Part shown: positions 1-64,000 of the stretch, one piece after another
How the letters are laid out: each line of letters starts with the position of its first letter
Position numbering within the stretch: the first letter of the stretch is position 1
Assembly (NCBI GenBank): GCA_963665295.1
Contig: OY762209.1
Coordinates: 2,272,001-2,336,000, forward strand
Length of the DNA stretch: 64,000 nt
Direction of reading: 5' to 3'
Origin: Syntrophorhabdaceae bacterium
GTDB lineage: Bacteria; Desulfobacterota; Syntrophorhabdia; Syntrophorhabdales; Syntrophorhabdaceae
Made by a program: the position numbers and the translations under genes
Notes under the pieces: generated by a model
Seen by the model: the letters and a program-made list of their open reading frames with translations, nothing else
Told to the model about the DNA's origin: nothing
The model's database searches: none

Positions 1-587
1 CCCGGTGGTCTGTATGGATGAAACCCCAAGACAACTGATCAAAGAAACGCGTACCCCGATTCCCCGCGCTCCGGGACGGCTCGAGCGTCACGACTACGAA
101 TACGAGCGATGTGGCGTCTGTACCGTATTTATGGCCAACGAACCATTGGCGGGCACGCGCCTGACCAAGGTATCGGAAAGGAGAACGAAGCGCGACTGGG
201 CGGAGTTCATCCGGGAACTTTCAGGACGGTATGGAAAGGCCAAAAGGATCACCCTTGTCATGGATAACCTGAACACCCATAAACCCGGCTCTCTTTATGA
301 AGCCTTTTCTCCCGAAGAGGCCAAACGCATCTGGGACCGCTTTGAATTCGTCTATACTCCCAAACATGGAAGCTGGCTCAATATGGCGGAGATTGAGCTT
401 AACGTGCTCATTCATCAATGCCTGAGTCGCCGGATCGACACTCTCGCCGAGGTCCACTCCGCCGTGTCTGCCTGGCAGGCCCATCGCGACAATCTCAACG
501 CAAAGGTGAACTGGCAATTTACTACTAAGGATGCGCGGGTGAAACTTAGGCGACTTTATCCGACATTAGATGAGTGACGTGACACTA
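1..587 (+). mobile_element. IS630-family element, right end
   Basis: The transposase stop is followed within ~10 bp by GTGACACTAG. CTAG at 585-588 fits the TA target of IS630. Confidence 0.75.
5..577 (+). CDS. IS630-family transposase, C-terminal DDE part (5' end outside window)
   Basis: Motifs CMDE, YEYERCG, LVMDNLNTH and YTPKHGSWLNMAEIE are typical of IS630/DDE_3 transposases. Confidence 0.93.
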   Translation: MVCMDETPRQLIKETRTPIPRAPGRLERHDYEYERCGVCTVFMANEPLAGTRLTKVSERRTKRDWAEFIRELSGRYGKAKRITLVMDNLNTHKPGSLYEAFSPEEAKRIWDRFEFVYTPKHGSWLNMAEIELNVLIHQCLSRRIDTLAEVHSAVSAWQAHRDNLNAKVNWQFTTKDARVKLRRLYPTLDE

Positions 588-912
588 GTCACAGATGTTC
601 CGAGATAAGGATGGGAATACGTTCATTTTCCGGAGAGCGGATAAGGGGGCTGCCATGGGAAGCATAGATGAATGGGTACACAAACTGGACGCTCTGGCAG
701 AAAAGGGCAAAGAGTTCAGATACGGCATTCATACCGCCTCTGGCGAACTACTTTCGAGCATCTACTCGTGGTCAGGAATCAGAACCGTGCAGTTGGAGAG
801 ATATTTCGAGGAGTCGGCCCCGGATGAACAGCATTTTCAAAGGATGTTGGAGCTTGCATGGCCTGTGAAAAGCGGAACGTGTCAATGAAAATGAGACACT
901 TCCATCAGATAT

Positions 913-1911
913 TTAGTGTACCCCGCCATCGCTCGTTGATAATGGCTTATTGATCCAGACGGCGTCAGGCAGTGACGCCGGTTTCGGCATCCTCCCCTTG
1001 AACCGTTCCGGATGTTTTTCATACGCAGCCCGCAGTACGTCCGTACGACCTTCAATGATCCTCAACGCTCTTCCATAATGGACGTCCTCGGGGGTGAGAA
1101 GACCTATCCCCGAATGGTAATGCTCGGTATTGTACCAGGGGAAGAATGTCTGGCAAAAGGCCCGGGCATCCTCAATGGAGCCGAACCTTTGAGGGAACTC
1201 GGGCCGGTACTTCATGGTCTTGAACTGAGATTCGGAATAGGGGTTGTCATTACTGACCGAAGGCCTCGAATGGCTCTTGGTGACCCCGAGATCGGCCATG
1301 AGCAGGGCGACGGGTTTCGACGTCATACTCGACCCCCTGTCCGCATGGATCAGGAGCTTACCGGGCTCTATCATTTGCTTCTCGCAGGTCTCCGCGATCA
1401 GTTTGCGAGCAAGGGCGGCAAGTTCCCTGTGGGCCACCATCCACCCCACCACATAGCGGCTGTAGATGTCGAGGATCACATAGAGGTAGTAGTAGGTCCA
1501 TTTTACGGAACCCTTGAGCTTCGTGATATCCCAGCTCCACGCCTCGTTGGGCGCCTTCGCGAGGATCTCCGGTTTTGCGTACCGGGGACGGGAGACCTGC
1601 CTCCTCCTTTCTTTCAGCTCACCTTCTTCTTCAAGGATCCGGTACATGGTGCGCACTGAACAGAGATAGCTCTTCTCGTCCAGGAGGGCCGCGTAGATTT
1701 CCCGGGGTGCTTTATCGATGAAGCGGTCCGAATGAAGGATATCAAGTACATCGTTCCGTTCCCCGAAGGAGAGGGCCAAGGGAGAGAGACGGTTCAAAGG
1801 TTCCTTCTCTTTCGGATGCTGCCACCGGTAAAAGCCCGCACGGGATACGTCGAGGGCGTTGCAGGCAGGGCGGATACCCACTTCATGGGCAAGCGATTGC
1901 GTGATGTTCAT
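913..1911 (-). CDS. IS3-family transposase OrfB (rve integrase core)
   Basis: Motifs WSWDITKL, ILDIYSRYVVGW, HADRGSSM, SNDNPYSESQFKTMKY. Confidence 0.93.
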   Translation of the reverse strand: MNITQSLAHEVGIRPACNALDVSRAGFYRWQHPKEKEPLNRLSPLALSFGERNDVLDILHSDRFIDKAPREIYAALLDEKSYLCSVRTMYRILEEEGELKERRRQVSRPRYAKPEILAKAPNEAWSWDITKLKGSVKWTYYYLYVILDIYSRYVVGWMVAHRELAALARKLIAETCEKQMIEPGKLLIHADRGSSMTSKPVALLMADLGVTKSHSRPSVSNDNPYSESQFKTMKYRPEFPQRFGSIEDARAFCQTFFPWYNTEHYHSGIGLLTPEDVHYGRALRIIEGRTDVLRAAYEKHPERFKGRMPKPASLPDAVWINKPLSTSDGGVH

Positions 1912-2305
1912 GACTTCTCCTCGCTCGACCCCTTGAGCAGCTCGGCCACTTTTTTTGGACCTCGATAATGAGCTCCGCCTGTTTCAGTTTATGGGTGAGC
2001 CTCGTGTTCTCCTTTTCCAGTTCGATGGTGCGACGGATAAGGGGATCAGGCTTTTGTGTGACGGGTCCTCTCTTTTTCGGGATGAGGCCCTGGTGAACCT
2101 GACGCCGCCATGAGGTGAGGCTCGATGAATAAAGTCCCTCTCTGCGCAGAAGCGCCCCTATCTCACCCTTCCCGGTACAGTTCTCCACCTCCTTGAGGAT
2201 ACGGAGCTTGTACGCCGCGGTGAATTTCCGGCGAACTGCCTTTTCCGGTACTTCCGGATCGGGGACTACCCTTGGTGATGCCATGACTGATTTCTTTTCT
2301 TCCAC
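1883..2305 (-). CDS. IS3-family transposase OrfA (HTH)
   Basis: RRKFTAAYKLRIL...GALLRREGLYSS HTH signature. Overlaps orfB; an A-rich stretch near 1950 may be a frameshift site. Confidence 0.88.
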   Translation of the reverse strand: MEEKKSVMASPRVVPDPEVPEKAVRRKFTAAYKLRILKEVENCTGKGEIGALLRREGLYSSSLTSWRRQVHQGLIPKKRGPVTQKPDPLIRRTIELEKENTRLTHKLKQAELIIEVQKKWPSCSRGRARRSHEHHAIACP

Positions 2306-2832
2306 GATCGTTCTTTCCTTCCCGCCCCCAAGAGTCTAAACTATTGGGTGGGAAGTGTCTCACTTATATTGGCACGGAGGGCGGAATACGATCTTCTCCG
2401 CCAGAAACCGGCATCAGTTTCACTGCAAAGGCGGAATGAAATATGGGAACAGGCCATGGGGGACATAAGGGAAATCGTTAGAGTTCGAGTCTCGCAACTG
2501 GTTGAGTGAAAGCAGCGCTGGGCGTCCTTTCTCATTTTGAACTGGTCATTCTGCCTGTCTTACCGTATAACGCTTCCTGCGCGAAAGCGGTAATTCCCAT
2601 CGGAAAGCAGTGTTGTCCTTTTTTCCTGAAAGCGATGAACGATCATTCTGAAGAGAGCGTTCTCCTCCATGTGGCGATCGGACACTGCCCGGTACCCCCA
2701 CCTTGGAATTTGCGATTGACAGTGGTAACCTATTCTGGTAACATCCGCTTAAGAACACGTTAGGCGATAGAAATAAGACGCAGCTTCGGTCAACAATGGA
2801 AGCCTGAGTTGAATAATGGTCAAGGCAGATGT

Positions 2833-3831
2833 ATGCGTTATTTCGGGTCAAAAGCATCTACGGTAGAGAAAGTTTATGAGCTTATCTCGCGCCGAGTACC
2901 GTCTGGATCATTCTGTGATCCATTTGGTGGCATTGGAGTGGTCGGGTCTTTCTTCAAGAACAAAGGCTACAGCGTCTGGACTGGTGATGCTCTGAGTTTT
3001 GCCTACTATTTCCAAATTGCGCGGATAGAAACCAACGTAATGCCACGCTTCGAGGGTGTCGTTAAAGCCCTGGCGCTGCGAACGCCCAGTGAAATAGCTG
3101 ACCGACTAAATTCCGCGAATCTCTCAGACGGATGGTTCGTGACTGAGTATGCAGAAAAACGACAATTTTTTACCAAAGACAACGCAAGACGCATATACGC
3201 GTGTATGACGTTAATACGTGATTGGGCTCAGGCTGGCAGCCTCAACAAAAAGGAGCATGCAATTCTATTGGCTTCGTTAATCGACAGCATCGATAGAGTC
3301 GCGAATACCGCGGGAACCTATTATGCGTATTTGAAGACGTGGCATGAAAAGGCACTGAGACCATTTCATTTTAGGTTACTTACTCATATCGTAGGGAATG
3401 AAGATTGTCACTGCTTTCTTGGAGATGCCAAGCGTCTTCTGAGCCAGCGGGCCTTTGACATAGTCTATCTTGATCCGCCATACAACGAGCGTTGTTATTC
3501 AAGATACTATCACCTACCAGAGGCAATAGCACGCGATGAGGTATCCGAGGCTCACGGGAAATCGGGAATCATGGAAGGAGAGAAACATGTTTCGGATTTC
3601 AACAAGCATTCGAAGGCTATGGATGCACTAAGGGAGACTCTCCGCAACGCCAGTTTTCGCCTTTTAGTATTTCATTACTCAGACGATGGCCTTATCAACC
3701 CAAGCGATATAAGAGGCATCCTTGGTTCCCGTGGAGAAATTGATGAGTATGTCATAGGTGGTAAAGGTTATACCACGAGACGCGGGCATAGGACTGTAAC
3801 CCACCGCCTTTACCTTGTCAGTAATGAGTAA
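2833..3831 (+). CDS. DNA adenine methyltransferase, D12/alpha class (FokI/NlaIII-like)
   Basis: N-terminal MRYFGSK, motif I FCDPFGGIGVVG, VANTAGTYYAYLK, motif IV VYLDPPYN...YSRYYH. ATG 2833 preferred over TTG 2809. Confidence 0.9.
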   Translation: MRYFGSKASTVEKVYELISRRVPSGSFCDPFGGIGVVGSFFKNKGYSVWTGDALSFAYYFQIARIETNVMPRFEGVVKALALRTPSEIADRLNSANLSDGWFVTEYAEKRQFFTKDNARRIYACMTLIRDWAQAGSLNKKEHAILLASLIDSIDRVANTAGTYYAYLKTWHEKALRPFHFRLLTHIVGNEDCHCFLGDAKRLLSQRAFDIVYLDPPYNERCYSRYYHLPEAIARDEVSEAHGKSGIMEGEKHVSDFNKHSKAMDALRETLRNASFRLLVFHYSDDGLINPSDIRGILGSRGEIDEYVIGGKGYTTRRGHRTVTHRLYLVSNE

Positions 3832-4765
3832 ATTTTTGCCCAGCTGGGACACGGATGATGTCAATACTTTGGTTGATTTCTCCAGGATTGAATTAATCGT
3901 GGCAGACTTAGATGGAACCTTGCTTTCTCCAGGTCAAATGGCGTTATACGAAACGATAAGGAGCCTTAACAGGAGTCTTGGATCCTATGGCGTTGCCTTA
4001 ACTCTGGCGACTGGCCGGAGCCTCTCTGGGGTGCATAACCTGCTCAGTACGCTATCGCTTCGGAAGGGCGTCCCTATAATCCTATATAATGGCAGTCTTG
4101 TGGTGAGGAACAAGACATTCGAAATATTGAGCCGAAAAACCATAGAAACTAACATCTTGCAGGCAATAGTTAATCTTTCCAGCGAATTGGGTGTGCCAGC
4201 GCTTGCGTACTTCTATACCGGCCCAACCAATCAACTGGCCTCATCATCTGATAACATCGAGTATGTGTTAGGCTGGGCAGAGGGAGGCCATGTTAGTCAT
4301 GAGTTTAATGGAATGCGGGTGGACTGGCAGGGTGGGCACAAAATCACCGAGAAAGCTAATCCTTCTGCCATACTGATTGACATTTCAACCAAAGGCGATT
4401 GTGCTCTTGCCATTCTGAGGCGCCTGCAAAAGGTCGTGGGTATTTCTGTTACTCATAGCGGCCAATCTTACCTGGAGATTAGGCCGGCGGATAGCAACAA
4501 AGGCGTGGCACTTGAAATGGCGGCGAGACTCTCTAGGATTGATCGATATAATATTCTGGCGATTGGGGACAACGATAATGATTTGGAAATGCTGAAGTGG
4601 GCTGGTATAGGGGTTGCCGTTGCTGGTTCTTCACCAAATGCTTTGCTCAGTGCAGATTATGTTAGCCGGCATGGGGTGATAGAAGGCGCAATAGAGGTTC
4701 TGCGTGTGGTAAGAAATGCACGACGATACTTCAGGCACATCGCAAAGGAGAGAAACAGTGAGTGA
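3824..4765 (+). CDS. Cof-type HAD-IIB phosphatase
   Basis: Motifs DLDGTLL, LATGR, ILYNG, YLEI...NKG, AIGDNDNDLEML. ATG overlaps the upstream stop (ATGAGTAA). Confidence 0.92.
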   Translation: MSKFLPSWDTDDVNTLVDFSRIELIVADLDGTLLSPGQMALYETIRSLNRSLGSYGVALTLATGRSLSGVHNLLSTLSLRKGVPIILYNGSLVVRNKTFEILSRKTIETNILQAIVNLSSELGVPALAYFYTGPTNQLASSSDNIEYVLGWAEGGHVSHEFNGMRVDWQGGHKITEKANPSAILIDISTKGDCALAILRRLQKVVGISVTHSGQSYLEIRPADSNKGVALEMAARLSRIDRYNILAIGDNDNDLEMLKWAGIGVAVAGSSPNALLSADYVSRHGVIEGAIEVLRVVRNARRYFRHIAKERNSE

Positions 4766-7322
4766 GATTGAACGCTGGGTTAAAGAACTGGAATCCTTCA
4801 AGGACAAATCCGAAAAATACTTCATGACGCAAGCAGAATTCGAAGCTGGATTAGATAGCGTTACTGGATTAGCCGATAGTCCGGTAGATGCCGTTCAGTA
4901 CCATATTGTCGGAAGTGCACCTTTTAACGCTATAGACATAGGTAGGCCAGGCACAGGGGATGCGATGTATGTCGATACAGTTACTATGGCTGATCCCCGC
5001 GGCTCGACATGCAAAACGTCGATTTGGACAAAACGAAATGCAGGAGTTGCGATTCATGCGTCCGCAGCCCTCGCTAAGGATTCTCTTGGCAAGCTAATAA
5101 AGGGGTATTGGAAGCCAGATCTGTTGGACAATAAAGCAAAATTACCTTCGCTCTTGATACCTAGGGCAACGCAAGTACTCGAAGATACAATACTGGACTT
5201 TGCAAAGACACGTGAAAGGACATTTCTTTTCTTTTGTGATCTAGACAAATTTAAATTGGTTAACGACACCTATGGAGAAAATGTGGGTGATCGTGTCATT
5301 TTGGAATTTGCATCAATTATCGAGAGAACTGTGATTCCCAATGCTGTAGCGCTTCACAGAAGCGGTGATGAGTTCATCGTATTTTGCCCCACAGACACTG
5401 TCGAAAGCGCGCTTTTTGTCGCCCACAAGATTATGAGAGAAGTGCGACAATACGACTTTCAAATCGGCAATTTGACAACAGATGTGTCCATTGGCATTAA
5501 AATAGTCGACCGTGAAACTCCTTGGAAGTCGTATAAGGATTTAGAGGATATGGCCGAAAAGGCATTGAAACCTAGCGGTCAAGGAAAGAGGCGTGGTATG
5601 GCCAGGTTTGCTGATGAGGTTGACCAAGTTGGCCTCCCGCTCACGAATGATTTATCTAAGTCGCTAGCCGTTTGTGTCGTGAAAAGCGGCATGGGCGCAG
5701 ATAACCCATTTGTGAGCCCTTGGCTGAACATGATATCGGAGCATGTGGAAATTTCAATCCAGGAAAGCTTCCCGAATATCTCCGGCATAAAAGAAGAGGT
5801 CGATACGATTGTAGACTGGATTAAGCCAAGTGTAGCAGTGGACACATTGCATGCAGGTACCCTTGGAAGCGAAGCGTCCTTGAAACCGTATTTTTCTCCA
5901 ATTGATATGGCGTTGGCAACAGCCCACGGAGTTTTTCGGGCGAGCCTGATGTCGGGCAATCAATCATTTAAAGACAAGAGCCTCAAGATATATTTTGATA
6001 GCAGTCAAGGCGCCTGTCAGTTGTGCCTGTGTCCGGATGGTGAAGTAATTATGCAATTTGGGACCGAGCCGTCCAGCTGGCCAGATACCATCGATTTAGG
6101 CGGATTTTTTCGGTCGTATGACGATAAACCCCGAAAAGCAATGGACTCTCGGGCAGCGCTTTTGGTGAAGATAGGGCATTCCAAGTTGGAATTGCCTGTC
6201 GCCATATTTGGAGAGATTATCGTTGTCGATGATCGTCCTACGCAGGGGGGCGGGTTGCCTGATTTTTGGGAAGCCACCATCGCCAGATTGGTTGCCCGCG
6301 TAGAATCCAATGCCAATATAATGGCGGTTTATATACTTGGAGAACATAAGTATGCCGCACAAACGATCGGACTGCTAAGAGATGTCGGGAACTGGGCTGA
6401 GAAAGCTGAGAGTATTGCGTCTAAGACGGGTATGTCCATTCATAGTATTTCTACCGCAGCCAGTCGTCTTAGCGGGAAGATTGTCTTTCCAGAAGACATT
6501 CGCCATCTATGCAATAATCTGATGAGCGTTCTTCTCGGTCGGCGTCTGCTTTATGATGTCATGTTGCCTGTTTTTTCGACAGAGAAATATCGAACCCTCC
6601 ACAGAGAACTGCTCATGGAAGGCATTGCCTTGTTAAGGGAGGACGGGTGTCGTGTGAAGACTATCGCGGAAGCATATCCCGTGGTCCTTGAAATCGCTCG
6701 CAAGGCGTCCCACAAGGCAAGGATCAAAGATCAAGCAGGGATGGAATTAAAAGAGCTTGTGGATTTCAAGGTTCTTCTGACCAACCCAAATCAGGATCTC
6801 GTCCCGTTGTTCTATCAGGAAGAGAAAGATTCTCTAGAGGGGTACTTCACGAGAGAATTTCAAACTGATACTGGTCTTTTCTTGAGTAAATTTAAAGAAG
6901 GAGGACAACTCGATGCGGTATTGACCCATCTTTCTACGCATATTCGTGACTTAAACCATCAGTTTGCCACTCGCAGGGGCATCTTGGTGGTTCCGCATGA
7001 TGTGGAAGAAGGGCATGACATTAGACCTCTGGGATTGATATCTATTCGTATTTTTCCAAGGTTTATGGATAACCGCGTACTCCTATATTACAGTTACACT
7101 TGGCGAACAGTAGAAGCCTTGGTTGGTTTCCCGTATAGCGTTTACGGATCAGTCAGGTTTAGTCAATACCTAACCGAAGAGGTTAAAAGGCGCTTACCCA
7201 GAGAACAGTCTAGACGGATTGAGATGGGGGAAGTGTCATACATAGCTCACAGTTTACATATATTCATGGATGATTATGGCGAAAACATTGCTCGCAGGAT
7301 TGTCGACGATGCCAGTCTCTGA
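4758..7322 (+). CDS. GGDEF (SGDEF) domain fused to a C-terminal thymidylate-synthase-like domain
   Basis: CDLDKFKLVNDTYGENVGD...RSGDEF at ~5230-5375. The C-terminus has KTIAEAY, KELVDFKV..TNP, TRRGILV, WRTVEALVGFPYS and GEVSYIAHSLHIF, in the motif order of the thymidylate synthase fold. GTG start with AGGAG, overlapping the HAD stop. Confidence 0.82.
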   Translation: MSEIERWVKELESFKDKSEKYFMTQAEFEAGLDSVTGLADSPVDAVQYHIVGSAPFNAIDIGRPGTGDAMYVDTVTMADPRGSTCKTSIWTKRNAGVAIHASAALAKDSLGKLIKGYWKPDLLDNKAKLPSLLIPRATQVLEDTILDFAKTRERTFLFFCDLDKFKLVNDTYGENVGDRVILEFASIIERTVIPNAVALHRSGDEFIVFCPTDTVESALFVAHKIMREVRQYDFQIGNLTTDVSIGIKIVDRETPWKSYKDLEDMAEKALKPSGQGKRRGMARFADEVDQVGLPLTNDLSKSLAVCVVKSGMGADNPFVSPWLNMISEHVEISIQESFPNISGIKEEVDTIVDWIKPSVAVDTLHAGTLGSEASLKPYFSPIDMALATAHGVFRASLMSGNQSFKDKSLKIYFDSSQGACQLCLCPDGEVIMQFGTEPSSWPDTIDLGGFFRSYDDKPRKAMDSRAALLVKIGHSKLELPVAIFGEIIVVDDRPTQGGGLPDFWEATIARLVARVESNANIMAVYILGEHKYAAQTIGLLRDVGNWAEKAESIASKTGMSIHSISTAASRLSGKIVFPEDIRHLCNNLMSVLLGRRLLYDVMLPVFSTEKYRTLHRELLMEGIALLREDGCRVKTIAEAYPVVLEIARKASHKARIKDQAGMELKELVDFKVLLTNPNQDLVPLFYQEEKDSLEGYFTREFQTDTGLFLSKFKEGGQLDAVLTHLSTHIRDLNHQFATRRGILVVPHDVEEGHDIRPLGLISIRIFPRFMDNRVLLYYSYTWRTVEALVGFPYSVYGSVRFSQYLTEEVKRRLPREQSRRIEMGEVSYIAHSLHIFMDDYGENIARRIVDDASL

Positions 7323-8085
7323 ATTTAGCACATGCATTCTGGTGTGCGATAGAGCGGATTTTGAGTTCTTCGTCTCAAATTCTCTATGTGATGATCGTCC
7401 CTCCGAAGCCAACGGATTATATCTGATTCCGGTTGCGACTGGAATAGAGGAGCTAGAGGCGATACTGAATGCCGTGCCGCAAAGACACGTTCGGCGTTAT
7501 TTGGACCGGTTTTACCTGTGGGGTCATGATAATTCCCCCGATGCTTGGCAACGGATGGTTGATAAATTTTTTGAGCTTATCGCTTATAAATATGAGATAT
7601 TTATTGACGTAGAGCGCAACAGGGAGAACATACGTAATCTATTGCGGTTCTTTCATCAGTTAAGCTACCGAACTCAGCGAGAAGAAATAATTGATTATGG
7701 ATGTGGGACGGGTCTCTCTTTGACGGTCGCAGATGGAGTGAAAAGTAAACTCATTGGGGTGGATAGAAGCCCAGCAATGCGCCATATTGCCCGCAGCAAG
7801 GGAATGACTGTCTGGAGTTTCCGCACGTTGGAGAGCAAGCCCCATAATTCTCTGGCGGGGGCCTTCGCGTCCTATGTTCTGCACCTGTCACCGAGTTTGG
7901 ATGGGATCGGTTTACTTTGGGACCGGATCGAAAAAGGAGGCGTCTTAGTTGCCAATTTCCATAAGAATCAGGGCGTAGAGTGGGTGACTGAGTATCTGCG
8001 ACGTAAGAGGTGTCTATTCGAGAACATTGAACCACCGATAGGTTCTGAGAGGCATGGAGTATACATCGCGTATGTTAAGTCGTAA
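7309..8085 (+). CDS. Class I SAM-dependent methyltransferase
   Basis: IIDYGCGTG motif I, GVDRSPAM, ASYVLH. ATG 7309 overlaps the upstream stop by 14 bp. Confidence 0.85.
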   Translation: MPVSEFSTCILVCDRADFEFFVSNSLCDDRPSEANGLYLIPVATGIEELEAILNAVPQRHVRRYLDRFYLWGHDNSPDAWQRMVDKFFELIAYKYEIFIDVERNRENIRNLLRFFHQLSYRTQREEIIDYGCGTGLSLTVADGVKSKLIGVDRSPAMRHIARSKGMTVWSFRTLESKPHNSLAGAFASYVLHLSPSLDGIGLLWDRIEKGGVLVANFHKNQGVEWVTEYLRRKRCLFENIEPPIGSERHGVYIAYVKS

Positions 8086-9895
8086 AGTGAAGCAGCCAGG
8101 CTTTGTCCAATTCGATAAGTATTCGGATTATTTTACAAACCGGTCCGAATTGGATATTGATTTCGCTAACGCTCGCATCCTAGCAGACATCGGGCTTCTG
8201 CCCCTCTATAAGGTTGGCGAGAAAGAAGTTGTCTTAGTGAATGACTTAGACTCTATTATTCCAATCCTTTCAAAAATGTCCCTATTATACGACACTTCAT
8301 TGTTTGCAGACAGTTTTCTAAGTAAAGGTGGGCCTCTGAAAATTTCTCCGCGCAAAGGTACCATGGTTGATATATTACCGATGAGCTCAAGAATGCAGAT
8401 TGATCCTGTCTTTTATGCGGCAGCTCGAAATCTCATGACCTTCATTTGTAAATTGGTCGATGACTCCGAGACTGAGAATACTACATCGCTTGATTATTTC
8501 CTTCCAGGGCGTGTATCAACGTCATCTGATCAAGTGAGACGCTATATTGAGAGACAGAAACGACGAGCGGACCTCACCTACTTATCACATGCAAGCCAGT
8601 TCGCAAATACGGCCTACTATATGGGGTCGAAGCGCATGTTAAGGGCGTTCCTGGTTGAGGCGATAGCGGAAGTGTTACCCGATGATGGCACGGTTGTCGA
8701 TTTGATGTGTGGCTCCGGTGCTGCTTCGGGAGCCTTCAATAAAGTCTGGAATACGATAGCCTCAGACGCTCAAGAATTTTGTACTACCCTAGCTCTCGTG
8801 CAGGGTGGTGGATTCTCGGCTGGCCAAGCGCAGAAATTGCTGGATCTAATTCTCCCAATCGCTCGTGACCATGCCAATATATTGCGAGGCAAGCTTCTTT
8901 ATTTTCTTCAGTGGGAGGACAGAATCCTTCACGGTGACACCGGGGCCAAATTGCTGTCGGAATACGAAAGATTTGTGATGTCCTTCCCGACCTATCCGCA
9001 CGGAACTGCTCATGGTGGATGGGACCCTCTGCAGGAAGTAGCTATGCGAAAGAAAGACATTCACCTCTACCCCTATTGTCTATTTGTCGCGTACTATGCA
9101 AATTTGTATTTTGGGTTGAGGCAGTCGGTGGAGATCGACAGTTTAAGATATGCACTAGACCAGGTAAAGGACGCGGTAGAAAAACAATGGGGAATGGGAG
9201 CTCTGATCGCGACGCTGAGTTCTTTGGGCACAACTTATGCTGGCCACTTTGCTCAACCTGTAGCAACTTCAACCAGACCTCTCAGTTTGCAGACGTTTTC
9301 AAAGATTTTAGAGATCAGAAGTTTTTCCATAATCCACGAGTTCAGCGTTAGGTTGCTTAGTCTGGCGGCTGAAAGTGAACGATCGAAAAATCCCATTGAG
9401 GTCATACCCGGGAGATGGTCAGACACCATGCCAGTCCTTGACAAAATTCTTGATAATCGCAAGAGAACCCTTGTCTACCTTGACGCGCCATATACCAGAG
9501 AGGAATACAGCCGTTATTATCATATTCTTGAGACCATTGTTTCTTATGGGTACCCTTCCTGTATAGGAGTGGGAAAAATTCCAGACAAACAGGCGAAGGA
9601 AAGGTTTCGTTCGGAGTTCTTTACAAAAGACAAAGCCAAGTTCGAGGCGGCTTTAGTCAAAATCATTGCAGAGGTCTTGAGCCGTGGCTGGATATGCGCT
9701 TGGAGTTATTCAGATTCTGGAAAAGCGAGCATCGTAACAGTTGTCGAGCAAGTACTGGGTAACGTGGACTGTCGCGCTCGGTCATTTTCGGTCCCTTATG
9801 AACATAAATCGCAAGGTGGTAAATCACCCAAGAAAGTGATCGAGTACCTCGTCATATTTCTGCCAGAGGAGACAAAAGGTTCGTTCGACATTTGA
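8072..9895 (+). CDS. Second D12-class DNA adenine methyltransferase with N-terminal extension (DAPY motif)
   Basis: YMGSKR, VVDLMCGSG, GHFAQP, VYLDAPY...YSRYYHILET, FRSEF. ATG 8072 with GGAG overlaps the upstream stop. Confidence 0.85.
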   Translation: MLSRKVKQPGFVQFDKYSDYFTNRSELDIDFANARILADIGLLPLYKVGEKEVVLVNDLDSIIPILSKMSLLYDTSLFADSFLSKGGPLKISPRKGTMVDILPMSSRMQIDPVFYAAARNLMTFICKLVDDSETENTTSLDYFLPGRVSTSSDQVRRYIERQKRRADLTYLSHASQFANTAYYMGSKRMLRAFLVEAIAEVLPDDGTVVDLMCGSGAASGAFNKVWNTIASDAQEFCTTLALVQGGGFSAGQAQKLLDLILPIARDHANILRGKLLYFLQWEDRILHGDTGAKLLSEYERFVMSFPTYPHGTAHGGWDPLQEVAMRKKDIHLYPYCLFVAYYANLYFGLRQSVEIDSLRYALDQVKDAVEKQWGMGALIATLSSLGTTYAGHFAQPVATSTRPLSLQTFSKILEIRSFSIIHEFSVRLLSLAAESERSKNPIEVIPGRWSDTMPVLDKILDNRKRTLVYLDAPYTREEYSRYYHILETIVSYGYPSCIGVGKIPDKQAKERFRSEFFTKDKAKFEAALVKIIAEVLSRGWICAWSYSDSGKASIVTVVEQVLGNVDCRARSFSVPYEHKSQGGKSPKKVIEYLVIFLPEETKGSFDI

Positions 9896-9964
9896 AGGTC
9901 CTGACAAATGCATAGATGCTTCCCATAATTTACGATCAGGGCCAAAACGTCGCCAGCTCGTTTC

Positions 9965-10123
9965 ATAGGGAGGCGATAGGGACGTCCATTGAATGATCAA
10001 ATTATCTGCGGTTTGCAGAAAACTAAAGGTTTAGGCGTCGAAGAAATCCCTAATGATGTCAACCTTTAACTGTTTCTTCCCGAAATCATTGCCGAGTCAA
10101 AGGAGTCCGTGCTCGACTTATAG
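9965..10123 (+). repeat. ~160 bp imperfect direct repeat, copy 1 (copy 2 at 25609-25768)
   Basis: Near-identical stretch ATAGGGAGGCGATAGGGACGTCC...GGAGTCCGTGCTCGACTTATAG. This copy ends exactly at the IS1634 terminus. Confidence 0.93.
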
Positions 10124-11865
10124 CCTGACTTCCCGCCCTATTGTAACGAGGCCGGCCCCCTTACCTCCAGCCTCGCATAAAGTTCCATCTGTTTCTTCGT
10201 CATCTCCCCCACCATGAGACGCTGCCCCGGCACTTCGTAACATTCGATGACATCAAGCTCATCCAGGACTTCCTGCAGCGTGTAATCTTTGAAGAGGTTG
10301 CTCTCCTGCATCTTCCTGGTGATGTGAGATAAGAAGATAAGGGCGATGAACTGGACAAAGAGCTTGCCGTCGAGACTCTGCTCGGAGGAGACGGCAAGCC
10401 TGCGTACGTTCAGCCGTTCCTTCAGGTTCTCGAAGGCCTTCTCCACCAGGTCCTTGTTCCGGTAGATGGTAAGCGCTTCAAGGGGGTCTTTTATTTCGTT
10501 GCTTAGGAGGGCAAAGTATCCGTAATTGCGTTTCGCCTCTATGAGAACCTCTTCTTTGGCAACCACTTTTGTCCCCCGGACCGGCGTACTCTTCACCTCG
10601 AAGTATTTCGCATAGTATTTCTCATGATCCGGATAGCGAGTACCGCGTTCCAGTTCTTCCTGCCAATCAGAGAGACGGGTAGTGAAGGCCAGCTCATCCT
10701 CTAAGGCTCTCTCCGGAGAGAAATACAGATGAAGATACATCCGGCGGTCCTCCGCGAGGGTGTCTCCTTTGTGGGGCCGATCCTGTACATAGTCCCAGGT
10801 GATCGGCAAAGAATAGGCATAGAGCCCATAGGTCTTACTGTAATGGGTGAAGCTCCGCATCTTCTCCCGGACGGGGTCAAGGTGCCTCTCCACGAACGTA
10901 AGGGGCAGCCGTGCGGCAATGAGGAACTTCATATGATGTTTATACAGGTCGTTGATATTGGCCGCACTGTAGAAACCCCGGTCCAGGACCACCTTGATCT
11001 TTTCATAACCCAGGGCGTTCATGTCGCTGAGCAATCTCCTCAATGTCTTCACATCGGGGATGTTGCCCGGGAGCTTCCGGTAATAGAAGGGCAGGCGTGA
11101 CTGCTGTCCGAAGAGGAGTGCAAGGTTGATCTGGGGAAGGTGCTCATGGTCCTTGTTCTTCCCGTAGCGTACCTGCCGCAGGCACTGGGAGTAACTGGAG
11201 ATGGAGGTGCTGTCATAGGCGAGATATTCCTTCTCTACCCGGCGCTTCCCCTGAAGGGTAAAGAACCGCTGTCTTCCTTCCTCGGTGATCGCGGCAAAGA
11301 GGTCGCTACTCCTCTGGGAGGAGATGACCTCCCCATGTGGATGCCAATGAACGTGAGCCCACCGGGGGAAGCGGCTCAAGGGGTTCTTGTCCTCCAATAT
11401 GAGGTAATAGGCGAGGGAGAGGATCTTACGATAGCTATCGGGGAAACAGGTCCTCAAATCCTTTGTCACCCCTATCTCTTCCCCGATACGGTCGAAGAGG
11501 TAGGTGGCCCCATAAAACAACCGGGCAGTCCGGGTGATGGGCACCGGGCCAGGCTTGATCGTCTTTGGCTCCACCTTCTTTTTCCTGGTGGGGATGATTT
11601 CCCCAGTCTCTTCGTCTACCCTTCCGATGCACACACGCTTTGCCCTGGACTGCTTCCTCTCCTTATCCCAGAATGAGACCGATTCATAGGCATACCTGAC
11701 CCCGGTCTTCTTATTGGTCTGATAGACGATCGCCATGCATTCCCTCCTTCATCGTTACAACACTATAACTTGTAACGATGACAAATGCAAGGGGAATCAC
11801 ACCTAATTCTATGTTTATTAATGGGTTAGATGTGTTTCCTCGTTATAATTGCGCGGGAAGTCGGG
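10124..11865 (-). mobile_element. IS1634-family insertion sequence
   Basis: Inverted repeats CCTGACTTCCCGC (10124) and GCGGGAAGTCGGG (ends 11865). The flanks (TTATAG / TAATTA) are not duplicated. Confidence 0.88.
10138..11736 (-). CDS. IS1634-family transposase
   Basis: YAYES..WD...KQSR N-terminus; AYDSTSISSYS, LPQINL, GNIPDVKT, LDRGFYS, YRNKDLVEKAFENLK. Confidence 0.92.
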   Translation of the reverse strand: MAIVYQTNKKTGVRYAYESVSFWDKERKQSRAKRVCIGRVDEETGEIIPTRKKKVEPKTIKPGPVPITRTARLFYGATYLFDRIGEEIGVTKDLRTCFPDSYRKILSLAYYLILEDKNPLSRFPRWAHVHWHPHGEVISSQRSSDLFAAITEEGRQRFFTLQGKRRVEKEYLAYDSTSISSYSQCLRQVRYGKNKDHEHLPQINLALLFGQQSRLPFYYRKLPGNIPDVKTLRRLLSDMNALGYEKIKVVLDRGFYSAANINDLYKHHMKFLIAARLPLTFVERHLDPVREKMRSFTHYSKTYGLYAYSLPITWDYVQDRPHKGDTLAEDRRMYLHLYFSPERALEDELAFTTRLSDWQEELERGTRYPDHEKYYAKYFEVKSTPVRGTKVVAKEEVLIEAKRNYGYFALLSNEIKDPLEALTIYRNKDLVEKAFENLKERLNVRRLAVSSEQSLDGKLFVQFIALIFLSHITRKMQESNLFKDYTLQEVLDELDVIECYEVPGQRLMVGEMTKKQMELYARLEVRGPASLQ

Positions 11866-12466
11866 TAATTACTGAGCCGAAAGTAGCGATGGGGTTTTGT
11901 TGCATATCTTCATAACGAACAATATGAATGGGAATCAGCGCTTGTTCCTGCCAGCTTTTTACATGGCTCTTCCACGAAAGTAGTTTTTGGCGAAGTTGTC
12001 CTTCTCTTTTGCCGGCAACCTGTGCTTCTTCATTTATTAATAAGTTTAAAGTCGGATCAATCTTGCCGGCCCTGTGGTTGGCATATGATACGCAAACATC
12101 CATTGGATTGCGTACAAAATAAACAGCACATCTGGAAATTTCTTCCGGGAAAAGGGGTTCACCTGTGGCATTCACAGTGTAAGCATCATGTGTTTTTTTG
12201 TAACTTGTTTCTCCTGCGATTTCTGCTTTATGCGATAAGATCCGATACATATCGGGCCGGTAAAAATCGACCTCTTCGGGTGTAAGTTCGAATGGATTCA
12301 GCCCAATTACATCTTCGAAATCAATGGCATTGCCCGAAAGAGGAGTCGATTCAATCTCTTCTAATGATATCGGATCCGGCTTGTTCTTCAGGTAGTTGGC
12401 CAAGAACATTCGGAACCAGGTATTTCCGGATTTGGGGTAGGATACCAGCCAAACAATGTTCTTCAT
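11866..12466 (-). pseudogene. Sulfotransferase (Sulfotransfer_1-like), 3'-truncated by IS1634
   Basis: 5'-PSB loop SYPKSGNTW, KTHD, VRNPMDVCVS, RYEDM. The frame runs into the IS end and lacks the C-terminal PAPS-binding FRKG region. Confidence 0.85.
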
Positions 12467-13296
12467 TGGTCGATCTCTTTTTTAATGCATTTCATGGTTT
12501 CGTAAATATCACAAGAAGCAGGGCGGAAAATTTGGGTGACACGAACGTTACCTGCCAATTTAATTAATTGTTTGAAGTAGGTTTTTTCTGTTTCGGGCAT
12601 TCCCTTTAAGTACATTCTCCGGTAAATCTGACTGCGTAATGCATTGTACTTAAACATCCCGCTGATTTTATTCACTTCGAATGTATCTTTATTGTGTTTG
12701 CAAAGGATGAACAGATGATCTAAGTGAAGTTCAGCCGAAGAAGATTCCTGAATCGGGAGATAGAATTTATTGATGGAAGGTCTGATCATTTCAAGATTAT
12801 TATTCGTAATCTTCAATTTTAGGAGAGAATCGTCCCATAACTTCATTTTGGTTTTTATCGGAATGATAGCGGTTACTGGCCCGTTCATCCGAACAGGTGT
12901 GACATCATCGTTAATAAAACACCCGCCGTTCTGACAGAAAGCAGCCGTTACTGATGATTTACCGGAGCCGGAGTACCCGCAGATTAAGATGCCTTTCCCA
13001 TCGTATTCAAATGAGCAACCGTGGAAAGGCAAAATACCTTGCTGATGCAGTACAGCACCCAATATTGGGCCATTCAGAAAAAGTTTGATGGAAGCCATAT
13101 CTGCGTTTTCATGCGGATGAATAGACACATGATTCCCATCTCTCACGCGAAAGCTCGCGACATGATCAATATTCATTATAAAGTCACTCTCATCTACCTG
13201 AAGATGTGGAAAAGATAAACGTGCATTTGAGAGATTGCCTACTTCTTCACGAGAAAAATTGAGATACTCCAGGGCGACAGGAAAACTAAAATCCAT
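12463..13296 (-). CDS. HPr-kinase-like P-loop kinase (PadeK-type lasso peptide kinase)
   Basis: LPFHG, Walker A GYSGSGKS, INDDV. Lies between a lasso-like precursor and a sulfotransferase. Confidence 0.8.
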   Translation of the reverse strand: MDFSFPVALEYLNFSREEVGNLSNARLSFPHLQVDESDFIMNIDHVASFRVRDGNHVSIHPHENADMASIKLFLNGPILGAVLHQQGILPFHGCSFEYDGKGILICGYSGSGKSSVTAAFCQNGGCFINDDVTPVRMNGPVTAIIPIKTKMKLWDDSLLKLKITNNNLEMIRPSINKFYLPIQESSSAELHLDHLFILCKHNKDTFEVNKISGMFKYNALRSQIYRRMYLKGMPETEKTYFKQLIKLAGNVRVTQIFRPASCDIYETMKCIKKEIDQ

Positions 13297-13563
13297 AAAT
13301 GTACTTTTTTAGGAAGAATAGAAGGTAGAGGAGGTTTTTTAATAGTTTCTCCCGGTAGAATCTTTTGCGCATTTGCAAAATCCGTTCAACCTCGAACACC
13401 AAATCCGGAAAACCTCGAACACCTGATCCGGTGATATCCGAACAGTGAATCCGGAAAACCTCGAACACTTTTTCTCACTCACCGGATTCGGTGTTCGAGT
13501 AAAACGGATTTGTTACCCTCCCTGCCCGACATGATAGACTGCGCCCAAAAACGGAGGGCGCGG

Positions 13564-15111
13564 TTGAAGAAACAGGGGAGGAAATTATCCATGAAGAAAC
13601 TGAAGGAAGTTGCACGGCTGTATCTGGAACTGGGCCTGGGAGTGCGCCCTATCGCCCGGGCATGCAACATCTCCGCGTCCACCGCCTCGGTCTATGTGGA
13701 GAGACTCAAGGGCCTCGGAGCCACGTATGGGCAAATATGTGAGATGGACGAAGACGTTCTCTCAGGACTCCTTTTCCCCAAAGAGGAGAGGGCAACAAAG
13801 GCGCTGCCCGATTTTGACTATCTCACGACGGAACTCAAGAAAAAGAAGGTAACCCTCCAGATCCTTTACGAAGAGTACCGCCAGAACAATCCGGAGGGAT
13901 ATGAGCGGACCCAGTTCTACCACCTCTACCATGAGTGGGCCAAAAGGGCGGACCCCGTGATGCGTCTCACTCATAAGGCGGGAGAGAAGATGTTCGTCGA
14001 CTTCTCCGGAGACAAGGCCCACTACCAGGACGGCGCCACCGGCAAGACGGTTGAAGTCGAGCTCTTCGTCTCCGCACTCGGAGCAAGCTCCTATATATTC
14101 GCCCGGGCTGTTAAGGATCAGACAAAGGAGAGCTTCGTGGAATGCAACGTGAGGGCGCTCAATTACTACGGAGGCTCCCCCGAGTGCATCGTGCCTGACA
14201 ACTTGAAGGCCGGCGTGACCGATGCGTGTTACTATGATCCCGAGATCAACAAGACCTTCGCCGCCATGGCGGAACACTATCATATTGCGGTGCTGCCCAC
14301 GAGAAAGGGGAAAGCGAAGGACAAGGCCAAGGTGGAGAACGCCGTGCTCCAGGCCCAGAGGAGAATCTTGGCGGTACTGAGAAACCGGACGCTCTTCAGT
14401 ATCGGAGAGCTCAATGGCGCCATCCAGGAAGAAACGGAGAAGCTCAACAGAAGACCCATGGCGGTGATAGGCAAGTCCCGGTATGACCTCTTTGTGGAGA
14501 TAGAGAAGCCCGCACTAAAGCCGCTACCGGAAGAACGGTTCGTGATCGCGTCATGGCTTAACGCCACGGTCCATATCGACTACCATGTCGCGGTGGAGAA
14601 GACCTATTACAGCGTGCCCTACACCTTGATCGGCCATGAACTGGATGTGAGGTATACCTCCTCCGTGGTGGAAGTCTACGACCGCGGCAAAAGAGTCGCC
14701 TCTCATATGAGAATCAATAAGGCAGGCGCCTTCGTGACGGAGAACCTCCATATGCCCCGCGAGCACCGGCAATATCTTGAGTGGACGCCCGAGCGCATCA
14801 AGAAATGGGGAGCAAAGATCGGCCCCCATACAAAAGAGTTTATGGACGAGGTCATGGCGCACCGGGACCATCCCGAACAAGGCTTCCGAAGCTGCCTTGG
14901 TATTATCCGCTTATCAAAGACATATTCTCCGGAGCGGGTAGAGAAGGCATGCAAAAGAGCCCTGGAGCTTCAGGCGTATAATTACCGGAGCGTCAAATCT
15001 CTCCTTGAAAAGAATCTCGAGAATCTCACTCCGGCAGAAAGAAAGAACATCGTCCCCCTCCATGACAACATCCGGGGAAAAGACTATTACGGCGAGGTGA
15101 CCCATGATTGA
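13564..15111 (+). CDS. istA: IS21-family transposase IstA
   Basis: N-terminal HTH; MFVDFSG, IVPDNLKAGV, KDKAKVENAV. TTG start with GGAGG inferred. Confidence 0.93.
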   Translation: MKKQGRKLSMKKLKEVARLYLELGLGVRPIARACNISASTASVYVERLKGLGATYGQICEMDEDVLSGLLFPKEERATKALPDFDYLTTELKKKKVTLQILYEEYRQNNPEGYERTQFYHLYHEWAKRADPVMRLTHKAGEKMFVDFSGDKAHYQDGATGKTVEVELFVSALGASSYIFARAVKDQTKESFVECNVRALNYYGGSPECIVPDNLKAGVTDACYYDPEINKTFAAMAEHYHIAVLPTRKGKAKDKAKVENAVLQAQRRILAVLRNRTLFSIGELNGAIQEETEKLNRRPMAVIGKSRYDLFVEIEKPALKPLPEERFVIASWLNATVHIDYHVAVEKTYYSVPYTLIGHELDVRYTSSVVEVYDRGKRVASHMRINKAGAFVTENLHMPREHRQYLEWTPERIKKWGAKIGPHTKEFMDEVMAHRDHPEQGFRSCLGIIRLSKTYSPERVEKACKRALELQAYNYRSVKSLLEKNLENLTPAERKNIVPLHDNIRGKDYYGEVTHD

Positions 15112-15862
15112 GGCGATGATCGAGAAGATGCTCCTCATGAGGCTCTTTGGCATGGCGGAGGGGGTGAAAGAGCAGATGTGTGACGCCTACCGTGACCTCG
15201 GCTTCGAGGAGCGATTGGGGATCCTGATCGACAAGGAAAAGCTCTACCGGCAGAACAGCCAGATCAAGAGCCTTCTGTCTCAGGCTCACCTGCGTCACCC
15301 CAACGCCTGCGTTGAGGACATCGACTTCCGGACGAGACGGGGCCTGAGTAAAGAGGCGATGCTCAGGTTCTCCCAGAACGACTGGATAAGGAACTACCAG
15401 AATATTATCGTCATCGGGCCTACCGGTGCGGGGAAGACGTTCCTTGCCTGCGCGTTGGGGAATAGCGCTATACGGCAGGGGATACGGACCCTCTATGTAA
15501 GACTGCCCAGGTTCGTGCAGGACCTTAGGATCGCGAGGGCGGACGGGAGTTATGCGAGGCTCCTTGAACGGATACAGCGGATGAAGCTCCTCATCATCGA
15601 CGACTGGGGAATAAACCCCTTTGCAGACGGGGAGCGGAGGGACATCCTGGAGATCATGGAGGACCGGCACGGGGCCCGCTCCACCATCATCACCACCCAG
15701 TTCCCCATCGACACTTGGCACGACATCATCGGAGACCCGACCCTGGCGGACGCCATATGCGACCGGGTCATCCATAACGCTCACAAGATCATCCTGAAGA
15801 CAGGAGAGGAATCCATGCGGAAAATACATTCGACCTTGACGGAAGGTCGAACACTTTTATAA
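15104..15862 (+). CDS. istB: IS21 helper AAA+ ATPase IstB
   Basis: Walker A GPTGAGKT, Walker B LLIIDDWG, ADAICDRVIHNA. Confidence 0.95.
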   Translation: MIEAMIEKMLLMRLFGMAEGVKEQMCDAYRDLGFEERLGILIDKEKLYRQNSQIKSLLSQAHLRHPNACVEDIDFRTRRGLSKEAMLRFSQNDWIRNYQNIIVIGPTGAGKTFLACALGNSAIRQGIRTLYVRLPRFVQDLRIARADGSYARLLERIQRMKLLIIDDWGINPFADGERRDILEIMEDRHGARSTIITTQFPIDTWHDIIGDPTLADAICDRVIHNAHKIILKTGEESMRKIHSTLTEGRTLL

Positions 15863-15960
15863 AGTAGAGACGGCAGGGAGAGGACTACTGAAACACCGTT
15901 CGGATAAAACCGGATTGAGTGTTCGAAGTGACCGGATTAGCCAGCGCATTAGCTCATTTG

Positions 15961-16113
15961 TTAAGAAAACGAAGTGGTATTTTCTATTGCCCCGGCAATT
16001 TTCGCTGTCTTATCCACATCCAAATCTACAATTTCGGGTGTTACCCATTCTTTTTTCACTTGCTCTTCTTTGTCCATTTTTTGATTCGAATTATTTGTAA
16101 TACGGGCATCCAT
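15961..16113 (-). CDS. Lasso-peptide-like RiPP precursor (50 aa)
   Basis: MDARITNNSNQKMDKEEQVKKEWVTPEIVDLDVDKTA-KIAGAIENTTSFS. Has a WxxP-x-I leader, Thr at -2, Glu7 in the core and a C-terminal Ser. Strong AGGAGGT SD upstream of ATG 16113. Confidence 0.75.
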   Translation of the reverse strand: MDARITNNSNQKMDKEEQVKKEWVTPEIVDLDVDKTAKIAGAIENTTSFS

Positions 16114-16532
16114 TATCTTCACCTCCTGGCCTTTGTGAAAAGTTAAAGCACCCTTATTCCAGGGATTGCAAGCTTTTACCAAAGTGCAATTTCTTGTGCC
16201 CCCATACGATTCCAACAGATCAGCACATCTTCCATTTTGGGTTTTGAATGGTAGCACGGAGTGATCCCCCTATTTTGAATCTCATTGACAGGTAAATTTT
16301 ACAACATAAGACTAAGAATAAAGAAAACTCCTTCTATAATAATTGTTGATAAGGTATGCCGATGATTGCGGAAGGGATCTGTCGAAACAGCTTTTGCCTT
16401 GAGAGATTTTAGAAATTGGCGCCTCTTTGGGTCGATACCCCCCCATAGAGGAGGCCGTTTCGGGCATCATTCAGGCAAACCTGTCCTGCGCGCCCCGAAT
16501 GAGCTCCGCTGAATCTTCGATTTCTCAAAGCC

Positions 16533-16712
16533 TTATGCCTGGACATAGTCATCCCAGGCGTATTCCGGGTCCCGATAAAGGTGATCGTCATTGACGGGGA
16601 GTTGGGATACATCGTCCATGACGGCCGGGTCTATCGTTCCGCCTGTGCTGTGCATGCGGACAGGCGGATCATGGATTTTCGGTGGCGGTCTTGCTCTTGC
16701 CAGCCAAAATCC
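16533..16712 (-). pseudogene. Probable 3' remnant of an IS91-like (Y2) transposase
   Basis: GFWLARARPPPKIHDPP...YRDPEYAWDDYVQA* resembles the HLGLW...RAPP C-terminal tail of IS91-family transposases. No catalytic part remains. Confidence 0.4.
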
Positions 16713-16895
16713 GTCGTCCCCTATGAATGCTTGGCTCAACAATAATCGATGCGCTGTTACGTCGGACATCTTTATGACAAAAATTCTTTGACTATTTCGG
16801 TCCATAGTGTCAGAATTGAACCATCCAGAGAACATATTGGTTCAGCAGAGCTTGCGCGGAAAGTTGTCCGTATATTATACGCTGGGAAGGGCAAA

Positions 16896-18899
16896 ATGAA
16901 GATCAAATCCATGAGAATCAGGAATTTTAAGACTTTTGATGAAGAAGGAATTTTGTTAAGTCTGAAGGATTTGACAGCCTTGGTCGGCGAAAACAGCACG
17001 GGAAAATCAAATGTTCTGGAAGCTCTAGATTTGTTTTTCAATTTTAGTACGTCAAAGATTTCAAGAGAGTCGTTTCATCATGATGATTCCACCAGAGAGA
17101 TTTCAACTGAAGTCAAGTTTGGAATGCTTACTGATATTGAGAAGGAAAAGTTCAAGATTCATCTTAACGAAAAAGAGGAGCTGGAAATAAAGCAGATAAT
17201 AAGATTGAGTTCTGTGGAGGAGGACGAAGAGGATCTGAAGCCAAAGTACCAAGAGAGTAAGCATGGGACCAGATGGGAAGCAGAATCAGAGTGGGCTCGG
17301 TTAGGCCCAAAGCCTCCCACCAAGAACAATATCAAGACTTGGTGGAAGCAGGATCTAAAAATAGGCAATTTTGATTTCAAGAGTCTCTTCGAAAAACAGG
17401 ATGGCGATATTGAACCGCTCGTTTATCAGGTTAAGCTGGAGCAGTTGTGGAATGAACACTTTGACGATATCCCGAAGGAAAAGAGAACCGGAGATGAAAA
17501 AGTTCTTGGGTGGAAAAACAAACTTAAGGGAAATCTACCAAAATATTTCTACATACCGGCAATAAAGGACGTGAACGACGACCTGAAAGTATTAAAGACT
17601 AATCCGTTTGGCGAAATAGTGAGCTGGCTTACTCAGAACATCACGGCAGATATAGAGAGGGATTTCAAAGAAAAGACCGAGCAAATCTTTATGGAGGTGA
17701 TGGGCGCTGTAGACAAAGACAATGAGGGCAAATCAAAGATCGCCTTCTTGAATGAGAAGTTGAATGCTAATCTTGGGGTGAACATTGACTGTAAACTCGA
17801 GTTGAAATTCGGGACTCCGCAGATATCCGATGTAATCTTCCCTTCTCCTCAGCTATATGCCGACGACGGGTATTATTCAATGATCGATCTAAAAGGGAAT
17901 GGCCTGCAAAGGTTATGCGTCATTTCACTACTTCGAACATATAATGACGTAAAGAAGCGGGTGGAGGATGTTGACAGAAACGTCGTAATAGCGATTGAGG
18001 AGCCGGAAATCTATCTGCACCCCCCAATCAAAAGAGCCACCTACAAGCTTTTACGTTCGTTGTCAGAGCAGAGTGATCAGATAATCTATTCGACTCACGA
18101 TAGCTATTTCGTTTCTGTTGAACATTTCGATGAAATCAGATTATTCAACAAAGTCAAAGAAGGAAAACCTGTAACAAAAATCTATGAATTCGGAATAGAG
18201 AAACTGACAAAGTATTATGCCGATCATTACGGGATTAATGTCGATGAAAAAAGTCTGAGGCATCGATTCGCTCATATCTGTGACGAAACGAAAAACGAGG
18301 GTTTTTTTGCAAACAAAGTGGTTTTAATAGAGGGTGAAACCGAAAAATACGCATTGCCTATCTATTTTGATCGTGTTGGATTTGATGTGGACAGCGAAAG
18401 GGTGGCGATAATATCCGCCGGGTCCGTGGACAACATCAGTTACCTCTATCTTATTTTTAATGAATTTCATATCCCTTGCTATGTAATTTTTGATGGCGAT
18501 AAACCCAGCATCGACTATGAGGAATTAAAGAAAAAGGAACGAGAGAAAGAACGACAGGCTATTTTGGGGAAAAGCCGAAGAAACAAGGAGTTGCTGGCAT
18601 TTGTCGGCGAGACCGTTGATAAGGAAGCGAAATTTCTTTTTCCTGTAACTGCCGTAAAAGATACGTACGCTGTTTGGGAGCAAGATTTTGAGCATACATT
18701 TCATAGGCCTGTCGACGTGTATGAGAAAATCAAGGGGGAAGCGACCAATCTCTATGGAACAAAAAGTAAACCCTTGGCGGGAAGACATTTCGCTTCAGAG
18801 CTAGTCGAGAAATATCCGGACAGAATTAGTCCTCATATAAATGAATTGGTCCAAATGATAAGGTCATGCAATTGGAAGAAGTCATGTCTTTTGGAATAG
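16896..18899 (+). CDS. OLD-family ATP-dependent nuclease (ABC ATPase + TOPRIM)
   Basis: MKIKSMRIRNFK start, Walker A GENSTGKS, GNGLQR signature, IAIEEPEIYLHP, STH; TOPRIM VLIEGETE and FDGD. Confidence 0.9.
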   Translation: MKIKSMRIRNFKTFDEEGILLSLKDLTALVGENSTGKSNVLEALDLFFNFSTSKISRESFHHDDSTREISTEVKFGMLTDIEKEKFKIHLNEKEELEIKQIIRLSSVEEDEEDLKPKYQESKHGTRWEAESEWARLGPKPPTKNNIKTWWKQDLKIGNFDFKSLFEKQDGDIEPLVYQVKLEQLWNEHFDDIPKEKRTGDEKVLGWKNKLKGNLPKYFYIPAIKDVNDDLKVLKTNPFGEIVSWLTQNITADIERDFKEKTEQIFMEVMGAVDKDNEGKSKIAFLNEKLNANLGVNIDCKLELKFGTPQISDVIFPSPQLYADDGYYSMIDLKGNGLQRLCVISLLRTYNDVKKRVEDVDRNVVIAIEEPEIYLHPPIKRATYKLLRSLSEQSDQIIYSTHDSYFVSVEHFDEIRLFNKVKEGKPVTKIYEFGIEKLTKYYADHYGINVDEKSLRHRFAHICDETKNEGFFANKVVLIEGETEKYALPIYFDRVGFDVDSERVAIISAGSVDNISYLYLIFNEFHIPCYVIFDGDKPSIDYEELKKKEREKERQAILGKSRRNKELLAFVGETVDKEAKFLFPVTAVKDTYAVWEQDFEHTFHRPVDVYEKIKGEATNLYGTKSKPLAGRHFASELVEKYPDRISPHINELVQMIRSCNWKKSCLLE

Positions 18900-19156
18900 C
18901 AATATTTCGGCCAATTGGAAGATGATCTGGCCCATACGGACGTAACTTTTGTCTGACAGAAACTGTGGCAAGAGCCGAGAACAATTTAGTAGATTATCGG
19001 CTTCGAGTCGAAAACACTGAGCCGAGGATTTTTGCTTGAGTTATCTCCTAAGTAGCGCGAAAATTAACTGTCAGAGGCACATGAGCATGAGCAGATTGGT
19101 TCGACGAAATGAAAAAGAACAAGGGCATCACGCCGCTTTAACGGCTATTTATTGCA

Positions 19157-21418
19157 ATGCCTGATTACGATTTTCATACCCTCTCACCTATCGATTTCGA
19201 AAATCTAGTGAGGGATTTGCTGCAGCATGAGTTGTCAATCCGTCTGGAAAGCTTTAAAACGGGAAAGGACAAGGGAATCGATTTTCGACACTCAAGAGAC
19301 AGCGGTTCCTCTCTTATCGTGCAGGCCAAACATTTTGCTGGGACGGGGTATAAAGGACTCTTATCTCAACTCAAGGTTGGCGAGAAACCAAAGATCGAAC
19401 AACTGAGGCCCGAGCGGTACCTGATTGCCACATCTACGCCACTATCCCCTCAAAATAAAGACGAAATAAAGAAGACTCTCTCCCCTTACATAAAGAAGAC
19501 AGAAGATATCTACGGCAGAGATGACCTGAACAATCTACTCGGACGTTTTCCAGAGGTCGAAAGGCAACATTTCAAGCTCTGGTTATCGAGCACAACCGTC
19601 CTCGAAGAGGTCCTGCACGGAAGGATACTCAATCAAACCAGGATTACCTTGGAGGACATAAGGGATAAGGCCCGTATCTACGTGAATAACCAGAGTTTTG
19701 ACAAAGCTCTCACAATGCTGAAGAACTATAATTATGTTGTAATTGCTGGCATCCCTGGGATAGGAAAAACTACTCTAGCGAAAATGCTTGTCCTTCACTA
19801 TCTACGTTCAGGCTACGATTTCATTGATATATCCTACGACATTAGTGAAGCTTACACAGTCCCTGAACATAACAGACCCAGAGTATATCTCTACGATGAT
19901 TTTCTAGGGCGGACTGCCCTGGCCGAAAAACTGAGAAAAAACGAAGATCATAGGCTAAACGATTTTATTTTATCTATAAGAAAGGCCAAGTCATCCAAGC
20001 TTATTCTGACTACCAGGGAGTATATACTTAGCCAAGCCAAAGAAACTTATGAGGTTCTAAACAGCCCACTTTTTGAAAAGCCACAATGCATAGTGGATCT
20101 ATCACAGTACACTCGTCCTATAAAGGCACAAATTCTCTATAATCACCTCTACTTCTCAGCGCTTCCGCCGGAGCACGTTGAGGCCATCGTTCAACAAGTA
20201 ACCTATCTGAATATTATAGATCATCCAAACTATAATCCACGAATAGTTGAGTACATGACTGACCCCATGTGGATTGGGAATTGTCACGCCGCGCAGTACC
20301 CTGCTCTTTTCTTGCAGAATTTGAAGGAGCCTTTTCTCATATGGGAACAAGCCTTTAATCGCCAGTTGACCGATATTGCCAGAGAAACCCTTCTTGTTCT
20401 CGGCACGTTTTACGACGAGATATTCATAGACGACCTCGAGCGTGCGACAAGAGCCTTTTGGTCCCGCCACAGGCCTGACCTTCCCGGGAAAGAATTTCAA
20501 AGAGCTTTGTCGGAATTACAGGGCAACTTTGTTTCTGTGAGACGAAATCACGGTAAAGATATCATTTCATTTCACAATCCCTCCATACAGGATTTTGTCG
20601 AGAAATATTTCGAGAAGAATCCCGATCTTACTATTTCAATTGGAGAAACTGCATGCTTCTTTGAACAATTACAGTGGATGTGCGGACGCTTATCAACCAA
20701 GGAAAACATATGTCAATTGATACCAACCCTACCAACCATGATCGAGACTTTGTTGTTTTCGGAACCATGTACACTTATAAACTATTCAAATGGTCCGCGT
20801 GGACCGATGCACAAGGGAAGAGAGTCGCTTAAGCGGGGACAGAGAATTGGGTTTTTGGTCACACTCTTATCGAAGGATGGATTCGGATTTATTGAGAATA
20901 TTCTAAAGGATACACTCAAACAGATGACGTCCCAGATGTCACAATTAAACCTTTCTACCGATGATCTTTTTGAATTGGTTAAGAGAATAGTGACATTGGA
21001 GTCCCTAGCGGACCTAAAATCGCATTTTTTGGAGGCCGCGAAGGAAAAGCTCTATCTGAGCGCATATTGGATATCGGACCTGACGTGCATCACTGATTTT
21101 TTTGAACTGCTCCCTGAAATGTTTCTTTCGAGTGACAGGGAACGCATTTCTGAAAAAATACGTGATATAGTGCGGGACAACCTCGATACCGATGATCCCC
21201 AATGGCTTTATGATGAGTTGTTCCAACTTGAGGCAATAGAAAAGAAGTTCAGACTTGGCCTCGAACAGCAAATTGCTTCAGTGCAGGATCTGATATCTGA
21301 AGCCGAGGAAAGGTTCCCCGATGAGGATGATGACGACGATCGCCATGGATGGTCGGGCGGATCCCAATCCATAGGCAATAACGAGTTAACAGAAATGTTC
21401 TCCACATTATTGCGATGA
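19157..21418 (+). CDS. Mrr-like restriction endonuclease fused to a STAND (nSTAND3-like) NTPase
   Basis: LSPIDFENLVRDLL...DKGIDFR...VQAKH nuclease motif; Walker A GIPGIGKTT; Walker B LYDDFLG; ILTTREYIL; HPNYNPRIVE. Confidence 0.85.
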   Translation: MPDYDFHTLSPIDFENLVRDLLQHELSIRLESFKTGKDKGIDFRHSRDSGSSLIVQAKHFAGTGYKGLLSQLKVGEKPKIEQLRPERYLIATSTPLSPQNKDEIKKTLSPYIKKTEDIYGRDDLNNLLGRFPEVERQHFKLWLSSTTVLEEVLHGRILNQTRITLEDIRDKARIYVNNQSFDKALTMLKNYNYVVIAGIPGIGKTTLAKMLVLHYLRSGYDFIDISYDISEAYTVPEHNRPRVYLYDDFLGRTALAEKLRKNEDHRLNDFILSIRKAKSSKLILTTREYILSQAKETYEVLNSPLFEKPQCIVDLSQYTRPIKAQILYNHLYFSALPPEHVEAIVQQVTYLNIIDHPNYNPRIVEYMTDPMWIGNCHAAQYPALFLQNLKEPFLIWEQAFNRQLTDIARETLLVLGTFYDEIFIDDLERATRAFWSRHRPDLPGKEFQRALSELQGNFVSVRRNHGKDIISFHNPSIQDFVEKYFEKNPDLTISIGETACFFEQLQWMCGRLSTKENICQLIPTLPTMIETLLFSEPCTLINYSNGPRGPMHKGRESLKRGQRIGFLVTLLSKDGFGFIENILKDTLKQMTSQMSQLNLSTDDLFELVKRIVTLESLADLKSHFLEAAKEKLYLSAYWISDLTCITDFFELLPEMFLSSDRERISEKIRDIVRDNLDTDDPQWLYDELFQLEAIEKKFRLGLEQQIASVQDLISEAEERFPDEDDDDDRHGWSGGSQSIGNNELTEMFSTLLR

Positions 21419-21576
21419 TTTTGCCAATGCTGCAAACGCAATATCTGGAAAGACAAAGTAGCCCCCCGTCACTGGGCAACACTCCCAAAACTATGAATAG
21501 GGTTGTAGCGAAATCTGTATGTTTGTGCCGACCGTAAAGGGCCTCATGAGGGACGACCGTAACAGTTTAGTCCCCC

Positions 21577-23097
21577 TCACGGAGCCCTCGCCCCATTGCG
21601 ATACAGTGCCGCCTGTGCCGTCATGGTATCCGACACCAGGAGCGTCTCCAGGAACTTCCGTGGATCGTTCCCTTGCCTCATGGAAGTAATGATGAGACTC
21701 GGCAGGATACTGTGGGTCTTCAGTCCCGTTGCCGACCGCGTACCGAACATGAGCTTCCTCATGATCACCAGGAAGCGGATCGACTGTTCTGCCTGGTTGT
21801 TGGTAGGTGGTACTCCCGGATAGCGAAGGAACGTGAAGAGAAACTTCCGGTCTTTGCCGGTAAGGAAGGTACGGAGCCCTTCCGCCGGCTTATACTTGAG
21901 GGGCTTTGCACATATCTTCCCGAGGGTTGCTCTCAATTGCTTCTCGATGCGGGGAGCATCTCCCCACTCTCTCTTTCCCTTAAGAAGATCCCCGCCCGCG
22001 GCGCAGGCATCCGAGAAGAGCCTCCCGACCGCATCACAGAACGCCTCCGCTTTTGTATCTCTTGTCTCCATGAGGACGAGCTCCCGGGTCAACTCCCTGG
22101 CCCTGGTGATAAGGTGGGCAAGGCATGTCTGCCTTTCTCTCGCATGAACTCCGTTATACGCGGCATAGCGGTCGGTGATGAGCACCCCGTCGAAGTTGTC
22201 CCCGAGAAGATGTTGAGCCACGTCTGTCGAGCGGTGCCGGTCGATATGGAAGAGGGCAAGATCGGCGTTTCCCGCATACCACGCGTAATGACCGGTCCCG
22301 TCGTTCCTCCATGATGTCTCATCGGCATGAACTATTTCCGAGGCGCGTATCTTCTCCCGGAGGTCTTCATAAAGAGGCGCCCCCCTTTTCGCCGCAGCCC
22401 TGTCAAACCCCACTGCCGAAGCAGGGACAAAGGCAAGGCCGAAGATCTCCCTCATAACTTCCTCTACCTTTCGATAGCTCATACCTATCCTGTACCGCAA
22501 GTATAAGGCAACGGATTTCGTAACCGGTCCGATAGGAGCATTCGGAAGTTCGTCGGGAGCCGCCTTCACCACAGAACGCCCGCAACGGCTACAGTATGCT
22601 TCCTTATGCACATACCGTCTCACCACCGTGCGGGGTCTTATGACAATGTCTTCCTGCACATGCTCACGGATCCCTTCCCCGGGGACAAGAGGGCCTGACC
22701 CGCAATGGGGGCATCGATCGGGAGCGGGCACGTGAACCGTCGCATCCACGCGGGCAGGCTCGGGCCTGAACCACCCGGGGTGTCCGACCGGAGCGCCGCG
22801 CTTCCTCCCTGCCAAAGAGACCGCATGCTCCGGTTTTTTGTTCGCCTTGAACTGTCTTCGATGCAATGCGGTATTCTTCGCCTTCAGTTCCTCGTTCTCC
22901 TTCTCTAAAAGACGGATACGCTTCATGGTGTCATCCAGCCTGTCCCGGAACACATCGATAATCCGAAGATGCTCTTCGTACACCTCATGGGCCCGCTCAT
23001 ATTCTCCAAAGACCCATAGGGTGGAGAGAAAGTTAAGATGGGGGCAATTGTCCTTATAAAGACAATCGTAGCCGTATGGAGGATAGACCCTCTTCAC
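21577..23097 (-). CDS. IS66-family transposase, copy 1
   Basis: KRGAPVGHPG, CPHCG...CSRCG Zn finger, HADETSW, LITDRYAAY, QTCLAHL, PTNNQAEQSIR. Confidence 0.93.
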   Translation of the reverse strand: MKRVYPPYGYDCLYKDNCPHLNFLSTLWVFGEYERAHEVYEEHLRIIDVFRDRLDDTMKRIRLLEKENEELKAKNTALHRRQFKANKKPEHAVSLAGRKRGAPVGHPGWFRPEPARVDATVHVPAPDRCPHCGSGPLVPGEGIREHVQEDIVIRPRTVVRRYVHKEAYCSRCGRSVVKAAPDELPNAPIGPVTKSVALYLRYRIGMSYRKVEEVMREIFGLAFVPASAVGFDRAAAKRGAPLYEDLREKIRASEIVHADETSWRNDGTGHYAWYAGNADLALFHIDRHRSTDVAQHLLGDNFDGVLITDRYAAYNGVHARERQTCLAHLITRARELTRELVLMETRDTKAEAFCDAVGRLFSDACAAGGDLLKGKREWGDAPRIEKQLRATLGKICAKPLKYKPAEGLRTFLTGKDRKFLFTFLRYPGVPPTNNQAEQSIRFLVIMRKLMFGTRSATGLKTHSILPSLIITSMRQGNDPRKFLETLLVSDTMTAQAALYRNGARAP

Positions 23098-23372
23098 TCG
23101 CTCTCCTGTTTCAGTATCTCCCAGTTGATCTTAGAAAGCTTCTGTATGAGAAGCCACATCATCTTGTACCGCTTCGTCATCTCCTTCGCCTTCTCGGCAA
23201 TCTGTTTTCTCACATACACGGTTACGGTCTTCCCCTTCACTTTTGTGGTAAGGGAGTGGCCCGTCATGGAAGGGGACTTGGCCACCGTCCCGATAAGGAA
23301 GAAATCCAGCTGTGCGACAATGTCCTCCTTAAGTCTCTCCCGCTGCCTTTTAAGAAGATCGATTTGTTCCAT
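23094..23372 (-). CDS. Small IS66-associated basic protein (DUF6788-like), copy 1
   Basis: 92-aa ORF inside the IS. Its stop overlaps the transposase GTG start. Conserved in both copies. Confidence 0.7.
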   Translation of the reverse strand: MEQIDLLKRQRERLKEDIVAQLDFFLIGTVAKSPSMTGHSLTTKVKGKTVTVYVRKQIAEKAKEMTKRYKMMWLLIQKLSKINWEILKQESE

Positions 23373-23523
23373 TGAACCCTCCACATGAGTAGTAGTACTT
23401 CTATTATAATACCATCATGGAACAAGGGAATCAAAGGTGTTGTGCAAATTAGACATAATATTTTGCTGGAAAAAGTTCCGAGAGGACTAAACTGTTACGG
23501 ACGACGTAACAGTTTAGTCCCCC

Positions 23524-25044
23524 TCACGGAGCCCTCGCCCCATTGCGATACAGTGCCGCCTGTGCCGTCATGGTATCCGACACCAGAAGCGTCTCCAGGA
23601 ACTTCCGTGGATCGTTCCCTTGCCTCATGGAAGTAATGATGAGACTCGGCAGGATACTGTGGGTCTTCAGTCCCGTTGCCGACCGCGTACCGAACATGAG
23701 CTTCCTCATGATCACCAGGAAGCGGATCGACTGTTCTGCCTGGTTGTTGGTAGGTGGTACTCCCGGATAGCGAAGGAACGTGAAGAGAAACTTCCGGTCT
23801 TTGCCGGTAAGGAAGGTACGGAGCCCTTCCGCCGGCTTATACTTGAGGGGCTTTGCACATATCTTCCCGAGGGTTGCTCTCAATTGCTTCTCGATGCGGG
23901 GAGCATCTCCCCACTCTCTCTTTCCCTTAAGAAGATCCCCGCCCGCGGCGCAGGCATCCGAGAAGAGCCTCCCGACCGCATCACAGAACGCCTCCGCTTT
24001 TGTATCTCTTGTCTCCATGAGGACGAGCTCCCGGGTCAACTCCCTGGCCCTGGTGATAAGGTGGGCAAGGCATGTCTGCCTTTCTCTCGCATGAACTCCG
24101 TTATACGCGGCATAGCGGTCGGTGATGAGCACCCCGTCGAAGTTGTCCCCGAGAAGATGTTGAGCCACGTCTGTCGAGCGGTGCCGGTCGATATGGAAGA
24201 GGGCAAGATCGGCGTTTCCCGCATACCACGCGTAATGACCGGTCCCGTCGTTCCTCCATGATGTCTCATCGGCATGAACTATTTCCGAGGCGCGTATCTT
24301 CTCCCGGAGGTCTTCATAAAGAGGTGTCCCCCTTTTCGCCGCAGCCCTGTCAAACCCCACTGCCGAAGCAGGGACAAAGGCAAGGCCGAAGATCTCCCTC
24401 ATAACTTCCTCTACCTTTCGATAGCTCATACCTATCCTGTACCGCAAGTATAAGGCAACGGATTTCGTAACCGGTCCGATAGGAGCATTCGGAAGTTCGT
24501 CGGGAGCCGCCTTCACCACAGAACGCCCGCAACGGCTACAGTATGCTTCCTTATGCACATACCGTCTCACCACCGTGCGGGGTCTTATGACAATGTCTTC
24601 CTGCACATGCTCACGGATCCCTTCCCCGGGGACAAGAGGGCCTGACCCGCAATGGGGGCATCGATCGGGAGCGGGCACGTGAACCGTCGCATCCACGCGG
24701 GCAGGCTCGGGCCTGAACCACCCGGGGTGTCCGACCGGAGCGCCGCGCTTCCTCCCTGCCAAAGAGACCGCATGCTCCGGTTTTTTGTTCGCCTTGAACT
24801 GTCTTCGATGCAATGCGGTATTCTTCGCCTTCAGTTCCTCGTTCTCCTTCTCTAAAAGACGGATACGCTTCATGGTGTCATCCAGCCTGTCCCGGAACAC
24901 ATCGATAATCCGAAGATGCTCTTCGTACACCTCATGGGCCCGCTCATATTCTCCAAAGACCCATAGGGTGGAGAGAAAGTTAAGATGGGGGCAATTGTCC
25001 TTATAAAGACAATCGTAGCCGTATGGAGGATAGACCCTCTTCAC
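23524..25044 (-). CDS. IS66-family transposase, copy 2
   Basis: Identical to copy 1 except KRGAPLY to KRGTPLY. Confidence 0.93.
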   Translation of the reverse strand: MKRVYPPYGYDCLYKDNCPHLNFLSTLWVFGEYERAHEVYEEHLRIIDVFRDRLDDTMKRIRLLEKENEELKAKNTALHRRQFKANKKPEHAVSLAGRKRGAPVGHPGWFRPEPARVDATVHVPAPDRCPHCGSGPLVPGEGIREHVQEDIVIRPRTVVRRYVHKEAYCSRCGRSVVKAAPDELPNAPIGPVTKSVALYLRYRIGMSYRKVEEVMREIFGLAFVPASAVGFDRAAAKRGTPLYEDLREKIRASEIVHADETSWRNDGTGHYAWYAGNADLALFHIDRHRSTDVAQHLLGDNFDGVLITDRYAAYNGVHARERQTCLAHLITRARELTRELVLMETRDTKAEAFCDAVGRLFSDACAAGGDLLKGKREWGDAPRIEKQLRATLGKICAKPLKYKPAEGLRTFLTGKDRKFLFTFLRYPGVPPTNNQAEQSIRFLVIMRKLMFGTRSATGLKTHSILPSLIITSMRQGNDPRKFLETLLVSDTMTAQAALYRNGARAP

Positions 25045-25319
25045 TCGCTCTCCTGTTTCAGTATCTCCCAGTTGATCTTAGAAAGCTTCTGTATGAGAAG
25101 CCACATCATCTTGTACCGCTTCGTCATCTCCTTCGCCTTCTCGGCAATCTGTTTTCTCACATACACGGTTACGGTCTTCCCCTTCACTTTTGTGGTAAGG
25201 GAGTGGCCCGTCATGGAAGGGGACTTGGCCACCGTCCCGATAAGGAAGAAATCCAGCTGTGCGACAATGTCCTCCTTAAGTCTCTCCCGCTGCCTTTTAA
25301 GAAGATCGATTTGTTCCAT
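25041..25319 (-). CDS. Small IS66-associated basic protein (DUF6788-like), copy 2
   Basis: Same 92-aa sequence as copy 1. Confidence 0.7.
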   Translation of the reverse strand: MEQIDLLKRQRERLKEDIVAQLDFFLIGTVAKSPSMTGHSLTTKVKGKTVTVYVRKQIAEKAKEMTKRYKMMWLLIQKLSKINWEILKQESE

Positions 25320-25608
25320 TGAACCCTCCGACTGAGTAGTAGTACTCCTATTATAATACCATCATGGAACAAGGAAATCAAAGGTTTTGTGGAAATTAGA
25401 CATAATATTTTGCTGGAAAAAGTTCCGGGGGGACTAAACTGTTACCGGACGACCGAGGGCCTCATGAGGGACGACCGTAAATAAGTAAATTACTCTTTTC
25501 GCAGAGAAAGGAACGGGGTCAGCCACAGACACGAGACAGACACCGGCCCGTCATTACTCGCTGAGTCAATTTTCCTTTCTGCTAGGGGCTACCGGAATTC
25601 GCCCTTCA

Positions 25609-25768
25609 ATAGGGGAGGCGATAGGGGCGTCCATTTAATTATCAAATTATCTGCGGTTTGCAGAAATCCAAAGGTTTAGGCGTCGAAGAAATCCCTAATG
25701 ATGCCGCCCTTTAACTGTTTCTTCCCGAAATCATTGCCGAGTCAAAGGAGTCCGTGCTCGACTTATAG
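25609..25768 (+). repeat. ~160 bp imperfect direct repeat, copy 2
   Basis: Matches 9965-10123 with scattered substitutions. Confidence 0.93.
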
Positions 25769-25985
25769 GTCAAGTTCACACCAAAGCCCTGTCTCAGCCC
25801 CACGACGATTTCTACGCGAAATGGTTAGTCGTGATACCGCAGCCTATTATTCTCTTCACCGTGAAACCGATCCGCACCGCATGTCAGTCACACAGTCAAC
25901 CTATAGGCTTAAGCAAACAAACGGTGCTTATGCGCGCATGTCGGTCCGGTCCAAAACTTTACTGAAGAGTCCAAAACTTTTTTAA

Positions 25986-28211
25986 CTATACCGGTACTTT
26001 GTGCAAACCTGTAGCTGCCATGATCCGTTCTCGAAGTCTCGTGTATCGTTTCTGGGGTTTGTTGTTTTTTACTGCTATGGCGAGGGCTTTTCTGGTGCCT
26101 ACGAGGACTACGAGTTTCTTTCCCCTTGTGATGCCCGTGTAGAGGAGGTTCCTTTGGAGGAGCATGTAGTGCTGGGTGAGGACGGGTATGACTACCGCGG
26201 GGTATTCGCTGCCCTGGGATTTATGGACGGATATGGCGTAGGCGTGGACGATCTCGTCGAGGTCGATGAACTCATAGGCGGTCGTTTTTCCATCGTAATC
26301 GACGCTTACTTCCTGTACCTCGTTATCTATCTTCACTACCGTGCCGATATCCCCGTTATACACGTCCTTATCGTAGTTGTTCCTTATCTGCATGACCTTG
26401 TCGCCTACCCTCAGGGTCTTGCCTCCCCTTGTAAGTTCGCTTCCCGACGGGTTTAGCTCTTTTTGCAGTTCCACGTTCAGGTTAGCCACACCGGCCACGC
26501 CCCGGTGCATGGGGGTGAGTACCTGGATATCCCTGACCGGGTCAAGGTGGTACCTGAGGGGGATCGTCTCCTTGCAGAGTTTTATGATCTTCGCAAGGGC
26601 TTCTTCGGGTTCTTCCACGGTGAAGAAATAGAAATCGTGGATATGGTCGTCGTCATGGGTGGTTACGGGCATCTGCCCGCTGTTGATCCTGTGGGCGTTC
26701 ACGATAATCATGCTCCGTCTCGATTGCCTGAATATCTCATTGAGTCTTACCGTGGGCAGGCACTCCGCTTCGATGATGTCCTTGAGGACGTTTCCGGGGC
26801 CGACGGAGGGCAACTGGTCTACGTCACCCACGAGGATGAGGGTCGACTTGACGGGGACGGCCTTGAGAAAATGGTGCATGAGAATGGTATCGACCATGGA
26901 CGTCTCGTCGATGATGATGAGGTCAGCTTCAAGGGGATTGGTCTCATTCTTTTTGAAGCTTCCGCCCGAGGGGCTGAATTCGAGGAGACGGTGGATTGTC
27001 TTCGCTTCCTCGCCCGTGGCTTCCGTCATCCTCTTGGCTGCTCTGCCCGTGGGCGCGGCGAGGAGCGTCTTCTGGCCCATCTTGTGGTAGATCCGTATGA
27101 TCGCATTGATGATGGTGGTTTTGCCCGTGCCCGGGCCGCCGGTTACGATCATTACCTTGCTGTTCACGGATGTCCTCAACGCATCGACCTGCTGGGCCGA
27201 GAGGCCGATGCTCAAGTCCTTTTGGACCCATTCTATGGCCTGATCGAGGTTGATAAGCCTCAATTGCTTTGGAAAATCGACGAGGGTCTTGAGACGGTTC
27301 GCGATGCCCGACTCTGAAACGTGGTACTTGGCAAGGTAGACGGGAACGAGGTCGGCTTCCGGAGGGGGCTGACCCGGCAGGACGGCCTGTTTCTCGATGA
27401 CGATTTTTCTCTCGGAGGCGATCTTTTCGAGGGCCGGGGGAATACTGCCCTCCTCCACTTCGAGGACATCGCCGCACTTTTTGACCAGGGGACCGTAGGG
27501 GTAATAGACATGTCCCTCGTCGGCAAGTTCGTGGAGCACGTAGAGGATACCCGCTTCCGCCCTCATGGGTGAATCCTTGGGCACGCCTATCTTTTCCGCG
27601 ATCCTATCGGCGGTAAGGAACCCGATACCGAAGATATCGGTGGCAAGGCGGTAGGGGTTCTCATTGACGATCTTCACCGATTCTTTTCCATACTGTTTGT
27701 ATATCTTTACCGCATAGGTGGGGCTCACGCCCTGGCCCTGGAGGAATATCATCACGTCGCGGATGTCCTTCTGTTCCTCCCAGGCGGTTTTAATCATTTC
27801 GACCCTTTTTTCGCCTATGCCCTGGACTTCCTGGAGCCGCTCGATGCTCTCCTCTATAATTTCGAGGGTCCCTTCCTTGAATTGGGAGACGAGCCTTTTT
27901 GCCATGACGGGGCCGATGCCCTTGATCATGCCGGAGCCGAGATATTTCTCGATCCCCTTTGCCGTTGCGGGAAGGACGGACTGAAAGGAGACGACCTTGA
28001 ACTGCTCGCCATATCGCGGATGGCTGTCCCAGTATCCGCTCACATGGACCATTTCGCCGGGACTGAGGGAGAACAAGGTCCCTACGATGGTGACAAGGCC
28101 GGCCCTTCCCTGGGCCTTCATCTTGGCGATGGTGTAGCCGTTCTCTTCATTGGCATAGGTGACCCGTTCGATCTGACCTTTGATATCGAGATGGGTCCGT
28201 CCTTTTTCCAT
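25986..28211 (-). CDS. recD2: ATP-dependent RecD-like DNA helicase RecD2
   Basis: HPRYGEQF, HhH GIGP repeats, TGGPGTGKTT, APTGRAAKR, DETSM, GDVDQLPSVG, HKSQGSEY. Confidence 0.95.
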   Translation of the reverse strand: MEKGRTHLDIKGQIERVTYANEENGYTIAKMKAQGRAGLVTIVGTLFSLSPGEMVHVSGYWDSHPRYGEQFKVVSFQSVLPATAKGIEKYLGSGMIKGIGPVMAKRLVSQFKEGTLEIIEESIERLQEVQGIGEKRVEMIKTAWEEQKDIRDVMIFLQGQGVSPTYAVKIYKQYGKESVKIVNENPYRLATDIFGIGFLTADRIAEKIGVPKDSPMRAEAGILYVLHELADEGHVYYPYGPLVKKCGDVLEVEEGSIPPALEKIASERKIVIEKQAVLPGQPPPEADLVPVYLAKYHVSESGIANRLKTLVDFPKQLRLINLDQAIEWVQKDLSIGLSAQQVDALRTSVNSKVMIVTGGPGTGKTTIINAIIRIYHKMGQKTLLAAPTGRAAKRMTEATGEEAKTIHRLLEFSPSGGSFKKNETNPLEADLIIIDETSMVDTILMHHFLKAVPVKSTLILVGDVDQLPSVGPGNVLKDIIEAECLPTVRLNEIFRQSRRSMIIVNAHRINSGQMPVTTHDDDHIHDFYFFTVEEPEEALAKIIKLCKETIPLRYHLDPVRDIQVLTPMHRGVAGVANLNVELQKELNPSGSELTRGGKTLRVGDKVMQIRNNYDKDVYNGDIGTVVKIDNEVQEVSVDYDGKTTAYEFIDLDEIVHAYAISVHKSQGSEYPAVVIPVLTQHYMLLQRNLLYTGITRGKKLVVLVGTRKALAIAVKNNKPQKRYTRLRERIMAATGLHKVPV

Positions 28212-28502
28212 ACATAATAGTATCTCAATTTACGGACCAATTGAAAGTCTAATCGGGCGTTAGAAAGAGGGGAGAAGAAGGGGGCAGCGGCCTGTTTACG
28301 CCTGTTGGATCCTTTACTTAAGCCGATGTGGTAAATTCATAAAGATCGTTAGTGCCCTTTCGCTCAGAAAAGTGGTATACTATAGTTACGGTCGATCTCA
28401 GCTTCGTTGCTCCGCAGCTACTCGCGGGTCGGCTGATACGAAATACAATCGCCTTTCGACTCCGGACTGATTAACCGCTAAACCTTCTTAGAGGAGTGAC
28501 TG

Positions 28503-28871
28503 ATGTCAAACGTAGCAGAGTTTATTGAAATAAGAGAGAACATAGAGGCACTGGCCAGGCAGATTACCACGTGTCTCGAACAGGTTGTAGTTCAGGATGC
28601 GAGGCAGCATCTCGAAGAAGCAAACAAGCAGTTGGAGGTACTCAAGGGCATGGTCGACAATGATGTTCAGGTGATTGTGTCCGGCCGCCTTTCAAGGCAA
28701 CTGGCGAGCCTGGGAGCCAAGGTCGAAACCATGGCGACGAAGAGGCCGGCCAGAAAGACCCCGGCGGCAACGAAATCGACGGGCGCAAAGACAGCGGGAA
28801 AGAAGTTGAAAACGCCTGCCAAGCCTGCCAGCACGGAGCCTCCCGAGATAGTGGTGTTCGAGCGTCCCTAA
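28503..28871 (+). CDS. Hypothetical protein (helical N-terminus, Lys/Ala/Pro-rich tail)
   Basis: 122-aa ORF with GAGGAG SD. Confidence 0.7.
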   Translation: MSNVAEFIEIRENIEALARQITTCLEQVVVQDARQHLEEANKQLEVLKGMVDNDVQVIVSGRLSRQLASLGAKVETMATKRPARKTPAATKSTGAKTAGKKLKTPAKPASTEPPEIVVFERP

Positions 28872-29096
28872 GGTGCAACGAGGCAGGTGAAGCCTCCCTG
28901 CCTGCCATACCTTCATGCTGAGTTTCGTGCTGCGCGCACGGATTCGTGTATTGTTATTTTCTGCTCCTTACGCTACAATAATTATTGTATATGGGGTATT
29001 CGCTCCTGGTGCTGATAAAAATGGGACGCGGCATCTTTTGGCAGGGTTACTCCCAGCCGTGACCCGGTCGTTTACCCTGTTACCATAAACCGGAAG

Positions 29097-31232
29097 ATGA
29101 TCAGACTTAACGATATCGTTGAAGAAATATTAAGATATAACCCCAACGCCGACATACCTATGGTGGAGAAGGCGTATATATTTTCCGCCAAGGCCCATAA
29201 GGGCCAGACGAGGCTGTCGGGAGAGCCCTATCTCATCCATCCCCTGGAAGTTGCCTACACCCTGACGAGAATGAACCTCGACGTGCCGAGCGTGGTCTCC
29301 GGGCTTCTCCACGATACCATCGAAGATTCCTATGTGAGCAAGAAGGAGATCGCGGAGTACTTCGGGAAAGAGATTGCGGAGCTTGTGGACGGGGTGACCA
29401 AGATCAGCAAGATCCAGATGATGACCTCGGAGGACACGAGGGTAGAGAGCTACAGGAAGATGATCCTCGCCATGAGCAAGGATATAAGGGTAATCCTCGT
29501 AAAGCTGGCCGACCGTTACCATAACATGAAGACCCTCAACTTTCTTTCCCGCGAGAAGCAGGTGGAGATCGCGAGGGAGACCCTTGACATCTATGCGCCT
29601 CTTGCCCACAGACTGGGTATAGAGTGGCTCAAAGGGGAACTGGAGGATGAGTCGTTCAAGTACCTCAAGCCCGTGGAATTCGATGTCATAAAAGAAAAGA
29701 TCGCCAAGAAGAAGAGAGAGCGGGACGCATACATCAGCGAGGTGAAGGAACTCATACGGACGAGGCTCGCCGAGGTAGGGGTAAAGGCGGATGTTTCGGG
29801 ACGGGCAAAGAGACTTTACAGCATCTACAAGAAGATGATCCTCGAAGGGGTAAACATCGACGATATCTACGATATTACCGCCTTTCGGATTATGCTCGAT
29901 TCGGTAAACGAGTGTTATGAGACCCTGGGATACGTACACGCGTTCTTCAAGCCCATTCCGGGGAAATTTAACGATTATATAGCCCTTCCCAAGGCAAACA
30001 TGTACCAATCCCTTCATACCAAGGTCGTGGGACCCTACGGAGAAAAGATAGAGATCCAGATAAGGACCCACGAAATGCACAGGCTGGCGGAAGAAGGCAT
30101 CGCGGCCCACTGGAAGTATAAGGAAGGGAAGGTCTTTAACGCGAAAGAGGACAAGATCTTCGCGTGGCTCCGAAGGATCATAGAATGGCAGCAGGAGTTG
30201 AAGGACAGCAAGGAGTTCATGGAGATCTTCAAGATCGATCTCTTCCCCGACGAGGTCTACGTGTTCACCCCGAAGGGCGACGTGAGGGAACTCCCGAGAG
30301 GGGCGACCCCCGTTGATTTTGCCTACGCGATCCACTCCGACCTGGGCCACAAGTGCGTGGGCGCAAAGGTGAACGGCAAACTCGTGCCCCTTCGCTACGT
30401 GCTCAAGAGCGGTGACATAATAGAGATCCAGACCAACCCGACACACAAACCGAGCAAGGACTGGCTGGGCTTTGTGGCCACATCCAAAGCGAAAACGAAA
30501 ATCAGGCAGTGGATAAAGACGGAGCAAAGGGAAAGGAGCATTGAGCTGGGCCGGACCCTTATCGACAAGGAACTCGTGAAGCACGATATGAGCTTTACGA
30601 AGATGATGAAGTCGGGTGACCTCCTTACCATCGCCAAGGAATACAGCTTTGAGACTGAGGAAGACCTTTTCGCGAGTGTAGGTTATGGGCTCTACACGCC
30701 CCTTACCGTGCTCGGCAAGATCATACCGGAAAGCGAGAAACCGAGTAAACTGAAGAGCATCATCAGCACGATCAAGAGGAACCGTGACACTTCGATCAAG
30801 ATCGAAGGCGTTGACGGGCTCGTGGTGAAGCTCGCCCACTGCTGCAATCCCATCCCCGGAGACAAAATCTTCGGTTTCATTACCAGGGGCCGCGGTCTCA
30901 CGGTGCACGTGGACGACTGTCCGAATGTCCATACCTTCGATGACCAGAGGAAGGTGGAGGTATCATGGGAACTCAACAAGGACCTCACATACCCTGTGAA
31001 GCTCCGCATACTGGGGGACGACAGGAAGGGTCTCCTCACTGAAATAAGCAGTATCATGTCGTCTTCGAAGATAAATATCCGGAGCGCCAAGGCCATGTCC
31101 TATCCGGACAGGTCGGCGGCGGCCCTTTACGAAATTGACGTGGGTCACATGTCTCAACTTCAGAAGTTAATGAAATCAATACAGAAAATCAAGGGTATAA
31201 GGACGGTAGAGAGGCTTAGGGGAACAGTGTAG
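29097..31232 (+). CDS. rel: Bifunctional (p)ppGpp synthetase/hydrolase Rel/SpoT
   Basis: HD domain (LLHDTIED), VKLADR, YQSLHT, EIQIRT, TGS domain, CCNPIPGD, ACT domain. Confidence 0.96.
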   Translation: MIRLNDIVEEILRYNPNADIPMVEKAYIFSAKAHKGQTRLSGEPYLIHPLEVAYTLTRMNLDVPSVVSGLLHDTIEDSYVSKKEIAEYFGKEIAELVDGVTKISKIQMMTSEDTRVESYRKMILAMSKDIRVILVKLADRYHNMKTLNFLSREKQVEIARETLDIYAPLAHRLGIEWLKGELEDESFKYLKPVEFDVIKEKIAKKKRERDAYISEVKELIRTRLAEVGVKADVSGRAKRLYSIYKKMILEGVNIDDIYDITAFRIMLDSVNECYETLGYVHAFFKPIPGKFNDYIALPKANMYQSLHTKVVGPYGEKIEIQIRTHEMHRLAEEGIAAHWKYKEGKVFNAKEDKIFAWLRRIIEWQQELKDSKEFMEIFKIDLFPDEVYVFTPKGDVRELPRGATPVDFAYAIHSDLGHKCVGAKVNGKLVPLRYVLKSGDIIEIQTNPTHKPSKDWLGFVATSKAKTKIRQWIKTEQRERSIELGRTLIDKELVKHDMSFTKMMKSGDLLTIAKEYSFETEEDLFASVGYGLYTPLTVLGKIIPESEKPSKLKSIISTIKRNRDTSIKIEGVDGLVVKLAHCCNPIPGDKIFGFITRGRGLTVHVDDCPNVHTFDDQRKVEVSWELNKDLTYPVKLRILGDDRKGLLTEISSIMSSSKINIRSAKAMSYPDRSAAALYEIDVGHMSQLQKLMKSIQKIKGIRTVERLRGTV

Positions 31233-31348
31233 GTCCCATGCGGCCCGCCTCCATACCATTACAACGGGGGCGAGACCGGGAAAGCCGAAAACTCCTTTCA
31301 AAGGGGAATTTTGCCTTTTTACTTCAGAGGCTGCCCCGAACACATAAA

Positions 31349-31371
31349 GGACGCCCCTTTGACGGGCGTCC
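31349..31371. terminator. Hairpin between convergent rel and rpmB
   Basis: GGACGCCC-N7-GGGCGTCC stem with a short T run on the minus strand. Confidence 0.6.
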
Positions 31372-31412
31372 CATGTTATCGATGAAGGTGTGTGAACGAA
31401 GGCGGTGAGGAA

Positions 31413-31604
31413 TCAGACTGCTTTCTGGAAGTTGCCCTTCTTGATGCACTTGGTGCACATTCTTGTCTTCTTCACTACGCCGTCTTTTACTATCCGAACG
31501 CTCTGCAAATTAGGGAGCCACTCCCTTTTTGTCTTGTTGTGTGCATGGCTTACATTACATCCGACCTGTTTTCCCTTACCGCATATCTCGCAAACTCTTG
31601 CCAT
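31413..31604 (-). CDS. rpmB: 50S ribosomal protein L28
   Basis: [10 protein letters not shown]...[11 protein letters not shown]...PNLQ...CTKC. Confidence 0.97.
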
Positions 31605-31684
31605 TCGTGCCTCCCTTTCCTGTTGCTGAAGGATGAATTCTACCCGTATTCACGCCGAAAGTCAACATGTTTTCGCGGGTCCCC

Positions 31685-33592
31685 TTACGGCAGTGCCCCT
31701 TCGCCTGATAGTGTGGCGGTCCTTGGCGAGTCCGGGTCATCCGCTGAAGAGACGGACAGGACGGCGGTTTTCGCCCCCGCGCTGGTGGGCGCAAAGACTA
31801 CCTGGATCGTGCAGGACTTTCCCGCACCCAGTGTCTGACCCGTACACTTGTCCTTGGCCGGGTTGATGAGGAACTGGTCGGCATTTGTGCCGGTCAGTTC
31901 GATGGAGTCTATGGAAAGGGGTTGCTTCCCGTAGGTGGTAAGGTCCTTTAATGTGAAGGTGGCCGACGATGTCTTGGTGGTCTTGGTCTTTGAATACTTC
32001 TTCGTCGCCGGGGTAAGGGACAGGGTGGCAAGGCTGGTGAAGTTGGCGGTGACGGTGATGTCCGACACCATGCTCACCGTGCATGACCCTTTTCCTTCAC
32101 ATACGCCCGGACTGACGGTCCAGCCCGTAAAGACGGAATTTGTGGCTGCCTTGGCCTTGAGCGTCACCTTCTTGTCCTCGGGGTAGCGCGCCGACCCTTC
32201 GGGCCATTCGTCGGAAGGGCACATTTCCGGAGCACAATACGTGGTGCAGCCGACCCCTTTCGGACTCGTGGTTACGGTCCCCGTGCCCCCTCCTCCCGCA
32301 TTGGCGATATTCACCTGGAGAAGCGGGTAATTTCCCCGGACGGGCCACACATGGAGGCGGCCGGAGCCCTTGGACAAGGATATGATGTCGCCGAAGGTCA
32401 TGTCCACGATCTTTGCCGCCCCCGGGTTTTTCAGGGAGGTGGTGGATGACCAGTGCCCCGCGGCCTGGGGGTAAAGACCCACCGGGTCCGTCTCGACGAT
32501 CACATTCTGGAAAGGTTGGTCCGCTTCGAGGGCGGGGGTATTCGGGGCCACAGAACGGTCGATGAGGCTCGCAAGTTCATTCTTGTTGGGAAGACGCCAA
32601 TCCCGGTACCCGAGCCACGGGTCCGTCGCCGAGTTCAGACAGATTTTCACGAAATCCAGGGCCTGTTGCCATGACTTGAAAACGCCCCGCGAGGTGGCGG
32701 GATCGTTGGCGCACAGTTCCGGGTCGATTGCGCTGTCGCCGGGCCCCGCTGTAGCCGCGTCCGTCGTCCACATGAGGTTGGTGAAGAGGTCGGTTATTGT
32801 CCCGTCGGGAGTCACGTTGTCAGAGGACAGATTGACATAATACCGGGGGATCGGCCACGAGGCGCCCGCGAGCCACTCGGCGTCCTGACCGCTGCCGTTG
32901 CACGTGACGAGTTGCGCGTTGGAGGCATCGTAACAGAGTTCCTGACCTGTCTGGGCCACCCGCGCGAGCGCGCTGGAATCGGTGTTTCCTCTGACCGGCC
33001 AGACGCAGTAATTGCTGAGCTTGTTGATATTGTACTGGGTGCCGTCCCTCATGTCCATTCCCCACGCCGCGGGGTTGATGGTGTCGTCATTGATGTAAGA
33101 GGTGGACGAGAAGAAGAAGTAGGTGGAAGGCATTGCGAATGTGCCCGCAAGCCACGCATAAAGGTCGTTCGCGGTGGTGCTGGCAAGGCTTTCGAGTTCA
33201 TTCACGTTTGCGGCTCGCCAGTCGGTCTTTCCGCAATAGGTTAATGTGTTTACCGCGTTGATGGCGTCATTCCAGTCGGAGGAGCATATCTGTTTGGCAT
33301 TGCCCGCCCATATGAGGCGGGTCAGCCGATCGGTAAAGGCGCAACCGTCGAAGCTGACGGAAAACCTTGGAGAGGGCATGGGAACGCCCACCTGAAATTC
33401 AGCGTCCTGTCCCGTGCCCTGGCAGCTTTTGAGTTTGGTGCCCGCGAAATCGTAACAGTATTTCTGGCCGGTAACAGGGAGACTGATCTCCTCGGCCGAC
33501 ACCGGGCCCGTAAAAACGGCCACGGTCAGAAATACCAGCAAGGATGCAGCGTATGCAACCTTACCTGCCACGCCCCAAGTAAGTGTCGTCAT
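31685..33592 (-). CDS. Secreted protein with two DUF1566 (Lcl) domains, an InlB-B-like repeat and a C-terminal ASH/Ig-like domain
   Basis: Signal peptide; two TGQ..CYD...GQDAE units; D..T.L.W, DWRLPNKNEL.SL, VWPVRG; SCTIQVVFAPTSAGAKTA. Confidence 0.82.
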   Translation of the reverse strand: MTTLTWGVAGKVAYAASLLVFLTVAVFTGPVSAEEISLPVTGQKYCYDFAGTKLKSCQGTGQDAEFQVGVPMPSPRFSVSFDGCAFTDRLTRLIWAGNAKQICSSDWNDAINAVNTLTYCGKTDWRAANVNELESLASTTANDLYAWLAGTFAMPSTYFFFSSTSYINDDTINPAAWGMDMRDGTQYNINKLSNYCVWPVRGNTDSSALARVAQTGQELCYDASNAQLVTCNGSGQDAEWLAGASWPIPRYYVNLSSDNVTPDGTITDLFTNLMWTTDAATAGPGDSAIDPELCANDPATSRGVFKSWQQALDFVKICLNSATDPWLGYRDWRLPNKNELASLIDRSVAPNTPALEADQPFQNVIVETDPVGLYPQAAGHWSSTTSLKNPGAAKIVDMTFGDIISLSKGSGRLHVWPVRGNYPLLQVNIANAGGGGTGTVTTSPKGVGCTTYCAPEMCPSDEWPEGSARYPEDKKVTLKAKAATNSVFTGWTVSPGVCEGKGSCTVSMVSDITVTANFTSLATLSLTPATKKYSKTKTTKTSSATFTLKDLTTYGKQPLSIDSIELTGTNADQFLINPAKDKCTGQTLGAGKSCTIQVVFAPTSAGAKTAVLSVSSADDPDSPRTATLSGEGALP

Positions 33593-33712
33593 TGGTACCT
33601 CCCAGTCCGCTTTTGTTGGCGCGGACTATAGAACCTATTATATATCTAATGTCCGACGATATCAAATGCCCCCTTTTACCGTTGGGCCGGGCCTTTCCGG
33701 GCGTCAAAAAAA

Positions 33713-33741
33713 TTGACACCCGTCCTGCTTTCTAATATCCT
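33713..33741 (+). promoter_or_regulatory. Sigma70-type promoter of plsY (probably leaderless)
   Basis: TTGACA-N17-TATCCT lies 6 nt before the ATG, and there is no SD. Confidence 0.6.
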
Positions 33742-33747
33742 TAAGGC

Positions 33748-34347
33748 ATGGGTTCCGTTGCTCTCGTTGTCGTCGCCTACCTGATCGGTTCAATACCCGT
33801 GGGAATCCTCCTTTCGAAACTGAAAGGCAAGGACCCGAGACAGGTGGGAAGTGGGAACATAGGGGCAACCAACGTCATGAGGACCGCAGGGAAGGCCCTT
33901 GGTGTGATCACTCTCCTGGGAGACATGCTGAAGGGGTTTCTACCCGTAATGTTTGCCCTTCACACAGGCTTCCCCGAATATATGGTGGTCATGGCAGGTA
34001 TCGCCGCCTTCATCGGTCACCTCTTTCCCTTGTTTCTCGGATTCAAAGGCGGTAAAGGCGTTGCCACTGCCTTGGGTGTATACCTCGCCCTGAACCCTCT
34101 CGCGGTGCTTGGGTGCATTGTCGTGTTTGTCGCCGTTTTGTTAAAATGGAGATATGTGTCGGCGGGCTCCCTCGCGGGGACTCTCTTCATGCCCGTCATC
34201 CTCTACCTGCTCAAGGCCCCGGAAATGTACATCTATGTCTCACTCGTGATAGGCGGTATGATTGTCCTGAAGCATCTCGGTAACATAAAGAGGCTCATAG
34301 CGGGTACGGAGCACAAGCTGGACTCGTCAAGGGCAAAAAACCGTTGA
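33748..34347 (+). CDS. plsY: Glycerol-3-phosphate acyltransferase PlsY
   Basis: YLIGSIP, GSGNIGATNVMR, FKGGKGVATA, KHLGNIKRL. Confidence 0.96.
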   Translation: MGSVALVVVAYLIGSIPVGILLSKLKGKDPRQVGSGNIGATNVMRTAGKALGVITLLGDMLKGFLPVMFALHTGFPEYMVVMAGIAAFIGHLFPLFLGFKGGKGVATALGVYLALNPLAVLGCIVVFVAVLLKWRYVSAGSLAGTLFMPVILYLLKAPEMYIYVSLVIGGMIVLKHLGNIKRLIAGTEHKLDSSRAKNR

Positions 34348-34619
34348 CTTGAGGCACATGTTGGAGTAGCTATTAAGCACACCACATCACGCGGTACCGG
34401 CCTCCGCAACCCGGCGGGAGAGAATTCGTTGGGAACAGTCGCGGACGGCCCGGCACGGACATCGAGGGTTTTGACATCATTGTGGTCGGCAGGGAGCCGG
34501 GGCGTGAGAATAATGGCGGTCCCTCCATACCGGCAGGCGCATGGAGTGAATCCGAAGAAAGATTTGACTGACCGCACGATAAAACGAAACAACTCACAAT
34601 AAGATAAGAAGGAGGAATC

Positions 34620-37600
34620 ATGTCGTACCGGAAAGGCATTATCCTGCATCTTTCACTCGGCTTAATCCTGTTTTCCCTGATCCTGATCTCCCCTGCCCAC
34701 TCGACGCCCCTCGATGCCAAGGCGAAATTCGTGAAGTTTCAGCAGATGCAGAACGCCCTCGCCGCGGAATCCGTGCCTGCGAAAGTCAGGAGTATTCAGG
34801 CGGCCCTTGCCCCAAAGAGCGCCGCGAAGCCGGCAAAGGGAAAAGCGGCAATCGCCGCGGGGTCCCGGACAAAGCTGATGGTTGCCGGGAAAGCGCAGGC
34901 GGCCCGGACAAAGACTTCCGGCGATCCCCTTGACGACTGGGCGTGGAGTAATCCCACTCCCACGGGCAACAGGTTCTCCGACATTACCTACGGCAACGGC
35001 GTCTACGTGGCGGTGGGCGCCTATGGGACCATCTTCACTTCCACGGACGGGAAAGCCTGGACACAAAAGGTCTCGGGGACTACGGGAGACCTTTTCGGGG
35101 TGGCTTACAGCGGGGGTGTCTTCGTCGCGGTGGGATACTCTACCATCCCTGAAGCGACTGAATTTACAGTCATTATCCTCAAATCTCCGGACGGCGCCAC
35201 ATGGACGCCCGTCGATTTGGGGATGACGGGGAACCTCTACGGCGTGACCTACGCCGATAATAAATTCGTCGCGGTGGGGTTCGGCGGCGATCTGTACTCA
35301 GGCATTATCCTTACCTCTCCGGACGGGTCCTCATGGGAACCTGTGGACACTTCGGCCTTTTCCGCGCAGCTCTGGGACGTAATCTACGGCAATAACACCT
35401 TCGTCGCGGTAGGATTCGACCAGGACTACGGTACGAGCGCGGTCCTCACCTCCCCTGATGGCGTGACGTGGAGCCAATCGGATACGACGGACCTCCTCTC
35501 CACCCTCGTGGGGGTCACCTATGGGGACGGCACTTTCGTGGCGGTGGGAGTTGACATCGACACCGAATCGGGAGCCATGACAGGCGCGGTCCTCACGTCC
35601 GTCGATAACGGTGTGACCTGGACTTCCCGTGACCCGAAGATGACGGGTGCACTCGGCGCAGTGGCTTACGGCAACGGCAGCTTTGTGAGCGTGGGATATG
35701 ACGGCAGTTCGGGCGCCGGCGTCATCTTCACCTCATCCAACGGGACAATTTGGACCAGGAAGGCAGCGGGGACTCCACCGAGCCTGAATGGAGTGGCGTA
35801 CGTGAACAACGGTTTTGTGGCAGTGGGTTCTTCAGGTGCCATTGTGACCTCTCCCAACGGGAGCGCGTGGACCGCAAGGAGTTCCGTGGTGACCGCGGCC
35901 ACACTCTACGATGTGGCATACGGCAACGGCGCCTTTGTCGCGGTAGGATACGGCGGCGCTATTGCGACTTCTCCCGACGGTGCGACATGGACCAAAAGGA
36001 CTTCGGGGACGACCTACCCCCTTTACCATGTGGCATACGGCAACGGCTCCTTCATGGCGGTGGGATATTATTATGATGAAGAGCAGGGGATCACCACGGG
36101 CAATGTCATCCTCACTTCCACCGATGGGGCGGCATGGACGAAGAAGAGTCCGGCGGGAGTGGAGGGTTACTCGTTCCTGAGCGTAGGGTTCGGCAACAAT
36201 ACTTTCGTGGTAACGGGTTTTGACACGAACAACTGGGCCGACGTAATTCTTACCTATAACGGGACAACGTGGACCCAGAACACCACCGAGACGGTGTCCT
36301 TCTTCTACGGTGTCGCATACGGCAACGACACCTTCGTCATTACGGGGGAAGGGGGCATCATCATGACTTCACCTGACGGAGCGGCCTGGACCCTGCAGGA
36401 CTACATTGTAGGCTCCACCCTCTACGGAGTCACCTTCGACAACGGCGTATTTATGGTAGTGGGAGACGTAAACGCCATCCTTACCTCCACAGACGGGACG
36501 GACTGGACGGATTTGACCCCAATGGACCTCATCGACCTGTGGACGCTCCGCAGCGTGGCCTATGACGCGGGCAATGATGCCTGGGTTGTGGTGGGTGCCT
36601 ACCTCGATTGGGAATCCCTGCAGTGGTCGGGCGCAATAATCCTTACCTCCGCCGATGGCGGGGCCACTTGGGTCAGCCGCGACCCCGAGTCTACCCTCGC
36701 GTTGCTCGGTGTGGCCTACGGGGCCAATTCCTTTGTCGCGACGGGCGGGCACGGTATGATCCGCCGGTCCTCTCAGCCTGTCTTCTATTCCCTTAACCTC
36801 AACAGGTCCGGCACGGGTTCAGGGGTGGTGACGAGCAACCCCACGGGTATCGATTGCGGGAGCGCCTGCTCGGCCTCTTTCGCCGGGGAGACCACCGTAA
36901 CCCTCACTGCGGTCCCTTCCGCGGGTTCGGTTTTCAAGTCCTGGTCCGGCTGCACCTCGTCGGGCAACAAGTGTACCGTGGTCATGAATAACGCGAAAAC
37001 AGTGACCGCCGCATTCGCCGTTGCAAACCCGGTGAAGCTTACCGTGTCCAAGGTCAAACAGGCCAGCGGCGACGGCGCCGTCACGAGTTCTCCCGCGGGT
37101 ATCGATTGCGGCAAGACCTGCTCCGGGCTTTACGCCCCGGGCACGTCGGTCACCCTCTCAGCTGCCGTCTCATCCCTTTCAACTTTTGGGGGATGGTCCC
37201 TTCCTTCCTGCGGCGGCACAGGTGCCTGCACGTTTACCATGGATAAGGCTCAGACCGTGAAAGCCACCTTCATCGGGCCCCAGGTCCTTACGGTGACGAA
37301 CACGTCGGCGAGCAAGGGCAAGGGAACCATCATGACCGATTCAGGCAATATTGCCTGCGAGAGGGGGACCTGCAAGGGGTCCTTCCTTTACAATACAGTG
37401 GTAACCCTCACTGCCGCGGCTGATTCCGGATCCAACTCGGTCTTTGCGGGATGGTCCGGCTGTACGACCCAATCGCCCACCACCTGCACGGTCACCATGG
37501 ACAAGGCACAGTCGGTAAAGGGGACCTTCACGGGACCCCAGACCTTGACAGTCGCGAACTCGTCAGTGAACAGGGGTACGGGGACAGTGACGAGCAACCC

Positions 37601-37829
37601 CGAAGGTGTGGCGTGCGCAAAGGGCACGTGCAAGACACCCTTTGTCTATAAGCTGGAGGTGACCCTTTCGGCCTCCGCCGACCCCGGCTCTTACTTTATG
37701 GGCTGGTCCGGCGCCTGTTCCGGTACGGATGACTGCTTTGTGACTATGGACAAGGCAAGGAGCGTCACTGCAAAGTTCAAGAAGGGTTCGGCCCCTGCCT
37801 TGGGGGAGGAGGCCGTATCGGTTGAATGA
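34620..37829 (+). CDS. Large secreted beta-propeller repeat protein with four Cys-containing InlB-B-like repeats
   Basis: Signal peptide; 14 repeats of L.GVAYGNG.FVAVG...ILTSPDG.TW; four C-terminal G.G.VTS.P.GI.C...F.GWSG.C repeats. AAGGAGG SD. Confidence 0.85.
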   Translation: MSYRKGIILHLSLGLILFSLILISPAHSTPLDAKAKFVKFQQMQNALAAESVPAKVRSIQAALAPKSAAKPAKGKAAIAAGSRTKLMVAGKAQAARTKTSGDPLDDWAWSNPTPTGNRFSDITYGNGVYVAVGAYGTIFTSTDGKAWTQKVSGTTGDLFGVAYSGGVFVAVGYSTIPEATEFTVIILKSPDGATWTPVDLGMTGNLYGVTYADNKFVAVGFGGDLYSGIILTSPDGSSWEPVDTSAFSAQLWDVIYGNNTFVAVGFDQDYGTSAVLTSPDGVTWSQSDTTDLLSTLVGVTYGDGTFVAVGVDIDTESGAMTGAVLTSVDNGVTWTSRDPKMTGALGAVAYGNGSFVSVGYDGSSGAGVIFTSSNGTIWTRKAAGTPPSLNGVAYVNNGFVAVGSSGAIVTSPNGSAWTARSSVVTAATLYDVAYGNGAFVAVGYGGAIATSPDGATWTKRTSGTTYPLYHVAYGNGSFMAVGYYYDEEQGITTGNVILTSTDGAAWTKKSPAGVEGYSFLSVGFGNNTFVVTGFDTNNWADVILTYNGTTWTQNTTETVSFFYGVAYGNDTFVITGEGGIIMTSPDGAAWTLQDYIVGSTLYGVTFDNGVFMVVGDVNAILTSTDGTDWTDLTPMDLIDLWTLRSVAYDAGNDAWVVVGAYLDWESLQWSGAIILTSADGGATWVSRDPESTLALLGVAYGANSFVATGGHGMIRRSSQPVFYSLNLNRSGTGSGVVTSNPTGIDCGSACSASFAGETTVTLTAVPSAGSVFKSWSGCTSSGNKCTVVMNNAKTVTAAFAVANPVKLTVSKVKQASGDGAVTSSPAGIDCGKTCSGLYAPGTSVTLSAAVSSLSTFGGWSLPSCGGTGACTFTMDKAQTVKATFIGPQVLTVTNTSASKGKGTIMTDSGNIACERGTCKGSFLYNTVVTLTAAADSGSNSVFAGWSGCTTQSPTTCTVTMDKAQSVKGTFTGPQTLTVANSSVNRGTGTVTSNPEGVACAKGTCKTPFVYKLEVTLSASADPGSYFMGWSGACSGTDDCFVTMDKARSVTAKFKKGSAPALGEEAVSVE

Positions 37830-37840
37830 AACGGTACACA

Positions 37841-37869
37841 GCGTCCCATGGGAAGGTCTCATGGGACGC
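37841..37869 (+). terminator. Stem-loop downstream of the beta-propeller gene
   Basis: GCGTCCCATG...CATGGGACGC, weak T tract. Confidence 0.5.
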
Positions 37870-38009
37870 CAATAATTGCTTGACGGAAGCACACGCCCGT
37901 GCTATGAAAAGCCGTATCAGGGGATTATGACGAATAGAGCATGATTTTCCGGGCAGCTTGCGGGCCTGTGGAAAAATTCCCGAAAAATAAGATTTGGAGG
38001 AGTCGTCTT

Positions 38010-38930
38010 ATGAAGAATGTTGTGTGGAGGGAGGGTTTGGTTAAGCAGGTTCTGTGTCTTGCGGCAGCATTGTTGCTTCTGGGAGGGGCGGTAACCGCCG
38101 GGGCACAGGTGACGGATATATATGCCCAGGCAGGTTTTGGCGTGAAAGGCGCCTGGGGTTCCGTCGATGTTATGGTATACTCGTATGATGATATCGGCGC
38201 CGGCAAGGTTACAAGCTCCGCGACCGGTTGTCTTGAGGACCCCGGCCAGGGAAATAAATGCCCGAAGGACGCGCAGAGAAAGATCAACTGCGACGGCAGT
38301 GAAACGGCCATATGCTCTCTGTATTTCCCCAGCCAGACGAAGATCACCCTCACTGCCACCCCTCTGAAGGGCAGCGACGAGAGCCCGTCCGTCTTCGGAG
38401 GCTGGGTCGCGGATGCCCTGGATACGGTGTATGGGTGTTATCCCCTTGGAACGTACTCGTGCTACCCTGCGGGAGGAGCACTGGTGGGGGCCGTATTCGC
38501 CAAAAAAGAGACGACTGTTTCCCTTACCGTAGAGCCTTACTTCTTTAACGAACCCGTAGAGAAATCCGACAGCTACATCAGCGGACCGAACGGGCTCAAA
38601 TGCGGCGTTAATTACACGGAGTGCACCGTCAACGTAGCGATCGGCTCCACGGTAAGCCTGAAGGCCGTCACGTCGTCATCCGATTGGTTTTTCGGATACG
38701 TGAGCGGTTTTAAGACATGCAACTACATGTTCGGGGGAAGTTGCTCTTTCCCTGCCACCGTCACATGCCTCTCTGCAGCGGGAAGCACCTCTGCGAGAGC
38801 GGAGGACCTTGTCGCCTCAGGAGCGGCAAAGCGGAAAATTTCGGCCAAAGGCGCAGGCGTGAGCGTTGCCCTCGGTTCAAAGGGGCTCGGCAAGGTGCTC
38901 TTCAAAGGCAACAAGGGAATAGAAAAATAA
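38010..38930 (+). CDS. Secreted Cys-rich protein with two divergent InlB-B-like repeats
   Basis: GGAGGAG SD, signal peptide, ITLTATP...SVFGGW and GPNGLKCG...VSLKA repeats. Confidence 0.7.
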   Translation: MKNVVWREGLVKQVLCLAAALLLLGGAVTAGAQVTDIYAQAGFGVKGAWGSVDVMVYSYDDIGAGKVTSSATGCLEDPGQGNKCPKDAQRKINCDGSETAICSLYFPSQTKITLTATPLKGSDESPSVFGGWVADALDTVYGCYPLGTYSCYPAGGALVGAVFAKKETTVSLTVEPYFFNEPVEKSDSYISGPNGLKCGVNYTECTVNVAIGSTVSLKAVTSSSDWFFGYVSGFKTCNYMFGGSCSFPATVTCLSAAGSTSARAEDLVASGAAKRKISAKGAGVSVALGSKGLGKVLFKGNKGIEK

Positions 38931-38960
38931 ACGTCTATAGGTTCGGTCCGGGCTTGGGAT

Positions 38961-38999
38961 AAACAAAACCGCCACTCTTTACGGGTGGCGGTTTTGTTT
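38961..38999. terminator. Bidirectional intrinsic terminator
   Basis: AAACAAAACCGCCAC...GTGGCGGTTTTGTTT between convergent genes. Confidence 0.85.
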
Positions 39000-39021
39000 C
39001 AGGCAGGAAACGTGGGCTCTT

Positions 39022-40764
39022 CTATTTGAATATGGATACGAGCTTCCTGTTCTTTATATCCGCGAGCCCCTTATCGGTGATCCTCAAGAAAGGCAGTCCC
39101 GTGAAAGGGATAGTCTGAATGGTGAGGAACGGCTTTTCGAAGGCTGCGCCGATCTCTTTCAGCTTCTCGTCCAACTCTTTTGTCTTGTCCGCTATTTCCC
39201 TGATACTCGCGAGGGGCATGAGGCCGAAGGCGGGCATGGGGAATTCGTAAATGATCTTGCCGTGCTTTGCAATGGCAATGCCGCCCTGGATATCGATAAG
39301 CCGGTTCACCGCCACTTTGAGGTCCTCTTCCGTGCTCCCGAGGACAAAGATGTTACACGAGTCCCAGATAAGGGTCGTTGCCACGGCGCCGTCCTTGATG
39401 CCCGTGCCCTTGATAAAGCCCCGTCCCATCTTTTTGCCCTTGTTCCTGTTTATTACCGCCGTGGGAATGATATCCTCCTGAAGGTTGGGCTGGAGGAACC
39501 CTTCCTTGACGGACGAGGTGTACGTTATTTCCCGCGTTATGGTGGGATTCGCCACCTGGATCACCCGGATGTCCTTGTTCTTCCCGCGGGCCTTTATCCT
39601 GAAGTCGTCCTCCGTGACCTTGTCCGCATGGATGGTATGCATCACGGTTTCGGGAAAACGGTATTCAGGGGCGTCACCGATGAAGGCACCCCCGGCGCAC
39701 ACAATCCGCCCCTGTGCCATCACCCGGTCTATGGATACCTTTTCGAGGTCATCGAGGAAGAGGATGTCGGCATGCCTCAGCGGGGCGATAGCGCCGACAT
39801 GACGGAGACCGAGATAATCGGCGGGGTTTATGGTGAGCGTCTTTATCGCTTCCATGGGCGAGAATCCGTATGCTATGGCCTTTCTTGCAATGGAGTCGAG
39901 GTATCCCTCATCCCGGAGCATGACGGCATCGAAGAAATCCGAGACGAGCATGATGCGGCGTGTGTCCACGGCGAGGTCCTTGATCTTGTGAAGCTCGGGT
40001 AACTCCTGACGCACGAAACCTTCGCGCACCATGACGTACGTGCCGGACCTGAGTTTCTCCATCACCTCGTCCATCTGGATGGACTCATGACACGACGTGA
40101 CCCCGGTAAGAAGGTACTCTGTGAATTTTTTGCCCCGGGCGCCCGCGGAGTGGCCGTCTATCCTTTTGCCCAGGGAAATGGCGAGGGCCGCCTGCTTCAT
40201 GATCCTGTCTTCCCCTTCAACCACCCTGGTCCAATAGGCTTCGCCGATACCGAGAAAATCATCCCTTTTTAAAAGGGTGGAAAACTCGCCGAAGGTGAGC
40301 CCCCGGGCGCCTTCCATCCTGGGAAAGGGAGGTGTGAGAGGGGGCACGACAAAGTAACATTTCAAAGGATAGCCTTTGGTGCTGTCGATGAAGGAAAGGA
40401 GGGCGTCCATACCGCAACTCGTACCGATCATGGTACATTCGGTGACTATCGTGGTGGTGCCTCCCCGGAGTGCGTAGGGCGCGAATTGGTGGAACGTATA
40501 TACTGCATCGATATGGGTATGGGCGTCCACAAAACCGGGGCAGAGAAAACGTCCCCCCGCGTCTATGGAGTCTGCCGGCCCGTAAGAGGGCACGTCCTTG
40601 TCTTCCTCGATGGACACGATAAAACCGTCCTTTATCACTACCATGAGACCATCTTGTATCTCATTGGTGAAGACATTGATGATCCGGCCGTTCCTTATCA
40701 CGGTATCTGGCGGCACAGTCCCTTTCAGCACGTCCAGAAAAGTTTTCAACTGTTCTTTCTTCAT
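39022..40764 (-). CDS. ade: Adenine deaminase (amidohydrolase family)
   Basis: PGFVDAHTHID, GGTTT, IDGHS, SCHE, MVREG, TINPA and the adenine deaminase C-terminal domain. Confidence 0.82.
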   Translation of the reverse strand: MKKEQLKTFLDVLKGTVPPDTVIRNGRIINVFTNEIQDGLMVVIKDGFIVSIEEDKDVPSYGPADSIDAGGRFLCPGFVDAHTHIDAVYTFHQFAPYALRGGTTTIVTECTMIGTSCGMDALLSFIDSTKGYPLKCYFVVPPLTPPFPRMEGARGLTFGEFSTLLKRDDFLGIGEAYWTRVVEGEDRIMKQAALAISLGKRIDGHSAGARGKKFTEYLLTGVTSCHESIQMDEVMEKLRSGTYVMVREGFVRQELPELHKIKDLAVDTRRIMLVSDFFDAVMLRDEGYLDSIARKAIAYGFSPMEAIKTLTINPADYLGLRHVGAIAPLRHADILFLDDLEKVSIDRVMAQGRIVCAGGAFIGDAPEYRFPETVMHTIHADKVTEDDFRIKARGKNKDIRVIQVANPTITREITYTSSVKEGFLQPNLQEDIIPTAVINRNKGKKMGRGFIKGTGIKDGAVATTLIWDSCNIFVLGSTEEDLKVAVNRLIDIQGGIAIAKHGKIIYEFPMPAFGLMPLASIREIADKTKELDEKLKEIGAAFEKPFLTIQTIPFTGLPFLRITDKGLADIKNRKLVSIFK

Positions 40765-40905
40765 AGTGTGGTCCTTTTGCAGCAGTATGGAATTTTGTCG
40801 CGAAGGCGGAACCTCAAGGGAGCGCCCCACTCCCTTAGTGTACACGAATGAATTGTCCTTTGTAAACCGGAGTCTGCCCTTCCGCGCGTTGCGTGGGGAC
40901 AGGCT

Positions 40906-42969
40906 CTACCTGTCAACCTCTATCTTGACATCTACTGCCGTGGCCCATTTGCCGTCCTCGTGCACGATAAGAGGGTTTATATCGAGGTTCCTTATTTCAG
41001 GGTGATCGATGAGGAGACGCGAGACCCCCGAGAGCGCGGTTGTCAGGGCCGTTATGTCCGCCCGGGGACGGCCCCGTGCACCTTTCAGGATGGGGGCTCC
41101 CTGGATACTGTTCACCATCTCCATTGCCGTCTCCGGATCGACCGGAACGAGACGAATCGCGGCATCCCGTAGTATTTCGACGAAAATGCCACCCAGGCCG
41201 AAGAGAACCACGTGACCGAATTCCTGGTCCCGTTTCCCGCCGATAATGACCTCCGTTCCTGAAGAGGCCATCTTCTGAATAAGGCACCTTTCTCCTCCTA
41301 TCCCGGTCCAGGCATGGCCGAGGGCCGCTTCATCCGTGATATCCAACACCACGCCGTTTTTTTCGCTCTTATGGAGTATGGAAGGTGACTCTATCTTCAT
41401 CGCCACCGGGTAGCCCATCTTAGCCGCAAGGAGTCTGGCCCCGTCGAGGTCCTTCGCCACCCCTGAGGGTAAAACGGAGAGGCCGTATGCTTCGAGGAGG
41501 GAAAACGCCTCGGGCGAACCAAGGATTCGCGAGGGACCCGCGGCCTTGCGCGGCTGCCGGGCACGCAAGGCTTTCGTGGAGGAGCCGGTCAGGCGCGCAT
41601 GAGCCCGGGACTTTTTGTCGGCAAAGGCGAAATGGTCTCTCGACTCCGCGAGGGCCCTCAATGCGTAGTCAACGTCACCAAAAATGGGGAAATCGACTGC
41701 TTTCCTGATGATGGGCCACTGGTCCCTGTTGCAGGCGAGGCAAAGGGCGGCGGGCTTTCCGTACCGGGCTACCTGTTCTGACGCGTTACCGATAAAGTTC
41801 CGGACCTTCAGGCCGTCGCTTTCGGAACTGTAGGTAACCACGTAAAGGACGCCGTCGGCAGCCTCCTCCGCGAGGGCCCGGTCCATGATCTCCGAATAGG
41901 AGGCAAGGTCGTATATGTCGCCCACGTCAACGGGATTGGTGGTTCTTATGACATTGATCTTCTTTTCTTTTACGGCGGAGAAGAAATTCTCGGAAAGAGG
42001 GGCAAGCTCAAAACCGTGACGGTGAACCCCATCCGCCGAGAGGACTCCGTGGCCTCCGGAACGGGTGATGACGGCGAGGCGCGGGCCTTTTGCGAGGGGG
42101 AGGCTGAAGATCTTGAAGGCATCGATCATCTGTGCCAGGCTCTCGACCTGGTGTACACCCGCTTCCCTGAGGGCCGCCTCCGCCACCCGGTCATCCCCTG
42201 CGAGGGCTGCGGTGTGGAACCTTGCGATCTCCCTTCCCGTGGGGCTTCTGTTCGCCTTCAAGAGCACGATCGGCTTGTCGGTGGACGATGCGATCTCGAT
42301 GAGGCGCCTGCCGTCGGAGAAGTCTTCGAGATAAAGCCCGATCACGGAAGTGCCCGGGTCGGAGATAAGGTATTCGAGACATTCGTTCTCGTCAAGGAGG
42401 AGCTTGTTCCCTATGCTTACGAGTTTGTTGAGGCCCAGATTTTCGCATGACGCGATCATGCACGTGTCGTAGAGTATCCCGCCGCTCTGGGATATGAGGG
42501 ATATTCCCCCTGTCCGCATATACCCGGGATCGAAAATGAAGAAAGGGAGGACAAGGCGCGCTTCAAGGTTGATCACGCCGAAGCAATTGGGTCCGATCAC
42601 TTTCATATCCCACTTTGCGCTGATCTGCCGGATTTCTTCCTCCAGCGTCTTCTTGGAGTCGCTCAGTTCGGAAAAACCTCCCGATTCCAGAATAACATGG
42701 CGGATGCCTTTTCTGCCGCACTGTTCAAGGGTCTCAGGGATGCGGACCGCGGGGATGAGTTGGACCGCGAGGTCCGGGACGCTATCCGCCTCATCGATGG
42801 TGGGGATGATCCTGCTTCCCCCTACGGCCCCTTTTCCTTTTCCCACGGGGTAGACCTTTCCCCCGAACCCGAAGCGTTCAAGATTTTCGATGATGATACG
42901 GGCCATGTTGGAAGGGGTATCGGAAACTCCGAAAACCGCCACGCTTCCGGGGTAGAAGAAATTTCTCAT
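40906..42969 (-). CDS. ADP-forming acyl-CoA synthetase (acetate-CoA ligase family, fused alpha/beta)
   Basis: P.SVAVFGVS, GPNCFG, SQSGG, HTAALAG phospho-His, ATP-grasp HKSE..GV, LDINPL. Confidence 0.9.
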   Translation of the reverse strand: MRNFFYPGSVAVFGVSDTPSNMARIIIENLERFGFGGKVYPVGKGKGAVGGSRIIPTIDEADSVPDLAVQLIPAVRIPETLEQCGRKGIRHVILESGGFSELSDSKKTLEEEIRQISAKWDMKVIGPNCFGVINLEARLVLPFFIFDPGYMRTGGISLISQSGGILYDTCMIASCENLGLNKLVSIGNKLLLDENECLEYLISDPGTSVIGLYLEDFSDGRRLIEIASSTDKPIVLLKANRSPTGREIARFHTAALAGDDRVAEAALREAGVHQVESLAQMIDAFKIFSLPLAKGPRLAVITRSGGHGVLSADGVHRHGFELAPLSENFFSAVKEKKINVIRTTNPVDVGDIYDLASYSEIMDRALAEEAADGVLYVVTYSSESDGLKVRNFIGNASEQVARYGKPAALCLACNRDQWPIIRKAVDFPIFGDVDYALRALAESRDHFAFADKKSRAHARLTGSSTKALRARQPRKAAGPSRILGSPEAFSLLEAYGLSVLPSGVAKDLDGARLLAAKMGYPVAMKIESPSILHKSEKNGVVLDITDEAALGHAWTGIGGERCLIQKMASSGTEVIIGGKRDQEFGHVVLFGLGGIFVEILRDAAIRLVPVDPETAMEMVNSIQGAPILKGARGRPRADITALTTALSGVSRLLIDHPEIRNLDINPLIVHEDGKWATAVDVKIEVDR

Positions 42970-43254
42970 TGTGATCTCCTGGGTGGTTTCGTCTTCACGG
43001 CAATATAATACCGATATTCAGAACTGGAACACAAAGGTTTTCGCACCGTCGGGAAACAGGACGATTCCGACGATCCTCTATACGGACGCAGTGGATGGTG
43101 ATGATTAATGACCATAATTACGGATAAAAAGATACGTGAGAGAGTAACAGCGAATATTGAGGATAAAATAGTGCTTGAAATACGGACTGGGGAGAACTAC
43201 TTTAGTCATAGGAGTTGATACATGTAACGCTATTATATGAAGGAGGGACCTCAC

Positions 43255-43650
43255 ATGTCCGCTGAAGTGAAATCAAGGGTCGACGAAACCCCGAAAGAGA
43301 TTCTACTCAATGCCGTAAAGGCCATTCAAGGCGCCCAGGAGTACCTGAGTAAAGCCACCGAGGCAACCTACGGCTATGACCCGGAAATAGTTACACAGAT
43401 CCGCGTCGAGCGCGAGTCCCTCGATGCCTTCCTGACTCAATTGTCCCATGCGGGGACGATCACCGATGATGATCTTTTTGCCAAAGCCACGGGAGCGTTG
43501 AAACTCCAGGCTCCGTCGCTTCACGCGGTGAGCGACCAGGTCAAAAAGACGGCCAGCGATATCGCCACGGCGCCGGGCGTTTCCGGCTACATGGAACAGA
43601 CGGTGACGTTTATCCAACAGGCCGCGATTTTTATCTCGGAATTGCCATAG
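43255..43650 (+). CDS. Hypothetical helical protein
   Basis: AAGGAGG SD before ATG 43255. Confidence 0.65.
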   Translation: MSAEVKSRVDETPKEILLNAVKAIQGAQEYLSKATEATYGYDPEIVTQIRVERESLDAFLTQLSHAGTITDDDLFAKATGALKLQAPSLHAVSDQVKKTASDIATAPGVSGYMEQTVTFIQQAAIFISELP

Positions 43651-43727
43651 CCGGGAAGCGATTGCGGGGAAGGGCAGCGAGACCGGTTTAAGAGACAACG
43701 AAACTTAATAGAAGAGGAGGAATCATA

Positions 43728-43976
43728 ATGGCCACATTCAAAGTCATATACAGGAACAAACTCAACGGCGACGGTGAACCCTGCGAGTTTCCCGCCGACA
43801 AACTCAATGCGAACCGTGTAATAATCGAGTCCTACGGGATTGAAAAGAGAGAAATCAGAGAGGGCGAGAATTTCGCCCGGGAAACCTGGGGGTACGAAGT
43901 TCCGGACAAAGACGCCGATCGCTTTGCCGAGGGGCTGAAGACTACGCCCACTATTATCGAGTTTGAGAGGCAGTAA
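43728..43976 (+). CDS. Small hypothetical protein
   Basis: GAGGAGG SD, 82 aa. Confidence 0.65.
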   Translation: MATFKVIYRNKLNGDGEPCEFPADKLNANRVIIESYGIEKREIREGENFARETWGYEVPDKDADRFAEGLKTTPTIIEFERQ

Positions 43977-44237
43977 ACCGCGGTAAAGATGAAGCCGGGC
44001 GGCGCCCGCGGATACAAGGCGTCGCCCGCCGGTCACAAGATGAGCCGCCGGACCGGCATCCCTTTCCCGACGCGCTAATCCGTTGCCCATGGATCCGCGG
44101 GTCATTCCTCATGGATCATCCTGCATGCCGTGCATTAGAGGGTCCTCAATAATTCCATTAAGTTATTGGATTAATTCTATTAGCTCATGTATATTGGTTT
44201 TGAACACTTTGGGGTTTACCAATAATAAGGAGGGTAC

Positions 44238-45530
44238 ATGGCTAACGATTATACGGAAATGTGGAGTTCTTTGGGGCTCAATCTCGAAGCCCATAACGGA
44301 TTGCTCGCGGTGCTCTCCGACGCATATCAGAATATCTACCTGTCCCAAAAGAACAGGCCCGTCGGCATGGAATACTTCGACTTCGTCGTTTCGGAGGTCC
44401 ACGGCCAGAGAGTCGTGGAGATACTGAAGGACAAGATCGCGGGAAAACCCGTAGTAGGCACCTTTTGCATTTACGTGCCGGAAGAGCTGATCCTTGCAGT
44501 GGACGGTGTCGCCATCGGCCTGTGCGCCGGGGCGGATGTTGGCGGGGAAGAAGCGGAAAGATACCTGCCCAGGAACACCTGCGCCCTTATCAAGGCATTC
44601 ATGGGTTTCAAGCTCGCAGGCCTCTGCCCGTACATCGAGTCAGCCGACCTTGTGGTGGGCGAAACCACCTGCGACGGCAAGAAGAAGGCCTATGAGATCC
44701 TTAATGAGATCACGGGGAAAGTGCATGTCATGGAGTTGCCTCATATGAAGGGCGAGGATGGGGCGCATCTCTGGAGGAAGGAGATCAAAAAACTCGCAGG
44801 CAGACTGTCTGAAATCACGAAAAGGGAAATCACCCTCGACGGCCTGAGGCAGGCCGTGAGGATAGTGAATGAAAAAAGGGAAGCCCTCCGAAGGCTCGCC
44901 GGTCTGAGGGCCCACGACCCTTCGCCCATCTCCGGCCTCGACGCACTCCTCATAAACCAGATCTCCTTCTATGACGACCCCCTTCGTTTTACTGCGAAAC
45001 TCAATACGCTGTGTGATGAGCTTGACGAGAGGGTACGCTCGGGGGTGGGCGTCACCGCCAAGGGCGCTCCGCGGCTCCTTGTCTCCGGTTCCCCTATGGC
45101 CATTCCCAACTGGAAACTCCATTTCCTGGTGGAGAGCAGCGGGGCCGTGGTAGTGGGGGAAGAAGCATGCGTGGGAGAGAGAAACTATTCGACCGTCCTC
45201 GGAGAAGATTTTTCTTCAGTCGAAGAAGCCATGGCGAGGATGGCCGATCGTTCCTTATCCATAAACTGCGCCTGTTTTACCCCGAACGACGAGAGACTGA
45301 CGGATATCCGCATGATGGCGGAGCGGCTCCACGCTGACGGCGTTGTCCACTATGCCCTGCAGTTCTGCACTCCCTACATGATCGAAGCCTATAAAGTCAG
45401 AAACACGGCCGAGTCGGCGAATGTGCCTTTCCTTAAGATCGAGACCGACTATAGCATGGAAGACATGGGGCAGCTCAAAACACGGGTGGAGGCGTTTATC
45501 GAAATGGTGAAGGATGGTCGGGGACGTTGA
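44238..45530 (+). CDS. Double-cubane-cluster reductase (DCCP; 2-hydroxyacyl-CoA dehydratase family)
   Basis: GTFCIYVPEE, GLCAG, PRNTCALIK, CPY, ETTCDGKKK, EEAC, CACF, LQFC, ETDYS. Confidence 0.85.
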   Translation: MANDYTEMWSSLGLNLEAHNGLLAVLSDAYQNIYLSQKNRPVGMEYFDFVVSEVHGQRVVEILKDKIAGKPVVGTFCIYVPEELILAVDGVAIGLCAGADVGGEEAERYLPRNTCALIKAFMGFKLAGLCPYIESADLVVGETTCDGKKKAYEILNEITGKVHVMELPHMKGEDGAHLWRKEIKKLAGRLSEITKREITLDGLRQAVRIVNEKREALRRLAGLRAHDPSPISGLDALLINQISFYDDPLRFTAKLNTLCDELDERVRSGVGVTAKGAPRLLVSGSPMAIPNWKLHFLVESSGAVVVGEEACVGERNYSTVLGEDFSSVEEAMARMADRSLSINCACFTPNDERLTDIRMMAERLHADGVVHYALQFCTPYMIEAYKVRNTAESANVPFLKIETDYSMEDMGQLKTRVEAFIEMVKDGRGR

Positions 45531-46270
45531 AGGCCGCCGGTATCGATATAGGTTCACGGTACATCAAGTACGCCGTGCAGGAAGAGGGTAAGGAGACCGT
45601 TTTTTTCGTGAAGGAGACGGGATACGACCCCTTGTCCGTATGCAGGGAGTTTCTTGCCGCAACCGCGCCCGATCGTCTGCTCGCCACCGGCTACGGCAGG
45701 CATCTCCTGGAAAGCGACATGGGCGTGGCGACGATCACGGAAATCAAGGCCGTGGCAAAAGGAGCCAGGAAGGTGTTTCCTTCCTGCAGGACCATCATCG
45801 ATATCGGAGGGCAGGACACGAAAGTGATCGAGCTTGACGCACAGGGCATTATTACAAACTTCGAGATGAACGACCGCTGCGCGGCAGGGACGGGCAAGTT
45901 TCTTGAAATCATGGCCCACGCCCTCGGATTTACGATAGAGGACTTCGGCCGCCATTGCCGGGACGACGGGCATATCACCATAAACAGCCTGTGCGCCGTT
46001 TTCGCGGAGTCCGAGGTTATAAGCCTCATTGCAAAAGGCATCGAGAGGGAGGCTATAGCCACCGCCCTCCACAACTCGGTCCTCAACAGGCTCGTTCCCC
46101 TGATACAAAGGGTTGGTGTGGAGGAAGACGTGGTCTTTGCGGGCGGATGCACCCGGAACCCATTCCTTAAACAAGCCCTTCAGGAGCGCCTCCGGGTAGA
46201 GGTGCACGTCCATGAGCACTCCCCCATGCTGAGCGCTTTGGGCGCCTCCCTCTACGCGGCAGGACGGTAA
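45527..46270 (+). CDS. ATP-dependent activator (HgdC/BadF-type ASKHA [4Fe-4S] ATPase)
   Basis: GIDIGS, TGYGR, DIGGQDTK, MNDRCAAGTG, CAVFAESE. Overlaps the upstream stop. Confidence 0.92.
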   Translation: MKAAGIDIGSRYIKYAVQEEGKETVFFVKETGYDPLSVCREFLAATAPDRLLATGYGRHLLESDMGVATITEIKAVAKGARKVFPSCRTIIDIGGQDTKVIELDAQGIITNFEMNDRCAAGTGKFLEIMAHALGFTIEDFGRHCRDDGHITINSLCAVFAESEVISLIAKGIEREAIATALHNSVLNRLVPLIQRVGVEEDVVFAGGCTRNPFLKQALQERLRVEVHVHEHSPMLSALGASLYAAGR

Positions 46271-46497
46271 AGGGCCGGGATTTCCCGCTCGAACGCCACG
46301 GGATCCCCTCAGATGACCCCAAGGGCGAAACGATTTTTCTCCCGTTCCACGGAAAGCCTGCACAATCCCGGTTGACATTGAAGGTCCGTTGGGTGGTAAA
46401 TATTGATTGTGCGGTCACGACCTTCAGGGAGCCTTGATCGGGCCGCCGTGTGCTCCGCGTCCGGGCGGCGCGTTCAAACCCAAATTGAGGAGGATAT

Positions 46498-46683
46498 ATG
46501 CCTATAGTGCAAGTGCACATGATCGAGGGAAGAACAGTAGAACAGAAGAGGAAGCTTGTAACGGAGATGACCCGGGTTATGGTGGACACGCTGGGTGTCA
46601 AACCGGAGGACGTGCGCATTATCCTGCAGGAAATGGCAAAACACGACTATTCCGTGGCCGGTACCCTGTTCATAGACAGGTAG
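46498..46683 (+). CDS. 4-oxalocrotonate tautomerase family protein
   Basis: N-terminal Pro, GRTVEQKRKL, 61 aa, GAGGAGG SD. Confidence 0.92.
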   Translation: MPIVQVHMIEGRTVEQKRKLVTEMTRVMVDTLGVKPEDVRIILQEMAKHDYSVAGTLFIDR

Positions 46684-47148
46684 GACATCCGGGAAAAGGA
46701 GAAGTCGCGGCGGCGGTCCTACGCGAGACGTAGAGCGGATGATGGGCGCCGGAGGCTGCCGGGGGGCGTATCGGGCCGTAAGCGATGAGGCGTCGCCCCT
46801 TGGCCGCCCGCCCGGAGGTCGCCCCCGGAAGATAGTCCCGTTCATAGTATCCTTATGAATTTCCGTATTTTTTACGTGTGCGCCGAAACCGTCTTGAAAT
46901 CGTAATAGCGTTTTGACAGTGGACCGTATTTATGATAACTTTTCATATGTTTTGCCTGTCAAAATACCGCGTCTGCTTCATCTGCCATTACCCTGATAAC
47001 ATTATTGAATCTGCCTTTAAAAGAATACCGTAAAAACTGATCTTCATTTCATGACCATAGAAGAATGTCTTTGCATTTTCCCGTGGTGATGAACATTATT
47101 GCAGACGCAGGCCTGCCGGAAATACGATCCAATGAGGAATATATAGAT

Positions 47149-47811
47149 ATGGAAAACAAAGACAAAGGAGCGCATGAGATGACGAGGGTGGTTTCCTCCG
47201 TAAGCGAAGGACCATTCGAAGAGATACATTATTATTGTGACAACAAGGAAGTAGCCGTCGAATTGTATGATAAGGACGGTGCTCTCGTACGGAAGTCAGG
47301 TATGATCCCCCAAGGCGTGGTGAGGGAGTTCTACGGGAACGGCGCCGTTAAAAAGGCAATCCATTACAAGGATGGCGATGCTCACGGCAAGGGCATTGAA
47401 TACTACCCCGAGGGTGAGGTATACGAGGAAAACACCTTCAGACGGGGGGTGCTGCACGGTTCTGCGAAGACATATCGCCGCGATGGCTTGCTCTGGATGG
47501 AGTCGGACTACAGGAATGGCAGACTCCATGGGGCATTTACAAGCTATCATGATAACGGGAATATCGAGACAAGGGCAGAGTACCGGAATGGAAAACTGCA
47601 CGGATCCTGCACAACCTACGACAGATATGGCGGTTTGGTGGATGAAGGGCTATACAACCGGGGCAGGAAACAGGGTAACCACAGGTCCTACTATGAAACG
47701 GGACACCTCGCCCGTATCGAGATATACGAAAAAGGGAAGCTCGTCTCTTGTGAAGAATTTGATGAGGACGGCAGGCCGATAATTGCGACGAAGCCCGGAA
47801 GGAAGCCCTAA
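47149..47811 (+). CDS. MORN-variant repeat protein (YwqK-like)
   Basis: Repeats of Y.NG.LHG....Y..NG. Start uncertain (47149 or 47179). Confidence 0.8.
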   Translation: MENKDKGAHEMTRVVSSVSEGPFEEIHYYCDNKEVAVELYDKDGALVRKSGMIPQGVVREFYGNGAVKKAIHYKDGDAHGKGIEYYPEGEVYEENTFRRGVLHGSAKTYRRDGLLWMESDYRNGRLHGAFTSYHDNGNIETRAEYRNGKLHGSCTTYDRYGGLVDEGLYNRGRKQGNHRSYYETGHLARIEIYEKGKLVSCEEFDEDGRPIIATKPGRKP

Positions 47812-48027
47812 GAAACCTTGCGGTGGAATTATGAAAAGAAGGAAATCCATATAGCACAGAATGATCGTCTCATGGGGAGGTATAGCGGGTCAGGCCCTGT
47901 TATCCGGATCAAACGGTCGTGTGCTGACAGTTCCGGGAAACAATAATACGGAATCTTCCCCTGGCGCCCTTGTATAGTACGGGCATCGATTATATAATCT
48001 CACATCTTAGTGACACAGGAGGCCTGT

Positions 48028-48645
48028 ATGTTCGCTATCGCGATAAACGGAAGTCCCCGCAAGGGAGGGAACACGGAAATCCTCTTAAAGGAGGTGCTGG
48101 GTCAGCTCAGCGAGGCCGGGTGGGAAACCGAGCTGGTGAAAGTCGGGGGTACAAGCATCCGAGGATGCATTGCGTGCAATATGTGCATGAAAAACAAGAA
48201 CCGTCTATGCGCGCAAAGTAAGGATAAGTTCAATGAGATCTTTGCGAAAATGGCGAAAGCCGATGCGATTATCTGCGGCTCACCCACATATTTTGCAGCC
48301 GTTTCCGCAGACCTGAAGGCATTGCTTGAACGGGCGGGTTTTGTAGCCCTGGCGAACGGAAACGTCTTCGCGGGAAAGATAGGAGCTGCGGCCGTCGCTG
48401 TTCGGCGGGGTGGCGCCACCCATGCATTCGATACCATCAATCACATGTTCCAGATGTCGCGCATGATCATTCCGGGTTCCACGTATTGGAACATGGGCTT
48501 TGGTCTGGATAAGGGAGATGTCGGTGCCGACGAAGAAGGACTCAACAACATGCGCCACCTTGGGAAGACGATAGACTGGCTTGGCAAAGCGATTCAATCC
48601 AGCATTGCCCTTTATCCGGAATCCCCGTTTATCTCAAGCGAATAA
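48028..48645 (+). CDS. Iron-sulfur flavoprotein / multimeric flavodoxin family
   Basis: INGSPRKGGNT, GCIACNMC...C, GSPTYF, RRGGA. Confidence 0.9.
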   Translation: MFAIAINGSPRKGGNTEILLKEVLGQLSEAGWETELVKVGGTSIRGCIACNMCMKNKNRLCAQSKDKFNEIFAKMAKADAIICGSPTYFAAVSADLKALLERAGFVALANGNVFAGKIGAAAVAVRRGGATHAFDTINHMFQMSRMIIPGSTYWNMGFGLDKGDVGADEEGLNNMRHLGKTIDWLGKAIQSSIALYPESPFISSE

Positions 48646-48765
48646 TCTCCCGGGTACCTCAGCCGGGATTTCATGACCGGTACGGAACCCGGCTTCTATA
48701 GGGAACCGGGCCGGAACAGAAAAGAAACCTTTTTATCGGGGGACAGGGCGGCAACGTTGATGGGG

Positions 48766-50670
48766 TCAGCAAGGTAGGGACACTCGAAGGGTAAGCTCTC
48801 CGGGTTGATCGAGGCTCACTTCGATTGTGCCGCCAAGCTTATCCACGAGGGTCTTGGATAACGGAAGATCGACTATTTCCGACATCATCCTGCTCCACGT
48901 GAAAGGGTAAAAGAAATGTTCCACATCGTCGGGCGACATGGATGTAACGGGATACCGGATGATGAGGCCGAAGTTCCGCCCTTTGCGAGAGCTGGAAACC
49001 GTCAGTGTGCCTCCCTCCGGCATCTGGCTGAGGGCATTCTTCACCAGTACCTCGAGGGCGCGCTCCATCCGTGGCCGGTCGATGCAAATCTGCGGTATGC
49101 CGGGAGATAGTTGGAGATCCACGTGCATCTTCCGGTCCCGTATGCGGCTGTCCAGGCCCTTGAGCACAGTGGTAACCAGACTATTGGGATCCACCAGCGA
49201 CATGTTGAGGTCAAGGGGCTGGATGTAGCTCAGCATCATCCGGAGAATCGTCTCCATCCTGTCCACTTCTTTCACAATGATCTCCACCCTGGTTCTGTTG
49301 GGGTCATCGGGGCCCATGGAGGAAAAGATGCGGCGGGCGAACCCGCCTACCGACACGAGAGGGTTTCTGATTTCGTGGGCAAGGCGCGCCGACACCTCGC
49401 CGATAGTCTTGATCTCTTCGGCCCGTACGAGTTTCTCCTGGAGTTTTACCGTGTCTGTGACATCCATGATAAAGCCGTCTACGCTACCGACAAGACCGTT
49501 AGCCGAACGGACGGGGATGGCGTGTTCCATCACGTAAGTGATATAGCCGTCCTTACGCGTGACCCGGTACTCGGCGATGAACTCTTTGCCCTCCTGAAGG
49601 CTCTTCCTTCTCAGCTCCTCGACCCGCGGTCGGTCCTCCTGATAGACTTTTTCATACCATAGGTCGGGTGGGCCGAGGATTTCCCCACTTTGGAAACCGA
49701 ACATGTCCTCCACGACACGGTTCACGAATATTGTCTCTCCTGTCGGTCCCATCCGGTAGACCACAATGGGAACGTTTTCCACGAGAGTCCGGTACTTCTC
49801 TTCGGAGTTCAGAAGGTCGGCGGTGCGTTCCTCGAGGTGGGCTACCGCCTGTTTGTAATCCGTGACATCCCGGGCATAGATGGCAATCTGTGCGACCTCG
49901 CCCCGGGCATCCAGAATGGGGTAGAGATTATGGTCATAGGTCCTTCCCTGCTGTTCATCTTCAAAACGAACGGGCATCTTTGACTCGATCACCTGCCGCG
50001 CCCGCATCGTTCTCGACTGAGCCGTCCGGGCCGACATGAGATCGAAAATGCTTGTTCCCACGAGTTCATCGACGCTTTTGTGAAAGCGTGCTGCCGCCAC
50101 CGTGTTGGCGGCAAGGACCATGCCCCGCAGATCGTGAAGCAGGAACGTATCGGTAGGCGCGTTGAGGAGAGCGCGGGCGGTGTTTTCACTTTTGCTGAAC
50201 GCCTGCTCGGCGAGCTTGCGATCAGTTATGTCGCGGCCCTCGAAGATGAGGAAGACCACTTTTCCCGTCCCGTCTTTTACAGGCTTGAGAGAGAAGCCGA
50301 TGTACCTGGAAGTACCGTCAGGTCCTGCATGGGTGATTTCAAAATGGACAATCCCGCCATCCCCCGCGGTCTTTACCGCCTCGTGGAGTTGTTCCCGGAG
50401 TTCTTTCGAACGAGCCCAAAAGGGCGTCTCCCAACAGGGTTTGCCGAAAACATCCGATTCATCCATGCCCATGAATGCGAGGGCGGTCCTGTTGATCTCA
50501 AGACCCGTTCCGTCGGGCATCATGAGGCCGATAAGCTGATCCGAGTGATCGAACATGGCGCGGTATCTCGATTCCTTCTCCTTCATCTCCTCCTCGATCC
50601 GCAGGCGCTCCATTCCTTCTTTCTCCGGACCTTTGATCCCATGCTTCAATCCTTTGCGGGTTCGAGCCAT
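48766..50670 (-). CDS. Triple-PAS sensor histidine-kinase-like protein with degenerate HATPase domain
   Basis: Three PAS/PAC units, H-box LAHEIRNPL and N-box VKNA are present. G1/G2 glycine boxes are absent. Confidence 0.85.
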   Translation of the reverse strand: MARTRKGLKHGIKGPEKEGMERLRIEEEMKEKESRYRAMFDHSDQLIGLMMPDGTGLEINRTALAFMGMDESDVFGKPCWETPFWARSKELREQLHEAVKTAGDGGIVHFEITHAGPDGTSRYIGFSLKPVKDGTGKVVFLIFEGRDITDRKLAEQAFSKSENTARALLNAPTDTFLLHDLRGMVLAANTVAAARFHKSVDELVGTSIFDLMSARTAQSRTMRARQVIESKMPVRFEDEQQGRTYDHNLYPILDARGEVAQIAIYARDVTDYKQAVAHLEERTADLLNSEEKYRTLVENVPIVVYRMGPTGETIFVNRVVEDMFGFQSGEILGPPDLWYEKVYQEDRPRVEELRRKSLQEGKEFIAEYRVTRKDGYITYVMEHAIPVRSANGLVGSVDGFIMDVTDTVKLQEKLVRAEEIKTIGEVSARLAHEIRNPLVSVGGFARRIFSSMGPDDPNRTRVEIIVKEVDRMETILRMMLSYIQPLDLNMSLVDPNSLVTTVLKGLDSRIRDRKMHVDLQLSPGIPQICIDRPRMERALEVLVKNALSQMPEGGTLTVSSSRKGRNFGLIIRYPVTSMSPDDVEHFFYPFTWSRMMSEIVDLPLSKTLVDKLGGTIEVSLDQPGELTLRVSLPC

Positions 50671-50921
50671 CAGTGTTCCCCCAAGGTCCCGGCATGCCGG
50701 GTATATTCCCTTTTATATCCTATTCTACACCAGAATCGTTCCCTTTGCATGGTGGGGGATATTTTGCTCCTCGTGGACCCGCGCCCGCGTATCCGGATAA
50801 TTATCGCTGATATGGGGTTTGTCTTTCTTCGAGCCTGCCCACCGGGACTTCAGTAATACTTGTGTTCAAAAAGATGCTGCCGGCCCGGCCTTGCGAATCG
50901 CCTCATGGGCCTTTGTTTTTG

Positions 50922-52883
50922 TTAGAGATAAAGCGGGTCGGCTTCTATTCGGAGGTCACGGATTTCGTAGAGTTTGAGAAGGGTCTCATAGAGCGGCTCA
51001 CCGGCGCCTTTGAGGATCATTCTCCATTGGTAGTGCTCCTTTTTCTGGAAGAGGGGGCCCGTGATACCGCCGCTCAGGCCCTCTTTATGGAGGAACTCCC
51101 TTATCTTGTCAACGGCTTTCAGGCCCGTCGCCTCTGTTTTCTTTTCCACTTCGATGAGAAAGAACCTCGTGAAAGGAGGGAATTCGGCGATCTTTCTCCG
51201 GGCCATCTCGTCCCCGCAGAATCCCGCCACATCGAGGAACAATGCGGGGTTGACCTTCTTCTTCCGTTCCATGCAGAAGTGCAGTTCTTCGGGGTTCAAG
51301 GTGTCGAGGAGGTGCATGAGAAGGTGGAACATCTTTTCGTGGGCCCTGTACCCGCTTATCCTTGCAAGTTCCTCCCAGCCCGTGAGGATAAGGCTCGCCA
51401 CGCCGATGCCATAGATGTTCGAGAGGGCCTGGGTGCCGACGATGACGAGGGGCGCGCCGGTCGGGACCTTTATGAGGGCCTCTATCTCCTTCCGTGGTGT
51501 GTCCCCGGTAACCCTTACGACAGGGACATGGGGAAAGAGTAACCGGACCTGCTCTTCGAGGTATTCGGCGCCCGCCCGGGAAAAACGGATGAGCTCGCTT
51601 CCGCATGCAGGGCATTTCTCCTCATAAGGCGCTTTTCTGCCGCATCCCGCGCAGATGAGGGTATCGGTGGACTTCTGATAGCTGAGTATCCCTCCGCACA
51701 GGGGGCAGGAAAAGGCGGTCTTGCATTCGAGGCACTCGATGTAGCTGCCGTAATCCTTCCGGGGGGTGTAGATGGCGATCCGTTCATTTCGCTCTATGGG
51801 CTGTTTCATGATTTCGATCAACTCGTCGGGAAGGCCGTGGTAGGAGGTGATGCCCTTCGCGAGGATCGTCTCGGAGTAATCCCGTGGCCCGGGAGCGGGC
51901 CCGCTCACGATGTTGAAGGTCCCGTCCTCCACCTCCTTCATAACTTCCATGGAGGGGGACGGGCTCCCGAGAACCGCGGGCACGCCCTCTATGGTGGCCC
52001 TGTGTGCAGCCACGGCAGCGGCATTGAAACTGAAATCCTTTTCGTTCCGGTAGTGGTCCTCCTCGTGCCTTTCCACTATGACGAGGCCCAGGTCTTTCAC
52101 GGGCAGAAAAACGGCGCTTTTGGTGCCGAGGAGCAGGTTGGCGCCCCCGTTCCTCAGCGTGAAGTATGTTTCCATCCGGGATTTTGCCTTTACCGCGGCG
52201 CCGTACCAGAACACTTGTCCGGGAAACCGTTGGAGAAAGGCGCGGGAGAAATAACTGCCCGTGCGGTAATAATCGGGGAGGAGCATGAGGACGTTCCTGC
52301 CACGGGCCAGTTGGTCCGATATGAGGGAGACATAATAGGCGAGACGGTCATCTATGCCGCCGATATAAAGCCTGTTATCCGTTTCGCCGCCGGTCGGACC
52401 TTCATCGGGCGAGGGCATGAAAGGGTGCTCTCCGAAGACATCGTGTACCGGGAGGAGGCCCGAATGGTATCGCTCAAAGAGTCCGTCCCTCCCTAAAGAG
52501 GCGATGGCCTTTTTCATGGGGACGCCGGGAAGGCCAAGCCCCTCATCCTCCATCCTGACGGTCAGGTATCTTTCGATATCTTTGTGCGGGGGAAGGGCGT
52601 ACTTCAGGACCAGGCCCATGGGCGTCACATAGTAGCGGGATGCCCAGCCTGTCAATTCCCGGAGGGTGTTTCCCACCAGGGGAAAGAGGTCGGCTACCTC
52701 CCGGATATCCTTGAGCCCTGCTTTGTCGCCCTCCCTGATATCCGTTACCACGCCGGTAAGGACCCTCATGCGGAAGGGCACGACGACCCGTGAGAAGGGC
52801 CTCACATAGGGATGCCATTTGGTGGGCACTGAATAGGAGAAGTTTTTTGCTACGGGTATCGGCAGCGCGACATCGACGATCAT
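50922..52883 (-). CDS. priA: Primosomal protein N' (PriA), helicase motifs degenerate
   Basis: VDVALP...FSY...RVVVPF 3'-DNA-binding domain, four CxxC, GAEYLEE, VGTQ, FPPF. Confidence 0.85.
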   Translation of the reverse strand: MIVDVALPIPVAKNFSYSVPTKWHPYVRPFSRVVVPFRMRVLTGVVTDIREGDKAGLKDIREVADLFPLVGNTLRELTGWASRYYVTPMGLVLKYALPPHKDIERYLTVRMEDEGLGLPGVPMKKAIASLGRDGLFERYHSGLLPVHDVFGEHPFMPSPDEGPTGGETDNRLYIGGIDDRLAYYVSLISDQLARGRNVLMLLPDYYRTGSYFSRAFLQRFPGQVFWYGAAVKAKSRMETYFTLRNGGANLLLGTKSAVFLPVKDLGLVIVERHEEDHYRNEKDFSFNAAAVAAHRATIEGVPAVLGSPSPSMEVMKEVEDGTFNIVSGPAPGPRDYSETILAKGITSYHGLPDELIEIMKQPIERNERIAIYTPRKDYGSYIECLECKTAFSCPLCGGILSYQKSTDTLICAGCGRKAPYEEKCPACGSELIRFSRAGAEYLEEQVRLLFPHVPVVRVTGDTPRKEIEALIKVPTGAPLVIVGTQALSNIYGIGVASLILTGWEELARISGYRAHEKMFHLLMHLLDTLNPEELHFCMERKKKVNPALFLDVAGFCGDEMARRKIAEFPPFTRFFLIEVEKKTEATGLKAVDKIREFLHKEGLSGGITGPLFQKKEHYQWRMILKGAGEPLYETLLKLYEIRDLRIEADPLYL

Positions 52884-53704
52884 GAAGAGAGGAGAAACTC
52901 TTTGAAGTCGAGACTCTTGAGGAACTTTATGCGCGTGATCTCTTCCCCGAGAAACCGGCTGCCTATCTCCTTGAATGTATCGGGCGAGTCCGTGACGAAA
53001 TACTCGGAGCCTCCCCGGCCTGAATCGTTGATAATTCCCCTTGCTTCGAGGGTCTTTTTCACGTCCTTCGCGGTTTCTTTACCCGTGTTGACCACGGTGA
53101 CGTTCTTGCCCATCACTTTCGTGATCGCCCCTTCGAGAATGGGGTAATGGGTGCAGCCCATAACCAGGGTGTCGATGCCCGATTTCTTTATGTCCAGGAG
53201 ATATCTTTTCGATATGAGTTCCGCGATCCTGTCATTTTCGAGGCCTTCTTCTGCTATGGGCACAAACAGGGGGCATGGTGCGGACAGGACCGAGACCTGG
53301 GGGTCGTATTTCGTAATCGCCTTTTCATAGGCGCCGCTCCTCACCGTGGCCTTGGTGCCGATAACACCCACCTTTTTTGTCTTCGTGGTGCGCACCGCTT
53401 CCCGCGCTCCGGGGTCGATTACCCCGAGGACCGGAATGGGAAGCTTCTTCTTCAGGATGGGCAGCGCAAGGGCCGACGAGGTGTTGCACGCGATGACGAG
53501 TATCTTTACCCCCTTCGTGAGCATGAAGATGGCGCTTTCGAGGGCGTATCTGGTAACGGTATGGGGGGACTTGTTGCCGTAGGGAAGACGGGCCGTATCG
53601 CCCAGGTATATAATGTCTTCGTCGGGAAGGAGTCTCCTCACTTCCTTGAGGACCGTGAGGCCGCCTATACCCGAATCGAACATACCGATGGAGAGGTTTT
53701 TCAT
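52880..53704 (-). CDS. murI: Glutamate racemase
   Basis: FDSGIGGLTV, PYGNK, IACNT, MGCTHYP. Confidence 0.96.
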   Translation of the reverse strand: MKNLSIGMFDSGIGGLTVLKEVRRLLPDEDIIYLGDTARLPYGNKSPHTVTRYALESAIFMLTKGVKILVIACNTSSALALPILKKKLPIPVLGVIDPGAREAVRTTKTKKVGVIGTKATVRSGAYEKAITKYDPQVSVLSAPCPLFVPIAEEGLENDRIAELISKRYLLDIKKSGIDTLVMGCTHYPILEGAITKVMGKNVTVVNTGKETAKDVKKTLEARGIINDSGRGGSEYFVTDSPDTFKEIGSRFLGEEITRIKFLKSLDFKEFLLSS

Positions 53705-53710
53705 GGACAA

Positions 53711-53739
53711 AGGTTATTGTACATGGGGGCAAAAGTCAA
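53711..53739 (-). promoter_or_regulatory. Sigma70-type promoter of murI-priA (probably leaderless)
   Basis: Minus strand TTGACT-N17-TAACCT-N6-ATG, no SD. Confidence 0.55.
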
Positions 53740-53842
53740 GCGAATCCGGCCCCGTTCCCCCTTTCCGTCAAGACCGGGAAGAGGGAACGGGCCATAGGGG
53801 TTCCGGGGCACGCCCCGGGACCGTGGCGCGGGCGGGGCGGCC

Positions 53843-54820
53843 CTATTTCAGGAGGCCCAGGCTCCCGCGCACCTCATCCATGGTCTCCCGGGCGATGACG
53901 CGGCACTCCTCGGCGCCCTTCTTCAGAACATCCATCACGTAATCCGTGTCCGCAGTGAGACGGGCGGCCTTTTCCTGTATGGGGGCGAATTCCGCCCACA
54001 TGTTCTTGAAGAGCATCTTCTTGCAGTCGATGCACCCTATGGAGGCGGTGCGGCAGCCCTTTTCCACTTCCATGCGCACATCTTCGCCTGAAAAGGCGCG
54101 GTGTATGGTGTATATGTTGCAGATATCCGGATTGCCCGTATCCTTTCGCCTCACCCTGTTTACGTCCGTTACCGCGGTGCGGAGTTTTTCCCACATGGCC
54201 GCTTCGTCTTCGAGGATGGCGATGTAATTTCCCATGGTCTTCGACATCTTTCCCGCGCCGTCTACGCCGAGAATCCTCGGCGCCATGGAGAGTATGACCT
54301 GGGGTTCGGGAAAGAGGACGCCGAACCTGTTGTTGAATTTCCGGGCCACTTCCCTGCACAATTCCACATGCTGCACCTGGTCCTCACCCACGGGAACGAA
54401 TCCGGCTTTGTAAAGGAGGATGTCGGCGGCCTGCAGGACGGGGTAATCCATGAGTCCTATGTTGATGTTGGCTTTGTGCTGTTTTGACTTGTCCTTGAAC
54501 TGGGTCATTCTTTCAAGGTCTCCGATGGGCGTGACGCAGTTGAATATCCACGCGAGTTCCGTGTGCTCCCGCACGTGGGACTGGACGAATATCTTACATT
54601 TCTCGGGCGACAGGCCGCAGGCGAGAAGGACGACCGCGGTTTCGAGGGTTCTCTTCTTCATCTCCTCGATGGGGTATTCGACCGTGATGGCGTGGTAGTC
54701 GACTGCGCAGAAAACGCAGTCGTATGTCTCGGTGAGGGTTACCCATTGTCTTATGGCGCCCACGTAGTTGCCTATGTGTATGTCGCCTGTAGGCTGTATG
54801 CCGCTAAAAATTCTCTGCAT
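53843..54820 (-). CDS. trpS: Tryptophan--tRNA ligase
   Basis: SGIQPTG..HIGN, YPVLQAADIL, VPVGEDQ, KMSKT. Confidence 0.96.
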   Translation of the reverse strand: MQRIFSGIQPTGDIHIGNYVGAIRQWVTLTETYDCVFCAVDYHAITVEYPIEEMKKRTLETAVVLLACGLSPEKCKIFVQSHVREHTELAWIFNCVTPIGDLERMTQFKDKSKQHKANINIGLMDYPVLQAADILLYKAGFVPVGEDQVQHVELCREVARKFNNRFGVLFPEPQVILSMAPRILGVDGAGKMSKTMGNYIAILEDEAAMWEKLRTAVTDVNRVRRKDTGNPDICNIYTIHRAFSGEDVRMEVEKGCRTASIGCIDCKKMLFKNMWAEFAPIQEKAARLTADTDYVMDVLKKGAEECRVIARETMDEVRGSLGLLK

Positions 54821-54984
54821 TATATCCTCCACTCCGGTGATGGTGTAATCTACACCGAAAAGACACATTAAATCAATAGAACGACGCGCCTTTTGTATCC
54901 CGTGCGGCGTTTATTCCTCTCTGATTTCAATAGGGGGCCCCTTGAAAACCCCATGGAAAATGTGTTATTTTACATACAATTTGC

Positions 54985-55013
54985 TTGACAATCAGTGGTT
55001 GGAATAATATAGT
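54985..55013 (+). promoter_or_regulatory. Sigma70-type promoter of the GntR gene
   Basis: TTGACA-N17-TATAGT. Confidence 0.7.
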
Positions 55014-55042
55014 AAATCGTGTATTTACACGAAGAGGAGATT

Positions 55043-55741
55043 ATGGATTATCAGGGTGACAAAGATTTATTGAAAAAGGACAAGTTCTTGAGGGAACAGG
55101 TTTACAAGCGCCTGAAAGACAACGTCCTGGATGGGCACTGGCAGCCGAACACGCGTCTTGTCGAGGAAAAACTTGCGGCGGACATGGGGACAAGCAGGAC
55201 GCCTGTGAGAGAGGCTATTCAGAAACTCGAAAAAGAGGGTTTGATCCGGAAGCTTCCCAAGGGCGGTTTCGCAGTCGGGGCAGTCACATCAGAGGAAGTG
55301 GAAGAGGTTTTCGGCATCCGTGGCGTGGTCGAAACGTACGCCGCGTTTCTTGCGGCCTCGAGGGCGACGGACCAGGATATAAGCGCCCTGGAGGAGATCG
55401 TCAAGCAGGAGGAAGCGTGCCTGAAAACAGGGGATGTGGACGAGCTTGTCAGGCTGAACACTCTTTTCCACGATACACTTTACAGGACTGCCAGGAGTGA
55501 AAAGCTCCTTGCCGTCATCAACGAGTTGAGGGATTTCATCCATCGTTACAGGGTCATTTGCTTTACCAACGAAAAGATGGCCGAAACAGCCGTTTTCGAC
55601 CACAAGTCGATGATAGCGGCCATGAAGGCGGATAATCCCCGGCAGGTACAGAAGACGGTGCAGAAATTTTTCGTGAGGGCAAAAGCCTTTATAAAGAAAA
55701 GGATCAGACAGCGGCCAAAGAGAAGGACTGCCAAAGTATAA
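55043..55741 (+). CDS. GntR-family (FCD) transcriptional regulator
   Basis: SRTPVREA wHTH, FCD domain N..FH. GAGGAG SD. Confidence 0.92.
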   Translation: MDYQGDKDLLKKDKFLREQVYKRLKDNVLDGHWQPNTRLVEEKLAADMGTSRTPVREAIQKLEKEGLIRKLPKGGFAVGAVTSEEVEEVFGIRGVVETYAAFLAASRATDQDISALEEIVKQEEACLKTGDVDELVRLNTLFHDTLYRTARSEKLLAVINELRDFIHRYRVICFTNEKMAETAVFDHKSMIAAMKADNPRQVQKTVQKFFVRAKAFIKKRIRQRPKRRTAKV

Positions 55742-55781
55742 CGCTTCCTATGGTATTATTGCCTTTCCCGCGCCCGGCGCT

Positions 55782-56711
55782 TCAGCGCCCCTCTATGCGC
55801 TGACAGGAGACTTCGCCCGCCCTTCCCTCAACGTGACCGTAGACGATCTCCGAGGAGGGTGTTTCGTGCCTGCTCCTTAATTCGGTGGCGATATCGATGA
55901 GAGGGGAGTATGTATAGCCCTGTTCCAGGGTCTTTTGGATAAAAGACTCGAGGAAGCCCGTCCAATGCTTCCCTTCAAGCTCCGTGTGGACCGTGAGAAT
56001 ATTGAGCCCTCCCGTAAGGAGAGAGAAGAAATAATCCCGTAAAGCTGTCTGGTCCGTCCCTGCTATGCCCACTGTCTCGTCCAGGGTGGGGAGGGTGCTC
56101 GGGACCTGGAGGGTCTTGAATCTTTCGCCTGCCAGCACAGGAAGGAAAGGGTAGAAACCCCGGGTGTCGCTCGTATATACGAGCCCTTTTGCGTCGAAAT
56201 AGCGGATTGCGTGGGTGTTGATCATCCACCCCGGAGCCGCGAAGGACAGGGGGGACTTCCCGAGAGCTTCTTTGTACGCGGTGAACGCCCGGTCAAGCTC
56301 CTTTTCCGTCCGTTCCCTGCCTAAGTGCTTGATGTGGTCGTGCCAGTAAACGTGGTCAAGGCCATGGATACCCGCCTCGTGACCTTCCGCCGTTATACGC
56401 TCAAGGATGGAGCGATTCTTCGGGCCTATCTCGGGGCCCGGCAGGATGAGGCCGTACATGAGGGTCTTTATGCCGTAGGTGCTGAGCACCCCCACCCTTC
56501 CGGCCTTCTTGAGGAATCCTTTTCTGGTGAATACCCTCTTTACGGTCCGTCCCGTATGGTCCTTGCCCATGGGCACGAAAAAGCTTGCCCTTACGCCGTA
56601 TTTCTTGAAGAGGGCAAGGAGGACGGGGACGCCCTTCTTCATGCCCTGGTCCGTGTCTACGTCTACCTTGACCCCGATTACCTTATTCCATGTCGCCTTA
56701 TTCATTTGCAT
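55782..56711 (-). CDS. arnD: ArnD-like polysaccharide deacetylase / deformylase
   Basis: KVDVDT, GHEAGIHGLDH..W, AAPGW, LPTLDE, TVHTELEG. Sits in the arn operon context. Confidence 0.85.
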   Translation of the reverse strand: MQMNKATWNKVIGVKVDVDTDQGMKKGVPVLLALFKKYGVRASFFVPMGKDHTGRTVKRVFTRKGFLKKAGRVGVLSTYGIKTLMYGLILPGPEIGPKNRSILERITAEGHEAGIHGLDHVYWHDHIKHLGRERTEKELDRAFTAYKEALGKSPLSFAAPGWMINTHAIRYFDAKGLVYTSDTRGFYPFLPVLAGERFKTLQVPSTLPTLDETVGIAGTDQTALRDYFFSLLTGGLNILTVHTELEGKHWTGFLESFIQKTLEQGYTYSPLIDIATELRSRHETPSSEIVYGHVEGRAGEVSCQRIEGR

Positions 56712-56751
56712 ATTCTCTCGCCCTTTAAGAAGGCGGCATGTCCCTGCGGCC

Positions 56752-57789
56752 CTAACAACTTACCTTCAGGTTCGATTCGAGGTAATATTCAAGGGTCTTC
56801 CTGAGGGCCGTATCGAGATCGACCTTCGGCTCCCAGCCGATCACTTCCTTCGCCTTCTTTATGGACGGAACCCTGCGGTCGATATCCTGGTAACCTTCGC
56901 CGTAAAACTCTTTGGAATAGACCTCCACGATATCGGAATACTTCTTGTAATCACGGGTGCCCGGGTGGGCCATGAAAAGGGCCTTCAGCTTCTCGGCGAG
57001 TTCCTTTACCGTGGCTTCGTTCGACGGGTTGCCTATGTTGAATATCTGGCCGTCGCACAAACCGTCCCGGTTCTCGATGATCTTGAGGAGGCAATCAAGG
57101 CCGTCATCGATATAGGTGAAGCATCTTTTCTGCAGACCGCCATCCACGAGCCTCAACGGCTCCCCCAGGAGGAGGCTGCTGATAAACTGGGTCACGACTC
57201 TCGAACTGCCCTCTTTTTCCGTGTCGGTTATGAGTTCGTCGAGCTTCGGGCCTATCCAGTTGAAAGGTCTGAAAAGGGTGAATCTCAGGCCCCGCTGAAA
57301 ACCGTACGCCCAGATGACCCTGTCGAGAAGCTGCTTGGAGGAACTGTAGATCCACCGGTTCATCCTGATGGGACCTGTGACGAGGGGGCTTTCATCTTCG
57401 TCGAACTCGCCGTCGGGGCACATGCCGTACACTTCGGACGTGGAGGGGAAAAGGAGCTTTTTGTCGTATTTCAGGCAGAGCCTCACGATCTTCAGGTTCT
57501 GCTCGAAGTCGAGTTCAAAGACCTTGAGGGGTTCCTTCACGTAGGTCGCGGGGGTCGCGATCGCGACGAGGGGCATGACCACGTCACACTTCTTCACATT
57601 GTATTCTATCCACTCCCTGTTGATCGATATATCGCCCTCGACGAAGTGAAACCTGTCATTTCCGAGACAGGTATCGAGCTTGTCGTTTCTGATGTCCATG
57701 CCGTAAATCTCCCAGTCCGTCTCGCTCAAAATGCGCGCGGTGAGGCTGTTCCCGATGAATCCGTTTACCCCGAGTATCAATATTCTCAA
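56752..57789 (-). CDS. UDP-glucuronic acid dehydrogenase/decarboxylase (stand-alone ArnA C-terminal domain)
   Basis: [54 protein letters not shown]. Confidence 0.92.
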
Positions 57790-57792
57790 GTG

Positions 57793-58722
57793 TTACCTCC
57801 CAAGTCGTCTGTTTTTTAATTTATAGAGAGCAGCAAAGGCTTCGCCGCTTGTTTCCTCTTCGCCTTCGCGTTGCACCGTCACCAGTCGCAACGCGCCGCC
57901 GCCCGCGTTCACGAGAAAAGGTTTTTCCGAAAGGACCGCACCTTCTTCCGCATCGGGGGCGACCTCTACCGAAGGCTCGGTTTCGGTCCACCAGACGTAG
58001 AGCTTCGCGCCGTCGAGATAGGTAAAGGCCCCCGGATAAGGATGGGTGACTGCCCTTACGAGGTTGTAAACAGCGCGGGCATCCCTATCCCAGAAGATGC
58101 GCCCGTCTTCGGGCTTTCTCCCTCCGAAATACGAGGAAGGGCCGAGGTCCGATTGGCGTATGGGGGTAAAAGTCCCGTCTCCCAGGGCAGGGAGTATATC
58201 CCTCATGAGGGGCCGCGCCTCTTTTATCATCTTCAAAAACAGGGTGTGGGCCGTGTCCCGGGGGGAAATATCTATAGCCCGCCTGGCGATGATGTCACCC
58301 GTGTCGGGCTTTTCCTCCATGACATGGAGGGTGAGGCCGGTTTCCGTCTCCCCTGCGATGAGCACCCAGTTTACCGGGCATCTCCCCCTGTATCGGGGCA
58401 AAAGCGACCCGTGAAGGTTGAACGCGCCCGTCCGGGGAATATCCAGTATTGCTTTGGGTATAAGGTTCCGGTAGTAGAAAGAAAAAATCACATCCGGTGA
58501 GAGGTCCTTTATAAGCTGCGTCCAATGGGGGTCCTTGAGGGACTCGGGCGTGTAGACAGGGATGCCGCGCTCTTTTGCCAGAGCCGCAGGGGTCTTGAAC
58601 CATACCTCTTCGCCGGGGTCGTCTTCGTGAGTGAAGAGGCAGGACACCTCCGCCCCGAAAGCGAGAAGCTCCGCGAGACATTCATAGCCGATCTCGTGAT
58701 AGGCAAAGACTACTGTCCTCAC
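57793..58722 (-). CDS. UDP-L-Ara4N formyltransferase (stand-alone ArnA N-terminal domain)
   Basis: VVFAYHEIG, FSFYYR, NLHGSLLPRYRGRCPVNW, PYPGAF. GTG start at 58722 overlaps the arnC stop; the longer ORF-track start is spurious. Confidence 0.9.
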   Translation of the reverse strand: MRTVVFAYHEIGYECLAELLAFGAEVSCLFTHEDDPGEEVWFKTPAALAKERGIPVYTPESLKDPHWTQLIKDLSPDVIFSFYYRNLIPKAILDIPRTGAFNLHGSLLPRYRGRCPVNWVLIAGETETGLTLHVMEEKPDTGDIIARRAIDISPRDTAHTLFLKMIKEARPLMRDILPALGDGTFTPIRQSDLGPSSYFGGRKPEDGRIFWDRDARAVYNLVRAVTHPYPGAFTYLDGAKLYVWWTETEPSVEVAPDAEEGAVLSEKPFLVNAGGGALRLVTVQREGEEETSGEAFAALYKLKNRRLGR

Positions 58723-59648
58723 GACAATTCCTTCTTCACGATAAATCTGGGACGCCGCCTCACTTCCTGATAAATCCTTCCCACATATTCCCCGATAATG
58801 CCGAGGGCGAATATCTGAACGCCCATGAAGAAGAATACGATGGCAAAGAGGGTAAATGCGCCCTGGACTTCGGGGCCTACAATGAGCCTTCTCACGCCGA
58901 GGAAGAAAGCGAAGGCGAGACCGAGAAAGGCGATGATGATCCCCAGGATGCCTATGAACTGGATAGGCAGGAGGGAGAAATTTGTCATAAGGTCGAAGTT
59001 GAGTCGCAGGAGCTTGAAGGGGCTGTATTTTGAAGTCCCCCGTTTTCTCTCCTCGTGACCCACGGGGATCTCGATAATCCGTTTTGCGAAGGTGTTGGCC
59101 AGGGCAGGGATGAAACTGGACGATTCGGGGCACATGTTGATGTAGTCTATGATGTTTCTCCGATATGCCCTGAGCATGCAGCCGTAGTCTCTCAGTTTCA
59201 CGCCCACGAGCCGGGAAGTGATCTTGTTCACCACGAAAGAGGGGAGCGTGCGGAGGAACGAGTCCTTGCGGTCTTTCCGGTACGAGCCCACTACCTCGTA
59301 CCCTTCCTCCATGGTGGCCACGAGTCTCGGTATTTCTTCGGGAGGGTTCTGGAGGTCCGCGTCTATGGTGACGATAATCTCGCCCTTGCACGCCTCAAAG
59401 CCTGCAAAGAGGGCCATGTGCTGGCCGTAGTTACGGTTGAACTCAATTATCCTTACCGTAGCGTGACGTTTATGGAAGTCTTCTAGCATGACCTCCGTAT
59501 TGTCCGTGCTGCCATCGTTTATGTAGATAATTTCATAGGATTTTCCGAGGCTTTCAAGGGTCTTGTGAATCCTTGTGTGCAATTCCTCGAGGGATTCCTG
59601 TTCATTCAGGACGGGTATCAACACGGAAATATAGGGCCTATCTTCCAT
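58719..59648 (-). CDS. arnC: GT2 undecaprenyl-phosphate Ara4FN transferase ArnC
   Basis: INDGSTD, RNYGQH, DADLQNPP, DYGCMLRAY, two C-terminal TM helices. Confidence 0.88.
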   Translation of the reverse strand: MEDRPYISVLIPVLNEQESLEELHTRIHKTLESLGKSYEIIYINDGSTDNTEVMLEDFHKRHATVRIIEFNRNYGQHMALFAGFEACKGEIIVTIDADLQNPPEEIPRLVATMEEGYEVVGSYRKDRKDSFLRTLPSFVVNKITSRLVGVKLRDYGCMLRAYRRNIIDYINMCPESSSFIPALANTFAKRIIEIPVGHEERKRGTSKYSPFKLLRLNFDLMTNFSLLPIQFIGILGIIIAFLGLAFAFFLGVRRLIVGPEVQGAFTLFAIVFFFMGVQIFALGIIGEYVGRIYQEVRRRPRFIVKKELS

Positions 59649-61194
59649 TTTTCCTCACATAGAAGGTGTAGTATTCTTTTTCGTAACGCGCCTTGCCCAC
59701 AGGAGTGAACCGGGCGTCCAGATCTTTTTGAAGATGTCGGGACGGACCATCTTCAATGATGAGTAGTATATCACTTTTGTCGTCTTTTATCTTCTTTATG
59801 TCCATAAACGTCTGTATCGGTTTGCCTGCGTAATAGATGATGCCTGCCGAACTGAACCCGTAGGTGTATACGTCAGCCGTTGCCAGCCGGCCTTTCAGGG
59901 GGTCCGTGAGCAGGCGGGGCGATTTGAAGGTCCGGTCCATGAGGGGCATATAGTAGGCGCCGTAAAAGACCCCTGCCGTCGTAAGATAGACAATGAGGGA
60001 TATGAGGGCGTTCCTTTCCGATTTCCTGAAGAGCATGAAAAAGAAGGAGCCTCCTGCCATGACCATGATTGCCACATACACGTAGAGGGCCCGTGGGCCG
60101 TCCCTGAAAGCAGCCACAGTCTGGTTGGAAACCGTAAAGAGGGCGACCACCGCGGCTATGGGAAGCAGGGTGAGGATCAGGGCGAATATCCTGAGCAGGG
60201 ACCCTGTCACGGCCCGGTCCGCAAGGCTCGACCACTTGTCCCTGATATAGAACCCGGTGAGCAGGGCGCACGCGGGGTAACACGAGAGCAGGTAGATGGC
60301 GCGCTTGCTCGTGGAGAACTCGAAGAACAAGAAGATAAAGGCGAACCATATGAAGGGCAGCCAATATTTCCGTTTTGCCGCGTGGTACGTTGCGAAGGGC
60401 AGGAAGATGCTCCAGGGCAGGAAATTGAGAAAAAGTTTATGAAAATAATAGGTGAAAGATTCGAGGTGGTCGAAGGCGTTGGTATAGCGGGTCACGTTCT
60501 GCCTTAAGATGAATTCCTTTATATAGGCGTCGCCCGCGAGAAGAAACCATATGGAAGCTATCGCGCCGGAGAGAAGGCATCCGAGGACGAGGGGCAGAAA
60601 ATACCTTTTGGTCTGCTTGTTCACCATCATGTAGATGAATATGATGCCCGCAGGGAGCACGAGACCTGCCGGGCCTTTTGTCAGGATCGCGAGGGCGGAG
60701 GGAAAAAAGGCAAGGACGAAGTACCACCTTTTGTCTCTCCTTAGCGCCAGGTACGCGAAGACGATGGTGAGTCCCATGAAGGAGGCGAAGGTCATGTCCA
60801 TTACGGACTCCCGCGCATTGGAGAGGAACTGGTAATTGGTGGCGAGGATCACGGCCGCGAGAAACCCCGCCCAGGAGTCGAGGAGTACGGTCCCCACAAG
60901 GAAGGTGGCAAATACGAGGGCTGTTGCGGCGAGTGCCGACGGGACCCTTGAGGCAAACTCGTTGAGGGAGCCCGTCACTTTCGACGCAACAATGATCATC
61001 CATGAATAGAAAGGCGGTTTTTCGAGGTAAGGTTTTCCGTTCAAATAGGGGTGGATATAATCGTGGCGGTCCGCCATCTCCCGCGCCATGACTGCCTGCC
61101 TCGGCTCATCAGGGTCCCAGAGCGCAATGCTCCCCAGGCTTTGAAAAAATAACAGACCGGACAGAATTATGAGCATCAATACTTTTGTTTTCAT
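59638..61194 (-). CDS. arnT: ArnT-family (GT83/PMT) glycosyltransferase
   Basis: DPDEPR..AREM, YLEKPP, LTKGP, multiple TM helices. Confidence 0.85.
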   Translation of the reverse strand: MKTKVLMLIILSGLLFFQSLGSIALWDPDEPRQAVMAREMADRHDYIHPYLNGKPYLEKPPFYSWMIIVASKVTGSLNEFASRVPSALAATALVFATFLVGTVLLDSWAGFLAAVILATNYQFLSNARESVMDMTFASFMGLTIVFAYLALRRDKRWYFVLAFFPSALAILTKGPAGLVLPAGIIFIYMMVNKQTKRYFLPLVLGCLLSGAIASIWFLLAGDAYIKEFILRQNVTRYTNAFDHLESFTYYFHKLFLNFLPWSIFLPFATYHAAKRKYWLPFIWFAFIFLFFEFSTSKRAIYLLSCYPACALLTGFYIRDKWSSLADRAVTGSLLRIFALILTLLPIAAVVALFTVSNQTVAAFRDGPRALYVYVAIMVMAGGSFFFMLFRKSERNALISLIVYLTTAGVFYGAYYMPLMDRTFKSPRLLTDPLKGRLATADVYTYGFSSAGIIYYAGKPIQTFMDIKKIKDDKSDILLIIEDGPSRHLQKDLDARFTPVGKARYEKEYYTFYVRKNGR

Positions 61195-61561
61195 AGTCAA
61201 AAGATGTCACCGACCGACGAGGGAATGCCATTCGGTTCACGCAAGCGGCCACTACCTCAAACAAGTTTTATATTCCAATATTCCCCTTTTTTCAATAGAC
61301 TTTTCGGCAGTCGAATAGTCGTTGTCAAAGTCGTCAAGTATATCAACCATTTGCGTCGTTTTCAACAACATTGTGTTAGTTCTCCCGCATGGTATTCCGA
61401 CCTCTTTCTTCAAGAATCTTCTGCGGTCGTAACGCATTTCCCGCGGTTTTGCCCGCCACGCACCCCTTTGTCGCGGGCATATTGAGAGCACTGCCCGAAC
61501 CTTGCCTGCCGCAGAATATTTCCGGATAATTCCGGAAAGACCTTGAAAGGAAACCGGTCAC

Positions 61562-61620
61562 TATACCGCGGCATCCATCAGGGCCTTGACGGCGTGACCC
61601 CGGATGAGGTTTACTGGAGA
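61562..61620 (+). pseudogene. Tiny possible IS3-type transposase 3' remnant
   Basis: One frame reads RGIHQGLDGVTPDEVYW, like the RPH..L...TP.EVY tail of IS3 integrases. Confidence 0.35.
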
Positions 61621-61669
61621 ACCCGTTTACCCATAATCATTTGTTCGTAACAGAGGACAGCGACCGGAT

Positions 61670-62848
61670 ATGGAACCGTTAAACAAAAGGCAAATAGTCT
61701 TTCGAGTGACTGTCCCCATATTCTCTGTCGTTATTCTCCTGATAGCGTTGGAAATTTTCGCGAGACTCTATCTCGCGGTTTTTTCGTTGCCCCGGACACA
61801 CTACGACTTCCGGAAAGGGCGGCCGGCGCCATACTCTGATGCCGCCTATTTCTCCAAGGAATTCATATCCGAGTCATTTCGTCAGCCTGGAGGATGGCAG
61901 TACCCGAAAGGCACAGGGCTTATCATACCAAACGAATATAAGGGAACATACTTCAATGTCGTCAACGGCAGGAGATATACGGCATTTCAGCCCGAAACCC
62001 ACAGGAACACCGTGTACCTGTTCGGTGGTTCCTCAATCTATAACGCGGAGGTGCCCGACGATCTTACGGTGGCCAGTCAGTTGCAGCTATTGCTTAACAC
62101 GCATTACGGAGACAGGTATGTAGTTCAGAACTACGGCACCCACACGGTTACGGTTGTTCAGCAACTTGAACGCCTCAAGACATGTTCACCCCAACCGGGT
62201 GATGTTGTGATATTTTATGACGGTGTCAATGACATATCCATGGGACTATTCTACGCGAATTCCGAAAGGACCATGCTTCAGAGAAACAGGCGGACCATTG
62301 AAGGCATGTCGCTTTTTCGCAGATTTATGTTCGCCTTATCCCGCAGGTCAAAATTTGCCGAGGTATTTTTCGATCCGGTGGATCGTTCCATCCCTCCTCA
62401 TTTTTCGGACGATGCCCTCATGAAGGAACTCCGCGCTTCGATGAAATTTCGATTCAGGAAGGCCATAGAAGAGGCCGACGACTATTCGGGCAAAAGGAAA
62501 GCCGTATTTATCCATTTTCTACAACCCCATCTGTTTGCCCATGAAAGGATGTCGGAATACGAGACGCAATTGTCCGGGAACTTTTTCATCGTTCCCAGGG
62601 GCATAAGAGAATCATTGCTTATGGGATATCCGGAACTGAAGGCGGCGACAAGGGAGCTTTCCCCTTCCATCCCCTGCTACGACCTGTCAGGCGTTCTGAA
62701 TGAGCGACCGGATAAGGAAGAGTATTTTCTTGACAGTTGTCATGTTACGCATAAGGCGAACCGGATAATAGCGGGAAAGATATTCGATTCATTACACGAT
62801 GTCGTTTCCCGGGATACACGCAAGAAGCAAAGAGGTATTTCGGGATAA
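61670..62848 (+). CDS. Membrane-anchored SGNH/GDSL hydrolase-like protein
   Basis: N-terminal TM with LE...R, FGGSS, YDGVND, LQP, DSCH. Confidence 0.8.
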   Translation: MEPLNKRQIVFRVTVPIFSVVILLIALEIFARLYLAVFSLPRTHYDFRKGRPAPYSDAAYFSKEFISESFRQPGGWQYPKGTGLIIPNEYKGTYFNVVNGRRYTAFQPETHRNTVYLFGGSSIYNAEVPDDLTVASQLQLLLNTHYGDRYVVQNYGTHTVTVVQQLERLKTCSPQPGDVVIFYDGVNDISMGLFYANSERTMLQRNRRTIEGMSLFRRFMFALSRRSKFAEVFFDPVDRSIPPHFSDDALMKELRASMKFRFRKAIEEADDYSGKRKAVFIHFLQPHLFAHERMSEYETQLSGNFFIVPRGIRESLLMGYPELKAATRELSPSIPCYDLSGVLNERPDKEEYFLDSCHVTHKANRIIAGKIFDSLHDVVSRDTRKKQRGISG

Positions 62849-63239
62849 GGGAGGGCCGGTTCCACTTCCGGTCCCATGAGCGTCTCCCCCGTTCTTTCCA
62901 TGTTTTCCGGTGGAGCATCTTAAAGAGCACGGGAAAGGGAACTGCATGAGCGCCCGCGCAATGCTTGCCGATCTTACGAAAATGATTGGTGATGCGTCAA
63001 ATGCGCACTTGCCGGCTACGGCATACGAAGTTATTTGACTTTTTTTAATATTTTTTATACCATACTGTCAGTTAACCTGAATGAAAAAGGCGTTTTGTGC
63101 CCTATAAATCCTGGACAATATGGACGGCTTCCTTATGGCAATCAGCCGCACAGCGTCATACACACGAGGGCGACGCATCCCTGTGCTTTTTAATAGAGGG
63201 GCATGAAACTGCTAATCCGGTTTTCAAGGGGAGAAGAGA

Positions 63240-63434
63240 ATGACCGATCAGGGAGAGAAGAGCAAAGAGGATATTTTTACCAATGCAAAGGAGCAACATG
63301 CGGCTCTTGACAGCCGTCTGCAGATGTTGCTCAAGAAACCTTATCTTTCAGTGGATGAAGAGATGGAGGTAAAGGTCCTGAAGAAGAAAAAGCTTTATTT
63401 CAAGGACCTTATGGAAAAAGCGAGTAAAGATTAG
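63240..63434 (+). CDS. DUF465/YdcH-family small protein
   Basis: H..LD...LKKKKL.FKD motif. Confidence 0.8.
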   Translation: MTDQGEKSKEDIFTNAKEQHAALDSRLQMLLKKPYLSVDEEMEVKVLKKKKLYFKDLMEKASKD

Positions 63435-63450
63435 AAGAGGTGAAAGTTAA

Positions 63451-64000
63451 TTGAAGAAGAGCGGCTCACAGATCTTTGTGGAAGCACTGAAGGCAGAGGG
63501 CATCGACACCCTGTTTTGCTACCCCGGCGGCGCCACTCTCAATATAACCGACGCCCTCAGCAGTTCCGATATAAGACAGATCGTGGTAAGACACGAGCAG
63601 GCGGCGGTTCACGCGGCGGACGGATATGCGCGGGCGTCCGGCAGGGTGGGAGTTTCTCTGGTGACATCCGGTCCGGGGGCGACGAACACGGTAACGGGCA
63701 TCGCCACGGCCTACATGGATTCCATTCCCCTCGTCATCTTCTCGTGTCAGGTGCCTACCATGCTTATAGGGAACGACGCGTTCCAGGAAGCGGACATCGT
63801 GGGAATTACGAGGCCGTGCACCAAGCACAGTTACCTTGTGAAGGACGTGAAGGACCTGACCAGGATCATGAAGGAGGCCTTTTATATCGCGGAATCAGGA
63901 AGGCCGGGTCCGGTTCTCGTGGATATACCGAAGGACGTATCGGCGGCCCTCGGGGAATTCAAATACCCCGATAAAGTGAATATCCGGAGCTACCAGCCGA
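63451..64000 (+). CDS. ilvB: Acetolactate synthase large subunit (partial, runs off window)
   Basis: Read directly from DNA because it is missing from the ORF track: TTG start, [61 protein letters not shown]. Confidence 0.95.

Follow-up and report, generated by a model that had tools for sequence, protein, structure and literature searches.

What function could two DNA adenine methyltransferases share with a phosphatase, a cyclase-containing multidomain protein and a small-molecule methyltransferase encoded between them? The window analyzed here, a 64,000-nucleotide stretch of a Syntrophorhabdaceae genome, contains five co-oriented genes, each junction overlapping, at positions 2833-9895. The first (2833-3831, + strand) encodes MT1, a canonical D12/Dam-family N6-adenine DNA methyltransferase of 332 residues (PF02086, 1.3e-20). 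It is followed on the same strand by a 313-residue Cof-type HAD-IIB phosphatase with all four catalytic motifs intact (3824-4765; PF08282, Hydrolase_3, 1.9e-40), an 854-residue multidomain protein that we label GGTS (4758-7322), a class I, small-molecule-type SAM-dependent methyltransferase (258 residues, 7309-8085; weak matches to Pfam Methyltransf_23/25/11), and MT2, a long, divergent Dam-like methyltransferase (607 residues, 8072-9895) matched by PF02086 at residues 467-497 only. Searches of Pfam and NCBIfam bear out the ORFs and domains that an original prediction had assigned to all five genes, and the overlaps it gave (8, 8, 14 and 14 bp) are reproduced from the start codons (ATG 3824, GTG 4758, ATG 7309 and ATG 8072). 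The GTG start of GGTS is preceded by AAGGAG and agrees with a 100% identical database protein that is also 854 residues long. A promoter-like site found by consensus scan (TTGACA-17-TAACAT, TG-extended; 2716-2744, + strand) lies about 90 bp 5' of MT1; this is weak evidence, as the scan of the region returned 19 sites versus 11.6 +/- 3.9 in shuffles.

The surroundings are likewise as predicted, namely AT-richer DNA bounded by insertion sequences with OLD and REase-STAND genes nearby. GC content is 0.45-0.48 across the cassette versus 0.51-0.56 on either side. The upstream boundary is an IS3-type element (913-2305, - strand; rve ORF 913-1911, 2.9e-19, and HTH_Tnp_1 ORF 1883-2305, 4.9e-6) and the downstream boundary a DDE_Tnp_1 (IS4-like) transposase (10138-11736, - strand; PF01609, 1e-12), followed by IS21 istA/istB (13510-15862), an OLD-family nuclease (16749-18899) and an Mrr_cat-nSTAND3 (Mrr-STAND) gene (19157-21418).

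By itself, the window does not distinguish a functional unit from unrelated genes that happen to be neighbors in an IS-rich island. A tblastn comparison of the five proteins with 93 related loci shows the gene order MT1-HAD-GGTS-SAM-MT2. MT1 and the HAD gene are present in 49 of 49 loci with at least 2.2 kb of upstream sequence, and the SAM methyltransferase and MT2 in 46 of 48 with at least 2.8 kb downstream; all five genes are matched in 44 of the 93 (35 in the canonical order, 2 rearranged, and 7 cut by contig ends). Pairwise identities of the five proteins are correlated across 20 non-redundant loci (Spearman 0.63-0.85, versus a permutation maximum of 0.41). Some of the genes are also fused: the SAM methyltransferase and MT2 form single ORFs of 805-853 residues in six loci (L009, L051, L057, L071, L076 and L092), and 11 of the best 120 MT2 homologues are HAD::MT2 fusions. 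The recurrence of this five-gene order in dozens of loci from different phyla, the correlated divergence of the proteins, and the fusions refute chance adjacency, to which we assign a negligible probability; that the cassette is real and conserved is virtually certain. The original prediction of a dedicated module, and the five-gene synteny that it proposed to look for in other genomes, are therefore upheld.

The cassette is one rare, horizontally mobile functional unit. Judged by record titles, its hosts span at least six bacterial phyla, including members of the Acidobacteriota, Armatimonadota, Bacteroidota, Clostridia, Actinomycetota, and Planctomycetota, as well as a Methanoregulaceae archaeon, and it is found in 1 of 401 genomes of the host's own phylum. 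One copy resides on a mobilizable Bradyrhizobium plasmid and another adjoins phage head, tail, and lysis genes on a prophage-like contig. A viral search recovered one locus in 2.9 million viral contigs, and the cassette is absent from 50,697 phage records.

Two Dam-family methyltransferases in one operon are typical of Type IIS restriction-modification, and MT1, with its canonical DPPY, fits this pattern: MRYxGSK, CDPFGGIG, and LDPPY are kept among its relatives (45-sequence alignment) and it matches the PADLOC model MTase_II (PDLC03287, 4e-60). MT2 differs in having DAPY as motif IV, a long insert, and an N-terminal extension; its motif I is DLMCGSG, and PF02086 reaches the motif IV region alone. 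A nuclease could be hidden in regions that have no family assignment, such as the N-terminal ~140 residues of GGTS or the N-terminal ~170 residues of MT2. However, Pfam, NCBIfam, PADLOC, and PHROGs detect no nuclease family in any of the five proteins, and the structure matches listed for the MT2 model (AF2, pLDDT 86) are class I methyltransferases and related SAM-binding folds, among them T4 Dam (VIA Z 13.5, 221 residues aligned) and E. coli Dam (Z 12.4, 229 aligned). Flank clustering of the related loci yielded no conserved endonuclease or other nuclease gene, and the three enzymes between the methyltransferases, conserved equally with them, would be left without explanation. The assertion in the original prediction that no endonuclease is recognizable thus holds for the five proteins and, as to a conserved one, for their flanks, and a Type IIS-like system with a concealed nuclease is very improbable.

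The catalytic motifs are intact in all of the cassette enzymes save the thymidylate synthase (TS) fold of GGTS. The HAD protein scores 86.8 bits against TIGR01484 (HAD-IIB; cut-off 41.8), and its residues D31, D33, G34, T66, G67, R68, K229, G251, D252, N255, and D256 (numbered from a 316-residue reading starting at 3815) are invariant in a 51-sequence alignment. The SAM methyltransferase carries the motif LDFGCGTG, and its profile matches generic class I methyltransferases in the PDB (best 3.6e-10).

GGTS consists of an N-terminal region, a GGDEF domain, a helical/beta linker, an MtrA-like Rossmann domain, and a TS-fold domain lacking the catalytic cysteine. At E<=1e-3, its family comprises 286 of 1.84 billion representative proteins; the 150 of these that were listed are all of similar length or shorter pieces. 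The GGDEF domain (residues 141-290; 5178-5627, + strand; Pfam GGDEF, 1.2e-18) has the motif HRSGDEF, and its profile finds diguanylate cyclases of known structure, with a best E of 2.8e-25 for 6d9m. Among 61 sequences, D161, D163, N169, and D204 never vary and G203 and E205 rarely do; the catalytic core is intact. In this full core GGTS resembles diguanylate cyclases and Hypr GGDEFs (PleD, GacA, Bd0367), and its selectivity position (PleD D344) shows the Asp versus Ser/Thr variation that distinguishes the canonical from the Hypr enzymes; in the window copy it is Asp, the GTP type. It differs from diguanylate cyclases in that its sequence shows no RxxD I-site ahead of the motif, Ser mostly replaces the first Gly (SGDEF), and the sensor part, comprising the MtrA-like and TS-fold domains, is C-terminal. 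The domain scores 72 bits, versus 120-183 for the host's own cyclases.

The MtrA-like domain (residues 451-601; 6108-6560, + strand; AF2 pLDDT 90) is best matched by the structure of MtrA (5laa_B; Z 8.6, rmsd 3.3, 130 residues aligned), with a local sequence match to 5laa at E 1.3, and contains an invariant loop, DDRPxxGGxLPDFW, at residues 491-504. The position of the MtrA cobalt ligand, His84, is Ala in the window GGTS and has no majority residue in a 52-sequence consensus. The original prediction noted neither this domain nor the missing TS nucleophile, and it did not include the accessory genes that accompany relatives.

The "TS-like" domain that it named (residues 626-854; 6633-7322, + strand) is confirmed by structure. 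In sequence, the GGTS C terminus matches TIGR03283, the methanogen-type thymidylate synthase, weakly and below cut-off (8.8e-7), PF00303 misses the gene in a search of the host genome, and hhalign against a TS alignment gives E 5e-4. Foldseek returned a best E of 3.6e-8, and the VIA matches include 9iqc_A (Z 18.7), a riboflavin-dependent monooxygenase whose structure contains dCMP and FAD, MilA (Z 16.8), ThyA (Z 14.2), and T4 dCMP hydroxymethylase (Z 14.1). The fold is shared (Z 14-18.7) with ThyA, T4 dCMP hydroxymethylase, MilA, and the phage 5-hydroxy-dCMP synthases, from which GGTS differs in placing it behind a cyclase and a Rossmann domain. R739, R740, R783, E786, S794, and H834 are invariant; the arginines aligning with ThyA R126/R127/R166 are among the invariant positions, and His207 is likewise kept. 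There is no invariant Cys in the domain across the aligned GGTS sequences, and D169 and N177 of ThyA are replaced by Glu and Ser. On alignment evidence, then, the phosphate-binding arginines are retained and the catalytic cysteine is lost. The domain is predicted to form a homodimer, as in ThyA (ipSAE 0.79 versus 0.00 for the best of three controls, a mark reached by 20 of 30 proteins solved as one-chain pairs and 1 of 23 solved as single chains), although the result may reflect likeness to solved TS structures, which are dimers. Between runs, 90% or more of the contacts agree, the partner pLDDT does not fall below 78, and R739/R740 contact R783/T784/S832 of the partner.

Neighboring genes in the relatives point to candidate effectors. 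In 13 of the 41 loci with at least 1 kb of upstream sequence, the gene immediately 5' of the cassette encodes a patatin and is co-oriented with it; the four patatins tested match the PADLOC CBASS phospholipase effector model PDLC00758 over the full length of the model (1e-87 to 1e-94). A SLATT protein adjoins the cassette in two loci, of which the L003 protein (2TM) matches CBASS 2TM effector models and the L034 protein DRT-associated SLATT models. Ser or Thr occupies the GGDEF selectivity position in 8 of 11 patatin-linked cyclases versus 1 of 50 others, a link that represents few independent events as it is confined to one or two clades; according to PMC9140294, this substitution gives Hypr GGDEFs that make cGAMP. 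A dUTPase adjoins the cassette in 11 loci. Small P-loop kinase-like genes are found downstream of MT2 in L029 and L063 and upstream in L086, and in L066 one is fused to MT2. Patatin and dUTPase are the only families recurring in at least five loci in flank clustering. No recognizable effector occurs in the window copy or in about half of the loci with flanking sequence, and the window contains no patatin, SLATT, dUTPase, or kinase remnant. As to enrichment in defense islands, 16 of 121 flank ORFs match a PADLOC model at 1e-10 (a raw count), and about half of these matches are generic; the defense-gene context is only moderate.

The dUTPase and kinase-like neighbors suit nucleotide synthesis no less than they suit an immune role. 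In such a pathway the cassette would produce a (deoxy)nucleotide of an unusual kind, whether a hypermodified DNA base or an analogue that is toxic or a decoy: the TS fold would be an enzyme of non-canonical type with the MtrA-like domain as its cofactor domain, the SAM methyltransferase and HAD would tailor the product, the neighbors would feed it, and either this product or DNA would be the substrate of the Dam-like pair. The intact motifs of every other enzyme, the nearest folds (the nucleotide C5-modifying 9iqc entry, MilA, and T4 dCMP hydroxymethylase), and the fusion of the HAD and the SAM methyltransferase each to MT2 are consistent with this. Yet the Cys nucleophile is not conserved; phage 5-hydroxy-dCMP synthases keep it as Cys146, according to PMC13326640. 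Nor is the cobalt-ligand His position of MtrA conserved, the intact cyclase and the adjoining CapV-like and SLATT effectors would have no role, and viruses, in which base-modification pathways are common, almost entirely lack the cassette. We consider such a pathway unlikely.

A non-immune, mobile module in which the methyltransferases set methylation while GGTS reports nucleotide or one-carbon status through c-di-GMP would suit the GTP-type Asp of the window cyclase, the full c-di-GMP network of the host (18 GGDEF matches, of which 14 are strong and ordinary), and the links of the TS and MtrA folds to folate and one-carbon chemistry. It is at odds with the extremely patchy distribution within the host's phylum, with carriage on an island flanked by IS elements, on a plasmid, and on a prophage-like contig, and with the CBASS-type effectors attached in 13 loci. 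The cassette also occurs in the Methanoregulaceae archaeon and in Bacteroidota, lineages in which c-di-GMP signaling is rare (PMC13725321). A purely regulatory role is improbable.

The most likely explanation is a system directed against phages or mobile elements in which DNA adenine methylation is coupled to a nucleotide second messenger. A role in conflict or defense is probable; that the cyclase signals to an effector is evenly balanced, and the complete scheme, a methylation-linked defense system signaling with cyclic dinucleotides, falls slightly short of even and is offered tentatively. MT1 and MT2, by family membership, would methylate host DNA. GGTS would form a homodimer held by the TS-fold domain, through whose composite phosphate site a deoxynucleoside monophosphate or comparable nucleotide could be recognized. 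This ligand may appear or change during infection; we regard such a receptor role for the domain as possible and somewhat doubtful. Binding would turn on the paired GGDEF domains, and the resulting cyclic dinucleotide would activate, in relatives, the CapV-like patatin phospholipase or the SLATT 2TM protein. For the bare five-gene form, our best guess at an effector is the SAM methyltransferase, MT2, and HAD acting on nucleotides or DNA, a set tied together by the gene fusions. The originally proposed model, in which the methyltransferases mark self, the TS-like domain senses a pyrimidine dNMP, and the GGDEF domain signals, gains indirect support from the Cys-less TS fold with its arginines, the intact GGDEF, and the CBASS-type neighbors in some relatives. 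Other points weigh against the best explanation, among them the Asp at the selectivity position of the window cyclase and the lack of a recognizable effector noted above. With 18 GGDEF matches in the host, a plain c-di-GMP alarm would cross-talk with housekeeping signaling; and TS-fold pockets normally hold pyrimidines while D12 methyltransferases make m6A, so that a ligand derived from the methylome is speculative. The best explanation gives no account of the MtrA-like domain, the SAM methyltransferase, or the HAD.

As had been proposed, the cassette corresponds to no named system: PADLOC-DB 2.0 returned generic methyltransferase models only, and no description was found in the literature searched. 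In CBASS, a CapV-type phospholipase effector is known from the Vibrio cholerae DncV-CapV system. The cassette resembles CBASS in its patchy, mobile distribution and, in the 13 patatin-linked relatives, in combining a cyclase gene and a CapV-family patatin in one operon; it differs in that the cyclase is a GGDEF rather than a CD-NTase, the proposed sensor is a TS-fold domain, four more enzymes (two DNA methyltransferases, HAD, and SAM methyltransferase) are obligatory, and the window copy is without a CapV- or SLATT-type effector. A precedent for sensing of a modified dNMP with a HAD partner and recurrent N6-adenine methylases without restriction enzymes is PUA-Calcineurin-CE-HAD, as described in bioRxiv 10.64898/2026.01.15.699771; its sensor is PUA-like rather than TS-like and its HAD is of the C1-cap rather than the Cof/IIB type, while the cassette lacks a Calcineurin-CE domain and has a cyclase. 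The cassette looks like an undescribed anti-phage system.

The cassette is a real, conserved and mobile five-gene unit with an undescribed architecture. Its five co-oriented ORFs, which span 2809/2833 to 9895 on the plus strand of the window, encode a D12 N6-adenine methyltransferase (MT1; PF02086, E 1.3e-20; PADLOC MTase_II, 4e-60), a Cof-type HAD-IIB phosphatase (HAD; PF08282, 1.9e-40), a protein combining GGDEF (1.2e-18), MtrA-like Rossmann and thymidylate-synthase (TS) fold domains (GGTS; C-terminal match to TIGR03283, the methanogen-type thymidylate synthase, at 8.8e-7, far below the cut-off), a class I methyltransferase with generic matches only, all of them weak, in Pfam, NCBIfam and PADLOC (the SAM MTase), and a Dam-like methyltransferase of 607-613 aa (MT2), whose D12 match is confined to the motif IV region. 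The starts at ATG 3824, GTG 4758 (with AAGGAG ahead of it), ATG 7309 and ATG 8072 give successive overlaps of 8, 8, 14 and 14 bp, as the original prediction had it, and the GTG start of GGTS agrees with an 854-aa database protein. Also as predicted, the cassette is AT-richer than its surroundings (GC 0.45-0.48, against 0.51-0.56 alongside) and bounded by insertion sequences, with IS3-type genes (913-2305) and a DDE_Tnp_1 transposase (10138-11736) beside it and IS21 (13510-15862) near it; the OLD and REase-STAND genes placed nearby are a 716-aa OLD-family nuclease with AAA_15 and OLD-like TOPRIM domains (16749-18899), followed by a 753-aa Mrr_cat-nSTAND3 protein (19157-21418).

The last two genes (16749-21418) are two more defence-type genes within the same IS-rich island. 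Amid the IS elements there is also a very low-GC islet (0.41; 11843-13296) with two genes that overlap at their ends, one for a 207-aa sulfotransferase and one for a 277-aa P-loop protein that has a weak HPr-kinase-like match; this islet appears unrelated to the cassette. The minus strand carries, at 21577-25044, two GTG-start ORFs of 506 aa each, about 1.9 kb apart, one of which (21577-23097) is an IS66-family transposase according to Pfam, with the equal-length partner at 23524-25044. Beyond this pair lies a RecD2-type helicase (25986-28211).

Full-length relatives of GGTS are few: a word-indexed search of 5.8 billion proteins returned only 18, and an exhaustive profile search of 1.84 billion representatives returned 286 relatives at E<=1e-3 (228 at E<=1e-30), the 150 listed being all of similar length or shorter pieces. 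Related loci (19 genome, 74 metagenome and one viral) were gathered with the family alignment, and tblastn of the five window proteins against them repeatedly recovered the order MT1-HAD-GGTS-SAM MTase-MT2. MT1 and HAD are present in 49/49 loci whose sequence extends 2.2 kb or more upstream of GGTS, and the SAM MTase and MT2 in 46 of the 48 that extend 2.8 kb or more downstream, the exceptions being L001, without a SAM MTase gene, and L018, which holds a GGTS remnant only. Chance adjacency is ruled out by these counts, which bear out the claim of a dedicated five-gene module. All five genes were matched in 44 of 93 loci (35 in the canonical order and strand, two rearranged and seven truncated by contig ends); in L039 and L086, MT1-HAD is inverted and lies downstream. 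When complete, non-redundant loci (20) are compared pair by pair, the identities of the five proteins rise and fall together (Spearman 0.63-0.85, against a maximum of 0.41 in 300 permutations), which fits transfer as one block, though kinship inflates such values.

Gene fusions connect three of the components. The SAM MTase and MT2 form a single ORF of 805-853 aa in six loci, and 11 of the best 120 of 428 MT2 homologues, 761-935 aa long, carry an N-terminal Hydrolase_3 HAD. In these proteins (P0281, P0303, P0305, P0307, P0311, P0312, P0314, P0315, P0319, P0321 and P0329) a Cof-type HAD is followed by the MT2-type methylase. Searches of plasmids and viral sequences for the gene context of these fusions gave nothing beyond the Bradyrhizobium plasmid that carries a copy of the cassette. 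That HAD and the SAM MTase are each found fused to MT2 suggests that the three work as one enzyme complex.

The two D12-class methyltransferases of the original prediction are unequal. MT1 is a clear member of the class (PF02086, 74.6 bits against a cut-off of 22) and retains all Dam motifs, with MRYxGSK, DPFGGIG and LDPPY conserved. MT2, a candidate member, reaches 31.6 bits in an alignment limited to the motif IV region, which reads DAPY rather than DPPY; its motif I is DLMCGSG. The MT2 model (pLDDT 86) has a class I methyltransferase core, and its longest alignments are to T4 Dam (Z 13.5) and E. coli Dam (Z 12.4), scores that are tied with those of many other class I methyltransferases; a profile search of PDB sequences found nothing for MT2. 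HAD exceeds the TIGR01484 cut-off (86.8 against 41.8), falls slightly under that of TIGR00099, the Cof model (134.9 against 137), and has all four catalytic motifs invariant in 51 sequences. Motif I is present in the SAM MTase, which resembles generic small-molecule methyltransferases. In keeping with the original prediction, no endonuclease was recognised in any of the five proteins by Pfam, NCBIfam, PADLOC or PHROGs, searches that took in the first ~170 residues of MT2 and the first ~140 of GGTS as parts of the whole proteins. No nuclease is among the matches listed for the MT2 model, and clustering of flank ORFs revealed none among the conserved neighbours of the cassette.

The GGDEF domain of GGTS keeps the catalytic residues of its family. 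PF00990 scores 67.8 bits against a cut-off of 23.8 and matches 18/18 members of the family alignment A1, and the domain aligns along its entire core with solved cyclases (6d9m best, at 2.8e-25; DosC, 5e-25). In 61 sequences D161, D163, N169 and D204 are invariant, G203 is found in 60 and E205 in 59; in PleD the catalytic residues are a metal-binding Asp, the acidic pair of GG(D/E)EF and a base-binding Asn. The motif is mostly SGDEF, its first Gly being Ser in 34 of the 61. At the selectivity position, equivalent to PleD D344, the same sequences have Asp (42), Asn (9), Ser (6), Thr (3) or Gly (1), and this position is aligned with a Ser of the Hypr enzyme 6d9m. Hypr GGDEFs with Ser or Thr there use ATP and yield 3',3'-cGAMP (PMC9140294).

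Structure prediction assigned the C-terminal part of GGTS. AlphaFold2 modelled residues 296-854 from an input of 52 sequences (pLDDT 90, pTM 0.88), and in this model residues 626-854 adopt a TS fold, with 9iqc_A, a riboflavin-dependent monooxygenase solved with dCMP and FAD, as a match (Z 18.7, rmsd 2.5, 197 aligned; VIA), along with MilA (Z 16.8), ThyA (Z 14.2) and T4 dCMP hydroxymethylase (Z 14.1); Foldseek agrees on the fold (best E 3.6e-8). By sequence the relationship is faint. TIGR03283 is the sole TS sequence model to match (28.6 bits against a cut-off of 174.55), PF00303 has no match on GGTS in Pfam, and a PF00303 search of the host genome picks another locus; profile searches of PDB sequences did not find TS for GGTS. 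The GGTS profile gave no useful hhalign alignment to E. coli ThyA alone; a TS alignment was needed, and with short-form TS proteins plus E. coli ThyA the match covers 119 columns at E 5e-4. It places T738-R739-R740 in the R126/R127 region of ThyA and equates R783 with R166, E786 with D169, S794 with N177 and H834 with H207, all seven GGTS residues being invariant or nearly so in 61 sequences. The catalytic cysteine (Cys146 in E. coli) is another matter: the 61-sequence alignment has no conserved cysteine in the TS-fold domain, the ThyA Cys falls on a Pro in the hhalign alignment, and position 762, close by, has Ser in 52 sequences, with Ala in four and Cys in three. Phage 5-hydroxy-dCMP synthases retain Cys146 (PMC13326640). 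As a separate observation, most sampled relatives in the host's order (L095-L112) have a short TS (~235 aa) that PF00303 matches only over ~105-235 and that keeps the PC(L/H) cysteine; the best PF00303 match of the host is weaker (27.8 bits, at G000:C1:2975350-2975589).

GGTS 451-854 is predicted to form a homodimer with an ipSAE of 0.79 (best of three controls, 0.00), a mark reached by 20 of 30 solved one-chain pairs and 1 of 23 solved single chains, although TS dimers have already been solved and the result may reflect likeness to them. The runs share at least 90% of contacts, with a partner pLDDT of at least 78. In the model the interface is in the TS-fold domain, where R739 and R740 contact R783, T784 and S832 of the partner; in real TS dimers these positions make up the composite phosphate site. 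The preceding Rossmann domain (451-601), characterised by an invariant loop, DDRPxxGGxLPDFW, is closest to the cobalamin-binding subunit MtrA (5laa_B, Z 8.6, rmsd 3.3, 130 aligned), with a weak local sequence match (E 1.3). The cobalt ligand of MtrA, which we take to be His84, aligns with Ala in the window GGTS and with no majority residue in the family consensus. The MtrA model PF04208 had a chance-level match only in the host genome (E 0.2), at another place, and an ESM Atlas search with GGTS 296-625 gave no usable match. Corrinoid-dependent methyl transfer by this domain is a lead only, given the Z of 8.6 and a presumed ligand position that is not kept.

Clustering of flank ORFs yielded two recurrent families in the relatives, a patatin-like phospholipase and a dUTPase, the latter in 11 loci. 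Of the 41 loci whose upstream flank measures 1 kb or more, 13 have the patatin as the gene immediately before MT1, in the same orientation, at -14 to +30 bp except for one case at 242 bp. The four patatins tested match the PADLOC model of the CBASS phospholipase effector along the entire model (1e-87 to 1e-94). Patatin-linked loci have Ser or Thr at the GGDEF selectivity position in 8 of 11 cases, as against 1 of 50 others, an association confined to one or two clades and hence to few independent events. V. cholerae CapV is reportedly activated by cGAMP. A SLATT 2TM protein adjoins the cassette in L003, where it matches models of CBASS 2TM effectors, and in L034. L029 and L063 have a small P-loop kinase-like gene after MT2, and in L066 such a gene is fused to MT2. 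The window has neither genes nor remnants of the patatin, SLATT, dUTPase or kinase types (best tblastn E 0.06).

PADLOC models were matched at E<=1e-10 by 16 of 121 other flank ORFs, a count taken on these flanks alone; the matches include SoFic, AbiEi, full-length HmaC, Lit, PbeA-like proteins and other methyltransferases, as well as generic and transposon matches. Integrases, resolvases, TniB/TniQ and toxin-antitoxin genes were found near many loci with Pfam. The defence and mobile-element context of the relatives is moderate, not overwhelming. Three relatives have a known defence gene directly beside the cassette: in L071 (15125-18439) it is a full-length HmaC that begins with a HEPN domain at its N-terminus, in L076 (15548-16993) a Lit-like peptidase U49 and in L054 (8240-9016) AbiEi. 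In the Bryobacteraceae copies (L013, 4758-7897; also L050, L052 and L081) MT1 is immediately preceded, in the same orientation, by genes for an MT-A70-type methylase of 195 aa and for a protein of 826 aa that neither Pfam nor PADLOC matches. In L015 an XRE-type HTH protein (5090-5425), about 1.5 kb upstream of the patatin, matches the model of CapH, which we take to be a CBASS transcriptional regulator, at 6.7e-11; this match may be generic.

Its distribution marks the cassette as a rare accessory element that has spread horizontally. Among 401 genomes sampled from the phylum of the host, it was found in the host alone, and record titles place its other carriers in the Bryobacteraceae and Vicinamibacterales (Acidobacteriota), Armatimonadota, Prolixibacteraceae, Bacteroidales, several Clostridia, Solirubrobacteraceae, Brocadiaceae, another member of the Planctomycetota and a Methanoregulaceae archaeon. 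A decayed copy is found on the mobilizable plasmid pUSDA123-1 of Bradyrhizobium japonicum USDA 123 (L116, 346652-355584), where an IS1380 transposase breaks the GGTS gene and the annotation divides MT2 between two genes; PGAP names these genes DNA adenine methylase, HAD-IIB hydrolase, GGDEF protein and methyltransferase, and nothing beyond. One locus adjoins phage head, adaptor, tail and lysis genes, and 50,697 phage records contained no match to the cassette.

The view that the operon corresponds to none of BREX, DISARM, Dnd, Dpd or CBASS was upheld by PADLOC-DB 2.0, which returned generic MTase_II models and no named system; the only other matches, to mad2, were marginal (E 7e-4 and 9e-3) and lay where the SAM-binding motif is. 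PglZ, DrmA/B, DndA-E, DpdA and the Mad proteins, the signatures of BREX, DISARM, Dnd, Dpd and MADS, were not among the genes of the operon in this search. Unlike CBASS, the five proteins lack a CD-NTase (SMODS) cyclase by PADLOC, the GGDEF domain being the only cyclase of the cassette, and the nucleotide-activated effector is absent from the window, occurring in relatives as the CapV-like patatin (13 loci) or SLATT (two). The signature of PUA-Calcineurin-CE-HAD has no Pfam match in the five proteins; the HAD of that system is of the C1-cap type, whereas that of the cassette is of the IIB type, and the sensor folds differ too. The recent preprint on that system shows that it senses Dam-derived m6-dAMP and drains dNTPs via a HAD phosphatase, with such sensors often linked to N6A methylases without restriction enzymes, which makes a ligand from 'nucleotide fallout' conceivable for GGTS (bioRxiv 10.64898/2026.01.15.699771). 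Public annotation of the cassette is limited to domain names. We found no description of a GGDEF/TS-fold fusion or of this operon in the literature covered, which took in few subscription journals, so a prior description is possible.

The most economical reading is that the cassette is a conflict system in which DNA adenine methylation is coupled to signalling by cyclic dinucleotides. Defence, with signalling at its core, is its probable function, and the mechanism can be inferred only in part. GGTS resembles a ligand-gated cyclase, in which a dimeric TS-fold receptor devoid of the cysteine, assisted by the Rossmann domain, would govern two GGDEF domains. Against a ligand of the kind described in the preprint stand the different sensor fold and HAD subclass of that system and the fact that TS pockets normally hold pyrimidines. 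The suggested complex of SAM MTase, MT2 and HAD might have DNA, free nucleotides or the product of the cyclase as its substrate, and the CapV-like and SLATT proteins would be add-on effectors in certain lineages. A simple c-di-GMP alarm has three points against it: the host has 14 ordinary strong GGDEF genes, the GGDEF domain of GGTS diverges far more than these do (it scores 72 bits, they score 120-183), and the bare five-gene form has no recognisable effector. The chief alternative is a pathway that modifies nucleotides or bases, a role that the dUTPase and kinase-like neighbours favour but that gives no account of the intact cyclase or of the CBASS-type effectors.

Within the preferred reading of a methylation-linked conflict system, we regard as rather unlikely, yet worth stating, a new immune class in which MT1 and MT2 put a private Dam-like mark on the host chromosome and the TS fold reads a modified or abnormal dNMP released by phage attack and triggers a cyclic-dinucleotide alarm from the GGDEF domain. 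Such an alarm could be tailored by the SAM MTase/MT2/HAD complex and so be orthogonal to housekeeping c-di-GMP. If this were true, GGDEF enzymes would join the CD-NTases and Cas10/mCpol as one more family of immune cyclases, independent of both, and the TS-fold domain without its catalytic cysteine would be a new kind of nucleotide receptor.

Because the cassette is compact (7 kb, five genes), keeps the catalytic motifs in its enzyme genes and has natural variants with and without the CapV-like effector, laboratory hosts offer a direct test of it. If it is instead a modification pathway, it would perform new chemistry on a TS scaffold without a cysteine nucleophile. If it is a defence system, it would unite the methylation-based self-marking of restriction-modification and BREX with the nucleotide alarm signalling of CBASS, Pycsar, Thoeris and type III CRISPR, two fields hitherto treated apart, and make a classic bacterial GGDEF cyclase an immune signal generator; it would also give the TS fold that lacks the cysteine a function as a candidate nucleotide receptor, which bears on how phage-altered deoxynucleotide pools are detected.

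Follow-up and report, generated by a model that had tools for sequence, protein, structure and literature searches.

A nucleotide cyclase palm of the GGDEF type and a C-terminal domain that structure modelling identifies as a real thymidylate synthase (TS) fold, devoid of the nucleophilic cysteine, are joined in one protein (hereafter the GGDEF-TS protein), and this protein is the signature of a fixed, rare, mobile and uncharacterised unit of five genes (Table 1; positions refer to the window, i.e. the whole stretch of 64,000 nucleotides that was analysed). We regard the chances as about evenly balanced that the C-terminal domain serves as a nucleotide-binding, dimerising pseudo-TS that would control the cyclase in an undescribed, defence-like system. 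A search of the openly accessible literature returned no description of either the fusion or the cassette.

Table 1. Genes, protein domains and bordering elements of the cassette in the window
Feature	Position	Strand	Basis and remarks
IS3-family element, left bound of cassette	873..2359	-	rve, HTH_Tnp_1; about 10 genome copies by unitig depth
D12a, short D12-class N6-adenine-type DNA methyltransferase	2809..3831	+	PF02086, 74.6 bits
Cof-type HAD-IIB phosphatase	3815..4765	+	PF08282, E 1.9e-40; TIGR00099, 134.9 bits
GGDEF-TS protein, signature protein of cassette	4716..7322	+	868-aa ORF; database form 854 aa, start GTG 4758
GGDEF (palm) nucleotide cyclase domain	5178..5579	+	PF00990; SGDEF motif in window copy
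Middle domain	5640..6617	+	Helical part, six-stranded beta part, Rossmann-like part; invariant motif DDRPTRGGGLPDFWE
Domain predicted to have the TS fold, without nucleophile Cys	6633..7307 (about)	+	Residues 626-850 of 854-aa form; fold, profile alignment, dimer prediction
Class I SAM-dependent methyltransferase, small-molecule type	7270..8085	+	Methyltransf_23/25/11 matches
D12b, long D12-class methyltransferase-like protein	8054..9895	+	PF02086, 31.6 bits; N-terminal extension, motif D-A-P-Y
DDE_Tnp_1 (IS4-like) transposase, right bound	10138..11736	-	PF01609, E 1e-12; single-copy unitig ends at 10054

All five genes, in the order D12a, phosphatase, GGDEF-TS, (class I methyltransferase), D12b, are found in 33 of the 35 non-redundant loci with room on both sides, and D12a is the first cassette gene in 49 of the 50 loci with room upstream; the class I methyltransferase is fused with D12b, as proteins of 684-862 aa, in loci L005, L053, L055, L064, L087 and L103. 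The catalytic motifs of the partners are each conserved to at least 95%: FGG and DPPY of D12a in 48 cassette homologues, the DxD (D31, D33), K229 and D252/D256 of the phosphatase in 57, DxGCGxG of the class I methyltransferase in 65, and CGSG, motif-IV D477, P479, Y480 and RYYH of D12b in 44. Judged by these residues, all four partners are catalytically intact. D12a, whose true start is likely the Met of MRYFGSK near 2833, matches the PADLOC type II methyltransferase model PDLC03287 at E 4e-60, and D12b matches models of the same kind at E about 1e-13. No nuclease domain was detected in the five genes by Pfam, NCBIfam or PADLOC, neither the GGDEF-TS protein nor the phosphatase matched any family in PADLOC-DB v2 (defence-system models), and for the neighbouring genes PADLOC returned generic methylase models only.

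The cassette is thinly but widely spread, with 23 loci among the genomes of 185,579 species, belonging to about ten phyla plus one Methanoregulaceae archaeon, and one IMG/VR contig carries it whole beside holin- and VanY-like genes. In the window it lies between two insertion elements, the IS3 unitig (1488 bp) having a depth of 301 versus 31.5 for the unitig that holds the cassette (2352-10054), and an OLD-family nuclease and an Mrr-nSTAND3 protein are encoded within 12 kb of it.

A gene for a CapV-type lipase stands directly upstream of the cassette in 13 loci, and the two of these lipases that were scanned with NCBIfam exceed the NF041079 cut-off of 200 with 266 and 241 bits. In a tree made with FastTree, for which SH-like values are the only support, the loci with the lipase group together as one clade (10 of 15 rows, support 95). 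A SLATT_4 protein is encoded upstream in a single locus, L003, and 35 further ORFs upstream of the lipase genes included no CD-NTase. No recognised effector lies upstream in the window or in 26 of the 41 informative non-redundant loci, and the host genome has no CapV-type lipase; a blastx comparison of positions 2306-2835 with the ORFs of all loci had no match below E 1.7, so no effector remnant is seen upstream in the window, and the 85-aa ORF at 2506-2763 matches no Pfam family. Small unannotated ORFs upstream in other loci were considered as candidates and are probably spurious, as they have no family matches and seven of the nine checked are without a TM-like segment. Genes of another kind accompany the cassette elsewhere, namely a dUTPase directly upstream in L009, L014, L037, L052, L070 and L071 as fetched (four loci among the 41 that are informative and non-redundant), and small P-loop kinases downstream in four loci, AAA_28-type and directly adjacent in L061, L064 and L083 and a weaker kinase-like P-loop protein in L077; found in a minority of loci, these genes suggest a part in nucleotide metabolism and not sensing alone. 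The idea that the lipase form is confined to hosts without c-di-GMP networks is not supported: with five hand-chosen genomes on each side, of unknown quality, those bearing the lipase carry 2, 26, 6, 6 and 5 GGDEF matches and those without it 12, 2, 3, 8 and 11.

The GGDEF-TS protein consists, in this order, of an N-terminal domain, the GGDEF palm, a middle domain and the TS-like domain, an architecture shared by 233 relatives, and its AlphaFold2 model, computed from an 87-row alignment, has a pLDDT of 91.0 and a pTM of 0.87. The palm (PF00990 at residues 155-288, 67.8 bits against a cut-off of 23.8; TIGR00254, 71.2 bits against 37.4) superimposes on diguanylate cyclases at a VIA Z of about 20, and its metal-binding and GDEF catalytic residues are kept in the alignment: D161, D163 and D204 in 87 of 87 rows, G203, E205 and N169 in 86, and D178 in 78, whereas position 202 varies, with G in 43 rows and S in 39. 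By analogy with PleD, we take N169 and D178 to be guanine-contact positions. The RxxD I-site is absent from the palm, and three relatives also weakly touch the Cas10/Cmr2 palm2 model. The host genome has 18 GGDEF matches, i.e. a c-di-GMP network exists, and among them the signature domain is a divergent outlier at 71.7 bits, against 121-183 bits for the 14 canonical copies. The middle domain, which when modelled by itself has a pLDDT of 92.2, contains a strand-GGGLPDF-helix motif and the invariant residues D491, R493, P494, G498, L500, D502 and F503. The best wide VIA match is MtrA at Z 7.4, with none at 8 or above; Foldseek found nothing at E <= 0.001, its weak FNR-like rows (1tll at probability 0.80, 2qtz and 7c3b; range 0.25-0.80) having E >= 0.014; an atlas search gave no usable match, and neither VIA nor Foldseek pointed to a nuclease-like fold. 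The middle domain is thus a fold without a clear relative, the absence of matches not making it a new one.

That the C-terminal stretch of about 225 residues has the TS fold had been proposed from the sequence alone, with a structure check in mind, and the AlphaFold2 model bears this out. VIA-align places TS-fold structures at Z 15-21 (rmsd 2.1-2.9 over 186-197 residues), the closest being 9iqc_A, a phage flavin dCMP monooxygenase (Z 20.7, rmsd 2.4, 197 aligned), followed by MilA 5jnh_A (Z 18.4), ThyA 3ix6_B (Z 16.0, rmsd 2.6, 186 aligned) and T4 dCMP hydroxymethylase 6l18_A (Z 15.2), and Foldseek recovers the same families at E 3.4e-7 to 2.6e-6, the latter value for VZV TS. Sequence relatives of the domain number 240 representatives at E <= 0.001 among 1.84 billion sequences; 127 of the 150 matches listed are at least 700 aa long, with the match at the C-terminal end, so that the domain is all but confined to the architecture of the GGDEF-TS protein. 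A sequence match to a solved TS was sought with a profile of the domain against PDB sequences and gave chance rows only (E >= 0.13), and a tblastn search of 50,697 phage records with the domain gave no match. Identity to the listed relatives reaches 67% in the TS-like domain as against 33-48% over the whole protein. This pattern, in the best conserved part of the protein and with many invariant polar residues, is no less compatible with an enzyme than with a sensor.

To our knowledge, every TS-fold protein studied so far is an enzyme that attacks the C5 of a pyrimidine by means of a cysteine. The alignment by hhalign of the family's C-terminal columns with E. coli ThyA and 23 archaeal-type TS relatives (Prob 74.7%, E 3.2e-6, 197 columns) indicates that the equivalents of ThyA R126, R127, R166 and H207 are kept, with a one-residue register doubt at the RR pair, and that D169 has become Glu, N177 Ser and Y209 Phe; the host's own archaeal-type TS, used as the reference, gives the same pairings. 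R126', R127' and R166 of ThyA clamp the phosphate of the nucleotide. The sequence-only reading had arrived by eye at RSCD changed to RTVE, HLY to HIF and N177 to Ser, just as hhalign now does; its further claim that Cys146 is replaced by PLGL holds insofar as the DIRPLGL stretch contains no Cys anywhere, and its exact placement is less secure, the register of the PC motif being uncertain by one residue, so that the position of Cys146 is Pro or Leu. The base-specificity position, Asn177 in ThyA and Asp in dCMP enzymes, is Ser794 in all 87 rows, as are R739, R740, R783, E786, S832 and H834, and the full set of invariant residues of the domain comprises R648, D658, R739, R740, R768, W782, R783, E786, S794, S798, Y828, S832 and H834, with D838 in 86 of 87 rows. 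No Cys column of the domain is conserved; C631, at the N-terminal edge, is in 73 of 87 rows, and every other column has Cys in 10% or fewer. By comparison, the characterised C5-modifying members of the fold all keep Cys146, the 5-hydroxy-dCMP synthases included, according to PMC13326640, which also describes phage flavin-dependent hydroxylases of the TS fold.

The TS-like domain is further predicted to form a TS-style homodimer, with an ipSAE of 0.83 against 0.01 for the best control. Among the solved proteins of the tool's calibration, 20 of 30 one-chain pairs and 1 of 23 single chains attained this mark; the pass may reflect likeness to solved TS dimers. The runs have at least 86% of contacts in common at a pLDDT of at least 85, and the predicted interface holds residues 735-747 and 783-784, including R739, R740 (the RR loop) and R783. 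The earlier proposal of a repurposed dNMP/folate-binding sensor or dimerisation module thereby gains on its dimerisation side, by prediction.

How might such a protein work? The TS-like domain would be unable to carry out the Cys-dependent C5 chemistry of the characterised superfamily members; instead, a nucleoside monophosphate-like ligand would bind a pocket built across the TS-style homodimer, and its binding would hold, or release, the two GGDEF domains in the dimer geometry needed for cyclic-dinucleotide synthesis. The cyclase output might then serve as an alarm that CapV or SLATT picks up in the loci that have them, and the cassette would be a counterpart of CBASS in which a GGDEF cyclase does the work of the CD-NTase. 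Because the genomes with the lipase form carry GGDEF genes of their own, plain c-di-GMP would make a poor private alarm signal, and the product may therefore differ. The five-gene cassette and its CBASS-type effectors in one clade, both absent from the sequence-only reading, turn the question away from housekeeping by c-di-GMP and towards a system that is mobile and probably defensive, although this model leaves the roles of the three methyltransferases and the phosphatase unexplained. A more specific version, which we think unlikely, casts the TS-derived pseudoenzyme as an immune receptor for nucleotide metabolites of phage infection, whose binding across the TS-style dimer would switch on the GGDEF cyclase. 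Its ligand might be dUMP, a 5-hydroxymethyl- or 5-hydroxy-pyrimidine dNMP made by phage TS homologues, or dNMPs from degraded methylated host DNA, and its cyclic dinucleotide would be kept apart from housekeeping c-di-GMP, perhaps by way of the cassette's methylases and phosphatase; CapV or SLATT, in the loci that have them, would respond to it.

The simplest alternative, an active and ordinary TS with a repositioned nucleophile that became fused to a GGDEF protein by chance, could appeal to the fold itself and to C631, yet it is scarcely credible. PF00303, the Pfam TS family, does not match the GGDEF-TS protein at E <= 0.1, and the methanogen-type TS model TIGR03283 matches residues 646-854, the stretch singled out in the sequence-only reading (profile 4-198 of 201), with only 28.6 bits (E 8.8e-7; 32.3 bits in the genome search), far below its curated cut-off of 174.55 bits. 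C631 is missing from 14 of the 87 relatives, six of the 87 have no Cys in the domain at all, N177 and Y209 are Ser and Phe, and both fusion and operon are conserved across phyla. The host, moreover, already owns ThyX (254 bits) and, in another gene, a Cys-bearing archaeal-type TS-like protein that scores 78.7 bits on TIGR03283 and keeps PPC, RSWD, PQN and HLY. The absence of a PF00303 match and of a conserved Cys, together with the Ser at N177, argue against an ordinary TS and to that extent support the suggestion, made at the outset from the sequence, that the domain is probably not a catalytic TS. Could it nevertheless be an enzyme of another sort? A reading that we find possible but rather doubtful gives the TS-like domain a new, Cys-independent chemistry on a pyrimidine nucleotide and makes the cassette a small pathway, in which the phosphatase, the class I methylase and, in some lineages, a dUTPase and a P-loop kinase would yield a modified nucleotide or nucleoside, which might act as a private second messenger, poison replication or feed into DNA modification as a precursor, with the GGDEF domain either cyclising the product or regulating the pathway. 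The domain is the most highly conserved of the protein, with E786, H834, S794, S832, Y828 and D658 invariant and D838 nearly so, and catalytic motifs are kept in all accessory enzymes; since lipase-bearing hosts own GGDEF genes, a modified signal would make sense. The dUTPase in six loci and the kinases in four argue in the same direction, but they belong to a minority of loci, and the weak FNR-like rows, which together with the GGGLPDF motif of the middle domain favour this reading, fall below significance, with no VIA Z of 8 or more. The closest structure, 9iqc, is a TS-fold enzyme with unexpected flavin chemistry, whereas the characterised C5-modifying members keep Cys146, the 5-hydroxy-dCMP synthases among them (PMC13326640), and the signature family has no conserved Cys.

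A further alternative, which strikes us as improbable, views the cassette mainly as a DNA-modification or epigenetic module, in which two strand-specific adenine methylases would serve an asymmetric site and the GGDEF-TS protein would link the status of DNA or nucleotides with the ordinary c-di-GMP network of the host, not with defence. In its favour are D12a as a typical type II methylase by PADLOC, the motifs I and IV kept by both D12 proteins and the lack of a nuclease, and it agrees with the c-di-GMP network of the host and with the conserved guanine-contact positions of the palm. However, the sporadic spread across domains of life, one archaeon included, the position of the window copy between IS elements with defence-island neighbours, and the recruitment of CBASS-type effectors in one clade all speak against it. 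A widespread, strongly conserved Cys-less TS-fold family fused to a cyclic-dinucleotide cyclase would either be the first to employ the fold for regulation or as a pseudoenzyme, or bring a new chemistry to it. If the cassette is a defence system, it would constitute a GGDEF-driven branch of cyclic-nucleotide immunity, tied to DNA methylases and nucleotide-handling enzymes, and the immune-receptor version, if true, would amount to a new class of such immunity, whose sensor is a dead enzyme that detects metabolites. With five or six genes, the cassette is of a size that makes a direct test in laboratory strains feasible.

The components of the cassette each resemble a known system and depart from it. 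With the TS superfamily (ThyA, T4 gp42, MilA, the phage flavin-dependent 5-hydroxy-dCMP synthase 9iqc/9iqu, the archaeal-type TS of TIGR03283), the TS-like domain has the fold and motif order in common, but where ThyA has the nucleophile Cys, N177, Y209 and D169, it has no Cys, Ser, Phe and Glu, and, unlike the superfamily, it is, throughout the matches listed, a C-terminal domain or a fragment, which usually belongs to a GGDEF protein of about 850 aa. Diguanylate cyclases (PleD, WspR, DgcZ and the Hypr-GGDEF GacA, 6d9m) share with the signature palm the fold, the [G/S]GDEF motif, the metal Asp residues and the Asn/Asp guanine-contact positions, whereas the signature palm is divergent, lacks the I-site, has some relatives that touch Cas10 palm2, and is fused to two domains without an earlier GGDEF association in the literature searched. 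As in type II or orphan D12-class adenine methyltransferase modules, D12a matches REBASE-derived type II methylase models, and neither D12 gene has lost its SAM and DPPY-type motifs; type II restriction-modification, however, pairs its methylase with an endonuclease, whereas the cassette has no nuclease and its methylases are always linked to the GGDEF-TS protein, the phosphatase and a third methylase. The likeness to CBASS lies in a nucleotide cyclase and a CapV-type lipase or SLATT 2TM protein within one operon and in a mobile, patchy spread. Whereas CBASS has a CD-NTase as its cyclase and an effector in its operon, the only cyclase of the cassette is a GGDEF domain, its effector is found in one clade only and is absent from the window, and the genes that constantly accompany the cyclase encode three methyltransferases and a HAD phosphatase. 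We know of no CBASS type with these four partners, and type IV CBASS, with its base-modifying accessory genes, offers a loose parallel.

The C-terminal ~225 residues of the GGDEF protein, which a sequence-only reading had assigned to a thymidylate synthase (TS) fold with a rewired active site, are predicted to adopt just that fold in a confident AlphaFold2 model built from 87 relatives (pLDDT 91.0, pTM 0.87). When the whole model was compared with 48,161 PDB representatives, with no Foldseek pre-filter, the top match fell on residues 626-850 and was a phage HY126 enzyme, the flavin-dependent dCMP monooxygenase (9iqc_A; Z 20.7, rmsd 2.4, 197 residues, 15% identity); the same residues matched MilA (Z 18.4), ThyA from three bacteria (Z 16.0) and T4 dCMP hydroxymethylase (Z 15.2), and Foldseek concurred (E 3.4e-7 to 2.6e-6). 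GGDEF (residues 155-288, 67.8 bits) is the sole Pfam domain of this GGDEF-TS protein, TIGR03283 (methanogen-type thymidylate synthase) touches residues 646-854 weakly (28.6 bits, E 8.8e-7, against an NCBIfam cut-off of 174.55), and no PADLOC v2 model matches. The public protein collection has the GGDEF-TS protein in an 854-aa form (P0001, the numbering of residues 626-850), whose GTG start at 4758 agrees with the conserved N-terminus of the relatives.

How much of a TS active site does this domain keep? The C-terminal columns of the 87-row family alignment were compared by hhalign with a MAFFT alignment of ThyA-side sequences, comprising E. coli ThyA (NC_000913.3), the archaeal-type TS-like protein of the host and 22 relatives of that protein within the host phylum (Prob 74.7%, E 3.2e-6, 197 columns). 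ThyA R126/R127 fall on an invariant RR pair (R739, R740; register in doubt by one residue), R166-S-C-D169 on R783-T-V-E786, N177 on S794, D205 on S832, H207 on H834 and Y209 on F836; at the P-C motif position the family has [S/A/T]-P-L-G-L, with Cys146 opposite Pro or Leu, depending on register. The pairings proposed earlier by eye (RSCD with RTVE, N177 with Ser, HLY with HIF) were thereby reproduced, and the proposed loss of Cys146 at PLGL was borne out, no conserved Cys column being present in the TS-like domain among the 87 relatives. BLASTP against the host archaeal-type TS gave the identical RSWD/RTVE and HLY/HIF pairing (E 0.003). On sequence grounds, the TS-like domain of this family lacks the Cys nucleophile and retains the arginine residues of the TS active site. 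When 121 genomes of the host phylum were sampled, archaeal-type TS-like genes turned up in 51; none exceeds the NCBIfam cut-off, and most carry TNQ at the position of the ThyA RR pair.

Two copies of residues 612-854, modelled with the family alignment, gave a predicted homodimer (ipSAE 0.83, 0.83 and 0.86, against 0.01 for the best control; at least 86% of contacts common to the runs; pLDDT at least 85), whose symmetric interface of 735-747 (the RR loop), 761-771 and R783-R764 contacts would match the expectation for a TS-style dimer with shared sites. In calibration, 20 of 30 proteins with a solved one-chain pair passed the dimer mark, as did 1 of 23 whose solved structure is a single chain; because TS dimers are themselves solved, the pass may reflect mere likeness to them.

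Residues ~120-288 resemble diguanylate cyclases (Z about 20), and the palm is intact in its conserved residues: D161, D163 and D204 are invariant among the 87 relatives, G203, E205 and N169 are kept in 86 each and D178 in 78, and N169 and D178 would, as in PleD, contact guanine. The residue ahead of GDEF is G in 43 relatives and S in 39, no RxxD I-site is present, and three relatives also weakly touch the Cas10/Cmr2 palm2 model. Among the 18 GGDEF matches of the host, the cassette copy is an outlier (71.7 bits, against 121-183 bits for 14 canonical copies). The middle domain, modelled on its own (pLDDT 92.2), contains an invariant DDRPTRGGGLPDFWE motif, and no solved structure clearly resembles it (the highest Z is 7.4, and Foldseek gave nothing at E <= 0.001). 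A hint that it may bind a dinucleotide comes from its strand-GGGLPDF-helix motif and from weak Foldseek matches, below significance, to flavin reductase modules of the FNR type (1tll, prob 0.80; 2qtz; 7c3b).

A search of 1.84 billion proteins with the C-terminal 268 residues returned 240 representatives at E <= 0.001; among the 150 matches listed of these, 127 have at least 700 aa and match at their C-terminal end, and the shorter proteins look like fragments. Loci came from one-genome-per-species contigs (23), metagenomes (78) and viral contigs (1), 92 holding the gene after removal of nine duplicates; the genome loci are assigned by their record titles to Acidobacteriota, Armatimonadota, Bacteroidota, Bacillota, Lentisphaerota, Planctomycetota, Actinomycetota, Chloroflexota, a deltaproteobacterium and a Methanoregulaceae archaeon. 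The sequence-only reading had missed that the GGDEF-TS ORF adjoins four partner genes, with which it forms a cassette of fixed composition: of 50 loci with upstream room, 49 have the D12-class methylase and the phosphatase there, the class-I and long methylases lie downstream in 37 of 46 with room (in a further six, they are fused or the long one alone was detected), and the complete, ordered set of five occurs in 33 of the 35 loci whose flanks both have room. The pattern is broken in L019 and L023, where a GGDEF-TS fragment is followed by genes of other kinds, in L022, where a phosphatase ORF was not detected, and in L077, where the same holds for the class-I methylase. Catalytic motifs of all four partner families are kept at 95% or above. 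In six loci (L005, L053, L055, L064, L087, L103) the class-I and long D12 methylases form one ORF of 615-862 aa, which argues that they act jointly. Full-text literature searches returned no description of the GGDEF-TS fusion or the cassette.

Features of the window and of the host genome (C1; L025 and L027 are stretches of it)
Feature	Position	Strand	Remarks
IS3 element	873-2359		left of cassette; unitig at about ten times cassette depth
D12-class adenine methylase	2809-3831		overlaps or abuts next cassette gene
Cof-type HAD phosphatase	3815-4765		overlaps or abuts GGDEF-TS ORF
GGDEF-TS ORF	4716-7322	+	868 aa
Middle domain of GGDEF-TS protein	5640-6617		326 residues
Class-I SAM methylase	7270-8085		overlaps or abuts GGDEF-TS ORF
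Long D12-class methylase-like protein	8054-9895		overlaps or abuts preceding cassette gene
IS4-like element	10138-11736		right of cassette
Further IS elements	2-577, 13510-15108, 21580-23097, 23527-25044		
OLD-family ATPase-TOPRIM nuclease	16749-18896	+	AAA_15 + OLD-like TOPRIM
Mrr-type restriction domain fused to nSTAND3 NTPase	19157-21415	+	
Host ThyX and archaeal-type TS-like gene	C1:2974960-2975574 (L025 1300-2157) and C1:4307918-4308514 (L027)		

In the window, the cassette occupies a single-copy unitig of 7,703 bp (2352-10054) with a GC of 0.45-0.48, against 0.52-0.56 in the flanks, and its setting is a mobile defence island. Within 12 kb downstream lie a Mu-like transposase, two IS66 transposases, the OLD nuclease and the Mrr-nSTAND3 protein, and beyond the island genes housekeeping genes resume; the nuclease and the Mrr-nSTAND3 protein, side by side with transposases around them, look like two further defence genes of the island. 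The dense IS load comprises IS630-like (DDE_3), IS3, IS4-like, Mu-like and two near-identical IS66 elements; in all four runs the IS3 unitig has one T more than the window, behind 1949, and the window copy therefore differs by one base from the others. No effector or effector remnant was found upstream of the window cassette, nor any CapV-type lipase in the host genome.

Elsewhere, in 13 loci, the cassette is immediately preceded by a patatin lipase gene in the same orientation. Both lipases scanned pass the NCBIfam model for the CBASS cGAMP-activated phospholipase (266 and 241 bits, cut-off 200), all three scanned against PADLOC CBASS phospholipase effector models match (E 1e-87 to 1e-104), and none of 35 ORFs farther upstream of the lipase genes is a CD-NTase; L003 carries a SLATT_4 two-TM effector. 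The upstream flank is informative for 41 of 57 non-redundant full-length proteins (10 lipase, 1 SLATT, 4 dUTPase, 26 other), the nine duplicates and GGDEF-TS proteins below 780 aa, including lipase loci L021 and L022, being left out. CBASS-type effectors are clade-specific: in a FastTree phylogeny the lipase loci fall within a single 15-row clade (SH-like support 95), and the window protein lies outside it, nearest to a viral-contig copy. That copy (L106 11867-12891, an IMG/VR contig; 46-47% identity) is closely followed by genes for a 3TM holin-like protein and a VanY-like peptidase, with RadC on its upstream side, and the cassette may be carried by a prophage or GTA-like element. In L061, L064 and L083 the cassette is immediately followed by a small P-loop kinase of AAA_28 type, and in L077 by a P-loop protein with a weaker likeness to kinases. 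The metagenome locus L063 has a further nucleotide-metabolism neighbour, perhaps by chance: the large subunit of a class-II-like ribonucleotide reductase (501-3017), encoded 124 bp ahead of the cassette in the same orientation.

What, then, might the fusion do? We give an even chance to a model in which the TS-like domain would form a TS-style dimer and bind, across it, a ligand resembling a nucleoside monophosphate; this binding would control the cyclase, whose product would serve as an alarm signal in the manner of CBASS. Against this model, hosts with the lipase form still have 2-26 GGDEF genes each, which argues for a signal other than plain c-di-GMP. Also against such a sensor stands the fact that the majority of loci, the window among them, have no known effector. 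The very high conservation of the TS-like domain and its invariant polar residues would suit an enzyme equally well, and the dUTPase and kinase neighbours suggest nucleotide metabolism; a Cys-independent enzyme pathway, which draws on these same observations, seems to us less likely than the sensor model. The sensor model also leaves three methylases and a phosphatase without explanation; a methylation-coupled housekeeping role we consider improbable.

That the domain is an ordinary TS is scarcely credible: it has no conserved Cys, and the host, which encodes ThyX (254 bits) as well as a TS-like protein of archaeal type whose PPC, RSWD, PQN and HLY motifs are all intact, does not need it as a TS. 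For this family, an ordinary TS whose cysteine has shifted elsewhere is excluded, since the only frequent Cys column, C631 at the domain edge, is filled in 73 of 87 relatives, six of the 87 have no Cys in the domain, and even phage 5-hydroxy-dCMP synthases, according to PMC13326640, keep Cys146, whereas the GGDEF-TS domain has Pro or Leu there.
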